From positions 310,001-374,000 of the forward strand of contig RSEE01000017.1 in the NCBI GenBank assembly GCA_003971905.1: a stretch of DNA of 64,000 nucleotides, written 5' to 3'. The stretch is from Moniliella sp. 'wahieum' (lineage: Eukaryota). Of this stretch, positions 1-64,000 are shown piece after piece. The notes beneath the pieces were generated by a model that saw only the letters and a list, made by a program, of their open reading frames with translations, searched no databases and had not been told where the DNA came from. Position 1 is the stretch's first letter, and each line of letters starts with the position of its first letter. The position numbers were made by a program, and so were the translations under genes.

Positions 1-250
1 TTATGACTTACGTCGAGTGCACTGCAAGCCGCGGTTACTCTCATCAGTAGCGCTTGCTTCTTTAGGACTCTGCCCGTTCCCGCCTATTATACAGCTTACC
101 GAGTGAGGTAACACCGCGAGGAACAGTGACTCCGGAAATCCTGGACCCCTTCAGTTGGTCTTCCGACCTACGTACGCGGCTCCTACCTCGGAGGGTCTGG
201 ACTGCGGCCTTTGCACGCAGGCAGCCACCCAAACGAGAGGGTCTCTCCCT
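1..250. mobile_element. LTR-like remnant, family A (truncated by window edge)
   Basis: Collinear similarity to 3885-4140, including an identical 58-nt core (177-234 = 4068-4125). Confidence 0.6.
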
Positions 251-426
251 TGCCTCTACACCCTCCGTTCAACGTTCAACGTTCAACCAGGATCTGAAGC
301 AGAACCGAGAACATACGTAACTCTAATGCCATGTCCAAGGGTTTTCACTCCTAAATTCTGGGGTCGGGCTCAGTCTCGGGGCTCGCGCCCCATAACAAAC
401 CGCCTCCAATCCTTCCCACTCAAGGC

Positions 427-590
427 TGTTAAAACGAGGACAGTGTCTACAGGGAGAAGAGAGAGAGGGGGAAGATGATGGATCTATTCCAAGAGATGAG
501 CTCGTTACTAGGCCCGTTAGGGGCAGAAGTGTGAGAGCTGATCAAGGGAAATATGGCTCCACTGCTCATGGACTCGGTGGATCTTATCCA
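427..590. mobile_element. LTR-end remnant, family B
   Basis: TGTTAAAACGAGGAC...GATCTATTCC...CCCGTTAGGGGCA recurs at 40878 and, more diverged, at 25891; TG terminus. Confidence 0.55.
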
Positions 591-1192
591 AAACAGAGAG
601 GGTTCAGTGAAATGGACACTAGGGGGATAGGTTGGAGAGGAGAAGAAGGGGTTGGAGAAACATTTTGTAGCTGGCTAGTGTTGAGCTAGGTGGCTCGTGC
701 TTTGGCCAATGTTCCTTCAGTTCCTCCTTAGGCATAGGAATTCCGCTGTTTCCCCTCTCATGTTTTCCTCATTGTCCTCGCAGATTAGCCCCTGACGGCG
801 ACTCGCTCCTTGATGTTCCTCTGTAGGCATTGCTGGTTGCCGCCTCACCACCACCAGTGCGATAATTGCATCACCCTCGAGAATCATCAGGACTCCAGGT
901 CTCATCAGCTAGCGCCCGTGACAAGGCGTGGAATATCACCCTTGACGCGATACGACAGGTAACTGCCTTGGCCCCACCCTGCGACCAAACACTCTCGATC
1001 CCGGCCATTGAAAGCTATACGTACTTTTAGTACGCCCCTGCTCGACTGAAAAGACGCAGCCGCTCCAGTGACTACGACACCGTTTGATCCCACTGTACCC
1101 CCCGCCCCCGAATCCCTCCGTATATAACCTCCTACCATCATCTCCTCACCTCTTCTTGCGCCAACACCACCACCACCACCACCACATCACCA

Positions 1193-3735
1193 ATGGAAGC
1201 GCACGCCTCCCACACCCGTCCCCCTGATGCCGCCCGCCGTCCGGCTCGTCTGACCCAATTCCTCCCTACGTTTCTTGCAGCCAACAGCCCCACCCAACCG
1301 CCCCCAAATCAACAGGTCCCGACCCAACAGCCCCCCGACCCAACAGCCCCAACCCAACAGCCCCCAACCCTGCCACCAGCCGCTTTCCCGCCCCTGGCCC
1401 GCGCTGGGGATGGGCCCATCTGCCGCATGAAGTTCTGCTGCAGGTCATGGAGACGGCTGCCACCATCAGCAGCGACCTGTTGCTTCCTTGCCTCCTCGTA
1501 TGCCGGGCGTGGAGTGCGGCCGCAGTCATCCCGCTCTGGCATCTCCCTCGTTTCCCCATCCGGATTCCTTGGACCGCTTCACCTCCGTCTTGGCCCAGTC
1601 CCAGACCCATTCTACTTTTATCCGTACCCCATTTTGGTTCGCAACCTCGACCTTTCCATTCTGCCGGATGATTTCCCACCGCTCCGAACCATGCACATGG
1701 ATAGCTTTAAACTGTGCACGCGCATGCAATCACTGGTCCTCAGCGAACCCCGCGAGCGACTCGTTGACGGATGTACAAGTCGCCACGCTGATCCTAGCCT
1801 CCCCATGCCTCTGCCACGTTCGTCTCTTACGCGTGGACAGTGTCGGTCCATCGACGATGGAGGCTTGACGTTGGCCCGTGGCTTGCAACGTCTCGAACTG
1901 AGTGACTGTGCGCTCGTTACGAGCACCATGGTGGCGCAAGTGGCACTGAAGTGTCCCCTTCTCAAAGAGGTCCACCTGGACGGCACCCACAACAATATGC
2001 GATCAGGGGATTGGTGCCCTGGCCCGTCTCTGTCTTCACCTCGAGCACGTCACCCTAGAGAGCCTTCCATTCATGACCGACCAGGCAGTGCGAGCGCTGT
2101 GGACGTGCGCAGAATCGGTGCGCACACTGTGCCTATTTAATTGCCACGAGTTGACATCGTATGCATCCTCAAATGCGGCGACCTTCACCTTCCATCAACA
2201 GGCACAGCATGGCTCCTGCCGCCCACGCTGATCCACAGGCTTCGGGTCGACCCTTTCTCGAAGACAGAGTACGCCTCCGCATAACCCATCGCAGTCGGAT
2301 GACAACCGAGCTTCCCCCGCGACTGCCGACCGACATGCCGCGTTAGCTCTGCGCCGTACCAAACTGTCGCAAACCGCCCCAACCGCTCCTGATGGGCAAG
2401 TGCTGGCCATGGTTTCCTTGCTGGCCTGCAGCCAGCTCACCGATCCAGCGATTCAGGGTCTCGTTGGCCGCCGCGCCCCATTTGCAAAACGTAACGTTGG
2501 CAGGTGTCCGCAGTTGGCGATGATGGAGCGCTGGACGCGTTGGGCCAGTTGGGGCCAGGCTTGCAGTTTGTCCGGTTTGGTGCATTTGAGCCGCTTTACG
2601 GATGCGGGGATGGCGCGGCTGGCGCAGCAGTGCAGGAGGCTGGAGGCGGTTCGTTTGACAGAGTGTCCGCGGTTGAGTGACCGGTCGGTGTTCAACCTAG
2701 TTCGGCTGCGCCACCTGTGCGAGATGCGCTGTACCGCATGCGGGGGTTGAGCACGATGAGTGTGTATGCGCTGGCGCTTTGTAAGTCACTGCAACAGTGC
2801 TTCTAGGCGAGTGGCAGCCGGCGCTCACTCCGTCGCCCATCTTTCATCTCCTGGTTACTCTCCCACTCTTGCATAGCCTCAAGCTCAAAGTTTATCCTGC
2901 GATTCGAACGCACGATTCGCAGCAGTTTTTTCCAGTGCAGCCCATCAGGGCAGTGGGCGTGTGGGAACCCAGCCATCTCGAGCTTCGTTCGCCATCAGGG
3001 CGTAGTCGCGCTCAAAGAGTACATGATCAATTGTCTTACCGCCCCGGCACTGCCAAAGATGTCCTGTCGCACCCGCTGCCGGACAGGGATGACTTTCTGG
3101 CCCTAGCCCTGCTTCCCTCTCGCCCCCTATTATTACCAAACATAGAAGCACGATCACCCTTCCCGACCCTATCTTTCTGGCGCCGCAAGCGGGACAACGT
3201 CGACGATGATGTGCACTCGCGCCAATGTTATTGGCGGCAACAATACCACCAACGAAAACATGAACAAACACAACCACGACCAACAACAACAACAACAAAA
3301 AAAAAAAACAACAACAAACAACACAACAAAAACAACAAAACAACAACACAACAACAAGAATCATCACCGCCCCTTCTTCCACCTTGCACCAACGACTCAA
3401 GGCGCGACTGTCGCAACGGAACCGCGCCGCCGTCAATGACGCTGGATCGTGTTAGGGGCGCTCTCCGGTCATCTCCGGAAACCGATCCCGCATTCGCAGA
3501 CATCTCAGCGAAGCACACGCCCAGCCCCACGATACTGGTGCATACGATCAGCACGGGCATCTTGCCGCGGATACTTCCGCGCGGACAGCCAGGAAAGGAC
3601 GGACTTAAACGGTACGCAGCTTCGTATCTGCGGCCCGCCGGTCTTGGTAGAACCCCCACATCTACACTGCGCCCAACAGATCGCTGTATGGGCAGAACAG
3701 GCGCGCCCTTTACCTCTTATTACTGTACTGGGTAG
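1193..3735 (+). CDS. F-box/leucine-rich-repeat protein, Grr1-like SCF substrate receptor (frameshifted; 3' end uncertain)
   Basis: F-box LPHEVLLQV...DLLLPCLLVCRAWSAAAVIPLWHLP at ~1415-1550; YPILVRNLDLS; Cys-containing LRRs LELSDCALVT, LLACSQLTDPAI, QCRRLEAVRLTECPRLSDRSV spread over several frames. Confidence 0.75.
3262..3358. repeat. CAA/A-rich microsatellite
   Basis: Runs of CAACAACAA and poly-A visible directly. Confidence 0.85.
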
Positions 3736-3766
3736 ATTCCCTTCCTTCTGTTGATGCCTGTTCTGA

Positions 3767-4164
3767 TGTTACGGTATATAAGCAGCCCTGTCTGAGGCTT
3801 GCTGGCGGTGATCCTAACTGCCCAATCCACGTCTTTCCCCCGACTTCCGCTCCCTCTTCACTCTTTACCCTTACGCTTGAGAATTTACGATTTACGTCCG
3901 CCACTTTACAAGCTACGGTTACTATCAGTAGTGCTTGCTCTTCTTTAGGACTCTGCCGGTTACCGCCTACTACAGCGTACCGAGTGTGGTAACACTGCGA
4001 GGAACAGGGGATAGCTTCAGAGCTCCTCTGGACCTCTTCAGCTGGTCTAACTAACGACTTACATACACGGCTCCTACCTCGGAGGGTCTGGACTGCGGCC
4101 TTTGCACGCAGGCAGCCACCCAAACTAGAGGGTCTCTACCTACTAGGCAATGCATCCCTTCACA
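3767..4164. mobile_element. Solo LTR, family A (~398 bp)
   Basis: TGTTA...TCACA termini; flanks TCTGA/TCGGA (4/5 TSD match); homologous to 1-250. Confidence 0.6.
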
Positions 4165-4405
4165 TCGGACGTCTCAATGAAAGACAGGAACACCTCTATG
4201 CCTGTGTTGTGAGAGGCGCCTTTGCCATGGCAGCATTGATCATCAAGTTCATTCCAGTTTCAAACTGCCAGGCAGGGATAGTGTTGCTCTGCTGCCAGTG
4301 GATACAGAGCACACTCCCCAATGCGGAGTCTCTAAGCTATACTTATATATGGAGGGAAATGCAACAGTAGCACATGTAGGCACCCTCCGTGGCACCTATA
4401 TCTCA

Positions 4406-5497
4406 TTAGACGAACTTCCAAACATCTTCCTTTGCAAATCCTGCGTCTTTAAGAATACCCCCGTACGTGCCTTGGCTGCGCATGGGAGGCGGTCCCCGCC
4501 CTGATGGCCCGGCAAGAGAAGCAATTTGGGCTGGTGGCCCCGAAACCAACACCATTGTGCGCTTGTCGCTGTCGTCACTAGAGGATCCACTGGTAAGCGG
4601 GTTAGAGGTGTTTTCGGGTGAAGTGGTGGGGGCTTCACTTCCTGGCAACTGAACAAACTTCTGTAGGACATCAGCCGTGATGTGGCCAGTGAAGCGGCCG
4701 ATTTCACCATGACCGGAATCCAGTTGGCCGGTTTCCCAATTGTCATCAGGCGCTTCGGACAAGCCATATACCACCTGGATTTGGCCTGGCGGCTTGAGCG
4801 CAGCCAATTGTCCAATGCGATCACGGAGCAAGATATCGTCCTGAGTGTTGTTGGTATACAAAAGGGTTACGCGCGTATTGTCCTCTGGGTTGACAGCCAC
4901 CTCACGCAGAAGTTGATACAAGGGGGTGATGCCCGCCCCGCCCCCAGCAAAACGAGATGATCACACATGTTGGCAGTGTACTCCTGGCGTCCGCCGCTCA
5001 GCGAGTTCTTTGGCAACGTCCGAAAGGGACCCAGACCAACAGGTACTGTATCCCGGATGAAGGGAGGAGAGATAGGACCCCATCTTCCCACCAGGGTAAA
5101 TCTTGACCAAGAATTCCAGGGAACCATCAGGGCCCATGCTGTTGGGGTCCGAAATGGGTGTGTAGGGACGGATGCAAGGAAATCCCCAACCTGGACGGCG
5201 GATAAGAAGCGCGCTGCCGGCTACGTGCCCGGCTTTCATACCGGCAGGAAGGTCAAAGGTGAGAAGGCGCGTGTTGGGTGTATGGTGTTCCATGGAGCGC
5301 AGCGTTAGCGAACGAAAATTGACTGGCACAGGGTCCCGAGAGTCATCATTGGTCTTTCTGCAGGCAACAGAAGAGTCGCTCTTGCGACCGAACGCAACCC
5401 AAGCGGTCCCAGTAGCAGCAACCCCGACAAGTGCTACACCGGCGTAGCGTACAAAGGGTGAAACGGTGCGGTCTGGCGCGTTCTTTGGTTGGCACAA
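4406..5497 (-). CDS. MCR1: NADH-cytochrome b5 reductase, mitochondrial Mcr1-like (frameshifted; start uncertain)
   Basis: N-terminal hydrophobic anchor, FAD motif IRPYTPIS, LVKIYPGGKMGSYL, Gly-rich motif leading into a (T)P-LYQL segment across a frameshift, VTLLYTNNTQDDILLR, VLVSGPP, C-terminal GGILKDAGFAKEDVWKF. Confidence 0.85.
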
Positions 5498-5979
5498 AAA
5501 ACGGATTGAGCGGTGGTAGCAGTGTGCAGCAATAAGGGAGAGGGCGTAAAGTAGGTATATATATCTTAGAGCTTAGCGCCCTTTTAGCTGCCACGTTTTG
5601 ATGCTTGCTAATGCTACTATTAGCTTGATCATGTTCGGACGGCAACAATTATCCGACTTTTGTCCGAGCAAACACATGTGGGCCCACCTTTTGCCCTTTT
5701 GCGAGAGGCATGTGGCTTAAAGCTTAAAGGCCCTTTAGGATTAAGGCCTTAGGCCTTAGGCATTAGCACAACAGTCACCGATACCGCCACGCACCACACG
5801 CCTTGCTGCCATTGCACGATCATGGACATGATCAATATTGATTAAATTGATTAAAAATTATTTACCAACCTAATTGTTCCACAGAAGCCATTGCTCGGAC
5901 AAAGCCCGGACAAAGCAGATGCAATATGGTCACAGCGACCGGCGATGGCCGCAACACGAGAGAGTGTGATTGAGAAGGA

Positions 5980-6590
5980 AAGCAGGGTTATTAAACCTTG
6001 GCCTTTTTGAGCAAGGCATTTTACGGCCTCTTGGACACCGATACCTCTTCCACTCTCGAGCCCATCCCCACCACGGGGCAGATGCCAAACTTCGGAGGCT
6101 ACCAGACCTGTTTCTGGTGGTTGGTGCTCCTGTGGGAAGAATGCACTGTGGGCCGTAAAATCAAATGTCAAAGACGACGGATGCAATGCTCTCCTGTTGA
6201 CTGTGATCCTCCGGATCCCAGTCGGTAGACCTGTTGGTTCGCCTCGGTTCCATCCTCGGATTCCAAGCTGCGGGTATTGTCCCAGCGTGGCACCGTCCTT
6301 GTGCCCTGCATTATATCCTGTGTGCCTCACTGGCTCTCGGGCCGTACCTAGTCCGGTCTCCTACTAGTACTTATAGTAGATGCCTCTGTACCCAGACCCA
6401 ACTCTGTGGCTTTAATCCATCACCTTCTTTTCATTCTTCTGCCCATCCGGTTTCTCTATCAACATCTCATTCTCTTTGCTGTCGGAGACGCGCATTGTTC
6501 ATATTACCATCAAGCCACAACAAGGCGGGCAGACTCTTGGAGAATCGGCGTCTAGACCTTCAATTCTATCTGATTTGTTGTGACATGTGA
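5980..6590 (+). mobile_element. Possible highly decayed Gypsy fragment plus LTR-like end
   Basis: Weak resemblance to RNase H (LAFLSK) and integrase zinc-finger (FWW...CQR) segments; region ends in TGTGACA. Confidence 0.25.
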
Positions 6591-8427
6591 CGACGGTAAC
6601 TGGCTTCACCGGTCGTAGTGTATCCTGGCCTCACTATAACCTCTCCGAGAAGCTTTTTCGTGGACAGAATCTTGAAGCTTGGAGGTTGAAAGCGTATACT
6701 TATAGTATCTATGTAAGCCAGCAAAACTTGTCATGTAGCTCACATCCCGATGTTATTACTTCTCCTAATACATATACGCGACCACAGCGCCCACATATCG
6801 TTCGCCTCAAATATAGATCGCCTATATACCTACGCTACGTTCCTGATATACGCTTTTCAGCATCCATTGCCGTCTCCGGCGTATACGCTGGTGAATCAGT
6901 AGGACGTCGCTACAAGTTTCCTGAGACGGGGTATGTTCTTTTCTTTCCTGTGGACTAGGTCATGGTGGTGTTCTAAACCAACCAATGGCACGTACAGGGG
7001 CATCAAGTGGCAGCCACTGACAGTCGCGATCGGGCATAGCTGTGCGTAACGAGCCCAAAAAGCCAGAAAACATCGGAGCTCTCCTATAAAAGACCTGTGG
7101 AGGTGCTACGTCGTGACCAACTGACCGCAATCAATTGTCCCCTACGACTGTGAAGGAGCTAGGGAGCTAAGTACGAGCACGGAGGGTGAGTGAACAAAGT
7201 ATTGAGAGTGGACTGGATTGAAGCAGTGTCGGCCGTGTAGAGTAGACAGGAGGGGATGTGAACACAGGAGCACGGAAGGAAAGGGCAGGCGCGCGGCCAG
7301 AGCACTGGGGCTTAATAATAGTAGTGCCAACATCGGACAGGGTCTGTCTAGGTCAAGCTATCATCTCCACGCCACCACAGAGGGGAGACTAGAGACCCTC
7401 ATGGCAGTGTCGGTGGCCACAGAAGGGTTAGAATCACTTCATGTACTGTGTGTGTGGCTGTGGACAGCGTGTTCTGCTGCTTCAGTGTCGATGCTTTTGC
7501 CCACAACTATTGCTCATGCAAATCAAGCACATTTGATGGTGGAGATATGGACGGGGGCGGCGAAGTACTTAGTCTATGAGCGTGGGTTTTGCATATACCC
7601 TCTCGCAGGGTGCGAGGCATATGAGGGTGTTGTACAAAATATATAGAAGAGTCCTGTTCTGATGTCGGAGAGAGAAGATATGGCTGAGGAGTGTGAGAGT
7701 TTTTTTGTGAGGACCAGTGATCGGGATCAGGAGAGCGTGTGAGGTGCTGGGTGCATATGGTGGGTGGACTGATGCATGCTGAAGATGATGGAACGCGATG
7801 TGTCCTGGATGATGGCGATGGCGGGCGCTGATGGTGGTGGAAGGGATGGTGATGATGCGGATGTGTGCGAATGATGGTTGGATGGGCTGGGGCATTAGAC
7901 CAGGGCTAATAGGGCAGGTTCAGATGGCTGGGGCGTGAGGCTGAGGCTGAGGGCTATGAGTAATGGGTGTGGGACGCAGACGTGCTCACATCGATCACCC
8001 AATAGGAGGCGGCATGCCCCAGCGGCACGGGGGCAGCCACAGGCGCCATCCGCCGCCACCCCAGCCGCATCGATTCTGGGTCGGGGGCACACGCAGCCCC
8101 CAATCGACGCAATCCGCTCGATTGCATCTCAGATCTCAGGAGCATCGTTTGTTTGCCCTCTCAGACTGAGGCTGGCTCAGGAGTGCTAGTGACCTCACTA
8201 ACCCTAGGCCCGACGCATCTTGACATCGGAACATCATTAACATCATCACCCATCGCAGTCATCGCTCATCGATCTGATCTCGGCGTTATCAGTGATCCAG
8301 ATCGGTGACCCTGCTGGCTCTCGGCGCGCATTCAATATTCAGCACGCATATCCAGCTGATACTACAGCTGATACCATCGCCTGCCACCCCCCCGCCACCG
8401 CCACGCCCTTGCCCTTCCAACGCCACC

Positions 8428-10430
8428 ATGGCCTTTGTCCAGAAAGCACCTCCTTCGCGCCCCCGCCGGCCCAGCGACGCCGGCAGCACCCGCAGCCTCG
8501 GCCTGCCCAGCCCCGCCGCCGCCACCCTCACCGCCGCCCCGCCGGCCCCCACCTACGCCCCCGCGACCGTCGCATCCGATCGCGCCCCCTCTTCTCCCCC
8601 TCCAGCTCCACCTTTTTTCCCGAGAGCGATGCTGAGCTCGACCTTCTTGGCCTCCCGCCCTCTTCTTCGAGCCAAGCCTCCCTTGCCTCCCCCCATTTGT
8701 CCCCACAAAGTGCCCAGGACGACGCCTACTCATCGGTCAGCGAGATCTTCTCTCCATCGGGCTTTAGCGCCAGCGAGCGTGAAGGCGAAGTCGCACCAAC
8801 GGATTTGGACCTGCCGCAGATTGGCGGCTTCCCCCCTCTTCCTCTGCATGGGGACGGGGTGGTATTAGAAGGATCGGGCACTGGGGGATGGGCTCGATGG
8901 GCGGCAGCCCGAGCAGCTTGGGCCGCCGCCTCTGCTGCTGCGGCGGCGGAGCGAAGGCCTTCTGTTGCTTCTTTTGCCTCTTCGGCCTCAGCTGACGAAC
9001 CGCCCAACCATGCTCGGTTCAGGGCACCAAGGTATCCCTACTCACAAGATCTGGGGGGAACTACTCCCAGGGCAAATGACTCTGTCATGACGACGTCTTG
9101 GTCATGGGCCCATCTATCTCAGGCGGCTTCGGACGTTCAGGACGACACTGATCCGTTGCTTGCGCCTCCCTCGGTGCACCCACCCCATGCGAATCGAGGG
9201 CTGGACATTCTCGATGAATTGGATGTGTTTGACGACGAGGTACAAACCACTCGGCGCGGCACGCCCGTGGCGACCATGGCGACCGCCACCCCAACGGAAG
9301 CATCTTCATACACCCCACTGGATGCCGGCTTTCCACCATCTCTACTCCCGCTCGAAGGGGAACCGAGTGGTGCGGCCACACCGCGCCGGTTGCGTTCGGC
9401 CGCCCCATCGCGCACACAGTCGCGCCTGAACCTTCTCATATCCCACGAGCCACCTGCTTCGATTGATATGGATCGACTTCGTGTCTTGACTCGCCCTGCT
9501 TCCCTCCCCCCGAGCTATCCAGTGAGCATATGGATGACCTCCTGGCCGCTGCTCCCGAGGCCGAATCCGCTGGGCTTCACAAACCCCGCCGGAGAGGGAT
9601 GAAGCGGACCCGACGGTTGCGACGGGAAAGAACAGAGGAAGAGCGCCTGGGACATGTATCCCAAGTCTGGTCCCGTCTCCATGGGGACTATGGCAGTTTC
9701 ACCCCGGATCCCGAGGCGGTGTACAGCTCCGATTCGGATGGCTCGCTGGATGCTGTGCATAGCTCCAAGCGCTCTGCGGCAAGCGTCAGCGCCACCTCTA
9801 CCACCCGTCGACGACATCGCGCGGATTTCGTAGCTAGACGGGGATTGAGTACAAGCACATCCGATTGGTCCACAGCCCCGTTGCCCCGTCTGGCCGGGCG
9901 AGAGACCCGCCCATCCGTCCAATTGACCCTACCACCCCAATGATTGGGCCGACTCGCCGTGAGGAAGGGCTGGTGACGACGATTTGGCGCAAGGTGTTTG
10001 CCGTGGACGAGGACGTGATGAATGCCTTTTTGGCCGCTGAGCCCGATGCATGCCCCAGATCCTGTCCGGAGCAGATGCCACTCGGCGTTGGCCGTCCCCC
10101 CCCGGCAAGTTTGGGTTTGGCGACAATGATCCGAGTGTGGAGGCGTACGATGTCCAACAGCAGGATGAGGTTATGCCTGATCGCTTGCCTTCCCCTCCGG
10201 CTACTCCGGAACTGACGCCAAAGGTGCTAGAACCAAGGTCGGGCGAACAGGAGGCTCAGCCATCGGTCCCAGCCGAACCGTACTTGCTCCCGCTTCCGTT
10301 ATTGGGAAAGCTCGAGTCGCTCGCCTCGGCTTCGCGGGCTCGTAGATTGCCTCCACCTACACCACTGCATCCACCACCCCCGCCGCGTTCGTTCCCTCCC
10401 CTTCCGAGGGGAACCTCCTTTGCAGCCTAG
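8428..10430 (+). CDS. Hypothetical Ser/Pro-rich disordered protein (frameshifted)
   Basis: CACCATGG start (MAFVQKAPPSRPRRPS) followed by overlapping long ORFs 8292-9602, 9530-9943 and 10050-10430 with consistent composition; no family recognised. Confidence 0.55.
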
Positions 10431-10775
10431 CACGGGAGAGGCCTTGCAGGTTTTGCTGGACTCGGTGGGATCCCACTTGTCTAGCCAAGTGAGCCGCCAT
10501 CTGTTCTTTCTCCTTTGCTCGAGGCTGGTTTGCCCGCGCGATCCCAGGGAGGACAGGGTGCAGGCAGAGGGCCTAGCTAGGAGCCGGTCCTTATCAACCC
10601 TCGATGGATACCATTGCACGGTACCAACTGGGCGAATAGGCCGTTGGGGGTGCATATGTTCGTGGCTCGTTGTGGGCCCCTTTTCTTTTCCTCGCGCTTT
10701 CCAGCTCGCTTCATGTGGAAACAGCATGTATACACTGATTTCTCGTCGGACAATTAAGGCCAATTCACGCATACT

Positions 10776-12187
10776 CTACCGATCCATTGTATAGGAAACA
10801 AAGTAATGTCTTCGGGGAGTCTCTGAGATGGCACCCCATGTGGGAATTAGACAAAGAAGAAGGGATGTGGAGAGACTGGATTGGGTTGAGTTCAAAGGCT
10901 TAGCCCTTCTTAAGGGCACGTTCGGGGTGCTTGTGGTACAAGCTAACCCACTTGTCCATGCCTTGGCTGCCTTGGCCATCGTGTCCTTCAGGTCACGTTG
11001 CACCTGGGTATGCTCCCACTTTTCGTCTTCCCAATTGTGTTCTTGGTACTGGTCCGAGGGCTGCCACCCAATGGCTTTGAGGATGGTATCCTCCGACGGG
11101 ATCGCCGGACGCGTCGAGGGCGGAAGCGCGCAGGGTCACGCTCGATGCACTGGCCCAAGAGGTACGCAGCCAAAGGTTCAGCCCGCTGCGACGGAACAAA
11201 GTTGAGTTTGAGTTGGGTCTGGCCCTTGGCGGTGGAGGAGCCGAGCCGTTTGGTCACGCTCCGTGCCATCTTGGCTCCACGGATGGAGGAAGCCGCCCAC
11301 ACCGCATCCACCTCCAACGCCCCACCAAACACCCATCCACAAAACACCAGGGCCCAATCCAGAGCAGCCGACACGGGCAGGAGGCCAGTCGCGATGATCG
11401 CGTCCTTCTCGGCCTTTTTGCGGGTACGCAGAATGGTGTCCACAAACTCGGCGCGAATCTGTTCGGGGGTGAGAGCAAGCGAAGGGGGTAGAAGAACAAC
11501 ATCTCTCCAGATGCACCGTCGCGCGCGTTTCCCTCCTCATGTGGGTTGTCCTCGTGCCCCAGGTCGTCGTGGCTGCCACGCGCACCGGAACTTTCGACGG
11601 GCTTGCCATCCTGCGGGATGCGCGTCAAAAGTCAAGTTGGGCCGTGGTGGTCTTGTCGGTGGCCCAGGCGACGCCTTGGTGATGCGACCTTGATGCCCTC
11701 ACGAGGCAACCTTGGCATCCGATTCGCGTGCCTCGCGCACCTCGCCTGCCACTTGCGCTGGATTGTGCGATCTCTCGTGCTCATGCTCCGTCTCAGTCGG
11801 CTTGAGCAACGGCGGCGGCGGCGGGGTGTAGAGCAAGAACGGAGCGGAGGCGCGTCTCCGCCGTTGGGCGCAGGGAAGGGCACAAGGTAGGCCACCAGTT
11901 TGTGTGGGTCGCGCACATACTCGTCCTCGGCGCCAGCGGGAGGAGCAGGGTAGAGCGGCGCGTGCTGCGGCGGCTTTTCGATGGCGGAGGAAAGAAGCCC
12001 GGCCGGGGGAGGAGCAGGGTAGAGCGGCGCGTGCTGCGGCGGCTTCTCGACGGCAGCGGAAAAGGCCCGGCCTCACAGCCGCTGGGCAGGTGAGCCGAGG
12101 GGGCGAGGGGAAGGCGGAGCCGGGCGGGGGCGGATAGGCGGCGACGGCGGGCGGAGGGGAGCCGGGCGGGGGCGGATAGGCGGCCAT
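10776..12187 (-). CDS. Conserved fungal hypothetical protein with Pro-rich repeated N-terminus (frameshifted)
   Basis: MAAYPPPPG repeats; KLVAYLVPFPAP, FLLYTPPPPPLLKP, RKWQAEVREA, RTRKKAEKDAIIATGLLPV, GGALEVDAVWAASSIRGAKMARSVTKRL resemble a conserved uncharacterised fungal family (from recall). Confidence 0.65.
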
Positions 12188-12914
12188 GGCGACGGCGGTG
12201 GGGGAGGACAAGAGACAAGTCGCAGTCCGTCGCTTGTGCTGGCCTGCGGTGGGCCACTGCACCGCCCGAGCGTCGCGCACTGCGCATCACATGCATCACA
12301 GCTTTCGCCCGCCGCTCCCACACGTTTCCGCGGAGGTCACCGGTCACGCAGCGCACGTGCTTACGCGAGTACGCTTACATTAGCACCCTCGGCCTGGTCT
12401 GGCGGATTGAACCACCGTAACTTCTTCGTGCTTGTCTGACAAGAGTCCATCGATCTTTTCTGTCTGTCTGACAGCAGACGTTGAACAACGGTCACGGTGT
12501 TGTCGCGCGTCCCTACGGTATAGCACAACGATAGCATCTAGACGAACTTACCCTCCTCCTTGCCTTCAAGAAAATTACCGTCTGCAGTGGACCACCCATC
12601 CCAATGAGGGGGAGAAGGTGGGTGGTGAGAAGGTGGTGGTCATTCATAGAAACCAGTAGGCATGGGCAAGCTGCTCAAGCGACGAGTGTAATGACCTTCG
12701 TTCCCAAGAGGGGCAGGCCCCTTTGCCGTGGAACGACCCCTATCATGTTCGCTCATACACGGCCATGGCAATGGTCTCCGCTCTTTTAGGGTTCATACCA
12801 TAAGAATGACCACATTGGTGTTTGCATCATCCGCTCATAGTCACCCAGAGCGCCAAAGGCCTGGGACGCCTGGACGAGCACATCAAACGGGACGCAGAAC
12901 GAGCCTACAACGAG

Positions 12915-15900
12915 TCACGGTGAAATGGCCTTCGCCAGCCGCGGCGGGGGGCGACAACTTTCGGACAGTGGGGGCGCCACCTGGAACACCGCCACTCTGC
13001 AACTCCAAGCCATGTTTGTAGGCGCGCCAGATGGACGACGGTGGTGGGACCGAGGCAGGGAAGATGAGTACTCCTCAGGGACAGACAAGGTTAGAGAGTC
13101 TGCAGTAGTCAGCTCGTCTGAGCCGTAGCCGGCATCAGCAAGTGCAAGTTGAGTGGCACCTGTGTTTTCCAACGTTTCGGTGTCGTCGATGGAAAGCTTG
13201 TGGGGAAGCTGCCAGGCCGACCAATCCAGAGGCATGTAGGCCACACCACGTCGGGCCATCACCAAGGCAGTGACTACCTTCCACAACTGGTCGCTCCAAA
13301 AGGAGCGCTGGCTTTGATCTTTAAGAAAGCCGGCCATTTGGCGGATGCGTTGGATGAGCAAAACCCATTCCGGAACTCGACGGTGGCGCCAGAGACAAAT
13401 ACGGTGCGGAAAAGCGAGATGGCAGGGAGAAGCTGGGTGTTCCAGTGTGTTGAGCTTGAGCCGTTCAGCGAGCGCCAGTGGTACGTGAAAAAGGAGGAGC
13501 TCCGCTCGGAATATCCGGCAGAAGTGAATGAAGGATGGCGTAGATTGATCTGCCATGCGCCAGCCAGCGGGAGATGTGGATAAGCACGCCAGCAAAGTGT
13601 TGCACGTCGGCTGTATTGAAATGGTTGCGAACGAAATGGGCAAACTGGGATGGAGGCAGACGCGATGCCATGTGCATGACGGCAAAAGGATGCGCCCCCA
13701 AATTGATGCCTAATTGTACAAAGGCCGTTGCTGTGCCATGAGCGACGCTGCTGCATAATACCTCTGGGCCCAGAGAGTATGGAAGATACTTTCAATGATA
13801 GTTGCGGCGGTTACGGTGGAGATGCGGTTGGGGAGAATGTCCGTAAGCCCAGGCATCATCTGGGCTAATTCATCGAATCTTCCTTGGACGAAAAGACTTG
13901 CGGCAAAGCTCCCATCGTCGGGATCCGCCCGGGCCATTTCCTGAAAAATCAAAACAATCGAGTTGGTTGGCAGGGGCACGTCGCGCTGGCGCAAATGCTT
14001 GGCACATTGGAACGCGTCGTCATATTCCCCGACCAGCAACGCCGTGTTGAATAGGCTCACTAGGTCGTCTGTCGACAGGCGGGAGACACCTCATCTGGTA
14101 CACACGACCGGTCAAAAACTTGGTTGAGGTACGTGCTGTACTTGCGTTCGACCAGTGCCAAGTCTAAATTCGTCCGGGTCCCGCACTTCAGCACGGTCGT
14201 CACTGGAGGAGATTTCTGAAGCGACAAAACTGGCCATGTCCTCAATGGTTTGGATTGTCCAGTCAGGGCTCTGGATATGGCGCCACTGCAGCTGAAACTG
14301 ACGAATCTGGCCAAAGCAAGAGGAACCAGTCTGTACGTGGATACTTGGCGTACTGGAAGGTGGCAACAATCCTCCGTGTCATGGCCATTGAGCGTCGCAT
14401 TAGCTGCCCGAATCAGACTTTCCACCTGATCCTGTGACAGATCCTGATCAACCAATAGCACCGCGTCACGGCGTCGTCTAGGGCATACTTCCCTCGCACG
14501 TCCAGACCAGTCCAGGCAGCAAAGAACCTTGCTGCATCTTCACCATAACCATGCCTCAGTAGGGCACTGAGAAGAGCTTGAGCATCTTCCAGGGGGATAC
14601 TGTAAATGTGGCTTGCCGGGATCCAGTCCAGGCAGAGATAAAGTTTCGCACAGCTGCTGGGCTTAGACACTGGATGAGGAGGACAACCTGTTGCGCAAGA
14701 AGCTCACCCATTAGATCTTGGTACACGTCTTTTTCGGCCCCAGCTGCCCCGGAGCGGCTTCATCAGGAACTCGGTTGCACTCTCCTTCAATGAACGACGT
14801 GTCCAGAACAAATCATCCGCCAGCAAAAGTAGACTGTGGGTGGAGGCTTCAGGTCCTGGGCACATAGGAGAAGACGCAAGCTGGCAAAGCGCATCGTCAG
14901 GCGGACCTTAATCGTTTCCATCTCGGCTAGGGTGGGTCCCGTGGTACGCGTTCGGGGTCTGAGAGCTCGCCCGTGACTTCCTCGCGCAGCCAAGAGATCA
15001 ATGCATCGACGTCGAACGCGGTTCTGACCATAATCTCATCAATACTCTCTTGGGGCACTGGGTATTCGCACTGGAAGCGAGAAGTCCCCAAATTGTTGGA
15101 GCGCCGAGCCAACAATCTGAATTTGCCCGGCGGTTTGACGAGGAGAGGACAGAGAATCAACCTCGGGGAACCAATGGGGCAGCTTGGCCAAAGGTTTTTG
15201 CTTGTCGGGGTCAGCCGTGCCCACAGACCCGGTTTGCTTCAACTCTTGTTCACGAAGCCCTGCGTAGTCCAGTTTCCGAATGAAGATGGTCGGGTTCATA
15301 TAGTACGCCAGTAAATCTGCTGCTTCCTGCAAAGAAGGAAACACATCGGACCGACCAGGCTCAGAGGGAAAGGAGGCGCTCAATTCTTACGAAGTCCTTC
15401 GACAAGGTAGAACAAGTGGACATCCTTCTGGTCGGATCGAAGCAACAGAGCAAGAGCCGCCGCATCGCTGACGGAGGAAGTGAGGCCACGACTCAGGGAT
15501 TGAGTGAGGTACCTCCTTGGTCGTCCTTTGCATTTCAATTCGATCAGCCTTGATCACCATCCGAACCACCTGAGCCACCAAATTAGGAGTGAATAGTTCT
15601 TTTCCCCCTCAGAAGGGATGTGTTGCGATGGAGAGAGCGCTTCTCGAAGGACAAAGCTGAGAAGCATCTTGTCTGCGTCGGAGCCGGCCTGGGCTCCAAA
15701 GTGGCCACCCTCCATGCGAAGCGGACTGAGAAGATCAACTGTAGTCAAAGCCGGAACTGGAGTCTCCGGCCGGTGCTTCTTCGCATCAGGCGCATCTGGC
15801 TGGTTAGCTGCTCCCAGAACAGACCTTCGTTGTTCTGAAACAGCCTGGGGATAGCGGTGGAGTCAATGTCGCACAGGAAGAGCTTGAGGAGGCTGAGGTT

Positions 15901-16632
15901 GTTGATCGCGACAATGTCACAAAGCACGTTGTTCCACATCTCAACACCAACGCCCGAAAGGTCAATCCAACCGTTGGCGGGTATGTGCGACCAAGAATGT
16001 ATAGGTCCACGCGTGACATATCACCTAGTTGGCCTGGGCCGTGAAGAGCATCCAAGACATCTTGGGGCTTATGAGCTGGGCCTCACTGAGTGTGATCAAC
16101 TCTTGAGTATGCATGTTGAGGTCATACAACTCCCATCCCGAGGGAATGTAGCCAGGGTTCTCGTCCCCTCGAAGGCAGTGTTACCAACAGGTTTGTGTGA
16201 GGAAACGAGTGTAGGTACCAAGGTGCCGGGGGGGCTGGAATGTCTTGTATCTTGTGCCTTTCGTCTTCACGTAGCTATAGTTGACGCCAGCCGGAGGCTT
16301 TGAGGGCCTGCGCGTGAGAATGTGTCCGCGAGAAACTGTATGTGCACGACGGGTGGCAGCGGGTAGGATGAGGGGGCCTGAGTTCGGGGCAGGGTTAGTG
16401 GAAAAGCTGGAGAGGCAGAAGAAAGGGGGAACGGCGTACGAGAGTGAGGGGCCACCTGGGATGCGACGTGCAAAGAGAGGGGAACGGCAGGCCAGATGGG
16501 CAGCACGCGGCGAGGGGAGTGTGGGCACAGGCGCGCACGTGGTAGCACAGAGCGGGCTGGGATGGGTGCGGAATGCGGAAGCCGCAGGAGCCGCCCAGGG
16601 GGCCAGGAGGAGCGAGTGCGAACTGGAAGCAT
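12915..16632 (-). CDS. Large alpha-helical repeat (PPR-like) protein, probably mitochondrial (heavily frameshifted)
   Basis: Chain of minus-strand ORF pieces; Arg/Ser/Leu-rich N-terminus; helical repeats such as ALLSALLRHGYGEDAARFF and SLFNTALLVGEYDDAFQCAKHL. Confidence 0.45.
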
Positions 16633-16982
16633 CTCGTCTGTCTTGCTCCGCTGGGCTCGCGTGGCTCGCTTGACTGCCACTGCCTGCGGGAAGGGGTTGG
16701 TGGTGGTGGGAGAGGAGGGTTATGGCGTCTGCGTCTGTGGATGCAACAAAAAATCAGTGGAATGCTCGCCTGCTCTCGTCAACTACTCCAACCGTCTTCT
16801 GGTTTCAATGTTGCCCTTCCAGGAGGCATTTCGCTGCCCACAACCCCACCGCAGCAACTCGCACTCACACCCACGCCACCTGGCTCAGACTGCATCACAC
16901 CTGCGCCCCAGCCTCTTGCACATCCACGTCCTCAGCAGCAGCGGCGCCCGCTCGCCCAGCCCGCCCTCCATCTCTCTTCCCT

Positions 16983-17663
16983 ATGGCCCTCCTGTCCGTC
17001 AGCTTTCTCCGCACAGCAGGCCATGCATCCGTGTCAGCCATCCAGCTCATTGCCGCTGTCCACCTCTTCACCACCCATATCGCCGACGCCCGCATGACCG
17101 TTGGCAGCAGCATGGCTCCCACCATGTCTCCATCAGGCGAGATGGTTGTGTGCGTCAAGTTCCCGTCTACAATGCCCTCCGCAGCCTGCGCGACAATTAC
17201 CGCGCCCTCATGGACGTGCTTTTCTCTAGTCAGCCTGATCCAGCGCTCTTGGAACGCCAGGCATACGCCCAAAAGTCCCACAATACCCTCGATCTCGAGC
17301 TCGGCGACCTAGTTGTCGCCATCTCGCCCACCAACCCCACGCGCCGTTTGCAAGCGCGTGCTTGGCCTGCCCGGGGATACACTCCAATCCGACCCACGCG
17401 ACGACCAGTCGGCCATGGTCACTGTTCCCCGCGGTCATGTCTGGCTCGCGGGCGACAATATCAACAATTCAACAGATTCGCGGTACTATGGTCCTGTTCC
17501 CCTCGGACTCTTACGTGGACGTGTGGTGGCCAGGGGGGTTGGTCGTCTCTAGTTGTGCTCCCCCCCTGTTACTCACCCACTCTCTTTCTTCCTTTTGCAG
17601 CTGCTTCCCCTTGAGTGGTTGGGCAGCACACTTCAAACATCTCCAATACGAGCAATGGGCTGA
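16983..17663 (+). CDS. IMP1: Mitochondrial inner membrane protease subunit 1 (S26 peptidase)
   Basis: Catalytic GSSMAPTM, CKRVLGLPGD, VPRGHVWLAGDN..NSTDSRYYGPVP; probable intron 17538-17600. Confidence 0.85.
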
Positions 17664-17759
17664 CCCGTATCCTCCTTCTCAACCACAACTCGTTACATTT
17701 ATGCACACATCAATATACCACGCCTATTCTAACCCCATGGATTAGGTAGCACATCAGAT

Positions 17760-18691
17760 CAGAGGCCAGATAGCAAGCCCAGCACTTGCGCTTCATGCTG
17801 TGCAGCCGCCTCCGGATCCGAGGGGAATGACAGGCCAGGAGGGATGGGGGTGCGTTCGCATCGCGTGAGATGAGTCCACGGAGATACAGATCGTACCCAC
17901 CTCCTCAATCTTCTTCACGTCGTACTACACAGACATCAGTTGGTCAGCCATGGATTCTTGCAGAGAAAAGAGGGAAGAAACAACGAACCTTGATCGAGTC
18001 AAACCTCCTCCGCAACTCATTGTTCTTGAGATTGAGCAGCTGGAAGCCAGCGTATAGGTCTTTGATAAAGTGAGAGATGACGATCGGGGTGCCTAGGTCA
18101 CCCAGAGTGACCGATGTATAAGCCAGGCGGGAAAGCTCATTGGTAACAAATGTGAGTGAGACGAGGTAGTCCTCTGCAGGCAAAAGAACCCGGTCGCCAT
18201 TCTGCGCGGGGATGCCTAAGACCTTCGTCACGCCATCAAGATGCAGCAGCTTGCCTGTTCCAATAAAGTAAGCCAGAACTGCAGCAGAGGAAAGTTGCTT
18301 GAGGGCAAAGGCAAACGTATGGTTCCATTGGTAGTATCGATGTTCGGGGACCAGCAAGATGAGCTCGGACACCAAGCTCCGGACATGGGTAAACATGGGA
18401 CCAAGCGGGCTCATGATCTTGGCACTGACCTCCGCGGCTGGAACAGCATGAACCCGGCAAGATGGGACCATATGGTACGGTAGGATTGGTCAAGTGCCTT
18501 GGACTTGTTGGAGTTTCTGGATGACGAGCGCTTATGCCGTCAGGGATGGCCGTGAGGGCACGAAGGCCAACGTACCTCGCTGAGTTCCTTGTCCTCGTCC
18601 ATCTGCAGCGCCAGGCCTGGAAGTCGAGGGAAGCAGTTAGGTCTGCGGAACCCGAACCAGGTGTAGGATTGGCTGCCGCATTGGGGTCCAT
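17760..18691 (-). CDS. Translin (C3PO subunit); 3' end approximate
   Basis: EDYLVSL...NELSRLA...VTLGD...FIKDLYAGFQLLNLKNNELRRRFDSIK, then an intron, then YDVKKIEEV.YDL.LRGL. Confidence 0.9.
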
Positions 18692-19215
18692 GATTGACGG
18701 GGGGCAGTGGTGGCGGGTAGGGTCGGAAGTCAGTTGGTCCAGTGAAGACGCGAGCCTCCAAGAAAAGGAGGAACACCAAGCATTTCAACATGAACATTTC
18801 ACCATGAGTTTCAAAGTCAAACGTTCAATTCCTTGACTCAGTCCGTTCCGCCTTCCCCTTCCGCCTCCCACCTTTTGCCGTCCTCAGTTAACAGCAGCGC
18901 CACTTCTACTTCTAGCGGTGATTGTCACTACAGGGGGCTCAGGCGCTCAGGAGGGTGGCCGAGACGTCAATGAGAGGCCTGAGATATAAGTAGGGCATAC
19001 CTGTCACGCGCATTATGCGAGATGAGGGACAGAGATTCAGGCTTGTTCGACATATTTTTGTGAGCATGCGTTGGGGAAAAGAGATGAGCATACGCACCCT
19101 CTTTACAGGTGTGAAAGACAACAGAGAAAGGCACACAGTAGAAGTCGCAGACAGAGCAGCAGACTTGGGACACGGGTGAATACAAAAGAATGTAAATCCA
19201 TCTCAGGCCTGAGCC

Positions 19216-19886
19216 TCAGGGTCGTTCATATTTGTTTGGTGTGATACTCTTGCGAGGTCATCGCCTTGTTCCTGCAGCTGTGTTTCGGTGCGGGTGATGG
19301 TCATGGTGCTCGAGCCGCCATTGCGGCGGCCTGGGGTCTTGGGCTTCTTTTGGTGGCAGTTGTGGTGTTCATGTCTGAATTGGCGCAAGCATGGGAACCA
19401 CCATGATCTACGCGAGCCTTCCCCTTAGTCTCTTCGTGCATCGGCAGCTGCCCCGGAGGAGGAGGAAGCAGATGAGGCGGATGCGTCCGAGTCCGAGTCC
19501 GAGTCCGAGTCCGAATCATCAGATGAGCCTGACCCAGACTCAGAGGAAGATTCGTCAAAGCTGCGCGGCTTATGGTAGATCAAAAACTGCAACGATACGC
19601 CGACGTGGTCAGTGCCGCCTTCTCATAGGCGAGGGAGGAGGATGGGACGGGAGAGAGCAGCGTACTTTTTGATTTTTTACGGCCTAGTCCTTCATTGTCA
19701 ATAGTATCTTCGGTCCACATAACTTGGGGGGCAGAATGATTGACTCGGAAAGCTGAGAGCGCGCAACACCAGATGGACCGACGGGTTCCGCTCCAGGGGA
19801 GGAACAGTAGTCGTAACAACTTGTGACGGAGTGCTCGTGGCGTGGGTGCGAACGAGGGTGCGACCACCACTGCGTGAATCCGACAT
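19216..19886 (-). CDS. YPI1: Type 1 phosphatase regulator Ypi1 (inhibitor-3)
   Basis: QVMWTEDTIDNEGLGRKKSK, intron ~19586-19664, IYHKPRSFDESSSE, Asp/Ser tract, C-terminal PNKYERP. Not present as one ORF in the track. Confidence 0.85.
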
Positions 19887-20148
19887 CGTTGGCAGTGATA
19901 GCGGAAGCGGGTGCGAACGAACAAAGCAGGTGGGGATGTGCACAGTTGGTGGAGACGAAGCAAATGAGAGAGACGGCCAGTCGTAGCGCGCATTACTTGC
20001 ACATGCTGAGGCACAGGTGTCTGGGGTATCATGCACGCATGCATCAGCGTCATGCTTCCTCCCCTCCTCCCGCGTTGTGACAGCTGTATCGGCATGGCTC
20101 AACTTCTGGGTAATGAAAGAGTCAGACTGGTAGTAAAAGGGTACAAAA

Positions 20149-20308
20149 TGTCGGCCTCGCTACTACCACAGAATGTGAGCACTGAACGTCGTATTGGACT
20201 AAGAAGCTTCTGCGACTGACTCGTCCAGAAGACTGGTGCGAGCTCGGAAGGAATGAAAGCTGACTCACGTGACTCAGGGTCCGCGCGGTCCTAGGACGGA
20301 TGTCAACA
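20149..20308 (-). repeat. Copia 3' LTR
   Basis: Identical to 25034-25193; preceded on the minus strand by a short purine tract AGCGGGG. Confidence 0.95.
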
Positions 20309-20324
20309 CCCCGCTGACCGGAGG

Positions 20325-23300
20325 GCCCAGTCATGTGGACTGGATCCATCTCCTCGACGCGGAGTTGAGCAAGATGGCTTGTCAGGGCGGGACGGCCGAG
20401 AGGCTTGGTGAGGACGTCCGCTGGGTTCCTTTCGCCGGGGATGTGTACAAGTATGGCCTCGCCCGAGTCCACGTGTTGCCGTACATTGTGGTACCGGATC
20501 TTCAGCTCTCGGAGCTTGCCGGTGCTGCCAAATTTGTGGGGCGAGATCGACGACAGACTTATTGTCGCAATACCAATGAATGGGTGTACCCTCGCCGATG
20601 GCCCCAAGCTCGATCATGATGTTCTTGACATAGTTGGCGTCAACCAGTCCATCATATCCTGCCGTATATTCGGCGGCGGCGGTACTGGTAACGCTCTTCG
20701 GCTGAAGAATGGATCGCCACGACACCGGCACACCGTACACCATCAGTAGGCATCCAGATGTGGAGCGTGCCTGGATGGGATCTCCCGCCAAGTCGGAATC
20801 TGTATACAGCGCAATGGCCGGTGCATCTGATGTTGGGGTCAACCTCAGGCCCTTTCCTCGAGTATGGTACAGGTAGCGAAGGAAGTCATCGACTGCTTGA
20901 TGATGCTGCTGCGATGGGTCGGCAGCGGCTCTGCTGAGGGCCGTGATAGCGAAGAGGGAGTCAGGCCGGCCCATTCGTGCAGCCCACAGTCCCGATCCGA
21001 TCTTCCCCTGATATGCCTTGCGCAAGGCTGGGAGGGATGGGGGTTCAGGGTCGGCACGGGGCGGTATCATCCGTACGGGATGTGGGAGAGTCCGGATCCA
21101 CGGGGCTTTGATGTGGTGCTTTGCCACCACTTCCTCGATGAACTTTGGTTGGCTCAGGTACAGCTCCCCACCGATCCGATCGTATTGGCATCCCAGGTGG
21201 TAGGAAGGGGACCGTTACCACGAACATCAATGTGTGTGTTTATCTCGGCCATAAACTCCTCGTACTTTTGGTGGACTTGCATGCGAGGAGCAGATCGTCG
21301 GTGTGGACCGCCAGGAGGATCTGCTCACCCGGTGGTGCAGCGCGCACGAACAAGCAGGGCTCGGTCAAGCTTTGCGTGAAGCCGAGCTTGTCACGCAGCA
21401 GGTTCCGGATGTATCGTGCCCAGTTTGCTCCGCTCTGATGTAGCCCGTATAGACTCTCTTGAGACGCCACACGCGACCACCCGCTTCGGGGAAGTAGGGG
21501 GGTGGGCGGATGTAGACTGCTTCTTCGAGGGGGGCGTTCAGGTACGCTGCATTGACGTCCGCCGAGAAGAGGCCAAACTTATACTTCTCGGCCAGCACGA
21601 CGAGGGTCAGGATGGCAGGTGTGCGCACCGATGGTGCGAACGTCTGGCCCCAAGTCTCGGCCGATTGTTGGTGTCCGCCCGCGACAAAGCGCGCGCGGTG
21701 GCGCAGGAACCGGCCCTCGGCGTCCGTCTTTGTGGTGATGCGCCATAGTCCTATGAGGATTTGTGCACCCGGTGGTGGGTACGTAGCCTCGTAGGTGCCG
21801 TATCGCGCGAGTGTGGCCACCTCGTCGGCCATAGCCTGCTTGACCATGGCAAAGGAGGGTGAGTCTCGAGACCCTTGAGCGTCTTGGGAGCGAGGGGTAC
21901 GCCATCCTTGGTGAGCTGAACCGTGTCCGGGTGGATGGGTGCGCTGAGAGCAGTCATGGCGGCGTATTCGGGAGGTTGAACTGTGTCGGCAAACGGGGGG
22001 GCGGATGTGTAGGTAGGGGGCGGGCGATGCCGATCTCTGGTGCGGCGCAGTGGGGCGTGGCGGCTGCAGCACGAGCATGGTAGGTCGTGTCGGTGGGGTC
22101 GTCAGCGATTGGGAGTGTGTGCAGGTCGGGAGGTGCGGGTGGTGCGCTGGCGGAGGGGGGGTAGCGGCGCGGAGGGGGGGTGGTGGTGGGAGGGGTCTGG
22201 GGTGTGGCGGCGGTTCGGGGCATGGGTGCTGCCGCGGCTGGCGGAGTAGGGTTAGCGTCTTTTTCACTGTCGATTTAATTTGAGGTGATTTGGAGATGTC
22301 GGGTGGGAAGTGGTCGGGGTGGAGATGGGGGTAGATGGCGTTGCCCATTTGTACGGTTTCGACCAGCGGTAGGTGAAGGTACCCAGGGATGGTTGGTATG
22401 TGGCGAAGAGCCATCCCTTTGATCCGCGCTGATGGTGGTATCCTACCAGCATACCTTCCTTGCCCGCGCGCTGAGCTTGTGCTCGCGGCGTGACTCGGGC
22501 AGATGGAGGTATGCAAGGCGGCCAAAGGGTTGCATCGGTAACGAGTATGCGTGGCCTTGTATCGCTCAAATCGCGATTTGTTGTCTTCCCCGGATGTTTT
22601 GAGTGGCATTTGGTTTTGGGTGAAGCACGCAGCGTGGAGGCTGTGTTCCCACCAGTCCGACGTCGGAAGACCTGTACCAAGAGCAACTGCCTTGCACGAG
22701 TCGTTATGGTTCGGATGGCACGCTCAGCCACACCGTTGCTAGCACTCTGCCCCGGGATTGTCCGTTCTGACGTGATGCCTTGCTCGTCCAGAAAAGGTTG
22801 CAGTGCGCTTGTCAATTCGGGGGCGTTGTCCGTGCGCAAAGTCCGCAGCAGTCTGTCCGGGCCGTAGCGTTGCCGCAATATGAGGTTCCGCAGTTCCTTC
22901 GTTGCAGCGCCCTTTGTCGGGATCGCTGTGGTGAAGACGTACCGCGTGAAGTCATCAACGGCGACGAGGGCGTATCCGTGCCCCATGCCGGTTACCCGGG
23001 GGAGGTCTACTACGTCGACGTGGAGGACCTCGAAAGGTCTTTTGGATCGGAGGCGGTCCCGGCTCGGATGGGGCGATGCTGTCGCTAGTGCCACCGCGCA
23101 TGTTGGGCAATCCCACTCTGAACGACAGAGGGAGATATGCTTGGCTGTGACGCGGAGGCCTGCGGTTTCCGATCGTGTAAGCCAGGGGAGGAGGTCGATG
23201 GCTGCGTGGTTCCAGCGTTTGTGGGCTTTAGAGACGTGGTCCAGGGCCAGGGATGCTGCGAGGGAGTTTGGGGTTGAGGGTGGGTCGGCCGGTTTGATCG

Positions 23301-23731
23301 GTTTGGTCGCCATGGCCCGCAGGGGTGTGGGTGGCGTTCGCGGGTTGTGTAAGATCGTGAATTGATAGTCACTGCCGGTTACTTTTCGTAGGGTGGATCC
23401 TGGGTTACCAAGCCAGATACCCTTCTGGTGTGGGGCGAAGTATGATGCGATTCCGGTGTTCGACAGGTGTGCTACACTGACGAGATTTCGGGCTGAAACG
23501 GGGCATGTATAGGCTGTTGGGGAGTTTTATCTCCATTTGGTGTCCTCCTAAGCATCGGATACGGATTGTGGCCGTGCCTCGTCCTTCCGCCTTTACATGT
23601 GTCCCGTTAGCAACCTCTATCTCGTCGTCGCAAGGGGTCATGGATGTGAAGACGGATTTGTCTTTCCAAATGGATGGGAATGCCCCACTGTCATATAATG
23701 CCCGGATGATTCGCATTTCGCCCCCGAGTTC
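20325..23731 (-). CDS. pol: Copia pol (PR-IN-RT-RNase H), broken by indels
   Basis: Domain motifs distributed over ORFs 23405-23716, 22264-23313, 21365-22609, 21240-21470, 20303-21130 and 20122-20607. Confidence 0.9.
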
Positions 23732-24979
23732 CTAGTAGTCAGCTGTGCCCGCATCAACGTCAATCACTTCAGACTCGGGAGAGCTCGCTCTCTGAGCGAC
23801 GTGAGCGTTGGCTCGGCCTGGGTTGCGCGGAGGGACAACAGGTTTATTAGACGTCGCGCTGCGCCAGGGTTGGTTGGTGCGGTCTTGCCCCTTGGTCTTT
23901 GTGTCCGCGAGGTTGTCGTCGCCGGCTTTGCCCCCGCTGGAGTTTTTTCCCCCGCTGGTGGGTCGTCCCCCGCTGTCGGGTCGAGTCCAAGGCGTTCCTC
24001 CGTTGACCGGCTTGCCTCCGTTTCTCTTCCTTTCTCCACCGGGATACGTGGCGGCTGGTATGTCCATCACGGCCTGCCGTAACTTGTCTAGACTCGAGCG
24101 CTCTTCACGCTGGCGAATGCTCATGTCGCGTAAGCCGAGTAGGATCCCAGTGCGTTCCTGCTCTTCCGTAAGTGGGATGCCCGCTCGCGTCAGGCTTGCA
24201 CTGATCTCTTCCATGTAGTCGAGGTAGTCTCGACCCGATCGGTTTCCTTGGTCGGCCGAAAAGTAGCGAATGAGTAGAGGCCCTCTGTTTGCGGTAGGCG
24301 TATATCCATACCGCTGACGCAGCATGTTCAGCGTGTCCTGGGTGCATGATATTTCGTGGTGGGTGCGGATCGTCCGGAAGAGGGTTGACGGCATGGCTTC
24401 CCTAAGAAGGTTGTGCAAGCGTCTGTCGAGGTCCTCGGTGAAGTAGCGGGAGCTGCGACCATTCTGGACGACGTCGCTTGCGTGGGGGTGGGCATCTGTT
24501 ATCGCGAAGAGAAATTCGTCTTCCCAAGCGCTGTAGGCGGACGGGTCTTTGTTCAGATCAGGCCACTTGATATTCTTGGTGGGAGACTCGCGTAGTGATC
24601 TGTAAAGGTCGTACTCGGGTCGCGAGGCTGCGCCTGTAGGTGCCCCCAAAGTTGCGTTGGGTTGAGTTTCCATTTGGTGGATGTTTTGCACCACAAAATT
24701 CGTAGCCCGTCGAACCCAGTTTGTCGTGATAGACGTAGGTTCGTCCTTCCATCCAAGCCACTCGGCTCTGTCGTGTATAGCTCTGTTGATCTTCTCTTTA
24801 ACGACATCGATGTCGTTCGTCTTCTTGAACCACAGGTGCGCTTCGGCGCAAAGCATCATGAGTTCCTCGTTGTCGGTGCCAATCGGTGGCGGATCGCGAC
24901 CGGTTGGTGTCCAGTAATCGCGCTTGTTCACCATTGTGGTGTCGCTGACCGAGAGATCGGTGTTAGCGTTGGCGCCCAT
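23732..24979 (-). CDS. gag: Copia gag (no CCHC knuckle seen)
   Basis: Open ORF from MGANANTDL, with YSAWEDEF-type motif; lies between the 5' LTR and the protease and ends in TAG. Confidence 0.85.
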   Translation of the reverse strand: MGANANTDLSVSDTTMVNKRDYWTPTGRDPPPIGTDNEELMMLCAEAHLWFKKTNDIDVVKEKINRAIHDRAEWLGWKDEPTSITTNWVRRATNFVVQNIHQMETQPNATLGAPTGAASRPEYDLYRSLRESPTKNIKWPDLNKDPSAYSAWEDEFLFAITDAHPHASDVVQNGRSSRYFTEDLDRRLHNLLREAMPSTLFRTIRTHHEISCTQDTLNMLRQRYGYTPTANRGPLLIRYFSADQGNRSGRDYLDYMEEISASLTRAGIPLTEEQERTGILLGLRDMSIRQREERSSLDKLRQAVMDIPAATYPGGERKRNGGKPVNGGTPWTRPDSGGRPTSGGKNSSGGKAGDDNLADTKTKGQDRTNQPWRSATSNKPVVPPRNPGRANAHVAQRASSPESEVIDVDAGTADY

Positions 24980-25033
24980 GGTTGTGGGTGTAGTTTTGGC
25001 CAGCTCAGGGATGAGCAGATAAGGATGTAACTC

Positions 25034-25193
25034 TGTCGGCCTCGCTACTACCACAGAATGTGAGCACTGAACGTCGTATTGGACTAAGAAGCTTCTGCGA
25101 CTGACTCGTCCAGAAGACTGGTGCGAGCTCGGAAGGAATGAAAGCTGACTCACGTGACTCAGGGTCCGCGCGGTCCTAGGACGGATGTCAACA
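25034..25193 (-). repeat. Copia 5' LTR
   Basis: Identical to 20149-20308. Confidence 0.95.
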
Positions 25194-25228
25194 CAAATGG
25201 CCCAATTGTGTTGAATAGCCCAAAAAAT

Positions 25229-25324
25229 TGCTTCAAAGGGAATCGAACCCCTGTCACATCGATGTCTGATGGACACTGACGCCATGCCTGGCAACGATGT
25301 AGTATACCACTAACCCATGGAAGC
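25229..25324 (-). tRNA. tRNA-Gly(GCC) with 26-nt intron (25263-25288)
   Basis: GCTTCCA acceptor 5' arm, TGGGTTAGTGGTA A-box, CATCG-TTGCCA^T-CGATG anticodon arm, GGTTCGATTCC B-box, TTTTTT terminator. One G is missing from the 3' acceptor strand (likely an assembly error). Confidence 0.85.
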
Positions 25325-25703
25325 TTGATAACACCTTGGACAGAAATCCATCAGGTATATATACTGGTACTTGTATGTTGGACCAAAAAACTTGGGAATA
25401 ACAATGTCGCTGTTCTATAGTCACATGGCTGATACCTTTCGTTGGTATCCAGTATCACCATCATCATTAGAATGCATTGTCAATATATATAGCCATCCAC
25501 TTCCACATATGATCTCTTGGCACGGAAGAAAAAGTTCTTTATAATTGCAAATGGGGGCTATCTCATCTTTTGCCCAGAACACCGAAGGAAAAAGAAATTT
25601 AGTCATGGGGTTTGTGGTAAACCAGAAAACGATGCCGCGAGTGGAAAACTGCGGGCAGGAACACCGGTAATTGCGAACGTGGAGAAATTTAGCCAAAAAG
25701 GTT

Positions 25704-25796
25704 CGACAATGACAGGACTCGAACCTGTGCAGGCAAAGCCTAATTGATGTTTCGAAGCGATTCGAATCAATCCCTTAACCGCTCGGGCACATTGCC
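25704..25796 (-). tRNA. tRNA-Ser(CGA) with 12-nt intron (25749-25760)
   Basis: GGCAATG/CATTGTC acceptor, ATTGA-TTCGAA^A-TCAAT anticodon arm, long variable arm AGGC-TTT-GCCT, GGTTCGAGTCC, discriminator G, TTTTT terminator. Confidence 0.9.
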
Positions 25797-25890
25797 TTTA
25801 TGCGATTCTACACGATCTCCAGTTTGCTTTCTGCATCACACGCTCATCATTAACCCGAAAAACAGTGTCCGGGGGAGACGTGGGCCAACC

Positions 25891-26030
25891 TGCAAAAGAG
25901 GATATGGTCTACAAAGAGAAGGAGAAAGAGAGAGGTGATAGATCTATTCAAAAGAGAAACCCGTTATAGGGGCAGATCGGGCCGACGGTAGATCTATGGC
26001 ACCCCCACTCAGATTTGGTGGTTGCTTTGG
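25891..26030. mobile_element. LTR-end remnant, family B (diverged)
   Basis: GAGAGAGGTGATAGATCTATTC...CCCGTTATAGGGGCA matches the copies at 427 and 40878. Confidence 0.5.
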
Positions 26031-26789
26031 ACGGGAGCAAACAAATGGGTGACCGACAGGGCAACCCCCTCGCCCCGTTCTTTTTCCTCATTACGGCGTG
26101 GCAACTTTGGAGGAGTTGCAAGTCAACCTTGGGCCGGGGCGCCTCGAGTCGGCGCAACTGGACTACGTTACAATTTTCGGCCAAGGACGGGCATCTGCGC
26201 CTGGGAAGCCATGATTTTGACGAAAAAAAGACATGTCAGGTCTCCCGGTCACCTAACCAAGTGCCGCAAACGGTACAGGGACCAAATAACCCCAAGGTAC
26301 GGACTACCCCATGTCTCGACACTGTCTTGTCTCGTCTGGAGGACCTCGTTTTTTCGACTCTCGTAGGGGAATCTCCTTCGTATCCTTCCAGAGTCCAGTC
26401 CCACGCCACCTCTCGTCTGCCATCCTTATCGTACACATGAAAGCGCAGTGCGGCATCAGCACCACAGCCGTTATTGTCCTGACAGAGTCATCTGCCCTGC
26501 CCATATCGCTCCCTTTTGACCGCAAAAGTGCGAAATGGCGATGAGGATGTTTTAGCACGCAATGAATACCCTCATCGACACAACTAAGCATCAACAGTAT
26601 GCTCACAGGAGTCAGACATGTACAGCCTGACCTGCGGACACCCACCATCCGCTTCCAAACGGAGGTAGAGCACGCGGATAGTGTAGGAGAAATCCAAGCG
26701 GTAAGCATCTCAGTTGAGACTCATCACTGATTTCGGACAACCCTCCCAGGCAACGTGCTCGTCGTCTTGGGCGCACAGTATCCCCGTTT

Positions 26790-27190
26790 CGAAGAACCTT
26801 TTGGAAGTCTGAGTTGGACAAGTGGGCATGTGGCCTGGTGGTCTTGTGGACGTTTGGGCCTTGTGGTACCGCGAACGGGGGCTGGGTCCCTCGCCAGCAA
26901 CTGCCTGGGGCTTTCATCCGCCGTTGCCCCTGACCCAGGAGAATCGGCGAGGCAGATGGAGGCGGTCATGCAGGGACCGCCAAAAAGCGTCGCATGGCTT
27001 CCCATCCGCACCGGTCGCACATTCCATCCCCAAGTTGTTCTGCGTGGTGGCGATGGTGGTGGGCAATGGCGCGAGTGCATGACGGCATAAGCGAGCCAGT
27101 CTCCAGCCGCTCTTTTGTCGGCGTACCGACGACCGCGCTGCGGGCCCGCATTGCACATTTCAACCGCGTTCCCATGGGGATGCGGCCCAT
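26790..27190. repeat. Left copy of direct repeat flanking the tandem array
   Basis: Diverged homologue of 40365-40795 (shared ATCCGCCGTTGCCCCTGACCCAGGAGAATCGGCG and CTTCCCATCCGCACCGGTCGCACATTCCATCCCCAAGT). Confidence 0.85.
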
Positions 27191-30100
27191 GTCACATGTC
27201 ACATCCCCTGTCACAGCCCCTGCATGTCACAGCCCCTGCATGTCACAGCCCATGTCACAGCCCATGTCACAGCCCATTCACATGTGATCGCACGTGTCAC
27301 GTCGCACTCCTAGTAGTGGGTGCGTCCCCCTCGCATCAAGAGGTCCAGTCGAGGATGATATTCAATGCCTCCTCTCCCACAGCTTCATCCCCACGGGCAT
27401 TCCTAGATCCCTTCTCTCCAGCGTTACTATCCACTTCATCTACCCAGACGCCCGTTTTCCATACCTTGGCCTCACATCCTGCTATGCAATACTATATGTC
27501 AACACATTGTAGTTTTAAACCAATCTCATTCTTCAACGATCAACACAACAACGAAACGAAGACGAAAACAAAACGAAAACAAAGTCATTGGTCCAGGTCC
27601 CATGCGTCCACCATTTCCACCTCAGGGCAATACACCTCCTCCACCATGTCCCATGCATCCTGCATCTCCACCTCTGGGCAATGCACCTCCACCACCACCG
27701 GCCCATGGCGACGCTTGCGCACGGTCACGCGAGGCTCGGCCGTGTTGACATCGAACCTGGCCCGAGGCACCGCTGGCGCCAGCACCCGCTCCTCAGCCGC
27801 CTTTGGCTTCTTGCGCAGGATCGAAGGCTGGCTGGGCGTTGCGATCGTGCCCAACTTGGAAGTTCGGATGCTCGGATGGGAATGATGGGCGCCAGCCAGT
27901 AGCGGGGGGGGGTGTAGTTAGATGGCAGACCCGGGCTCGTGGTAGAGGAGAGAGGCGGAAGGTGAACTGGAACTCGGTCAGAGGCGGGAGGGGCAGCATT
28001 TCGGTACTGGGTGAGCGGTTCGAGAAGGTAGGTGGTGGGAGGGAGACAAGAAGTTTTGCACCCATCCGAGGTTACTTATGCCCCCGCCCCCGCCGCCGTT
28101 GGGGCAATATGAGGCATTTTGCCCCAACGGCGGGGAGCACACTGCCCTCAGGCCTCAGGCCGCGCCTCGGCTTCAGCACACTGTGCTACCTCGACTGCTC
28201 CCATGCGGCGTGACGTGTACCTCGGAGCAGGCCGGGCAGCACACTGCCTCAAGCCTCAGGCCGCTGCCTCGGCTTCAGCACACTGTGCTACCTCGACTGC
28301 TGCCGTGCGGTGTGACATGTATCTCGGAGCAGGCCGGGTAGCACGCTGCCCTCAGGCCTCAGGCCCAACCCTCAGGCCTTAACCCAGCCCAGCGGTGGAT
28401 AATGCCGGACGCAGATCGGAATTCCCACGGTGGCCAAACCGGCCCAGACCGACGGACCGTGCGCGTCGCGGCTCCACTTGGGGAGGTAGGTTGTCTCCTC
28501 CGTTCTGCTTGGCCTTTGTTGATGAACGCCAGAGGTCCAACCAAAGGGTAGGCCGTTCGTGAAGGACATGGGTACCTGGCTGAAATGGAAGGGTTAGATC
28601 AGTGGACAAGGAGAGGAGAAGAGATGGAACATACACCTTGACCGCAACATAAGAAGCGTGGGTTGGCCTTTGAAGAGCGCCCATGTTCTGGGACGAGCAT
28701 GTATGCGCCCAGTACCGACACAATGTCCATTGCCCCACCGTCAACGAGACTGAATGGGCCGACTCATCCACTGGTTACCGGCTCTTCTGGTGGTCGCCAG
28801 CACTGACGCGGCTCGCAATGGCTTGCCCCATCCTTCCGCCAATCATCCGTGTGCCCGCTGTACTTCGATGAGCGCCAATGCCGCCAATGCCACGGTGGCC
28901 AAACCGGCCCAGACCGACGGATCATGCGCCGTCGCGGCTCCACTCTTGGTAGGTACGCTTTCTCCTCCATTTGCTTGGCCTTTGTTGATGAGCGCCAGAG
29001 GTCCAACCAAAGCGTAGGCCGTGCCGTGAAGGACATGGGTACCTGGCCGAAATGGAAGGGTTAGATCAGTGGAGAGGAGGAGAGGGAGATGGAACATACT
29101 TGACCGCAACATAAAGAGAATCGTCGGTTGGCCTTTGAAGAGCGCCCATGTGGCGTCCCGACGGCCACATGCTGGCGATGAGGGATGGAGATGGAATCCA
29201 AGAGCTAAGGAGAGCCAGAGCTATGGGCCTGGATGGGCTCCTGGGGTGGAGGCCAGTGGAAGCTCGTGGAAGGTCCGCAGCTCACTGCCCCGGTGCCCTG
29301 TGTGCATCGGGCCACGTCTCAGCCGAGCTCTTTTGTCGGCGTACCGACGACCGCGGCGGGCTCGCATTGCACATTTCAACTCCGCGTTCCCCATGGGGAT
29401 GCGGCCCATGTCACATGTCACATCCCCTGTCACAGCCCTGCATGTCACAGCCATGTCACAGCCCATGTCACAGCCCATTCACATGTGATCGCACGTGTCA
29501 CGTCGCACTCCTAGTAGTGGGTGCGTCCCCCCTCGCATCAAGAGGTCCAGTCGAGGATGATATTCAATGCCTCCTCTCCACACAGCTTCATCCCCACGGG
29601 CATTCCTAGATCCCTTCTCTCCAGCGTTACTATCCACTTCATCTACCCAGACGCCCGTTTTCCAACCCTTGGCCTCACATCCTGCTATGCATACTATATG
29701 TCAACCACATTGTAGTTTTAAACCAATCTCATTCTTCAACGATCAACACAACAACGAAACGAAGACGAAAACAAAACGAAAACAAAGTCATTGGTCCAGG
29801 TCCCATGCGTCCACCATTTCCACCTCAGGGCAATACACCTCCTCCACCATGTCCCATGCATCCTGCATCTCCACCTCTGGGCAATGCACCTCCACCACCA
29901 CCGGCCCATGGCGACGCTTGCGCACGGTCACGCGAGGCTCGGCCGTGTTGACATCGAACCGGCCCGAGGCACCGCTGGCGCCAGCACCGCTCCTCAGCCG
30001 CCTTTGGCTTCTTGCGCAGGATCGAAGGGCCTGGCTGGGCGTTGCGATCGTGCCCAACTTGGAAGTTCGGATGCTCGGATGGGAATGATGGGCGCCAGCC

Positions 30101-32000
30101 AGTAGCGGGGGGGGGTTGTAGTTAGATGGCAGACCCGGGCTCGTGGTCAGAGGAGAGAGGCGGAAGGTGAACTGGAACTCGGTCAGAGGCGGGAGGGGCG
30201 ATTTCGGTACTGGGTGAGCGGTTCGAGAAGGTAGGTGGTGGGAGGGAGACAAGAAGTTTTGCACCCATCCGAGGTTACTTATGCCCCGCCCCCGCCGCCG
30301 TTGGGGCAATATGAGGCATTTTTGCCCCAACGGCGGGAGCACACTGCCCTCAGGCCTCAGGCCGCGCCTCGGCTTCAGCACACTGTGCTACCTCGACTGC
30401 TCCCATGCGGCGTGACGTGTACCTCGGAGCAGGCCGGGCAGCACATGCCCTCAAGCCTCAGGCCGCTGCCTCGGCTTCAGCACACTGTGCTACCTCGACT
30501 GCTGCCGTGCGGGTTTGTGACATGTATCTCGGAGCAGGCCGGGTAGCACGCTGCCCTCAGGCCTCAGGCCCAACCCTCAGGCCTTAACCCAGCCAGCGGT
30601 GGATAATGCCGGACGCAGATCGGAATTCCCACGGTGGCCAAACCGGCCCAGACCGACGGACCGTGCGCCGTCGCGGCTCCACTTGGGGAGGTAGGTTGTT
30701 CCTCCGTTCTGCTTGGCCTTTGTTGATGAACGCCAGAGGTCCAACCAAAGGGTAGGCCGTTCCGTGAAGGACATGGGTACCTGGCTGAATGGAAGGGTTA
30801 GATCAGTGGACAGGAGGAGAGGAGAAGAGAGATGGAACATACCTTGACCGCAACATAAGAAGCGTGGGGTTGGCCTTGAAGAGCCCCATGTTCTGGGACG
30901 AGAATGTATGCGCCCAGTACCGACACAATGTCCATTGCCCACCGCAACCGAGACTGAATGGGCCGACTCATCCACTGGTTCCGGTCTCTTCTGGTGGTCG
31001 CCAGCACTGACGCGGCTCGCAATGGCTTGCCCCACTTCCGCCAATCATCCGTGTGCCCGCTGGTACTTCGATGAGCGCCAATGCCGCCAATGCCACGGTG
31101 GCCAAACCGGCCCAGACCGACGGATCATGCGCCGTCGCGGCTCCACTCTTGGGTAGGTACGCTTCTCCTCCATTCTGCTTGGCCTTTGTTGATGAGCGCC
31201 AGAGGTCCAACCAAAGCGTAGGCCGTGCCGTGAAGGACATGGGTACCTGGCCGAAATGGAAGGGTTAGATCAGTGGAGAGGAGGAGAGGAGAGATGGAAC
31301 ATACCTTGACCGCAACATAAAGAGAATCGTCGGTTGGCCTTTGAAGAGCGCCCATGTGGCGTCCCGACGGCCACATGCTGGCGATGAGGGATGGAGATGG
31401 AATCCAAGAGCTAAGGAGAGCCAGAGCTATGGGCCTGGATGGGCTCCTGGGGTGGAGGCCAGTGGAAGCTCGTGGAAGGTCCGCAGCTCACTGCCCCGGT
31501 GCCCTGTGTGCATCGGGCCACGTCTCCAGCCGAGCTCTTTTGTCGGCGTACCGACGACCGCGCTGCGGGCTCGCATTGCACATTTCAACTCCGCGTTCCC
31601 CATGGGGATGCGGCCCATGTCACATGTCACATCCCCTGTCACAGCCCCTGCATGTCACAGCCCATGTCACAGCCCATGTCACAGCCCATTCACATGTGAT
31701 CGCACGTGTCACGTCGCACTCCTAGTAGTGGGTGCGTCCCCCCTCGCATCAAGAGGTCCAGTCGAGGATGATATTCAATGCCTCCTCTCCACACAGCTTC
31801 ATCCCCACGGGCATTCCTAGATCCCTTCTCTCCAGCGTTACTATCCACTTCATCTACCCAGACGCCCGTTTTCCATACCCTTGGCCTCACATCCTGCTAT
31901 GCAATACTATATGTCAACCACATTGTAGTTTTAAACCAATCTCATTCTTCAACGATCAACACAACAACGAAACGAAGACGAAAACAAAACGAAAACAAAG

Positions 32001-32483
32001 TCATTGGTCCAGGTCCCATGCGTCCACCATTTCCACCTCAGGGCAATACACCTCCTCCACCATGTCCCATGCATCCTGCATCTCCACCTCTGGGCAATGC
32101 ACCTCCACCACCACCGGCCCATGGCGACGCTTGCGCACGGTCACGCGAGGCTCGGCCGTGTTGACATCGAACCTGGCCCGAGGCACCGCTGGCGCCAGCA
32201 CCCGCTCCTCAGCCGCCTTTGGCTTCTTGCGCAGGATCGAAGGGCCTGGCTGGGCGTTGCGATCGTGCCCAACTTGGAAGTTCGGATGCTCGGATGGGAA
32301 TGATGGGCGCCAGCCAGTAGCGGGGGGGGTGTAGTTAGATGGCAGACCCGGGCTCGTGGTCAGAGGAGAGAGGCGGAAGGTGAACTGGAACTCGGTCAGA
32401 GGCGGGAGGGGCAGCATTTCGGTACTGGGTGAGCGGTTCGAGAAGGTAGGTGGTGGGAGGGAGACAAGAAGTTTTGCACCCAT
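32001..32483 (-). CDS. Orphan 160-aa protein encoded once per array unit (intact copy, unit 3)
   Basis: ATG...TGA ORF followed by a T-rich tract; an internal 17-aa duplication shows synonymous third-position changes. Confidence 0.55.
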   Translation of the reverse strand: MGAKLLVSLPPPTFSNRSPSTEMLPLPPLTEFQFTFRLSPLTTSPGLPSNYTPPATGWRPSFPSEHPNFQVGHDRNAQPGPSILRKKPKAAEERVLAPAVPRARFDVNTAEPRVTVRKRRHGPVVVEVHCPEVEMQDAWDMVEEVYCPEVEMVDAWDLDQ

Positions 32484-34222
32484 CCGAGGTTACTTATGCC
32501 CCCGCCCCCGCCGCCGTTGGGGCAATATGAGGCATTTTTGCCCCAACGGCGGGGAGCACACTGCCCTCAGGCCTCAGGCCGCGCCTCGGCTTCAGCACAC
32601 TGTGCTACCTCGACTGCTCCCATGCGGCGTGACGTGTACCTCGGAGCAGGCCGGGCAGCACACTGCCCTCAAGCCTCAGGCCGCTGCCTCGGCTTCAGCA
32701 CACTGTGCTACCTCGACTGCTGCCGTGCGGTGTGACATGTATCTCGGAGCAGGCCGGGTAGCACGCTGCCCTCAGGCCTCAGGCCCAACCCTCAGGCCTT
32801 AACCCAGCCCAGCGGTGGATAATGCCGGACGCAGATCGGAATTCCCACGGTGGCCAAACCGGCCCAGACCGACGGACCGTGCGCCGTCGCGGCTCCACTT
32901 GGGGAGGTAGGTTGTCTCCTCCGTTCTGCTTGGCCTTTGTTGATGAACGCCAGAGGTCCAACCAAAGGGTAGGCCGTTCCGTGAAGGACATGGGTACCTG
33001 GCTGAAATGGAAGGGTTAGATCAGTGGACAGGAGGAGAGGAGAAGGAGATGGAACATACCTTGACCGCAACATAAGAAGCGTGGGTTGGCCTTTGAAGAG
33101 CGCCCATGTTCTGGGACGAGCATGTATGCGCCCCAGTACCGACACAATGTCCATTGCCCCACCGTCAACCGAGACTGAATGGGCCGACTCATCCACTGGT
33201 TCCGGTCTCTTCTGGTGGTCGCCAGCACTGACGCGGCTCGCAATGGCTTGCCCCACTTCCGCCAATCATCCGTGTGCCCGCTGGTACTTCGATGAGCGCC
33301 AATGCCGCCAATGCCACGGTGGCCAAACCGGCCCAGACCGACGGATCATGCGCCGTCGCGGCTCCACTCTTGGGTAGGTACGCTTTCTCCTCCATTCTGC
33401 TTGGCCTTTGTTGATGAGCGCCAGAGGTCCAACCAAAGCGTAGGCCGTGCCGTGAAGGACATGGGTACCTGGCCGAAATGGAAGGGTTAGATCAGTGGAG
33501 AGGAGGAGAGGAGAGATGGAACATACCTTGACCGCAACATAAAGAGAATCGTCGGTTGGCCTTTGAAGAGCGCCCATGTGGCGTCCCGACGGCCACATGC
33601 TGGCGATGAGGGATGGAGATGGAATCCAAGAGCTAAGGAGAGCCAGAGCTATGGGCCTGGATGGGCTCCTGGGGTGGAGGCCAGTGGAAGCTCGTGGAAG
33701 GTCCGCAGCTCACTGCCCCGGTGCCCTGTGTGCATCGGGCCACGTCTCCAGCCGAGCTCTTTTGTCGGCGTACCGACGACCGCGCTGCGGGCTCGCATTG
33801 CACATTTCAACTCCGCGTTCCCCATGGGGATGCGGCCCATGTCACATGTCACATCCCCTGTCACAGCCCCTGCATGTCACAGCCCATGTCACAGCCCATG
33901 TCACAGCCCATTCACATGTGATCGCACGTGTCACGTCGCACTCCTAGTAGTGGGTGCGTCCCCCCTCGCATCAAGAGGTCCAGTCGAGGATGATATTCAA
34001 TGCCTCCTCTCCACACAGCTTCATCCCCACGGGCATTCCTAGATCCCTTCTCTCCAGCGTTACTATCCACTTCATCTACCCAGACGCCCGTTTTCCATAC
34101 CCTTGGCCTCACATCCTGCTATGCAATACTATATGTCAACCACATTGTAGTTTTAAACCAATCTCATTCTTCAACGATCAACACAACAACGAAACGAAGA
34201 CGAAAACAAAACGAAAACAAAG

Positions 34223-34705
34223 TCATTGGTCCAGGTCCCATGCGTCCACCATTTCCACCTCAGGGCAATACACCTCCTCCACCATGTCCCATGCATCCTG
34301 CATCTCCACCTCTGGGCAATGCACCTCCACCACCACCGGCCCATGGCGACGCTTGCGCACGGTCACGCGAGGCTCGGCCGTGTTGACATCGAACCTGGCC
34401 CGAGGCACCGCTGGCGCCAGCACCCGCTCCTCAGCCGCCTTTGGCTTCTTGCGCAGGATCGAAGGGCCTGGCTGGGCGTTGCGATCGTGCCCAACTTGGA
34501 AGTTCGGATGCTCGGATGGGAATGATGGGCGCCAGCCAGTAGCGGGGGGGGTGTAGTTAGATGGCAGACCCGGGCTCGTGGTCAGAGGAGAGAGGCGGAA
34601 GGTGAACTGGAACTCGGTCAGAGGCGGGAGGGGCAGCATTTCGGTACTGGGTGAGCGGTTCGAGAAGGTAGGTGGTGGGAGGGAGACAAGAAGTTTTGCA
34701 CCCAT
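34223..34705 (-). CDS. Orphan 160-aa protein (intact copy, unit 4)
   Basis: Identical translation to 32001-32483; frameshifted copies end at 27585, 29788, 36443 and 38654. Confidence 0.55.
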   Translation of the reverse strand: MGAKLLVSLPPPTFSNRSPSTEMLPLPPLTEFQFTFRLSPLTTSPGLPSNYTPPATGWRPSFPSEHPNFQVGHDRNAQPGPSILRKKPKAAEERVLAPAVPRARFDVNTAEPRVTVRKRRHGPVVVEVHCPEVEMQDAWDMVEEVYCPEVEMVDAWDLDQ

Positions 34706-37700
34706 CCGAGGTTACTTATGCCCCCGCCCCCGCCGCCGTTGGGGCAATATGAGGCATTTTTGCCCCAACGGCGGGGAGCACACTGCCCTCAGGCCTCAGG
34801 CCGCGCCTCGGCTTCAGCACACTGTGCTACCTCGACTGCTCCCATGCGGCGTGACGTGTACCTCGGAGCAGGCCGGGCAGCACACTGCCCTCAAGCCTCA
34901 GGCCGCTGCCTCGGCTTCAGCACACTGTGCTACCTCGACTGCTGCCGTGCGGTGTGACATGTATCTCGGAGCAGGCCGGGTAGCACGCTGCCCTCAGGCC
35001 TCAGGCCCAACCCTCAGGCCTTAACCCAGCCCAGCGGTGGATAATGCCGGACGCAGATCGGAATTCCCACGGTGGCCAAACCGGCCCAGACCGACGGACC
35101 GTGCGCCGTCGCGGCTCCACTTGGGGAGGTAGGTTGTCTCCTCCGTTCTGCTTGGCCTTTGTTGATGAACGCCAGAGGTCCAACCAAAGGGTAGGCCGTT
35201 CCGTGAAGGACATGGGTACCTGGCTGAAATGGAAGGGTTAGATCAGTGGACAGGAGGAGAGGAGAAGAGAGATGGAACATACCTTGACCGCAACATAAGA
35301 AGCGTGGGTTGGCCTTTGAAGAGCGCCCATGTTCTGGGACGAGCATGTATGCGCCCCAGTACCGACACAATGTCCATTGCCCCACCGTCAACCGAGACTG
35401 AATGGGCCGACTCATCCACTGGTTCCGGTCTCTTCTGGTGGTCGCCAGCACTGACGCGGCTCGCAATGGCTTGCCCCACTTCCGCCAATCATCCGTGTGC
35501 CCGCTGGTACTTCGATGAGCGCCAATGCCGCCAATGCCACGGTGGCCAAACCGGCCCAGACCGACGGATCATGCGCCGTCGCGGCTCCACTCTTGGGTAG
35601 GTACGCTTTCTCCTCCATTCTGCTTGGCCTTTGTTGATGAGCGCCAGAGGTCCAACCAAAGCGTAGGCCGTGCCGTGAAGGACAGGGTACCTGGCCGAAA
35701 TGGAAGGGTTAGATCAGTGGAGAGGAGGAGAGGAGAGATGGAACATACCTTGACCGCAACATAAAGAGAATCGTCGGTTGGCCTTTGAAGAGCGCCCATG
35801 TGGCGTCCCGACGGCCACATGCTGGCGATGAGGGATGGAGATGGAATCCAAGAGCTAAGGAGAGCCAGAGCTATGGGCCTGGATGGGCTCCTGGGGTGGA
35901 GGCCAGTGGAAGCTCGTGGAAGGTCCGCAGCTCACTGCCCCGGTGCCCTGTGTGCATCGGGCCACGTCTCCAGCCGAGCTTTTTGTCGGCGTACCGACGA
36001 CCGCGCTGCGGGCTCGCATTGCACATTTCAACTCCGCGTTCCCCATGGGGATGCGGCCCATGTCACATGTCACATCCCCTGTCACAGCCCCTGCATGTCA
36101 CAGCCCATGTCACAGCCCATGTCACAGCCCATTCACATGTGATCGCACGTGTCACGTCGCACTCCTAGTAGTGGGTGCGTCCCCCCTCGCATCAAGAGGT
36201 CCAGTCGAGGATGATATTCAATGCCTCCTCTCCACACAGCTTCATCCCCACGGGCATTCCTAGATCCCTTCTCTCCAGCGTTACTATCCACTTCATCTAC
36301 CCAGACGCCCGTTTTCCATACCCTTGGCCTCACATCCTGCTATGCAATACATATGTCAACCACATTGTAGTTTTAAACCAATCTCATTCTTCAACGATCA
36401 ACACAACAACGAAACGAAGACGAAAACAAAACGAAAACAAAGTCATTGGTCCAGGTCCCATGCGTCCACCATTTCCACCTCAGGGCAATACACCTCCTCC
36501 ACCATGTCCCATGCATCCTGCATCTCCACCTCTGGGCAATGCACCTCCACCACCACCGGCCCATGGCGACGCTTGCGCACGGTCACGCGAGGCTCGGCCG
36601 TGTTGACATCGAACCTGGCCCGAGGCACGCTGGCGCCAGCACCCGCTCCTCAGCCGCCTTTGGCTTCTTGCGCAGGATCGAAGGGCCTGGCTGGGCGTTG
36701 CGATCGTGCCCAACTTGGAAGTTCGGATGCTCGGATGGGAATGATGGGCGCCAGCCAGTAGCGGGGGGGGTGTGTAGTTAGATGGCAGACCCGGGCTCGT
36801 GGTCAGAGGAGAGAGGCGGAAGGTGAACTGGAACTCGGTCAGAGGCGGGAGGGGCAGCATTTCGGTACTGGGTGAGCGGTTCGAGAGGTAGGTGGTGGGA
36901 GGGAGACAAGAAGTTTTGCACCCATCCGAGGTTACTTATGCCCCCGCCCCCGCCGCCGTTGGGGCAATATGAGGCATTTTTGCCCAACGGCGGGGAGCAC
37001 ACTGCCCTCAGGCCTCAGGCCGCGCCTCGGCTTCAGCACACTGTGCTACCTCGACTGCTCCCATGCGGCGTGACGTGTACCTCGGAGCAGGCCGGGCAGC
37101 ACACTGCCCTCAAGCCTCAGGCCGCTGCCTCGGCTTCAGCACACTGTGCTACCTCGACTGCTGCCGTGCGGTGTGACATGTATCTCGGAGCAGGCCGGGT
37201 AGCACGCTGCCCTCAGGCCTCAGGCCCAACCTCAGGCCTTAACCCAGCCCAGCGGTGGATAATGCCGGACGCAGATCGGAATTCCCACGGTGGCCAAACC
37301 GGCCCAGACCGACGGACCGTGCGCCGTCGCGGCTCCACTTGGGGAGGTAGGTTGTCTCCTCCGTTCTGCTTGGCCTTTGTTGATGAACGCCAGAGGTCCA
37401 ACCAAAGGGTAGGCCGTTCGTGAAGGACATGGGTACCTGGCTGAAATGGAAGGGTTAGATCAGTGGACAGGAGGAGAGGAGAAGAGAGATGGAACATACC
37501 TTGACCGCAACATAGAAGCGTGGGTTGGCCTTTGAAGAGCGCCCATGTTCTGGGACGAGCATGTATGCGCCCCAGTACCGAACAATGTCCATTGCCCCAC
37601 CGTCAACCGAGACTGAATGGGCCGACTCATCCACTGGTTCCGGTCTCTTCTGGTGGTCGCCAGCACTGACGCGGCTCGCAATGGCTTGCCCCACTTCCGC

Positions 37701-40364
37701 CAATCATCCGTGTGCCCGCTGGTACTTCGATGAGCGCCAATGCCGCCAATGCCACGGTGGCCAAACCGGCCCAGACCGACGGATCATGCGCCGTCGCGGC
37801 TCCACTCTTGGGTAGGTACGCTTCTCCTCCATTCTGCTTGGCCTTTGTTGATGAGCGCCAGAGGTCCAACCAAAGCGTAGGCCGTGCCGTGAAGGACATG
37901 GGTACCTGGCCGAAATGGAAGGGTTAGATCAGTGGAGAGGAGAGGAGAGATGGAACATACCTTGACCGCAACATAAAGAGAATCGTCGGTTGGCCTTTGA
38001 AGAGCGCCCATGTGGCGTCCCGACGGCCACATGCTGGCGATGAGGGATGGAGATGGAATCCAAGAGCTAAGGAGAGCCAGAGCTATGGGCCTGGATGGGC
38101 TCCTGGGGTGGAGGCCAGGAAGCTCGTGGAAGGTCCGCAGCTCACTGCCCCGGTGCCCTGTGTGCATCGGGCCACGTCTCCAGCCGAGCTCTTTTGTCGG
38201 CGTACCGACGACCGCGCTGCGGGCTCGCATTGCACATTTCAACTCCGCGTTCCCCATGGGGATGCGGCCCATGTCACATGTCACATCCCCTGTCACAGCC
38301 CCTGCATGTCACAGCCCATGTCACAGCCCATGTCACAGCCCATTCACATGTGATCGCACGTGTCACGTCGCACTCCTAGTAGTGGGTGCGTCCCCCCTCG
38401 CATCAAGAGGTCCAGTCGAGGATGATATTCAATGCCTCCTCTCCACACAGCTTCATCCCCACGGGCATTCCTAGATCCCTTCTCTCCAGCGTTACTATCC
38501 ACTTCATCTACCCAGACGCCCGTTTTCCATACCCTTGGCCTCACATCCTGCTATGCAATACTATATGTCAACCACATTGTAGTTTTAAACCAATCTCATT
38601 CTTCAACGATCACACAACAACGAAACGAAGACGAAAACAAAACGAAAACAAAGTCATTGGTCCAGGTCCCATGCGTCCACCATTTCCACCTCAGGGCAAT
38701 ACACCTCCTCCACCATGTCCCATGCATCCTGCATCTCCACCTCTGGGCAATGCACCTCCACCACCACCGGCCCATGGCGACGCTTGCGCACGGTCACGCG
38801 AGGCTCGGCCGTGTTGACATCGAACCTGGCCCGAGGCACCGCTGGCGCCAGCACCCGCTCCTCAGCCGCCTTTGGCTTCTTGCGCAGATCGAAGGGCCTG
38901 GCTGGGCGTTGCGATCGTGCCCAACTTGGAAGTTCGGATGCTCGGATGGGAATGATGGGCGCCGCCAGACAGGCGGGGGGGTGTAGTTAGATGGCAGACC
39001 CGGGCTCGTGGTCAGAGGAGAGAGGCGGAAGGTGAACTGGAACTCGGTCAGAGGCGGGAGGGGCAGCATTTCGGTACTGGGTGAGCGGTTCGAGAAGGTA
39101 GTGGTGGGAGGGAGACAAGAAGTTTTGCACCCATCCGAGGTTACTTATGCCCCCGCCCCGCCGCCGTTGGGGCAATATGAGGCATTTTTGCCCCAACGGC
39201 GGGGAGCACACTGCCCTCAGGCCTCAGGCCGCGCCTCGGCTTCAGCACACTGTGCTACCTCGACTGCTCCCATGCGGCGTGACGTGTACCTCGGAGCAGG
39301 CCGGGCAGCACACTGCCCTCAAGCCTCAGGCCGCTGCCTCGGCTTCAGCACACTGTGCTACCTCGACTGCTGCCGTGCGGTGTGACATGTATCTCGGAGC
39401 AGGCCGGGTAGCACGCTGCCCTCAGGCCTCAGGCCAACCCTCAGGCCTTAACCCAGCCCAGCGGTGGATAATGCCGGACGCAGATCGGAATTCCCACGGT
39501 GGCCAAACCGGCCCAGACCGACGGACCGTGCGCCGTCGCGGCTCCACTTGGGGAGGTAGGTTGTCTCCTCCGTTCTGCTTGGCCTTTGTTGATGAACGCC
39601 AGAGGTCCAACCAAAGGGTAGGCCGTTCCGTGAAGGACATGGGTACCTGGCTGAAATGGAAGGGTTAGATCAGTGGACAGGAGGAGAGGAGAAGAGAGAT
39701 GGAACATACCTTGACCGCAACATAAGAAGCGTGGGTTGGCCTTGAAGAGCGCCCATGTTCTGGGACGAGCATGTATGCGCCCAGTACCGACACAATGTCC
39801 ATTGCCCCACCGTCAACCGAGACTGAATGGGCCGACTCATCCACTGGTTCCGGTCTCTGCTGGTGCTCGCCAGCATTGACGCTGCACGCAGTGGCACCTT
39901 GCCTCGTCCCCAACAGATCGTCCCGCACGAAGTGGTTCGTGCACCTCACCCCCTCTGCCATCCCTAAATGCGATCGACACTGGTGGGTCGGTCGGGTCCT
40001 GTCGTGCCGTTCGTCCCACACGGGTTCCCATCCCACGAAACGCCGGGGGCGGACCTCCCGCGGACATCCAACGCTGATGGCCGCAAGCCGGGCATTCTTT
40101 TTCAGGATCCGCTGGGGGACAATGCCTCCCCTTGATGATTGACAGCTTTTTTGCATGTGTGAGCTGCTCGCCACCATCCAAGTACCCTGATCCTCTCCCC
40201 GTTTTCTCGGATGAGGACAAGCTCCATTCTCCTCCGTTTCCGCTGCGATCGATCTTCTTCCGGTCTGCGCTTACAGATCAAACACGTTTTCTCGATCAGA
40301 CACATAGCCTGATCTAGCACGTTACAATCGCCAACCAGAAAGGTTGTGGCCTACTGTGCAGTTC

Positions 40365-40795
40365 GACGTACCTTTTGGAAGCCTGGGTTGGGCATGTGGA
40401 CATGTGTCCCAGTAGTCCTTTTGGACTTGGGCCTTGTGGTACACATGAACGGTGGCTTGGTCTCTCGGGGCACTGGATGGGGCTTTCCATCCGCCGTTGC
40501 CCCTGACCCAGGAGAATCGGCGCGGGCAGATGGCGGCGGCCATGCAGAGTCCTGCGAAGAGCGTCCCGAGGCTTCCCATCCGCACCGGTCGCACATTCCA
40601 TCCCCAAGTCGTTTCGTGTGGTGGCGATGGTGGTGGGCAATGGCGCGAGTGTTGGGCATGACAGCAGAAGCGAGCCCAGTCTCCAGCGCGCTCTTTGTCG
40701 GCGTACCGACGACCGCAGCAACTTGTATTGCCGCTGCGGGGCTGCCATTGCACATTTCAAATCCATCCCCTCCGCTTTGGCCATGGGGATGTCCG
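40365..40795. repeat. Right copy of direct repeat flanking the tandem array
   Basis: Homologous to 26790-27190; its last ~100 bp are also present in every array unit. Confidence 0.85.
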
Positions 40796-40877
40796 AGGGA
40801 TCTAGGGACGAGGAGCTGCTGTACACGTGGCAGGACTTGTAGTAGACACCGGCTTGGGCCGTCGTACTGTGTCTGAA

Positions 40878-40975
40878 TGTTAAAACGAGGACAAAGGCCT
40901 ACGGAGAGAAGAAGAGAGAGGGAGGAGGTGATAGATCTATTCCAGAGAGGAGCCCGTTAGGGGCAAACATAGGGA
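40878..40975. mobile_element. LTR-end remnant, family B
   Basis: Begins TGTTAAAACGAGGAC as at 427. Confidence 0.55.
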
Positions 40976-41099
40976 GAGTCGGATAGAACAGCGCGATGCG
41001 TGATGCTGATCAGCTGCATGCATGGCGCTGACACTGAAGCCTCCGGAGCTTAGGGACGGGTAGAGGCAGGGAGGCCAAACACTGCCGAATTGCCTCAGG

Positions 41100-43400
41100 C
41101 GTATTTCTCCAACGCGTCGATGCAGGTAGAGCTGTGGATGACCTAATCAAGTGGGCGACCCGAGCCGAGTTGTATTTGGCGTCGCAACTGACATCCTCCC
41201 GGGCCGCAACCATTCCCGTACCTCGCCATGGCCAACTCTCAGCTTCCAGCCCCCCACGCGCAACAGCATCAACAACAACGATCGTAATGGCTACGAGCCG
41301 ATGGACCTAGATGGAGTGGAAGTCCGTCCCGTGGGCCGCAGGTTCCGGCTCAGTGTTGAAGGTTGAAGAGTACGCCGTCACACCCGTGAGGGTGATCGCT
41401 GCATGCGTTGCGGGCACGCGGGTCATTGGCGTAACGAGTGCCCCTTGGGCCAGAATGGCCATTGCCCCGGGCAGTGTGGCCGTCTGTTTTGGCCCCAAGG
41501 GATGTCTAATCAGAGTCGCCGAGCCACGGGGCGGGGTCGGGTCAGGCGAACGAGAGGGCAGCTCGTCGAGCGCGCTGGAGCAGGCGCGCGATTAGGGGCA
41601 GGGGCCCCGCCGTGGATGTGTGCCACGCCTACCTACTCCTGCCGACGGTCGTCTAGCTACCGCGCCTATATGTTTCCAGACGAACTTGGGCACGCACACC
41701 ACGTTAATAAGCCTAGTGGACACGGGGGCCGAGAGGTCGTTTATTGACGGCGGAGAAGTGCGCAATTACGGGTACGTCCTGACTCCCCTCTCTGCCCCCC
41801 CGCAGGTGCGGCTACTGGATGGGCGAAGGATCTGGTCAGGTCAGGTTACTCACTCTTTCCTTTTGTTTTTAACCTGCGCGGTCAAACGTTCAGCCACGAC
41901 TTCCTCGTTATGTCCATTCCGCACTATGCAGCGGTCTTTCGTATCGACTTCCTGTGCGCCAATGAAGTGTCGCTTTCCTTTGCTCGAGATGGTCCAGCCG
42001 AGCTTAGCTTTAAGGTCACTGGCACCCGATCGAGTGTGTGGTATCATGGACACATACATCTAGTCTCGGCTCACCGTTTCAATCACGGGCTTTAGCAAAG
42101 ATGAGGACCTCGTCGGCGGGCAAGTGTGGGTCGACGATCAGGCCGAGGCGGTTTCCCGAGTCTGAAGCGCTACGGTACACCTTGCTCCATGATCACCGCG
42201 CAAGCCCGAGGCTGCGCACCATGGAAGACAGCGCACGTACGATCAGCTGGTGCGGTGGTACGATTGGCGCGGCATGGCCTTCATTGCGTGTCACTACGTG
42301 GAGACGTGCTCGTCGTCTCAAACTGCCAAGAGCCGCCGCCCTCGTCCCTATGGTCTATACTGCATCCGTTTGAAGTACTAGCCCTGCCTTGGTTCAGTTT
42401 CAGTATGGATCATTTCGGTCCCTTGGCAGAGGGAGGGCTTGGACGCAAGGGAGAGAGCCGGAACGTGGTGGTGGTGGTGAATTGTGGCTGTCCAAGACGG
42501 TGTGCTCATGCCGTGCAGCTCGAGCGTCACGGCAGGTAGCTTGTTCGAGCGGCTGGCGCACAAGGTGTTCCACGTGTGCGGGTGGGCTATCGAGTTTTTC
42601 GTGAGCGAGAGAGGGCCCTTTGTTGAGATGTCGAGGGTGATCGAGAGAGTTGGTGAAGGGGAAAGCTATACCACACAGGCACTTCTCACTGCGCGGGACC
42701 GGTGGGTCCCAAAGAAACATGGATTGGCTTTGCCTTATATAGGACCAAAGCGTGTAACAAAAGGGGTGTAGAGTACTATCTCTCTAGAAACGCAATAGAA
42801 AGGGGAACGGAAACAGTAAGTGGTGCTAGGTTTGGTCTGAGGTATACCCCGAAACCGGTTTCAAGTAAGTTTGAGGCAGTTTGTATCTTGGCTCAAACAA
42901 TCGCAAAGTTTGGAGCAAGTGCGCTTTATTCAACACCCTTGTTCACTTCCTCCCAGGTGCGTGGCTTTTGCGAAAAGCATTGCATCCGCCAAAACATGGC
43001 TCCTACCCAGTACCCCCCAGTCTGATTGGAAGTCGAAGCGGTTTGTCGACTTGGTTCAGACACATCTGTGCCATTTTGTTAACCATATCAGTCCGATTGG
43101 GTTGAGCACCTACCCTCTGCTGCCTTTGCGCTCAACACTGCTCGCTCCGCCTCAACAGGATTATCTCCGTTCTACATCATGGATTATGGGCTCCAGCCGC
43201 GCAAACCACGTGGCACAGACGCTGCCGCCCGGTCGGGTGGGCCAGAGGTGGAACATCAACTGGCTTGTGCCAAGCAACTGAGGCGGCCAGGGAGGCTTTG
43301 GAACAGGCGCGCAAGCGAGCCAAGCGCTATCGATCGGTTGCGGAGTGAGGGAGCCCCGGAGCCTTCAAACACGTTCCTACGGCCCGCGCGGGTGCGTACG
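41100..43400 (+). mobile_element. Decayed, internally deleted Ty3/Gypsy remnant(s)
   Basis: EPMDLD and CMRCGHAGHWRNEC zinc knuckle (~41400); protease LVDTGAERSFID; integrase pieces PWFSFSMDHFGPL, YIGP and FCEKHCIRQ; in-frame stops; no RT found. Confidence 0.8.
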
Positions 43401-43951
43401 CAGTCTTGCCACAGAAGTGCAGAAGCCTCCATTTTACGCCAAAAGGCATCTCCTCATCCCTAGCTCCGCTCGGATCCACCAACTAACCCAATCCCGAAAC
43501 TACCGTGAGATGTCCTTCCGTCTCCTACGGGATTATTGCACCCCACAAAAACCTGGGTGGCCCCCCTTGGACGAGCACACCCGTGATACTAGCCTTCCGT
43601 GGGAGGAGCCAGTTATATAGCGAAGGCCTATTAATGCTCTGGTGGAGAGCCGCTTGTTATTTCTCACGTATCTCTTAAACTCTCTTCCCTTTCACCCGCA
43701 AGCCTATCGCCTGTTCCGATGGCATACAGTCGGTCAGTATCTTAGTATGCTCGCGTGCTATCCTCAGGTGAGAGCTTTTCTTACTCCCAGTCCTTATATT
43801 TTTAGGGATGAGACGTGTCGTTGCGGAATACTTCCACTCCCAACTCCTCAGCAAGCGTGTCAACGATCAACGCGGGGCCGGATATGGGAGAAAACCCCTA
43901 GCACCCCCTCTCACAACAAAAGTGTTGTGCGTTTTTATATTTACTCGAATG

Positions 43952-44131
43952 TGTCATAGTTTGGCTGATCTCGCTCCCATTTCCAATTTCTTCGTCTCGA
44001 GCGTCTCGCTCCTTCCCTGTTCCTTCCACTTCGCACCATGTCCTCTGTTCTTGCTTCTTCCCCACGAACGATTGCTACACCCTTGGCCTAGTCCGATCCT
44101 GGTCTCCCTCGCCTTAGCCCCGACTGTGACA
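43952..44131 (+). repeat. Chromovirus 5' LTR (180 bp)
   Basis: Matches 49559-49750 except for two indels. Confidence 0.95.
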
Positions 44132-44172
44132 TTATCGTTCGTCTAACCGTCAACAGGCGAGCCCGACCAGAG

Positions 44173-45568
44173 ATGTCCTCGATCCACGACAACCCCCGTG
44201 ACCCCAGTAACCCTAGCGCGCCGCACCCCATCGCGCGGCGCGGCCCGATCCGACCCCCGTCCGACCCCCCCTCTGACGCTCCGTTCGACGACGATGGCCC
44301 GGAGTGGTTCCACCCGGCTGGGCCCTCTGAACCCCCCCCATGCAGCTCCGTCTGTTGCGCCCGCGCCCCCGGGGTATACATTGCCTGCCTCCGACTTGTC
44401 CGGCCTGGACCTCGAGGCCGCTCAGCGCCGGGTCGATGAGGCCCGCAGAATGCGCCAGCTTCTGTTGACGGAGGCCCGGGAACACCAGGCCTACCTTGCA
44501 GCCCAGGAGGACCAGCGCCGCGCTTTCGAGGATGAGCAAGAGGCGAAGCGCCGCGCTTTCGAGGATGAGCAAGAGGCGAAGCGCCGTGAGCACCGCCTCC
44601 GTCAGCGGCGGGAGGAGGCGGCGCTTGCCGCGGAAGAGGCCCGGTTGGCCGCCTCGGTACGGGAGGCTCAAACTGGCGTGGTGTCCTCGGCCCCCGCCCC
44701 CGCTCCCGCCCCTGGGCCTTATGGTGATCTGACTGCCATCCCGAACACGGTGTCGGAAGAGCCTAAGATGTTCGAGCCCGTTCGTTTCCGCCCGTCGTCT
44801 GGTGCGAATCCCAACTCTCGTGACCGGGTCCAGGCCCAGCACGTCGTCACCTCCTTCGAGATTTACGCGCGCGTCGCCCTCACGCATATGGGCGCGGCGG
44901 CATGGATCGACCACTTCATGGGCCTGCTGCAGGGAGAGGCCCTCACTTGGGTCGAGCAGTTCGGCTCGGAGGTGGCCCTTCCCCTGGAGGCGCGCACCAC
45001 ACCCGCCCTCCAGTCTTGGCCTGCGTTTCGCGCAGCTTTCCTGGAGCAGTGGGGCGAGCGCAACCCGGCGCTGAAGGCGTTTGAGGAGTTTCGTCGTCTT
45101 CGGCAGACAGGATCGCAGCGGACTATTCCGCTACGTTCACGGTTCTGCTACGTCGCTGGAACCCCAACGCGTCGGATGAGGACCGCTACTATTACTTTCT
45201 GTACGGCTTGAAGCCGCGGTGCGTGACGCAATCGCCTCCCGCGGCGAGTCGGCTCACTTTGGACGGATCAGTTTCGAACAACTGCGCACAGCGGCCATTG
45301 ACATCGACCAATCGCAATCGCTGGGCGCTCGTGGTACCGCAACCTCCCCGGGATCGGGCGGCAATCATTGGTTTCGGCCCTCGTCGCCGAAGCCGAGCCC
45401 ATGGACCTCAGCGCAGCCACCGCCACCGCCGAAGCGGCGGCACGGCGCACCGAGCGCCGCGCTCAAGGTGCGTGCTTCTACTGCGGTTCCCGTGACCACC
45501 TCATTGCCGAGTGCCCCACGTCCAGGTCTCCCCGCCGCCTCCTCGGCCCCGCCGCTGATTCTGTCTGA
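44173..45568 (+). CDS. gag: Chromovirus gag (frameshifted)
   Basis: Coiled-coil with duplicated RRAFEDEQEAK; LLQGEALTW...SWPAFRAAFLEQW...LRQTG; EPMDL and CCHC knuckle. Confidence 0.85.
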
Positions 45569-48500
45569 GGCGGCAGTGGGGCCCTGTCCCCCCTCCTCTC
45601 GGTCCTTCACGGTACTCGCCCATCTGCATCCTGGCCCCTCGTCTCCGTCTCCCTTTTCCCCGATCCCGGTCACCGCCTTGGTCGACTCTGGTGCGAACAG
45701 TATTTTCATGGACCATGGTTTGCCCGCCAGCATGGCCTGGTTCCTCGCACGCTGCCGTCGCCCGTGGTCGTCAGGGTGGTAGACGGGCGTCCCATTTCCT
45801 CGGGTCTGGTGACCCAAGCGGTGAAGGCGCCTGTCGTGATCGGCTCCCATGTCTCAACTGAGGAGTTTTTCCTCACTTCCCTCCATCACCCCCTCATCCT
45901 CGGTCTCCCTTTTCTGGAAACTCACAACCCCAGCACCGACTACCCCTCGCACACCCTTTACTTGATAAGGTGCAGTGCCGTGATCACCATATGCCTTCCA
46001 CGACTGTACCCCGGCCTCAGCCCAAGACCAGCCCAAGCACCAGAACCAGCCCAAGCACCAAGACCAGCCCAAGCACCAAGACCAGCCCAAGCACCAAGAC
46101 CAGCCCAAGCACCAAGACCAGCCCAAGACCAAGACTACGCACCAGCACCAGCACTCGCCGGGCCCCGGCCCAAGTCCACCTCCCCACCTAACCCCATCTC
46201 GCCCCCCTCTGTCAACTCGATTCCTTTCCCTCCTCGTTCCCTCCCAGCCCGTCCCCTCCTCCCCTCCCTTGCCCACTTCGTCCCACCCCCCTTCGCGCGC
46301 GGTACGCAGCCTCTTCCCCACACCCTTCCTCGGCGCCTCTGGCCCGGGTCCCTCCTTGCCTTCTCGGTCTGGACCGCCTATTGACATTTCCTCTCGGAGC
46401 AGTTTGAGCTCGAGGTGGTCAAGGAACCCGAGGCCATGGTAAACGTCGCCTTTCCCCCTGAGCCCGAGTTGGCCGTCTCGTCCGTCGCGGTCGCTGGCGG
46501 TCCCGAGCCAATGTTTCCCGACGAGTTTGACACACCCGAGTACCTCGAGCACGTCTGCCAGACAGTCCCTCCCCGCTACCACTTCCTTAGCGCCTTTTCC
46601 AAGTCAGGGGCTAAGACGCTCCCCGCCCATCGTGCCGCCGATCACGCCATCGACCTTGTCCCCGGCGCCGCCCCCACCTTCACTCGCCTCTACCCCTTGT
46701 CGACGGGCGAAATGCAGGCCTTGTCCCAGTGGCTCAAGGAGAACCTGGCTGCCGGGTTCATCCGTCCGTCCAAGTCCCCCTTCGGCGCGGGCGTCCTTTG
46801 TCAAAAAGAAGGACGGCTCGTTGCGCCTGTGCGTGGACTATCGTGCGCTCAACTCGGTTACGATCAAGACCGGTTGGCTCTGCCTCTGATTAGCGACTCG
46901 TTGGACCGCCTCTCGGGGGCCCGCATCTTCACCAAGCTTGACCTCCGTGGGGCGTATAACTTGTTGGGGGTGAGAGAAGGCGACGAGAGTAGACTGCCTT
47001 CCGCACTCGGTACGGACACTTGAATCCCTTGTTATGCCGTTTGGCCTTTGCAACGCCCCTGCCACCTTCCAAGCTGTGATGAACGACCTCTCCGCGACCT
47101 CCTCGACGTCTCGGTACTGGCATACCTCGACGACATCCTCATCTTCTCGACTAATGAGATGGAGCACGAGCGCCACGTTGCCGAGGTCCTCCGGCGTCTG
47201 CAGCTGGCCAAGTTCTACCTCAATCCCGACAAGTGTCAGTTCCACACACGCCGCACCGAGTACCTGGGCTACGTCGTTTCGCCTGACGGGATCGGGATGG
47301 ACCCGTCCAAGGTTGAGTCGATTCGGTCGTGGCCAACACCCAGAACCTCTCGCCGTTCAAGTCTTCCTCGGCTTCGCCAACTACTACCGTCACTTCGTCC
47401 GTTCTTTTGCCCGTATCTCAGCCCCCTGTCCGACCTGACACGCAAGGACCAGCGGTTTTCTTGGACCCCAGCCTGCGAACGGCATTTGCCGAGCTCAAGC
47501 GCGTCTTTGCCTCGCCCCACCTCCTCTGCCACTTTGATCCCACTCGCCCCCTTCGCCTCGAGACTGACGCGTCGGACGCGGCGCTTGGTGCGGTGCTCGC
47601 CCAGCAGGATGTTCACGGTCGTTGGCGGCCGGTCGCCTTCCATTCTCGCAAGTTCACCGCGGCCGAGCTGAACTATACTACGTCCGAAAAGGAGGTGCTG
47701 GCCATCGTGGCCGCCGTGGAGGTGTGGCGCCATTACGTCGAAAGTGTTGAGACTGTCCAAGTGCTTACGGACCACGAGGCCATTGCTACGTTCCGCCGCC
47801 CCCGCCTGTTGAACCGCCGCCAGGGCCGATGGCGCCAGACCCTGTCCCCCTACCGCCTTGCTATGGTGTACCGTGCCGGGCAGAAGAATGGTGCGCTGAC
47901 GGGTTGTCGCGCCGTCCCGACCTCGCGGAGGGGTCCCGGCCCGCTGACGCGGCACCTCAAGTACTGGTGGAGCCCATGTCCGAACGTTCTGCCGCCGCCC
48001 CTCGAGCTCATGGCGGCGGACCCCGTTACGCCGGTGGTGGGGCGAGTGTCTGCCGACGAGATTCGACAGCGCATCCGCCAACTCGTGCCTCGTGACCCTC
48101 GTTGGTCCCTTGCTACGGCTCCACGCCCACCCCGCCATGCTTTGACGGTCCGCGACGGCCTTTTGTGGCACGGAAACCAGGTACGTTCCCAGCGACCCGC
48201 CGATCCGTGCTGCCATTCTCCACCAAGCCCACGACTCGGCATTGGCGGGCCATGAAGGGCGCGACAAGACGTTGGCCCGTGTCCGCGCTCAATATTGGTG
48301 GCCCCGCCTGTCAGCCGACGTGTGGGCCTACGTGCGCTCGTGCGACCGCTGTCAACGGACCAAAGCGCCTCGCCACCAACCCGCTGGACTCCTTCAGCCC
48401 CTTCCCCCCCCAAGGCCCGGACCCACTTGACGATGGACCACATTACCCAGCTTCCCCGATCCAATGGTTACGACGCGATTCTGGTGGTGGTGGATCGTTT

Positions 48501-49481
48501 TACCAAAATGGGTCACTTCATTCCCCCCCACACGACGGACACTGCGCCCCAGCTCGCACGCCAGTTTGTACACCATGTCTTTCGCTACCATGGCCTTCCT
48601 CGGGATCTGGTGAGTGATCGGGGACCGACCTTCACAAGCCACTTCTGGCAAGCCTTGTGTGCCGACTTGGGCATCAAGTCGAGCCTCAGCACCGCGTACC
48701 ACCCCCAGACGGACGGCCAGACTGAGCGACTCAACCAGATCCTCGAACAGTACCTCCGCTGCTACCTCGACGAGCAGCAGTCCAACTGGTTCGACCTCCT
48801 CCCCACGGCCGAATTCGCCTACAACTCGTCCTCCCACTCGAGCACCCACCAGTCCCCCTTTGTCCTCACCTATGGTTACTCTCCCCGGGGGAGTTGGAGC
48901 CCTCCACTTCGCCCGTGCCCGATGCTGCGTCATATTGGAGGACTTGCGCTCGGCCCAGGCGGTGGCCCGCCGCACGCTCGCCGCGGCCCAAGACCGCTAC
49001 AAGCATTATGCCGATCAGCAGCGCACCGAGGCGGCTTCCTTCACTGCTGGCCAGCCTGTCTTGGTCCGTCGGGACGGCTATGTGCCAGCCAGCGGCCTTC
49101 TGACGGCCTGACTATCGCTACCTCGGCCCCTTTCCCATTGTCCGCGCCGTGGGCCGCGCCGCGTACCAGGTCCGCCTCCCCGACTACCTACACCTCCATG
49201 ACGTGTTCCATGTGTCCCGCTTGCGAGCCTACACCCCTGGTGACGTGGTCCCTGCCCGCTTGATCGAGCCCCCGCCTCCTCTCCCCGAGTATGCTGATGA
49301 TGGTGCGGTTCATCACGAGGTCGAACATGTCCTCGACTCTCGCCGCAAGGGTCGTGGTGGCCGCATTGAGTACTTTGTTCACTTCCGGGGCTATCCTGTC
49401 CACGAGAGGGAGTGGGTACCCGCTGCGGACATGTCTCATGACGCCGAGCCAGTGGTCGTTTCCACGCCCCTACCCCGATAA
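45560..49481 (+). CDS. pol: Chromovirus pol (PR-RT-RNaseH-IN-chromodomain), broken by indels
   Basis: Motifs as listed for the element; chromodomain [11 protein letters not shown]...[18 protein letters not shown] at ~49310-49435. Confidence 0.9.
46020..46150 (+). repeat. 18-bp minisatellite (CCAGCCCAAGCACCAAGA) x~6 in the PR-RT spacer
   Basis: Directly visible. Confidence 0.9.
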
Positions 49482-49558
49482 GCCTGTCTCCCATGCCCGC
49501 CGACTCGCCCTCTCTCGCCTCCGTCGCCGCCCGGGAGATGAGGTCTGAAAGGGGGCAA

Positions 49559-49750
49559 TGTCATAGTTTGGCTGATCTCGCTCCCATTTCCAATTTCTTC
49601 GTCTCGAGCGTCTCGCTCCTTCCCTGTTCCTTCCACTTCGCACCATGTCCTCTGTTCTTGCTTCTTCCCCACGAACGATTGCTACAACACCTTGCTACAC
49701 CCTTGGCCTAGTCCGATCCTGGTCTCCCTCGCCTTAGCCCCGACGTGACA
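49559..49750 (+). repeat. Chromovirus 3' LTR (192 bp)
   Basis: Follows the PPT; followed by TSD GAATG. Confidence 0.95.
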
Positions 49751-50809
49751 GAATGGAGGCCTTTCTTGATTGGAGGGTGACCGGTGACCGGTGACCGATG
49801 ACCGATGGTGCCGATAAGATACGCGCTGTAATCGATAAGATAAACCACAATGCCAACGTTTAGTGAATATTCAAAGAACTTTTGCCAATGAACATACTCC
49901 AAGGACAGCAGTGAGTTGGTGCTCTGTTCACGGGTTCCGTAATGCCGTAATGCATAGTGGTTCAAAAAACGATTATATAGTCACAAGTTCGCAACAATTG
50001 TCCCTCTCAGCGCCTCAGCACTGACTCACATTTACATCTTAGCAAAAGGGTTTGGCACTCATTTGTTTGCACGGGACCCTTGTGCTATCGGACCTTATGC
50101 ACCAGCATTTTTCCCGGCCCAGCTTAAACTATACACGAGCAATGATTAAGAAATTGAGATCTGAGAGGCACTGAGCGCACTGAGTACTGAGCGCGCTGAG
50201 AGCCCCTACTGTGAGACACACACTTTGATTATGCATCGAGGGAGTGGAAAACTAAAAATACAAACAAGCGCGCCTACAAGGGAATAGCGGCACACCCCGC
50301 TTTCGCGGTGATCGCGATTCCGAATATCTGTGCTGATCGGAGCTGGGCTTGCGCTTATCGATTATCGATTATCGTTCGAACCCCTCTCGTCCTAGATTAT
50401 GCGACGGCTGGACAAAAGTTAGTGCGGCATATTGCTGAAGAATGATTAATGATATACGGGGCGCGCTTACAATGCGATGGTCGTTCCTGGGCTTTCTGCT
50501 GCCCACATGTGTGCCGCCTCTGTTGCACAATATTCACTCGCATTCGAGGTGCAAACCCGCAGTGCACGGTCCACTGCATTGACGCGCGAGACCGTTGATA
50601 CCAGCCGCCAAATGTGACGGAAAAGGAGACCTCCTCAACATGTGTTACCTCCCCATCCCCCCCCCACGACATCGATATGTCCTCACAATCTATGTCCTGT
50701 GCCCCAACTGGACCTGTTTGGGGCTGACGTGTCCGTGACACTATTTAAGCGGCGATCATGGGCATACCAAACCATTCCTCCAACGCCACCATCTCAAGCA
50801 CTCAGGTAC

Positions 50810-52033
50810 ATGTCCAAGAACACCAATAACGCAAACCTCGTTCCAGAAGGAGACCCCGTCTTCGACGCGGCAGCGCACCTGGCCTATTCCCCCCCGAAGA
50901 GCAGCTTGTCGATGGAAGACCTGGGCTTAGGCACGATCAAGTCGGCAAGTAAGATGGGCGTCACGGATCCATTTCCTCTGGCGTCACTGGAGGGTGTGCG
51001 CGCCTTGCGACAGGCCATTCTTCAGCCCAGGGTGCTCAACAACCATCTCTTCTTTGCCGAGTGGACGGGAAATACCGGCATGCTCCGTGGCATGGCCCCT
51101 GATGCTTCCAAGTTCATCCACGAGTTTTGGACGAATCCTAGCACCCTGCAAGCAATTGAGGACGCTGTGGGCGAGGCCCTAGTTCCTGTATTTGACTACG
51201 AGGTGAGTCTGACCCCCCCTTTCGGTTGTACTAGAACGTGACATCTGACATTGAAGAAGATTGCCCATTGCAACATCCAAATCCCCAATGGCGAGGACCG
51301 ACGGGGATATATCGACGGTCTCGCCGCTGATCCTTTTTGAGGACGACAAAAACCCCTCCCAATGTGTCTGATTCCACTCCAACCCTTGAGAAAGAGGCCG
51401 ATTGCGATCAGCCAAAGGCTGTGATACCCTACCATGTTGATGGGTACCCTTGGGTCTGTGTGCTGATGCTCTCGGATGTGGCCGGCATGGAAGGAGGTGA
51501 GACGGAAATCAAAAAGGGGGATGGAAGTACGATTAGGGTGTTGGGCCCAGAAATTGGACATGCTGTGCTCATGCAGGGCGGATCCATCGAGCATTGCGCG
51601 CTGCCAGCTCTCAACCCAGACGGCAGAGAAAGGTGACAATGATTACCTCCTCCCTCCGGCCGGTACGCCCAAGTTCACAAGAGCGTGCGGTGCTCCACAG
51701 GTCCGAACTCTTAGCAACAACCACGACCTCTACGACCAATTTACCATCTCACGCCTCGGACTCATCCGGGAGATTTTGAATGTGTACGAAGCCAAGCTTT
51801 CGGAGCGTCGAAAGGTGATCCGGTCAACTTATGGGATCCAAGGGGGGCTCAAGGCACCCACTGTTGACCTGGAGGAACTACTGTTGGTACAGCAGACAAT
51901 CAACCAAGTGGTTTCCTCCGCCATTGAACAGATGGGCATGTCCAATCGGGATCCTGAAGATGGACTTTGGACCCCTAAAGTGCATTCGTTCCCTTATTCG
52001 GATACATCTGCTACCATTCAGCCTATCTTCTAG
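50810..52033 (+). CDS. Fungal 2-oxoglutarate/Fe(II) dioxygenase-domain protein
   Basis: GVTDPFPLAS.EGVRALR; HxD motif YHVDGYPWVCVLMLSD...GGET; distal His (MQGGSIEH); ER.TMITS; intron ~51203-51258. Confidence 0.8.
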
Positions 52034-53106
52034 GTTCCACTTTTTCCTTGTGTGAACAGCACTTCCTTTTACTTCCGTGTGGATAACCTTGTTCATCATT
52101 TTCGCTCCACTTTCTTCAATTACATCATGGAATAGATCCCTTGTTTATACACACAGCTTTACATTGTTGAGGACGCTACGCTGTTTTGCATTATATAGCG
52201 GTATGTTGAGTATCGAGTTCATGTGTAGACACAATTGTCGTGCATAGCCCCAACACACATCAAGATGCAACCGTCGAGGCAAGGCGGAATCGATCCGGGG
52301 CGCCACTCTTTCATTACTAGACACATCCCTCTCAACAACAAGGTGTAGTGGCACGATAATGCTTGAAGAATTGCGGCAGATGCTCAAAATGAGGTACTGA
52401 TAGCCAATATCTATACAGAGCACATCTGACGGACTTTAATAATGAAGTCCCCCTTCCTCTCAGCGTGCTGATTTTGGTCGTTGCTTGTCAAATGGGGGAC
52501 TCCCTCGATTCCCCCCTCATGGAGAAGATAGTAGAGTCATTCAAACTGAGGGGTAGTGTATATGCCCTTTAAAACACTTAGCAATGGAGTGTAGAATGAT
52601 ACTCTCTTTCGTCCTCATCCTCTTTAGACTGCTGGACTCTGGCCTATGTCCTCATCCCCTTAATATTAGGCGAACTTTTGCTAGAAGCGCCAAGACTCTC
52701 TACTGTTTTTTATGAACCCTCCCACAGTACTCATCTCCAGAACACACATTTCCTTCTGTAGCATTACTTTTCCCTCACGTCTGTGAGGAAATGTGACATG
52801 AAGTAAAGGGAAGTAGATGGATTGGATACATCTATGGACGGAATGACGGTCCAAGTTGCGTAATAGTGGAATTCGACGGCTTCGAGCTGCCCCCAAGAAC
52901 AAAAGCCATGTGCATGCTCATGCGGCCGCCTGTTCCAGCAAAAGTGAAATTGAGAAATTTAAATGACATCGCGGGGGCGTTGCACCGATTCTTTTTTGCA
53001 CATCTGGCTTCAGGCCCGGCCAGCCGGCCCCACCCCGTCCCCCTGGGCCCCTTTCTTTTACTCCATCCAACTCCTTCCACCTTACAGATTCAGCTTCCCT
53101 GACCGC

Positions 53107-54537
53107 ATGGTAAAACCAGGAAAACGTTCCGCCTCTCCATCTGTCTCCCAGGAGAAGAGCAAGCGTACTCGTATCGAGGCTACTCGGGGCTCCGACGCAG
53201 AGTACTCCGATACGGAGGAGATCCAGGGTCAAGTTCCTCTTGACCGCTTGGAGCGCAATGTGGTACGCACACCCTCACCCATGCCCACATTTCCTTCTTC
53301 GCGCTTAGTAGGCTGACATCAGGATGAGAACGTTATGGTGCGCCGCGTGCGCTCGGATCTAAAAGCAGCCCGAAAGGGCGAAGTGTTACGTGCGATCAAG
53401 CGGCTCCAGGCGGCCAAGGACTCGGCCTCGACCACCGGAGGGAAGGATATTGCCCTCCTTACCAAAGAACTGGATGCGCGACGAAACACGTGCCACTTGA
53501 CCTCTTGGCTCAGAGAGTGGTGGGAAGGAAACTGATTCGCGCTCGTTTGCTGCCGAAGCTCAAGCACATTCAAACCCAAGGGGGAGATTACCCCCTTGCG
53601 GGAACCACGTTGGTGACTGGCGGAGGACTGCGTGCATCCCTGGAGGAAGCAGGGGAAATGGAGGAGCGTGTATGAGCGTATCACATCCGCCAAAACAGTG
53701 GCTGCGACTGCTACGATGGGCGTGGACAAACTGAAGAGTCTCTTGGACAAGGGGACAGAGAGGGCACCCTCCCCTCCACCCCAGGAGAACAAGAACGAAG
53801 GCAATAAAGACAAGGGCAAGGAAAAGGAAAACCTGCGGCAGCAGAGGCAGAGTTGCCATCTGAATCTGAAGGATCCGGGGACGAGGAAATAGGTATACCT
53901 GAGTTTGGTACGGAGTGGATGCCCTCGTCGGATCCGGCTCTGAAGGGGAGGAAGAGGAGGATGCAGGCCCCCTCCCCGAGTCCGACTATGAGGGGGAATA
54001 TCAGAAGGACGAAGAGCAAAGACCTCTCCATCCGCTGGGCCATTCGGAAGAAGAAACATCCGATACAGAATCTGGGGATGATGATGACGTTTCCGACAAC
54101 TCATCCGAGGGGGGTCTCCCATCCTTGGCCGCAGGCTACGTGGACCGCGGCATGCGGTTGTCGGGTTCTGGGGACGTTTCGGACTACAGCGAGACGGATG
54201 AGGAGGTGGATGCACCGATACGCAAAAACCGAATGGGCCAACGGCGCGTCGAGCGCTGTGGGAAAAGAAGTACGGACGGGGCGCAAACAACGTTCAGTCG
54301 GAAGCGCGTAAGCGCCAGGAGCAACGGGCTGCGCGAGCACGTGGGCGCACAGCCCCCTGGGAACCAGCTCCAACGACACACCACTGGGCCCTCGGTCTAA
54401 CGGGCCAACCAAGCCGGAGGCGAAAGGGAAAAACCCAAGCCGAAGGACGACAAGCTGTGCATCCTTCCTGGGTGGCCAAGCAACAGCAAAGAAAAGGCTG
54501 AGGCCAAGCCACAGGGCAAGAAGGTCGTATTGATTAA
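53107..54537 (+). CDS. BUD22: Bud22 ribosome biogenesis protein (SRFBP1 family), frameshifted
   Basis: Hallmark RKNRMGQR-ARRALWEKKYGRGANNV read across a frameshift (~54220-54295); C-terminal HPSWVAK...PQGKKVV; acidic middle; intron ~53272-53322. Confidence 0.85.
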
Positions 54538-55430
54538 TACACTCGAATTCCCACCTCTGGAGACAGTGTTCGCACTCGAGTCCATTGTAGCTAAGGTTTA
54601 GTTACTTTATATGGCACCTGCGTATTGGTGTGCAATTGATGACGATACCTTTGGGGCTGTACATATGAAAGTGCATACTAGAGGACTATAGTCCTTCGTC
54701 CGCGCGCTGGATCAAGCGGTGATGTACCCACATTTCCACGCACAAAAAGATGATGAATCGTTTTTGGCGCGACAGTCGGACTGAGAGCTAACATTGACAC
54801 TTCTCTTTTTGGTCCCGCATCCTGTATCTCTGTCGATGCGGGAGAGTCTCATGGAATGTAACTAACCACAAAGAGTTGAGAGCGAAACAGACAGAAAGAT
54901 GGTTGTTGTGAGCCATGCCTGCGGTAAAGGCGCTGGGAACAATGGATGCACCCGGCTGTAGTTGTCGAGCCCCACAAAAGTATATATTGTGAGTGGGAGA
55001 AGAGAGTGAAGAGCGTTACGCGTTTTGTTGAAGGGTTGAAGCTGCTGATGATGAGAGTGGCCAGTGTGTGAGGTACCCAAATCACTGACGCCGCACGGCT
55101 GGAGCTGAGGTAAGCCAACCGAGGAGACGCGCGGAGCTGTTTAGGGTTAGTCGGGCGAAGTGCGGCTTCTGTTCGGTGCAACCCTGCAACGCGACGGTAC
55201 CATTGCGCGCATTGGGGGGCGCTGATTAGGTAACCGGAGCCCCATCGCCGCCCCCATCGCACTGCGTCGCATCCCGCCCGCCCGCACTGCACCGCATCGC
55301 CGCGCCGCTGCTTTGGGCGCTGGGCGCCTAGATTACTGACTACTCCTAGCTGTGGCTGCGCCCGCCGCCACCACCACCCCTGGCGCTCGTCTCCATCGGT
55401 CGCTGCGCCACCACCTTCTCTTCGCCCCCC

Positions 55431-58400
55431 ATGGCCGCCCTCCCCCTCCCCTCCGCCGACGCCGCGCCGCCACAGCCACACTGGGAGGCTGCCGCCCCTT
55501 CCCTCTCCGGCTTCGACTTCTCTGCCCCACTCCAAGCGCTCGACGAGCCCCCGCTGCCCAGCAGCGCCAGTGCCGGTAGCGTGTCCGAGTCCGGCGCCTC
55601 GACCACCGATACTGGAGAATCGACGGACGATGGCGATGCGCTCTCCCGCCCCAGCGACGGTACTAGCCAGAGCCCGCCATGGGCGGGTTTGCCTGCCCCA
55701 CCTGTGGCCACCGCTTCCGGCGCAAGAACGGGCTCAGCCGCACATGCGCTCCCACACGGGCGAGAAACCATTCGCATGCACGCTGTGCAAGTTCCGCTCC
55801 ACCCGCACCGACAGCCTCCAACGGCACATGAAGCTTCATACCCAATCCGACACCCACAACCCGCAGCACCCCGGCTGGATGTACCCTGCCTACTCCGTCG
55901 AGCCGCCGCGCGGGTTTGACGCTTCCCACCCACGCGCTACGGATACAGTACCCACCCCTATGCGGCTGGGCGCGAGATGCGTCCAGCTCACGGCTACATC
56001 TCTGCTCGGGCCTTCCCCGACCCGCCCTTGCTCGACACACGTATGACGACTTCTTCGCCCCCGCTCGGCTACCGCCCATGGAGACTGTCGTCCCTGGCGT
56101 GCCTGCGCCTCTGCCGCAAGAGCCGCTGGGCCTCGGAATGTCCCCAATGGAGCCGGGAAGCAACATGTCTTCCATCCTGCGACCCTCGCGGGGCCTTACG
56201 CCCATCCGAATGCTTCCACATCTTCTTTCGCCGGCAGCTCTACCAGCCTGCACAGCTCTATCAGTCTGCACGGGCAGTCCCACCCCGACATCGCCACTTC
56301 CTCAGCCGCAACGTGGACCAGCCCCGTTCCGTCGGTGGCACAGCACCCGTCTCCCTCGCCTTGCTCTCTCAGTCTTCTTACCCTTTTGAGGGTAGCACTT
56401 TGCTCCAACCGCACCCATCGCACCATCGCAACCATCGCAACCATCGCAACCATCGCACCACCGCGCCGTTTGGCATGCCCAACAACAAGACAAGGGTGCC
56501 AGTCCCTTAATCATCCCCCCGCCTTCGTCCGGCTCCTTCTCTGCTCCCGGCTTTGCACCGGCTGCCCGCAGATACAAGTCACTGAAGGCTTCCCCACATC
56601 TCCCGATTTCGACTTTGGCCGGCTGTTTGGCGCAACGTTGGCGGACGAGTCGGCACTTGGGTTTGATGCCTACATTGCCCAAGCTGCCAGCCTTTTTTCA
56701 CCAATCAAGCCTGCCAGCATGGAGGAGCAGCAACAGGGATCACTGAATGCTCTGCTTGGCGGCCTGGGCGGCGAAGCACTCGACACAGGCTTTGCCTCCC
56801 ATTGGCTTTGCCTCCCGATTCGGCCGATGCCCCTGCTCCGGCGGCCATTCCTGCCTCCAATCGGCATTTGTCCCAATTTGTGCTCAACTTTAATCGCCAC
56901 ATGCCTTCATCCATGTACCAACCATCCCGCAACTCTTCAGTGACATTCTCGACCATCAGGGCAAGGTAAGCTTTCGATTGAAGCGAAGCAGATCGACTGC
57001 CTCAAGCCGTGCACCGAGGACGTATTGCGGCCATGGCCATTGTGGGCGCGTCATACGATGGGATGGCCCCTTCGGGCGGCAGCTTTGTACCCATCCCCTC
57101 CTCGCTGGAGGGCACGGAGATGGATGCGACCCCGCTGCTCGTCGACTGGTATGGGGCCAACGAGCTGAAGAACAAGCTCTTGGCTGACTTTGCGGCGGAC
57201 AACCCACCTTCCACTGTGAGGGCGACGTTTGCGCCCGCTGGCGGGCCCGACTCGCTCTTTAAGGTTTTGGAAGAACCCACACTGCTCCGTCGTGCGCAGG
57301 CTTTGATGCTGCTTCAGTTTGTCAGCCTTTTTAGTCAGTCGCGCGCACACCAGAACCACGCGCGTTTGCTGCATGGTGCCTTGATCACGATTGGGCGCGA
57401 ACTGCTGACGGAGACGGTGCAGCGGCAAGCGCTGGAACGCAAGTTGACCCATCAACATGAACTCAGCGAGTATGAAAAATGGCGGCAATGGTCCCGGCGG
57501 ATGGAACGCAAACGCACCATTTGGGCTATTGCCGTGTGTGATCAACTGCAATCGGTGCTCTTCCGTCTTCCTCCCTTTCTTCAGGCGAATGAGCTGGACT
57601 CGGTCGATCTTTCTGACTTGGGCAGCACCGAGATGTGGGAAGCGCCGTCGGCGGAAGCATGGACTGTCCTCCCTGCTCCGACACCGCCAACAGGCAAAGC
57701 GTCGATCCAGTCGGTGCTGACTATGCTGCTGGACCCTATGGCGGATATGGCACCGATGGCGCAGTTGGGGCCGTGTGGGTACTTTGTTACCGCGCTCTGC
57801 CTGATGAGCCAAACGACGAGACATTGCGCCAAGACACGGAGGCCCGAAAGCGTCTTCGGCAGTCGGCCGGCTTGGGTCCCGACGCGCCTGACGCGTCCGA
57901 GGCAGTAAGGCTGCAACGTGCTCAAACTGCCTTAGAAGGTCTTGGGGCCGGAGAAAAGGCGGCGCTGATCAAAGAAGCGAACGAGACGGACCGGGCTCTA
58001 TCTCAGGCCGTCGGACAAATCGAAACGGCCCTAGCACGGTGGCGGGAACATGCCCGGGTCCCCGTCCCGGCCGCGGGCGATGGCACTGCGGCTTGGCCCG
58101 AAGAAAGCGTTGCCATCTCCTGTGCTACGGTGCATCTCATGGCGCAACTGCGGAGCCGGTGTCAATCGGAGGACAACTGGACCGAATCTCCCGAACCGTC
58201 GTTGGTCCACTTGTTGGCCACCGCACCTCAGTCCCGGGCTACGCCCGACGAGACGGAATCTCTCTTGGTTCAGGTCCGGAGGGCCCTCCGTTCCCCGACC
58301 CGACGGCCGCGTTGGTCTTGCTCGGTGTTGGGGTACCTCTCCGCCACGCCTTGGCCCCCACCCTCCCTGCTGGCCTGAAGGAGCCAAATGTGGAACCCAC

Positions 58401-58440
58401 CTCGTTCCGTGGATTTTTCCCTCGCTTACAGTAACTGGAA
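55431..58440 (+). CDS. C2H2 zinc-finger transcription factor with fungal TF middle homology region; 3' end uncertain
   Basis: CPTCGHRFRRKNGLS.HMRSHTGEKPFACTLCKFRSTRTDSLQRHMKLH; WRQWSRRMERKRTIWAI...MWEAPSAEAW. Confidence 0.8.
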
Positions 58441-58634
58441 CTCTTTGTCCCCTCCCACCCTCCTTCCCAAGCTGCGGGCCCGCTTCTCCCTCTACCCTTC
58501 GCTGGCCCAGCTTCCCCCCCCCCTCCCCTCCCTCCGCCCCCGTTGCCGCACACACACTGCTTCTCCTCGTACCTACTACCTGCCTTTCCTTTCGCTCTCA
58601 TAATCAAATTCCATTCCTCCTCGATCCTTAGATC

Positions 58635-61600
58635 TCATGTGCGCGTATACTGCGGCGGTGGCGTCACAGTTGCGTCGTTAGCCGGGGCTGAGTGGCCCTG
58701 TTCGTGCTGGCGCTGGTACTGCTCGACATCAGCCCGTGCACGCTCAAACAACCGCCGCTTCTCTCGTCCTTGGGCACTTGCTCTTGGTGGGCAGCCGCAG
58801 AAGTCGGTGCGAGACCAGGAGCTCCAGGAACGGGAGCGCCGCTACTGCTAGACCCACTGGCCCCACCCATGCCAGGATGGTAGCGTTGCTGGTACTGCTG
58901 CACGTCTGCCTGTGCTTGCTCAAACAAGCGCCGCTTCTCCTCGTCCTTGGGCACTGCTCTTGGTGGGCAGCCGCAGAAGTCGGTGCGAGACCAGGAGCTC
59001 CAGGAACGGGGGCGCTGCTACTGCTAGACCCACTGGCCCCACTCATGCCAGGATGGTAGCGTTGGTGGTACTGCTGCACGTCTGCCTGTGCTTGCTCAAA
59101 CAAGCGCCGCTTTCCTCGTCTTTAGGAACCTGCTCTGCCGGCGCCGATGCTAGCCCAGGCGTGCCAGGGGTGGGAACGCCCACGTTCCCGGGCCGAGGAG
59201 CGTTGCCAACAACAGTCGGCGGAGGCGAACCGTATCGGGCACCTGGCTCGTTGGTCCAGTTGATGTGCCTGCGCTTGGCCCGGCTGCGGGACCAGCCTGC
59301 GTGCCCGGCCGCCCAAAGATGAGTAATACCACTTCGCATACGCAGGGTCCGACGGCTGCAAGCCCGGCGGCACTTGCGGTACAGCTTGCGAAGTGGGCAC
59401 AGGCGTTGACGCTGTCTGGACTGGCATAGCTGCCACTGCACTAGGTGTGGCGCCAGATCCGGATCCCGACACAGCGGGGCTCGCTCCAGCTCCAGCTCCG
59501 GAGCCTGAGCCCGAGCCTGAGCCCGAGCCCGAAGCCGCCGCTCCGGTCACAGTAGGAAGAGGACCGACATTGGCGGCGTACCACTCGGCGTAGGCCGGGT
59601 CGTTGGGACTCAGACCAGGAGGGGGTTGAGCAACAGCGAGTGGTGCGCCCTTGGGCTGTCCTGCTGCTGCCATACCCAAACCCGGAGCAGCGGCAGCGCC
59701 CGGCACAACAGCCCCAGCACCAAGGAGCGGCGCAACGTTAGATGCATACCACTCGGCGTAGGCTGGGTCGCTTGGGCTCAGCCCTGGTGGCGGCTGAGGA
59801 TGGAAGTAGGGTAAGAAGTGCTCCCCGTTCGTTGATGGGCACTGACCGATGCCGACTGAGCTGGTGCTGCCCCAAGAGAGGGAGAATAGTGGAATTGTAC
59901 CAGTCGGCGTACCCTGGGTCCGCGGGGGTCAGCCCGGGAGGAGGGGACGGGTAGCGTGTATAACCCGGCCCAGCCACTTGCGCTTGCGCTTGAGCTGGCG
60001 CTGGAGTCGCGGCAACAGCAGCGGCAGTAGAGGTGGCTCTGCCCCAAGTTTTCTGTGCCGACGCATAATTGATGGCTTGCTGGTGCAGTGGGGTTGCTGC
60101 GGTTGCAGCAATCGTGGCGGCGGCCGTAGCCTTAGTAGTGGCAACAGTATCAGAAGGACTCGGGTCCTCCTTGCGTGTTCTTATCCATCGCCTCACGGAA
60201 CAGTGTCTCGGTTGTGTCAAACGTCTGTTTGAGAGCTCGCATGGTGGCCAGGCGCGTTTCGTGTACATTGATCACGTCCACCAGGGTGATCCAGGCCGTA
60301 GACGAGGCAGCAACAAACATGCTGCGCAACTCCTCATCATCTCTGCGATTGTACGACCGTGGGCTAGGCGGGTTGCGCACCGGTCCAGCAGCGCGTACAT
60401 CGTTGGTGCCATCGCTCTACATCCATCTCCATACGCGCAGTGGCAAGCAGAGAGTCAAACGTGACCCCATCGAGGGCTTGACATAATTCTTGGGGAAAAT
60501 CCCGATCTTGCCCTTGGACTCGCCGCGCCACCAATGTTCGAACTGTGCCTCGAGCACCGTGATCACATCGCCCCGCTTTAGAGGCAATTCCCCCTCGTCT
60601 GACGGCACCAGATCATGAATCGCCTGCACCCGACGAGGAGGGGGCCGACAACCATACCCGCAATGTTCTTGGGGCCCAGCCGGGACCATCGGCGGTGCAT
60701 CAGGGTCAGGAGCTTGCTCAATGGTGTCCTTCCTGGCTGTCGCAGGAACAGAAGCACCGCTACGGCGCTGGCGGCAGCCGCTGGGCCGCTAGACCGCGTG
60801 GAAGGACAGCTGCGTGAGCAGAAACGGGGACGGGGCAGGAATAGGATCAGTATCCGGTCCTTCGATGGCACTGTCCCATGTCTATCGCTCCCTGCTGGGC
60901 TGGTCGGACGCGCGGGGGTGCAGGCGCCGGGGCCCAACCGGGAGGCGGAACCGGGACCCGGGCGTGCAGCGGTTGGAACAGGAGGGGCGGGGGAGGCACA
61001 CGCGGGGGAAGCGCAGGCGGTGGTGGAGGCGGAGGTGGAGGCGGCCTGGAGGCACCTGGTGGCATGATGGGTTGGAGGAGGCACCGAATGAGCGATGGTT
61101 TGCGGCGGAGGCGGGGGAACACCAAGCGCTTGCCGCAAGTCATCGGGCACGTTGGGTTCCCAACGTCTGTCCAGCATCTTTAAGAGACATCTCGAGTGCC
61201 TTACGCAGGTCCTCATCTTCCTTCCGCAACTCCTCGATCGACTGCTCCGGCGGGGGTGCCTCACGTGATACCGCGCCAAACCCCCGGCGACGGTGGCCCG
61301 AACGGCTTCCATGGCGTGTGCATGGTATCTGCTTCGGCGGAGGCTGACTGTTCAAGAGTGGTGTACCAGCCTTCGATGAGCTCAAGGACGCGGGTGCGGT
61401 AGGCCTGCGACGTGTGCCGATAAGTGGCGGATTGCACGAGCGCTTCGCAAAAGATGGGACTGGCCAGCGCTTCGAGCGCATGCGCCTCGGGCCAGAGTTC
61501 TCTCCAATGCCATGGCGACGCTGAGCGCAGTGCTGCGGACGTTGTGGGTCGCGGTGGAGGAGACGGGGCGCAAGTGCTTCGATGGCCGCGCGGGCGCCCG

Positions 61601-61726
61601 GTGGGCCATCCCGCAGACGCGATCGCTAACGGCAATGTTCAGCTCCCAGTTCTCGGTGCCATGGAGGTCTTCGCTGGTGGCGGCATTGATCAGGGTTTCA
61701 TACGCCGAGGGCTGTACCAACGCCAT
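58635..61726 (-). CDS. HSE1: ESCRT-0 subunit Hse1/STAM (VHS-UIM-SH3-GAT) with long repetitive tail
   Basis: VHS (LINAATSEDL..ENWELNIAVSDRV), UIM (EDEDLRKALEMSLKD), SH3 (VQAIHDL...GELPLKRGDVITVLE...HWWRGE..GKIGIFPKNYV), GAT-like DDEELRSMF, terminal PPPQY. Confidence 0.85.
58705..59130 (-). repeat. ~177-bp coding tandem repeat x~2.5 in the HSE1 tail
   Basis: GCAGCCGCAGAAGTCGGTGCGAGACC at 58791 and 58967; encodes PKDEEKRRLFEQAQADVQQYQQRY units. Confidence 0.9.
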
Positions 61727-63128
61727 TTGGGCACGTGAGCGTGGGCGTGGGCGTGGGCAGGAGGGGGTGGTGGAGGCAAGTTCAGGGGGTGGCGTGTCTG
61801 TCTGCCTGCCTCCGCAGCCAGGCGGCCGGGAGCAGCGCCCCATCGAACACCGGCACTGGCCGGCTAGGGTTAGCCCCCGCTGCGCCGCCGCGCAGCCGCC
61901 GCTGCTCCACACAATCGCCCTGTGCCACGTGACGTACGCCAGTCGCCTGCAGCTGGTCACCTGACCTGGCCAGTCATCCTGTCATCGATACACTCAGCAC
62001 CCATCGCTGAGACCATCGCCATAATCAATGGCCTTTGGCATGTGGCTTGTTATCGCCGACACCAACATAACATGGGAAACATGGGGCCAAAACACCCCAC
62101 CACCCCCCGTGTCCCAGGTTGCTCATAGCGACGCCTGCCCAGCTGAATACTGGTATCCTGATCGGCCTGTGATCAGCCACAAATATGCCCCAGGCCTATA
62201 TTTTGAGTACTGTGGGCATTCGGCTACTCGGAGTACTGGTGCCTGAGGGTGCCTGAGTATACTACAATGGACAAGACCGGGATGAGGTTGTCCCTCAGAT
62301 ATTAGACTTCAAGCAGGGGGCTCTGGGAGGTCTTACGCCCGGGCTGCATTCGTGGTTCCCGTGCTTATTAGGCACTCACCAGCCGCTGAAGAGGGCTCAG
62401 GCTGACCGGGCTGATAATGATCGTCAGGCCGGCGTCAGGCACGTCAGGCCTCGGGCTGAGGCTACTTGACCTCAAGCTTCAAGCTTCAAGATCCATGTAC
62501 ATTTACATTGAAGCTCTGGGACGCCCACTACAGCCACATTACTTGCCTCATTCGCGTCACTAACGGTTTTGTGCTGTGCACGTGTGCATTGTACCGAGTA
62601 ACGGCGAGGCTATCGCCATATCGATCTTCTCCTGTCCAGATTTTACTGCGCTTTTGACCGTTATGTCTCCAGGGTTTGTAGCACCCATCGAGACTACTGC
62701 GGCCTGGACCTGGGCACCTGTTAGGGGACTGAGCCTCAGTAACTGAAGCGCTGAAGCGCTGAAGCTCTCGAAGCTTGAAATCAGTGAACATCAGATCTCC
62801 GAGCAGTGCATGTGGGCATTCCTCTCGTAGGCGTGACACGTGACATGTCTAATGTGACACATGCGAGAGGCTTAAGAAGTGAAACAAGAGGCGTTCTCTC
62901 GCATACGCGAACGTGCCGCCTGCTTGATTAACCCGATTCCACATGGTTCGCTCCTCAGCGCAGAAGGCCCGGATGTGAATCTGTAGGCATCCCTCAGGCC
63001 TCGCATAGGCGCGATGATGGGATTTACGATCTGCCCCCCCACCAAGTTCCTTATAAAAACAAGCATGTCGCCTTCCCTTCCTCTCCTTTTCCCCCATCCA
63101 CCTCTCTCTTCTCTCGCCCGTCTGCATC

Positions 63129-63760
63129 ATGTTCCCCGCTGTGCTCTTCTTTTGCTTTTGGCCAGCTTGGTTCAAGCCGACAAGACCAAGGTTGCCAACA
63201 AGGTGTACCTTATCCGGCATGGCGAAAAGCCGGACAGTGGGAATGGACTGTCGACCCAAGGTACCGAGCGGGCGCAGTGCCTTCCCTCGGTGTTCACCTC
63301 GTCGAACGGGTACAACCTGGGACTGATCATGGCGGAGCAGCCTCAATCGGATGGCTCGCAGCAGCGCCCCTACGACACGGTTAAGCCCCTTGCCGACTCG
63401 CTGGGGTTGACTGTGGACACCAACTGCCAGCGCGACGATACATCGTGCGTGGCCAACGAGATCCAAAACTTTGCCGATTCGTCAAGCCAGGACATCCTGA
63501 TTTGCTGGGAGCACAAGGCGCTGTCGGACATCTCGGACCAGCTGGGAGACCAATTCAAGTACCCTTCCGACCACTTTGGTATGTCTCTGTCTGCCTCCCT
63601 TTTGTTGCGCGTTTTGCGTTCTTTTTGGGGTTCTGTGGCGTATCTGATCGCTAACTGTGGGATGGGTGGATCGGCAATAGACTTGATCTACGAGATTATC
63701 GATGGCGACTTGACGTCCAACTCGCCCTGGTCTGAGGACTGCGCCGGGTTGGACTCGTAG
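63129..63760 (+). CDS. Secreted histidine-phosphatase (phosphoglycerate mutase-like) family protein
   Basis: Signal-peptide-like start; VYLIRHGEKP, G.ERAQCL, RPYDTVKPLA, ILICWEH; intron 63579-63680. Confidence 0.85.
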
Positions 63761-64000
63761 TGCCAGGCGCAATTGCATTGACAACTTTCTGGACGAACGG
63801 TGGGCGGAGGCTGCCTTTGGCTTTTGGCATTTGGGCTGGGCTGGGCGACTGGTAATGATTACGCGATGGTCCAAGTCAATCGAAGTCGATGAGGGTGCTG
63901 TGCGTGATGGAACAGAGGGTACTCTCCGACGAGCAGTCTACAGGAGAGGTGGGCAGGCGATTGATCACAGAGAGCGGAGCGAGATTAGGTGCAGCGAAGA

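What the first reader, a model, noticed from the sequence alone, without database searches (positions are those of the whole stretch)
23690..23740. Copia gag and pol separated by a single in-frame TAG with a possible downstream pseudoknot: candidate programmed stop-codon readthrough
Seen on the minus strand: ...GAC TAC TAG GAA CTC GGG GGC GAA ATG CGA ATC ATC CGG GCA TTA TAT GAC AGT GGG GCA. The protease DSGA lies in the gag frame 14 codons after the stop, exactly at the gag/PR boundary. The LTRs are identical and the other lesions noticed are indels. Downstream, UCGGG/UCCGG and AAUGC/GCAUU could form an H-type pseudoknot (weak, by eye). Established: gag-pol readthrough is used by MLV (UAG plus pseudoknot) and Candida Tca2 (UGA) but is rare among Copia elements. 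Inference: a readthrough-type Copia lineage in this fungus.
Basis: partly seen in the sequence, partly recalled or inferred. Interest (0 to 1): 0.75.

Follow-up and report, generated by a model that had tools for sequence, protein, structure and literature searches.

The report
Copia gag ends at conserved stop
A fungal Copia retrotransposon has a single in-frame TAG between its gag and protease genes that looks inherited rather than a random lesion, an arrangement already described in a few fungal elements, and no RNA signal for reading through it was found.

Summary
On the minus strand a 415-codon gag (24979-23735) ends at TAG 23734-23732. The protease motif DSGA follows in the same frame 14 codons later, and the LTRs are identical over 161 nt.

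The TAG is probably not a private lesion. The only gag homologue found among 1.84 billion representative proteins (P0002, 28% identical) ends at exactly the same aligned residue. A related pol protein (P0006) begins 9 residues before DSGA. The element has no other in-frame stop along its best homology path.

The proposed pseudoknot is no better than chance: 189 of 300 shuffles did as well. It is also sterically implausible as drawn. No known leaky-stop context is present.

As assembled, this copy's pol carries 12 single-position frameshifts, so it cannot make Pol by any route. Whether these are real or assembly errors is open.

Copia elements with an in-frame gag/pol stop are already known in fungi (Tca2 in Candida; VdLTRE5 in Verticillium, with 159-bp LTRs and no canonical signal). 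I file this as a new, UAG-using member of that known kind. Readthrough is the likeliest mechanism but is untested. Sibling copies and the DNA of relatives could not be examined.

The parts
25034..25194 (-). 5' LTR. TG at 25193-25192, ends ...CA at 25035-25034. The repeat call includes one extra G at 25194.
   Evidence: 161 nt, 100% identical to the 3' copy; sequence read
20149..20309 (-). 3' LTR, preceded by a short purine run (AGCGGGG), a candidate polypurine tract
25194..25198 (-). Candidate target-site duplication: ATTTG here against TTTTG at 20144-20148 (4 of 5 bases match)
   Evidence: read by eye
23735..24979 (-). gag ORF, 415 codons, start in context CAACCATGG. No Pfam family and no CCHC zinc knuckle.
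   Evidence: Homologous to P0002. The Atlas look-alikes are Ty/Copia Gag clusters at 0.88-0.92, a weak lead.
23732..23734 (-). In-frame TAG ending gag; the codon in question
   Evidence: same end position as P0002
23408..23731 (-). Protease segment in the gag frame, 108 codons. DSGA is at 23692-23681 and the ATG at 23716-23714. The true frame leaves this ORF at about 23488.
   Evidence: Pfam Pol_BBD, E = 4.4e-08; alignment to P0006
20303..23526 (-). Rest of pol (integrase, RVT_2 reverse transcriptase, RNase H region), spread over three frames. Frameshifts lie near 23488, 22677, 22546, 22460, 22335, 22273, 22010, 21855, 21457, 21275, 21204 and 20539.
23732..23767 (-). Speculative 36-nt in-frame mini-intron (GTGATT ... 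CTGAC ... TAG) whose removal would delete the stop. The donor is weak, and I estimate about a 1-in-10 chance of such a pattern arising at random.
   Evidence: read by eye. One host intron for comparison, also read by eye: 18575-18517, 59 nt, GTACGT donor, CTGAC branch.
23460..23700 (-). Stretch with above-average predicted RNA stability, starting about 30 nt after the stop
   Evidence: z = -3.4, second lowest of 38 windows; 6 of 38 windows at or below -2; 23740-23500, z = -2.0, 6 of 200 shuffles as good
25229..25324 (-). tRNA gene. Its 3' end and T-run lie about 35 nt upstream of the 5' LTR, marking the insertion site.
   Evidence: Rfam tRNA, 39.9 bits

Best explanation
The TAG is the authentic gag terminator, inherited within a lineage of fungal Ty1/Copia elements that keep gag and pol as two ORFs in the same frame. 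Ribosomes normally stop here and make Gag. In autonomous members of the lineage, a small fraction must get past the UAG to make Gag-Pol. The simplest route is near-cognate decoding of UAG (readthrough), as inferred for Tca2 and VdLTRE5, with a stimulatory signal that is not a local MuLV-type pseudoknot and remains unknown.

Shown here: the stop, its frame, and its conservation at the protein level.

Inferred: that bypass happens at all, and that it happens by readthrough.

The window's own copy, as assembled, can only make Gag, because its pol has 12 frameshifts. Either it is a pol-defective element mobilised in trans, or the frameshifts are assembly errors.
For: 1. The stop is in frame, 14 codons before the protease Asp.
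2. HMMER against 1.84 billion representative proteins, using gag-X-PR as query, gave 3 hits. Only one was a gag homologue: P0002, 410 aa, E = 3.6e-17. Its BLASTP alignment runs to residue 409 of 410 against 414 of our 415.
3. Aligned end to end without gaps, the last 26 residues score 45. The best of the 384 other offsets scores 11, and 0 of 5000 shuffles reached 45. Both gag ORFs therefore stop at the same codon despite 28% identity.
4. No gag-pol fusion protein with this gag appeared, which has no length filter.
5. P0006 (41% identical pol, 1210 aa) starts 9 residues before DSGA. P0005 (54% identical) starts at integrase and sits on a contig of the same length (5089 nt) as P0002's.
6. This is the only in-frame stop in the element on the P0005 path, and gag has no frameshift.
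7. The LTRs are identical.
8. There is precedent in fungi: Tca2 (PMC2194720, passages) and VdLTRE5, a Copia with 159-bp LTRs, a UGA stop and no CARYYA (PMC3441728, passages).
Against: - No readthrough signal was found. The local fold is weaker than its shuffles (z = +1.22) and pseudoknot potential is at chance (189 of 300 shuffles).
- The context UAC-UAG-GAACUC matches none of the contexts named in the passages read: CARYYA, AA upstream of the stop, or UGA-CU.
- UAG-G is not a recognised leaky tetranucleotide in yeast (recalled, not from a call).
- Only one gag relative exists, seen as a predicted protein only. Its stop codon, and the frame of the pol that follows it, could not be seen.
- Pol of this copy is broken 12 times, so the copy gives no evidence that bypass is under selection.
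- For Tca2, the junction alone did not give readthrough in S. cerevisiae (PMC2194720, abstract and passages). So 'readthrough' is unproven even for the type example.
- No sibling copy is in the window.
Confidence: 0.45

Rival explanations
1. The TAG is the genuine gag terminator, but Pol is made without decoding it. Three routes are possible: (a) removal of a 36-nt in-frame mini-intron (23767-23732) that ends at the AG of the TAG; (b) termination-reinitiation or internal initiation at AUG 23716, five codons after the stop; (c) a separate pol transcript from an internal promoter.
For: - GTGATT...CTGAC...TAG spans exactly 12 codons. CTGAC is also the branch-like motif of a host intron read by eye.
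- AUG 23716 has an A at -3.
- P0006 also begins with Met, 9 residues before the Asp, against 8 here.
- A minor promoter was found in the Tca2 gag-pol junction, and local sequence did not drive readthrough there (PMC2194720).
- Copia elements elsewhere regulate gag and pol by splicing (Drosophila copia, cited in PMC2194720; Arabidopsis, PMC5580714, seen only in the search listing and abstract start).
Against: - The donor lacks the usual G at +5. The 36 nt is well below the 59-nt host intron, and the branch A is only 7 nt from the acceptor.
- By my rough estimate, an in-frame GT plus a CTRAY motif upstream of any TAG arises by chance about 1 time in 10.
- A Pol starting 8 residues before the catalytic Asp would lack the usual N-terminal strands of a retropepsin (recalled) and any Gag tether for packaging.
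- P0006's start is a gene caller's choice, not evidence of initiation.
- The last 12 gag residues are conserved as protein, so they are not merely intronic.
Confidence: 0.2
2. The TAG is a private nonsense mutation or a base-call error in a dead copy of an element whose family has a continuous gag-pol ORF.
For: - The copy is defective as assembled, with 12 frameshifts.
- Most Copia elements have one ORF. More distant single-ORF relatives run straight through this region (P0004, P0003, P0007).
- Fungal TEs often carry stop codons (PMC3248453, passages).
- No sibling copy could be checked.
Against: - It is the only in-frame stop in about 1,460 homology-checked codons (gag, PR and the P0005 path).
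- It coincides to the codon with the end of the only gag homologue. A random hit there has odds of roughly 1 in several hundred.
- The window is 58% G+C with no AT-rich RIP-like signature.
- The LTRs are identical.
Confidence: 0.12
3. The family is really a frameshift-type element. An assembly indel in the 36 nt between TAG and the protease motif has falsely put protease in the gag frame.
For: - The +1 frame is open from 23763 across the stop to 23638.
- One-base frameshifts occur about every 300 nt in pol.
- Two host genes also look as if they have one-base deletions in G runs (by eye; not confirmed).
Against: - It needs an error in one specific 36-nt stretch, about a 10% chance at the observed density.
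- No Ty1- or Ty3-like slippery site was seen by eye in the 30-nt overlap.
- Gag has no frameshift over 1245 nt.
Confidence: 0.05

Closest known systems
VdLTRE5, a Ty1/Copia element of Verticillium dahliae (Amyotte et al. 2012, PMC3441728; passages read)
   Same: Copia of a filamentous fungus with very short LTRs (159 bp against 160-161 bp here). GAG and POL sit in one frame separated by a single stop. There is no CARYYA motif after the stop. Low copy number.
   Different: Its stop is UGA, not UAG. It is 5555 bp against about 5045 bp here. Its two copies were reported as full-length, whereas this copy's pol is frameshifted as assembled.
Tca2 (pCal) of Candida albicans (Forbes et al. 2007, PMC2194720; abstract and passages)
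   Same: Ty1/Copia with gag and pol in the zero frame, separated by one stop. The bypass mechanism is unresolved and not explained by local sequence.
   Different: Tca2 has UGA followed by an 8-nt purine-rich spacer and a conserved potential pseudoknot. Here the stop is UAG and no structure is better than chance. The host is a yeast. Relatedness was not tested.
Murine leukaemia virus gag-pol readthrough (as summarised in PMC2194720)
   Same: A UAG between gag and pol in the same frame, with protease as the first pol domain.
   Different: MuLV needs a purine-rich spacer and a defined pseudoknot, and is read through at about 5%. No such pseudoknot is supported here. MuLV is a retrovirus, not a Copia element.
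Tj1, Tcry1 and Tosmo1-3, Ty3/Gypsy elements of fission yeasts (Jia et al. 2023, PMC10085805; passages)
   Same: Fungal LTR retrotransposons with a lineage-conserved in-frame gag/pol stop. For Tj1 the stop is reported to be essential for transposition.
   Different: They belong to the Gypsy superfamily. They have a strictly conserved GAA-TGA-CT context that matches known leaky UGA contexts. No comparable context is present here.
Single-ORF Copia elements that set the Gag:Pol ratio by splicing (Drosophila copia, cited in PMC2194720; Arabidopsis Copia, PMC5580714, listing and abstract start only)
   Same: Same superfamily and same PR-IN-RT-RH order.
   Different: Those have no stop between gag and pol; a spliced RNA makes Gag alone. 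Here a stop makes Gag the default product.

Membership tests
Ty1/Copia (Pseudoviridae) LTR retrotransposon | Direct LTRs with TG...CA ends flanking an internal coding region | tested here: met
   161-nt repeats, 100% identical, 4885 nt apart; TG and CA ends read
Ty1/Copia (Pseudoviridae) LTR retrotransposon | Domain order PR - IN - RT(RVT_2) - RNase H | tested here: met
   Pfam Pol_BBD, rve and RVT_2 in that order on the minus strand. The RNase H region aligns to P0005 and P0006, but the last ORF piece gave no Pfam hit.
Ty1/Copia (Pseudoviridae) LTR retrotransposon | 5-bp target-site duplication | tested here: inconclusive
   ATTTG against TTTTG, 4 of 5
Ty1/Copia (Pseudoviridae) LTR retrotransposon | Primer-binding site complementary to a tRNA next to the 5' LTR | not tested
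   The sequence after the LTR (GAGTTACATCC...) does not start with TGG. No tRNA set of this organism was compared.
Programmed stop-codon readthrough of gag-pol (MuLV type) | A single stop between gag and pol, with pol in the same frame | tested here: met
Programmed stop-codon readthrough of gag-pol (MuLV type) | The stop is conserved at this codon in relatives | tested here: inconclusive
   1 of 1 gag homologues ends at the same aligned residue. Its DNA, its stop codon and the frame of its pol could not be seen. Sibling copies were not available.
Programmed stop-codon readthrough of gag-pol (MuLV type) | A stimulatory pseudoknot or stem-loop beginning about 8 nt after the stop | tested here: not met
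   MFE z = +1.22. H-type enumeration: 189 of 300 shuffles as good. The knot as drawn has no linker between the 3' arms of stem 1 and stem 2. My enumeration is crude (stacking energies only, no pseudoknot folding program).
Programmed stop-codon readthrough of gag-pol (MuLV type) | Measured readthrough, or a Gag-Pol fusion product | not testable with these tools
   Needs a reporter assay, ribosome profiling or proteomics.
Context-driven leaky stops (CARYYA type; UGA-CU type) | The hexanucleotide CARYYA after the stop, or UGA followed by CU/CUAG, or AA just before the stop | tested here: not met
   The context is UAC UAG GAACUC. The motifs are as named in PMC3441728 and PMC10085805.
Tca2 / VdLTRE5-type Copia (in-frame gag stop without a canonical signal) | Copia element with an in-frame stop at the gag/PR boundary and no CARYYA | tested here: met
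   literature
Tca2 / VdLTRE5-type Copia (in-frame gag stop without a canonical signal) | Phylogenetic relatedness to Tca2 or VdLTRE5 | not tested
   Their sequences were not on hand, and the DNA collections available here hold no fungal genomes.

The most novel reading that the evidence does not exclude
A deep-branching clade of fungal Copia elements keeps a gag-terminating stop but expresses Pol by a route not yet described for LTR retrotransposons. One candidate is excision of a 36-nt in-frame micro-intron whose acceptor AG is the last two bases of the TAG, so that splicing makes Gag-Pol; this is the reverse of the Drosophila and plant Copia logic. The other is termination-reinitiation at the AUG five codons downstream, as some mycoviruses do. 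Either would also offer an answer to the unresolved Tca2 bypass problem.
Probability: 0.1. Interest if true: 0.7.

Novelty: new member of a known kind. Interest (0 to 1): 0.4.

Why it matters
How Copia elements with an in-frame gag stop make Pol is still unresolved, even for the type case: the Tca2 junction alone does not drive readthrough in yeast (PMC2194720).

A second, very divergent lineage that keeps the stop at the same codon, with UAG and no local structure, would give comparative material. Elements whose gag proteins are 28% identical could be used to look for the real signal.

It would also show that this organisation is older and wider in fungi than two isolated reports suggest. In itself it is a modest addition, not a new mechanism.

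Tried and rejected
- **Gag alone in the word-indexed protein search:** no hit among 3920 candidates. A profile of gag plus P0002 returned only P0002.
- **Cluster look-up for P0002, P0003 and P0004:** the query was not sent because the database is switched off. Names and taxa of these proteins are therefore unknown.
- **AlphaFold2 of the 140 residues spanning the stop, with a 5-sequence alignment** (first run interrupted; rerun): mean pLDDT 56.6. Only residues 54-113 were confident. Residues 1-53, which include the stop and DSGA, were below 50. It says nothing on whether the protease fold needs residues encoded upstream of the stop.
- **Gypsy-type element as a control:** I first took the stop at 48253-48255 in the Gypsy-type element (43952-49686) as a control for 'identical LTRs plus a nonsense mutation'. 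This was wrong. The true integrase frame is a different one, so that stop comes from frame changes, not from a nonsense mutation.
- **Are the frameshifts homopolymer errors?** 7 of 12 have a run of 4 or more within 20 nt, against about 0.44 expected per site from run density. That is not clearly enriched.
- **Random assembly noise:** two 2222-nt tandem-repeat copies differ by a single one-base indel and no substitution. Random errors are therefore rare, but systematic ones would be shared between copies and go unseen.
- **Frameshifts in host genes:** I suspected them by eye in a cytochrome-b5-reductase-like gene and a translin gene. A PDB search and a Pfam scan of the alternative frame gave nothing. 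Unproven.
- **Gao et al. 2003** (survey of recoding signals) is not held. What I say about it rests on citations in other papers.
- **ESM Atlas:** gag look-alikes are Ty/Copia Gag clusters at 0.88-0.92, a weak lead only.
- **ARAGORN** found no tRNA, although Rfam found two.
- **Frameshifting as the gag-pol mechanism:** rejected for the sequence as assembled, because protease is in the gag frame.
- **Not checked at all:** No DNA of relatives could be fetched.

Full report
**What is there**

On the minus strand the window holds one Ty1/Copia LTR retrotransposon.
- Two 161-nt direct repeats (25034-25194 and 20149-20309) are 100% identical and lie 4885 nt apart.
- They begin with TG and end with CA. 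They are flanked by ATTTG and TTTTG, a 4-of-5 target-site duplication.
- The first ATG after the 5' LTR (24979, context CAACCATGG) opens a 415-codon gag that ends at TAG 23734-23732.
- The same frame continues for 108 codons. It carries an ATG at 23716-23714, the protease motif DSGA with its Asp as the 14th codon after the stop, and a Pfam Pol_BBD match (E = 4.4e-08).
- Integrase (rve) and reverse transcriptase (RVT_2) follow in the Copia order.

**State of this copy**

Pol is not one ORF. I wrote a frameshift-aware alignment to the two closest pol proteins found.
- Against P0005 there are 11 frameshifts: 10 look like one-base deletions and 1 like a one-base insertion. There is no in-frame stop, and 625 of 964 aligned positions are identical.
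- Against P0006 there is one more shift, between protease and integrase near 23488.
- The poorer P0006 path crosses one stop, at 21956, in a badly aligned linker.
- Gag shows no frameshift: it gives a single tblastn segment against P0002.

This pattern is odd for in-place decay: 12 single-base frameshifts, no nonsense codon, identical LTRs and an intact gag. Two explanations remain.
- The lesions were inherited by a pol-defective, gag-competent element that was mobilised in trans.
- They are systematic assembly errors.

I could not decide between these.
- Only 7 of 12 shifts lie near a run of 4 or more identical bases.
- Two 2222-nt tandem-repeat copies differ by a single one-base indel.
- Two host genes look by eye as if they also have one-base deletions in G runs. 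A PDB search and a Pfam scan did not confirm this.

**Is the TAG a lesion or a feature?**

This is the key question, and the evidence favours a feature.
- HMMER of gag-X-protease against 1.84 billion representative proteins, with no length filter, gave 3 hits.
- The only gag homologue, P0002 (410 aa, E = 3.6e-17, 28% identical), aligns up to its residue 409 of 410, against residue 414 of our 415.
- Anchored at the two C-termini without gaps, the last 26 residues score 45 in BLOSUM62. The best of the 384 other offsets scores 11, and 0 of 5000 shuffles reached 45.
- Two gag genes this far apart therefore stop at the same codon.
- No protein fusing this kind of gag to pol was found.
- The closest pol proteins are also separate ORFs. 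P0006 (41% identical) starts MPANLPAQHDSGA, 9 residues before the catalytic Asp.
- More distant Copia proteins (P0003, P0004, P0007) run from gag into protease without a break. The split is therefore a trait of this sub-lineage, not of Copia in general.

Limits of this evidence:
- There is one gag relative only.
- Relatives were seen as predicted proteins, not DNA.
- Their stop codon and the frame of their pol are unknown.
- The starts of P0005 and P0006 are gene-caller choices.

**RNA signals**

- The 116 nt from the stop fold less well than their shuffles (-24.6 against -29.1 kcal/mol, z = +1.22).
- I enumerated H-type stem pairs starting within 12 nt of the stop, using stacking energies only. 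The best sums to -18.3 kcal/mol, against -19.1 +/- 4.4 for 300 dinucleotide shuffles, and 189 shuffles did at least as well.
That linker has to span stem 1, so the geometry is implausible (textbook H-type geometry, recalled).
- The context UAC-UAG-GAACUC matches none of the leaky contexts named in the papers read.
- One lead remains. The stretch 23700-23460, starting about 30 nt after the stop, has z = -3.4, the second lowest of 38 windows across the element. However, 6 of 38 windows reach -2 or lower, and without DNA of relatives no covariation test is possible.

**Mechanism**

Protease is in the gag frame, so frameshifting is out for the sequence as assembled. The options are as follows.
- **Low-level decoding of UAG (readthrough).** This is the best explanation, at 0.45.
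- **Bypass without decoding the stop (0.2).**
  - A 36-nt in-frame mini-intron, GTGATT...CTGAC...TAG (23767-23732), would remove exactly 12 codons including the stop. Its donor is weak and it is far shorter than the one host intron I could read (59 nt).
  - Reinitiation or internal initiation at AUG 23716.
  - An internal promoter, as was found in Tca2.
- **A private lesion or base-call error (0.12).**
- **A frameshift-type element disguised by an assembly indel (0.05).**

**Comparison with what is known**

An in-frame stop between gag and pol is rare in Copia, but it is in print.
- **Tca2 of Candida albicans** has UGA and a potential pseudoknot. The junction alone did not give readthrough in S. 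cerevisiae, and the authors conclude the bypass is non-canonical (PMC2194720, abstract and passages).
- **VdLTRE5 of Verticillium dahliae** is a Copia with 159-bp LTRs, a UGA stop and no CARYYA. Its authors call the organisation 'very rare' (PMC3441728, passages).
- **Gypsy elements of fission yeasts** keep a conserved GAA-TGA-CT (PMC10085805, passages).

The element here shares the short LTRs, the architecture and the lack of a canonical signal with VdLTRE5. It differs in using UAG. Whether it is phylogenetically close to VdLTRE5 or Tca2 was not tested. The survey of Gao et al. 2003 is not held.

**Verdict**

- The pseudoknot is not supported.
- The stop is most likely an inherited feature of a small fungal Copia lineage.
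- Readthrough is plausible but unshown.
- This copy's pol is broken as assembled.

I rate it a new member of a known kind, interest 0.4.

The decisive data are sibling copies, raw reads and the DNA of the relatives' contigs.

Noticed in passing
window 25229-25324 and 25704-25796, minus strand: Two tRNA genes by Rfam (39.9 and 41.5 bits; 93-96 nt, so probably intron-bearing). ARAGORN found none. The Copia 5' LTR starts about 35 nt after the 3' end of the nearer tRNA, just past its T-run, which suggests tRNA-gene-proximal integration.
   Followed up: partly
window about 27200-40000: Tandem array of about six 2.2-kb units with spacing 2201-2223 nt. Two adjacent units (31163-33384 and 33385-35606) are identical apart from one single-base indel. 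Content and function were not examined.
   Followed up: partly
window 43952-49686, plus strand: Second LTR retrotransposon, of Ty3/Gypsy type (RT_RNaseH then rve). At least 128 nt of its LTRs are identical. Its coding region is also split over several frames.
   Followed up: partly
window 4409-5572, minus strand: Cytochrome-b5-reductase-like gene. Its FAD_binding_6 and NAD_binding_1 ORFs are separated by a single in-frame TGA (4963-4961) with no AG acceptor after it. By eye another frame reads through the missing linker, suggesting one-base deletions in G runs. PDB and Pfam checks did not confirm this.
   Followed up: partly
window 17947-18700, minus strand: Translin-family gene (Pfam E = 6.3e-33) with a likely 59-nt intron at 18575-18517 (GTACGT donor, CTGAC branch, CAG acceptor). 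By eye there is a possible one-base frame change near 18455 in a G run.
   Followed up: no
window 20303-23526, minus strand: In the Copia pol, 10 of the 11 frameshifts against P0005 are one-base deletions and none is accompanied by a nonsense codon, while gag (1245 nt) has none. This is an unusual lesion spectrum that may reflect assembly chemistry rather than biology.
   Followed up: partly
window 55234-57905, plus strand, and 60420-60788, minus strand: Host genes that place the window in a fungus: a C2H2 zinc-finger ORF, a Fungal_trans transcription-factor domain, and an SH3-domain ORF. There is also an F-box-like ORF at 1228-1668.
   Followed up: no

Follow-up and report, generated by a model that had tools for sequence, protein, structure and literature searches.

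Structure of the tandem array

Within a 64,000-nucleotide stretch of Moniliella sp. 'wahieum' contig RSEE01000017.1 (positions 310,001 to 374,000; hereafter the window), a small orphan gene appears to have been multiplied in a homogeneous tandem array, which raises the question of what the repeated unit is and how it came to be amplified. The array occupies positions 27092-39895 and matches itself at 98.5% over 10.6 kb with a period of ~2.22 kb. Its 5.8 units start at positions 27092, 29308, 31514, 33736, 35958, and 38168, with lengths of 2216, 2206, 2222, 2222, 2210, and 1742 bases. Relative to unit 3, each unit carries 0 to 8 substitutions and its own set of 2 to 27 indels. These values agree with an earlier sequence-only reading of the window, which had described ~5.8 near-identical 2.2-kb units. 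That reading placed the limits of the repeat at 27099 and 39900, which describes the array, but the repeat family extends from 26785 to ~40790.

Both edges of the array are unique joints. The left edge of the element is segment A (26785-27140, minus strand), an upstream part of what is very probably a decayed Helitron gene region, joined to a retrotransposon remnant. At the right end, segments M and A (39896-40790, minus strand) form an older, single-copy upstream part of the same putative gene, 11 to 14% diverged from 20 of the 21 other copies and 26% from the remaining one. Farther out lie a reverse transcriptase remnant of a non-LTR retrotransposon (25986-26567), which belongs to a high-copy family independent of the array, and a Gypsy-type remnant (41034-43453, plus strand) that is common to several other family loci and whose allele has traces of a protease and an integrase zinc finger. 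For one piece of the neighboring gene Y, all Atlas scores fell below the lead level.

It is very improbable that an assembly artefact multiplied a single unit. The assembly is indel-rich and the array is known from the assembly alone, so that the exact number of units could be off, but each unit has its own indels, both edges are unique, and the allelic contig and two further contigs contain family arrays whose periods differ from this one. In two DNA runs with small shares, which exist as contigs and so carry no information on copy number, one 166-base contig is identical to positions 34354-34519. An Rfam scan of the window gave only two matches, both tRNAs (25229-25324 and 25704-25796), and no family reached the gathering score inside the array; this result excludes an rDNA, 5S, tRNA, or snRNA array and agrees with the earlier statement that the units contain no rRNA.

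Read along the minus strand, the unit presents broken 5′ exons of RepHel, the Helitron replication gene, and then a short repeat, a hairpin, and a TATA-like word ahead of the orphan open reading frame (ORF) and its 3′ region. In unit 3, the first broken piece of the RepHel N-terminus (32845-33245) includes an exon with a Cys/CC motif, an intron at ~33000-33060, and a partly deleted next exon. A second piece (33241-33579), 5.8% diverged from the first, starts at a joint near 33240-33254 with ~7 bases of microhomology. Both lie on the minus strand, as does a 139-base internal piece of a Copia-type LTR (33597-33735), which is present in five copies in the array and is fused where most of segments M and A would be. 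An internal repeat of 102-103 bases in 2.3 copies (32550-32785) separates the RepHel pieces from a TATA-like word and hairpin just upstream of the ORF (32490-32551, minus strand). This hairpin (32511-32551) has a perfect 15-bp stem (z = -4.2) and no CTRR after it. Downstream of the ORF, CTAG words occur near 31717-31727 on both strands of the 3′ region (31695-32000, minus strand); the hairpins before them are weak (z ~-0.5 on either strand) and no better than those of shuffled sequence. The remaining stretch, 31592-31694, contains a short palindrome and then 12-base repeats built on a 7-base palindrome, and is a candidate terminal or promoter region.

The orphan reading frame

The ORF of unit 3 (32001-32483, minus strand) encodes 160 residues, or 137 from Met24, with a proline-rich part, a basic part, and two 17-residue acidic repeats, in the sequence first reported for it. 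Each unit was said to carry this ORF. Its DNA is indeed present in all six units, but the frame from ATG to stop is open in only two copies (32001-32483 and 34223-34705). The other four (27585-28067, 29788-30270, 36443-36925, and 38654-39134) are frameshifted in the assembly by three or four indels of 1-2 bases each, a kind typical of long-read error, and have zero or one substitution in the ORF.

Coding in this frame had been proposed from the tail repeat, in which alignment recovers three synonymous codon differences (CCA/CCT, GAG/GAA, and GAT/GAC) and two nonsynonymous ones (CAT/TAT and CAG/GTG). Firmer support comes from comparison with 14 other copies. Codons 1-125 show 22 distinct substitutions, 12 synonymous and 10 nonsynonymous, where the expected synonymous share is 0.27, giving a dN/dS of 0.31 (p=0.0055). 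The other five frames of the region give dN/dS values of 0.64 to 3.4 (p>=0.22). This count omits codons 126-160, and tail codons are misaligned in 2 of 12 copies; with these included, dN/dS is 0.48 (p 0.014). The substitution pattern thus indicates that the ORF is under purifying selection, and it likely serves as a genuine gene or did so until recently. Of the 14 other copies, two have lost Met1 but all retain Met24, so translation may start at Met24 rather than Met1.

The alternative that the array is a satellite-like by-product, in which the ORF is open by chance in GC-rich sequence or represents the terminal exons of a non-coding RNA that is spliced, appears improbable. The GC content of ~59% and the 134 ORFs of at least 100 residues in the window make long chance frames plausible, and codons 1-33 look like intron sequence from fungi. 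The Atlas recognition value of 1167 is under the level of known families, and a single-sequence fold prediction was uninformative (mean pLDDT 41). Against this alternative, the synonymous excess is specific to one frame, Met24 is invariant, and the acidic tail varies among copies by 51 bases, a change in its number of repeats (two or three) that keeps the frame.

Neither Pfam nor a set of 43 candidates close to it in length contained a homolog of the ORF, and none emerged from 310 pattern matches to metagenome contigs or, as weaker evidence, from 343 longer candidates; the best Atlas score (0.82) was under the lead level. The product is probably a small, mostly disordered protein. The two basic patches, together with the acidic motif that is repeated, hint that it may act in the nucleus by binding partners, and a role in protecting or promoting the element, although speculative, seems the most likely one. 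Three distant relatives of the ORF (on contigs C73, C7, and C55) show no more than a slight excess of changes at third positions and are broken by numerous gaps that shift the frame, and the RepHel profile described below found no match beside them. Because these relatives look broken and lack such a match, the orphan gene may predate its tie to the Helitron.

A probable decayed Helitron

The sequence-only reading had noted the absence of a transposase and suggested that the ORF could be the cargo of an unrecognized mobile element. No intact transposase is present, but each full unit contains the two degraded pieces of a RepHel N-terminus, and the suspected element can be named as a decayed Helitron. 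The RepHel pieces escaped Pfam scans that covered 121 six-frame pieces from the unit and its relatives, and 43 clustered ORFs of the family out of 242; they were found only by a genome-wide family search and a purpose-built profile from 48 public RepHel N-terminal regions. Among 1518 peptides from the window, this profile ranked nine array peptides at the top (best E 2.7e-5, seven with E<0.005), compared with a best E of 0.2 for the reversed control. Applied to 75 records, it matched 12 contigs, and its reversed control reached an E of 2.3 at best.

Fuller copies of the family on C39 and C15 support the same assignment. Three matches to PF14214 were found in the genome, all partial, and the two above the cut-off lie inside these copies, where they abut the same RepHel fragment on the strand of the ORF. 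The Rep piece on C15 matches Helraiser (7lcc, E 2.1e-14), the only solved structure matched, the match on C39 and C15 ends before the catalytic motifs, and the unit's RepHel fragment shares an intron position with the fuller Rep gene. A Rep piece is also present on C69. A word search with the N-terminal Rep piece of C39 returned nothing among 714 longer candidates, and no solved structure matched it. The ORF lies downstream of RepHel in the same orientation in the window and on C2, C65, C39, C15, C18, C30, C55, and C23. The unit has no helicase or catalytic Rep motif, neither the unit nor the family copies have a complete Rep and PIF1-type helicase in one gene, and no codon periodicity was seen in the old RepHel 5′ region.

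Neither Helitron end is established, and family copies stop at scattered points. A candidate 5′ TC after an A lies beside the palindrome at 31598-31610, as seen in two independent flank classes only, with homology running past it. Comparison of 11 allelic pairs revealed no empty site, and hence no allele in which a target site duplication could be read. Terminal inverted repeats (TIRs) and target site duplications (TSDs), which the earlier reading expected of a mobile element, were not found, and in each of 10 regions the five longest inverted repeats included none that bounds the element; a Helitron would be expected to lack both. We consider a Helitron origin of the unit highly probable, and the best explanation is that the unit is a decayed, non-autonomous Helitron derivative carrying an orphan gene.

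Several other identities were rejected. The two PF02992 loci, candidates for a CACTA/EnSpm element, show no similarity, in DNA or in protein, to the window or to 40 stretches of the family, and an early motif-based guess of a CACTA or KDZ transposase was dropped. The only LTR sequence is cut at both ends, and the units of other loci with periods of 2.5, 2.8, and 3.0 kb lack it, which excludes a tandem LTR element of the TRIM/Cassandra type. A tandem array of CRE-type non-LTR elements, in which the unit would contain an RT and nuclease ORF or its 3′ tail, was likewise rejected: of 12 loci in that family, only the one on C13, already recognized as bordering a remnant, matches segments proper to the unit, and one further locus matches the LTR piece over 44 bases. 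An apparent head-to-tail end proved to be the interior of a non-LTR retrotransposon ORF. Insertion directed by tRNA genes has little in its favor, since such genes are close to only ~5 family loci.

Spread and amplification of the unit

Across the genome there are ~20 close copies of the ORF on nine contigs, all in transposon nests. Older members of the family that retain the RepHel 5′ region occupy ~20 places and are 6-14% apart. Arrays of the family have periods of 1.76, 2.2, 2.5, 2.8, or 3.0 kb, depending on the locus, with joints that lie in internal repeats or microhomology rather than at fixed ends. The ORF region of the window differs by 0.6% from C55, 1.3% from C18, and 1.2-1.4% from C39, none of which is allelic, and by 3.9% from its allele on C65, although this comparison omits three close copies (C23, C30, and one on C65) that lie across the borders of stretches and were therefore too short for the length filter. 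Non-allelic copies are therefore closer (0.6-1.4%) than allelic ones, consistent with the recent amplification first suggested. C39 differs from its allele C15 by 4.2%, and host flanks differ by 1.4-3.3% in four stretches, with haplotypes paired by flank likeness only. The Copia-LTR fusion is common to five loci (window, C55, C18, C23, and C39), and in 5/5 the allelic stretch is a family remnant without the fusion. All five loci with this derived unit sit in older remnants of the same family. The left joints differ in the allelic pair C18/C9. The allelic differences may reflect gain in one haplotype, or loss in the other and subsequent gene conversion.

These observations argue for recent copying of the unit into older remnants of the same element at several places in the genome. 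In this view, the ORF would be cargo of the Helitron and have a promoter of its own, in the manner of the cap genes that follow RepHel in Pleurotus HELPO1. From a layout such as that on C18, where a single-copy ORF lies between two direct repeats of the RepHel fragment, crossover between the repeats would yield the 1.76-kb unit, the period at C55, and a microhomology joint would yield the 2.2-kb unit of the window. Once released, units could have inserted again into remnants already present at other loci, or converted them, and then grown by unequal exchange or circle amplification. We assign a probability of roughly 0.58 to this full reading, a Helitron cargo cassette spread and amplified by recombination; that the recent spread occurred by recombination rather than by RepHel-driven rolling-circle replication is, taken separately, probable.

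The main competing explanation, which we consider unlikely, keeps the Helitron origin but makes the arrays rolling-circle concatemers produced by RepHel in trans, with the region of the palindrome and 12-base repeats as the joined ends. This region is kept in every array type, and an A followed by TC occurs beside the palindrome on the gene strand in both flank classes. Precedents are Helitron-derived arrays of two to seven monomers in Xenopus (PMC12001565) and a tandem triple in Metarhizium (PMC5148889), as described in the available text of these reports. However, no intact RepHel was found: the PF14214 matches are all partial, and of 10 PIF1 matches only that on C93 has a Rep-like piece alongside, which is interrupted, with both searches giving lower bounds. 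The five periods and the positions at which copies start and end within the unit fit fixed ends poorly, and 5/5 landings in older remnants would be unexpected from insertion at any A/T site.

Selection on a host gene for dosage, for example a lineage-specific regulator that by chance lies in Helitron debris serving as recombination substrate, is more doubtful still. Purifying selection on the ORF is compatible with it, all four loci with two or more tandem ORF copies are built on the ORF-bearing unit, the distant relatives lie away from RepHel pieces, one of them beside a tRNA and host genes, and, in the available text on ToxB-HLE (10.1101/2025.11.13.688278), a gene is amplified in a Helitron-like unit. 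On the other hand, no homolog of the ORF was found outside this genome, every close copy is in a transposon nest, and the distant copies appear broken.

Recombination of a Helitron cargo cassette thus remains our preferred reading, and known systems resemble it in part. HELPO1 of Pleurotus ostreatus (PMC4289320) is likewise a basidiomycete Helitron with orphan cap genes of unknown function 3′ of an intron-bearing RepHel, nested LTR elements, and allelic length differences. It has intact copies, defined TC and CTRR ends, and a full RepHel, and its main text does not contain the word 'tandem'. Here, in contrast, RepHel survives as N-terminal scraps, no ends are established, and the cargo unit occurs in arrays of five periods. 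ToxB-HLE of Pyrenophora tritici-repentis, in the same available text, forms arrays of 3-5 units with a small gene and a retroelement scrap at the joint, and has been read as Helitron-like without RepHel in the unit and with unequal crossing over invoked. Its unit edges are conserved across independent amplifications and it has no RepHel sequence, whereas here RepHel homology is present, edges vary, the unit is found within older remnants at several loci, and the cargo resembles no known protein among those searched. In Xenopus and in Fusarium/Metarhizium FoHeli-type arrays (PMC12001565; PMC5148889), monomers of up to ~2 kb in two to seven copies, with composites formed by self-insertion, are whole elements or minisatellites; the available text of these reports gives no cargo ORF under selection within the monomer. 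A literature search turned up no paper in which a cargo cassette of a Helitron invades remnants of its own family.

A bolder and improbable extension is that the gene has become a transposase-free selfish cassette, having shed the Helitron machinery and spreading by homologous recombination into remnants of its own family as landing pads, where it expands into arrays, with a protein that aids escape from silencing or amplification. If such a cassette does drive its own spread, it would be a type of mobile gene invisible to annotation by transposase or ends. The locus offers a probable case of a fungal orphan gene family that was carried by a Helitron, has outlived the transposase, and has been multiplied by recombination among transposon debris; at one and the same locus, the two haplotypes within a single assembly carry different versions. 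It bears on the origin of fungal orphan genes and on differences in their copy number.

A tandem array within a transposon nest

The tandem array occupies 27092-39895 and holds 5.8 units of ~2.2 kb, which are near-identical, as the sequence-only reading had described: relative to unit 3 (31514-33735), the reference copy, the five other units have 5, 1, 0, 0, and 8 substitutions and 27, 25, 2, 14, and 10 small gaps. That reading also placed a 160-residue minus-strand open reading frame (the ORF) in each unit. ORF DNA is indeed present in all six, but the frame is open in only two. In the four closed copies there are 0-1 substitutions and three to four 1-2-base indels, several of which fall in base runs; these indels are probably sequencing errors. 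An assembly artefact is unlikely because the array has unique edges and unit-specific errors and sister arrays occur elsewhere; the array is real, with its unit count as assembled.

The surrounding assembly (69.5 Mb, 223 contigs) is fungal, with fungal transcription-factor and translin domains encoded (Pfam), and contains two haplotypes. The allelic stretch on contig C65 matches 13589-20139 and 49756-62111 at 93-95% with indels counted, and substitutions amount to 1.4-3.3% in four host stretches. The array's surroundings are a transposon nest. Missing from C65 are a young Copia element (20149-25194), whose two 161-base LTRs are identical and whose 5' part has at least 39 further near-identical matches, and a Gypsy element (43952-49750), a shorter copy of which is inserted in the 3' region of an ORF copy on contig C39. 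To the left of the array is a non-LTR remnant; to its right, a Gypsy remnant. Two tRNA genes lie at 25229-25796 (Rfam); tRNA genes, among them one at L068:6274-6368 (L, labelled genomic stretch), adjoin ~5 family loci, this one included, and a tRNA-Ser is placed alike in the window and beside the distant ORF relative on C73. The nests that hold the array's repeat family also contain, repeatedly, old fragments of a non-LTR retrotransposon present in high copy number (L098:217-2352); its RT frame is open over 712 aa, and 135 of the 1,373 candidates scored yielded 141 matches to it. Segment Y (L060:6283-8545), a gene-like, intron-bearing orphan of ~2.3 kb with ~11 long copies at 78-85% and no Pfam or Atlas lead, often neighbours the Helitron remnant but runs on the other strand. 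A host region includes a 176-base tandem repeat (58712-59136; 2.4 copies, 92% alike).

Helitron remnants in the unit

On the minus strand, unit 3 begins with a scrap of segment A, an upstream part of a decayed Helitron gene region, and a 139-base Copia-type LTR piece. Next come a 270-400-base repeat in two copies, a 102-base repeat, a hairpin with a 15-bp stem, and a TATA-like word, after which the ORF, the ORF 3' region, and clustered 12-base repeats follow. Seven genomic copies identify the LTR piece, as does a 5,089-base contig that has it at both ends; one genomic copy follows what by eye reads as a Copia RNase H frame, a candidate for which Pfam gave no match. The same unit (31514-33735) contains 17 seven-base palindromes centred on T-N-A.

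PF14214 has three matches genome-wide, and the two above cut-off are an allelic pair, on C39 and its allele C15, within a copy of the array's repeat family, where they directly adjoin the 270-base repeat on the same strand as the ORF. The C15 frame matched the solved Helraiser transposase (E 2.1e-14); at E<=0.001 it had 2,008 matching proteins in the library. In this family copy the Rep gene stops just short of the catalytic motifs, fused there to the 270-base repeat, which is a second N-terminus of RepHel, the Helitron Rep and helicase gene. A profile made solely from 48 public RepHel N-terminal regions, searched against 1,518 window peptides, returned array peptides as its top nine (best E 2.7e-5; reversed control, 0.2), and it matched 12 contigs among 75 records searched. 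The window RepHel piece also matches the C39 Rep N-terminus (E 2e-5), with an intron position in common. With 11 RepHel scraps in the array, the earlier statement that it lacks a transposase holds only for an intact one. The suggestion of mobile-element cargo is supported by the profile and the PF14214 family copy, the element being most probably a decayed Helitron.

Genome searches, whose counts are lower bounds, found no intact RepHel, and partial loci comprise an interrupted Rep-plus-helicase (C93), a Rep piece (C69), and an N-terminal piece (C58). Copy boundaries and hairpin folding fixed neither element end. The unit is best called Helitron-derived and non-autonomous on this sequence evidence, not an intact Helitron member. 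Double GC-rich hairpins are of a kind expected at a Helitron end, and one (z -3.7) occurs at L061:3440-3560 and L128:4091-4184; on C58 it comes straight after the RepHel N-terminal piece, and on C13 its position is ~190 bases upstream of the family remnant. Several Pif1-like helicase loci (L118-L126; C22/C20, C56/C59, C142, C88, C195), more than the usual number, look like host-type paralogs.

The orphan reading frame

Nine contigs carry ~20 close copies of the ORF; three more distant copies, on C73 and on the allelic pair C7/C55, are at ~65-70% DNA identity. No relatives outside the genome were found in Pfam, protein candidates, metagenome contigs, or the Atlas. Across codons 1-125, 14 other copies show 22 distinct substitutions, 12 synonymous and 10 nonsynonymous, where a synonymous share of 0.27 would be expected (dN/dS 0.31, p 0.0055; 22 changes being a small sample); for codons 24-125, dN/dS is 0.22 (p 0.003). 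In the other five frames there is no synonymous excess. Met1 is missing in 2 of 14 copies and the alternative start, Met24, is retained in all 14. A third 17-aa tail repeat is in frame in the C2, C65, and C15 copies. Counting against a real gene, gaps break the frame at many points in the distant copies, whose third-position excess is only slight.

The protein is Pro-rich at residues 1-100, basic at 81-120, and acidic at 121-160, and its predicted fold has no confident structure. From composition, our guess would be a disordered nuclear adaptor. One tail motif fits the Atg8-binding consensus once, which we take as a lead only.

Probable spread and amplification of the cassette

Array periods are 2.22 kb in the window, 1.76 kb on C55, ~2.5 kb on C30, 2.84 kb on C65, and 3.0 kb on C2, and in each array the ORF and the 12-base cluster are retained, together with a portion of the RepHel repeat. 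On C18, one ORF is flanked by two RepHel repeats; the 1.76-kb period is what a crossover between them would give, and the 2.22-kb period matches a joint with ~7 bases of microhomology.

Among 17 copies, the window ORF region differs by 0.6% from C55, 1.3% from C18, and 1.2-1.4% from C39, all non-allelic, whereas its C65 allele is 3.9% away; C39 likewise differs by 4.2% from its allele C15 and 0.8% from C18. These distances, with units 0-8 substitutions from unit 3, support the proposal of recent amplification. The old RepHel 5' region is 6-14% apart at most loci, and ~8-13% even for alleles (22 copies). Because the ORF region is closer between non-allelic loci than between alleles, the cassette would have spread between loci, or these would have been homogenised, later than the split of the haplotypes. 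Five loci share the Copia-LTR fusion, a one-time event, and in 5/5 the allelic stretch has an older remnant without it, which points to homology-guided entry into, or conversion of, these loci, with unequal exchange or circle amplification to follow. Loss from the other haplotype combined with conversion may apply when considered locus by locus. A RepHel acting in trans may also have driven rolling-circle copying, given that every array retains the candidate end region. Recent amplification of a recombination type is most likely.

Published descriptions, as far as the portions consulted extend, include orphan cap genes downstream of RepHel in Pleurotus HELPO1 Helitrons (PMC4289320), tandem Helitron derivatives (PMC12001565; PMC5148889), and a fungal tandem gene unit given a Helitron-like reading with unequal crossing over (10.1101/2025.11.13.688278); the individual parts of the system are therefore known in kind. 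At listing level, the literature showed no selected orphan cargo gene lacking a transposase, set in older remnants of its own family and repeated at several periods. We conclude that this real array is best read as a decayed Helitron carrying a putative orphan cargo gene.
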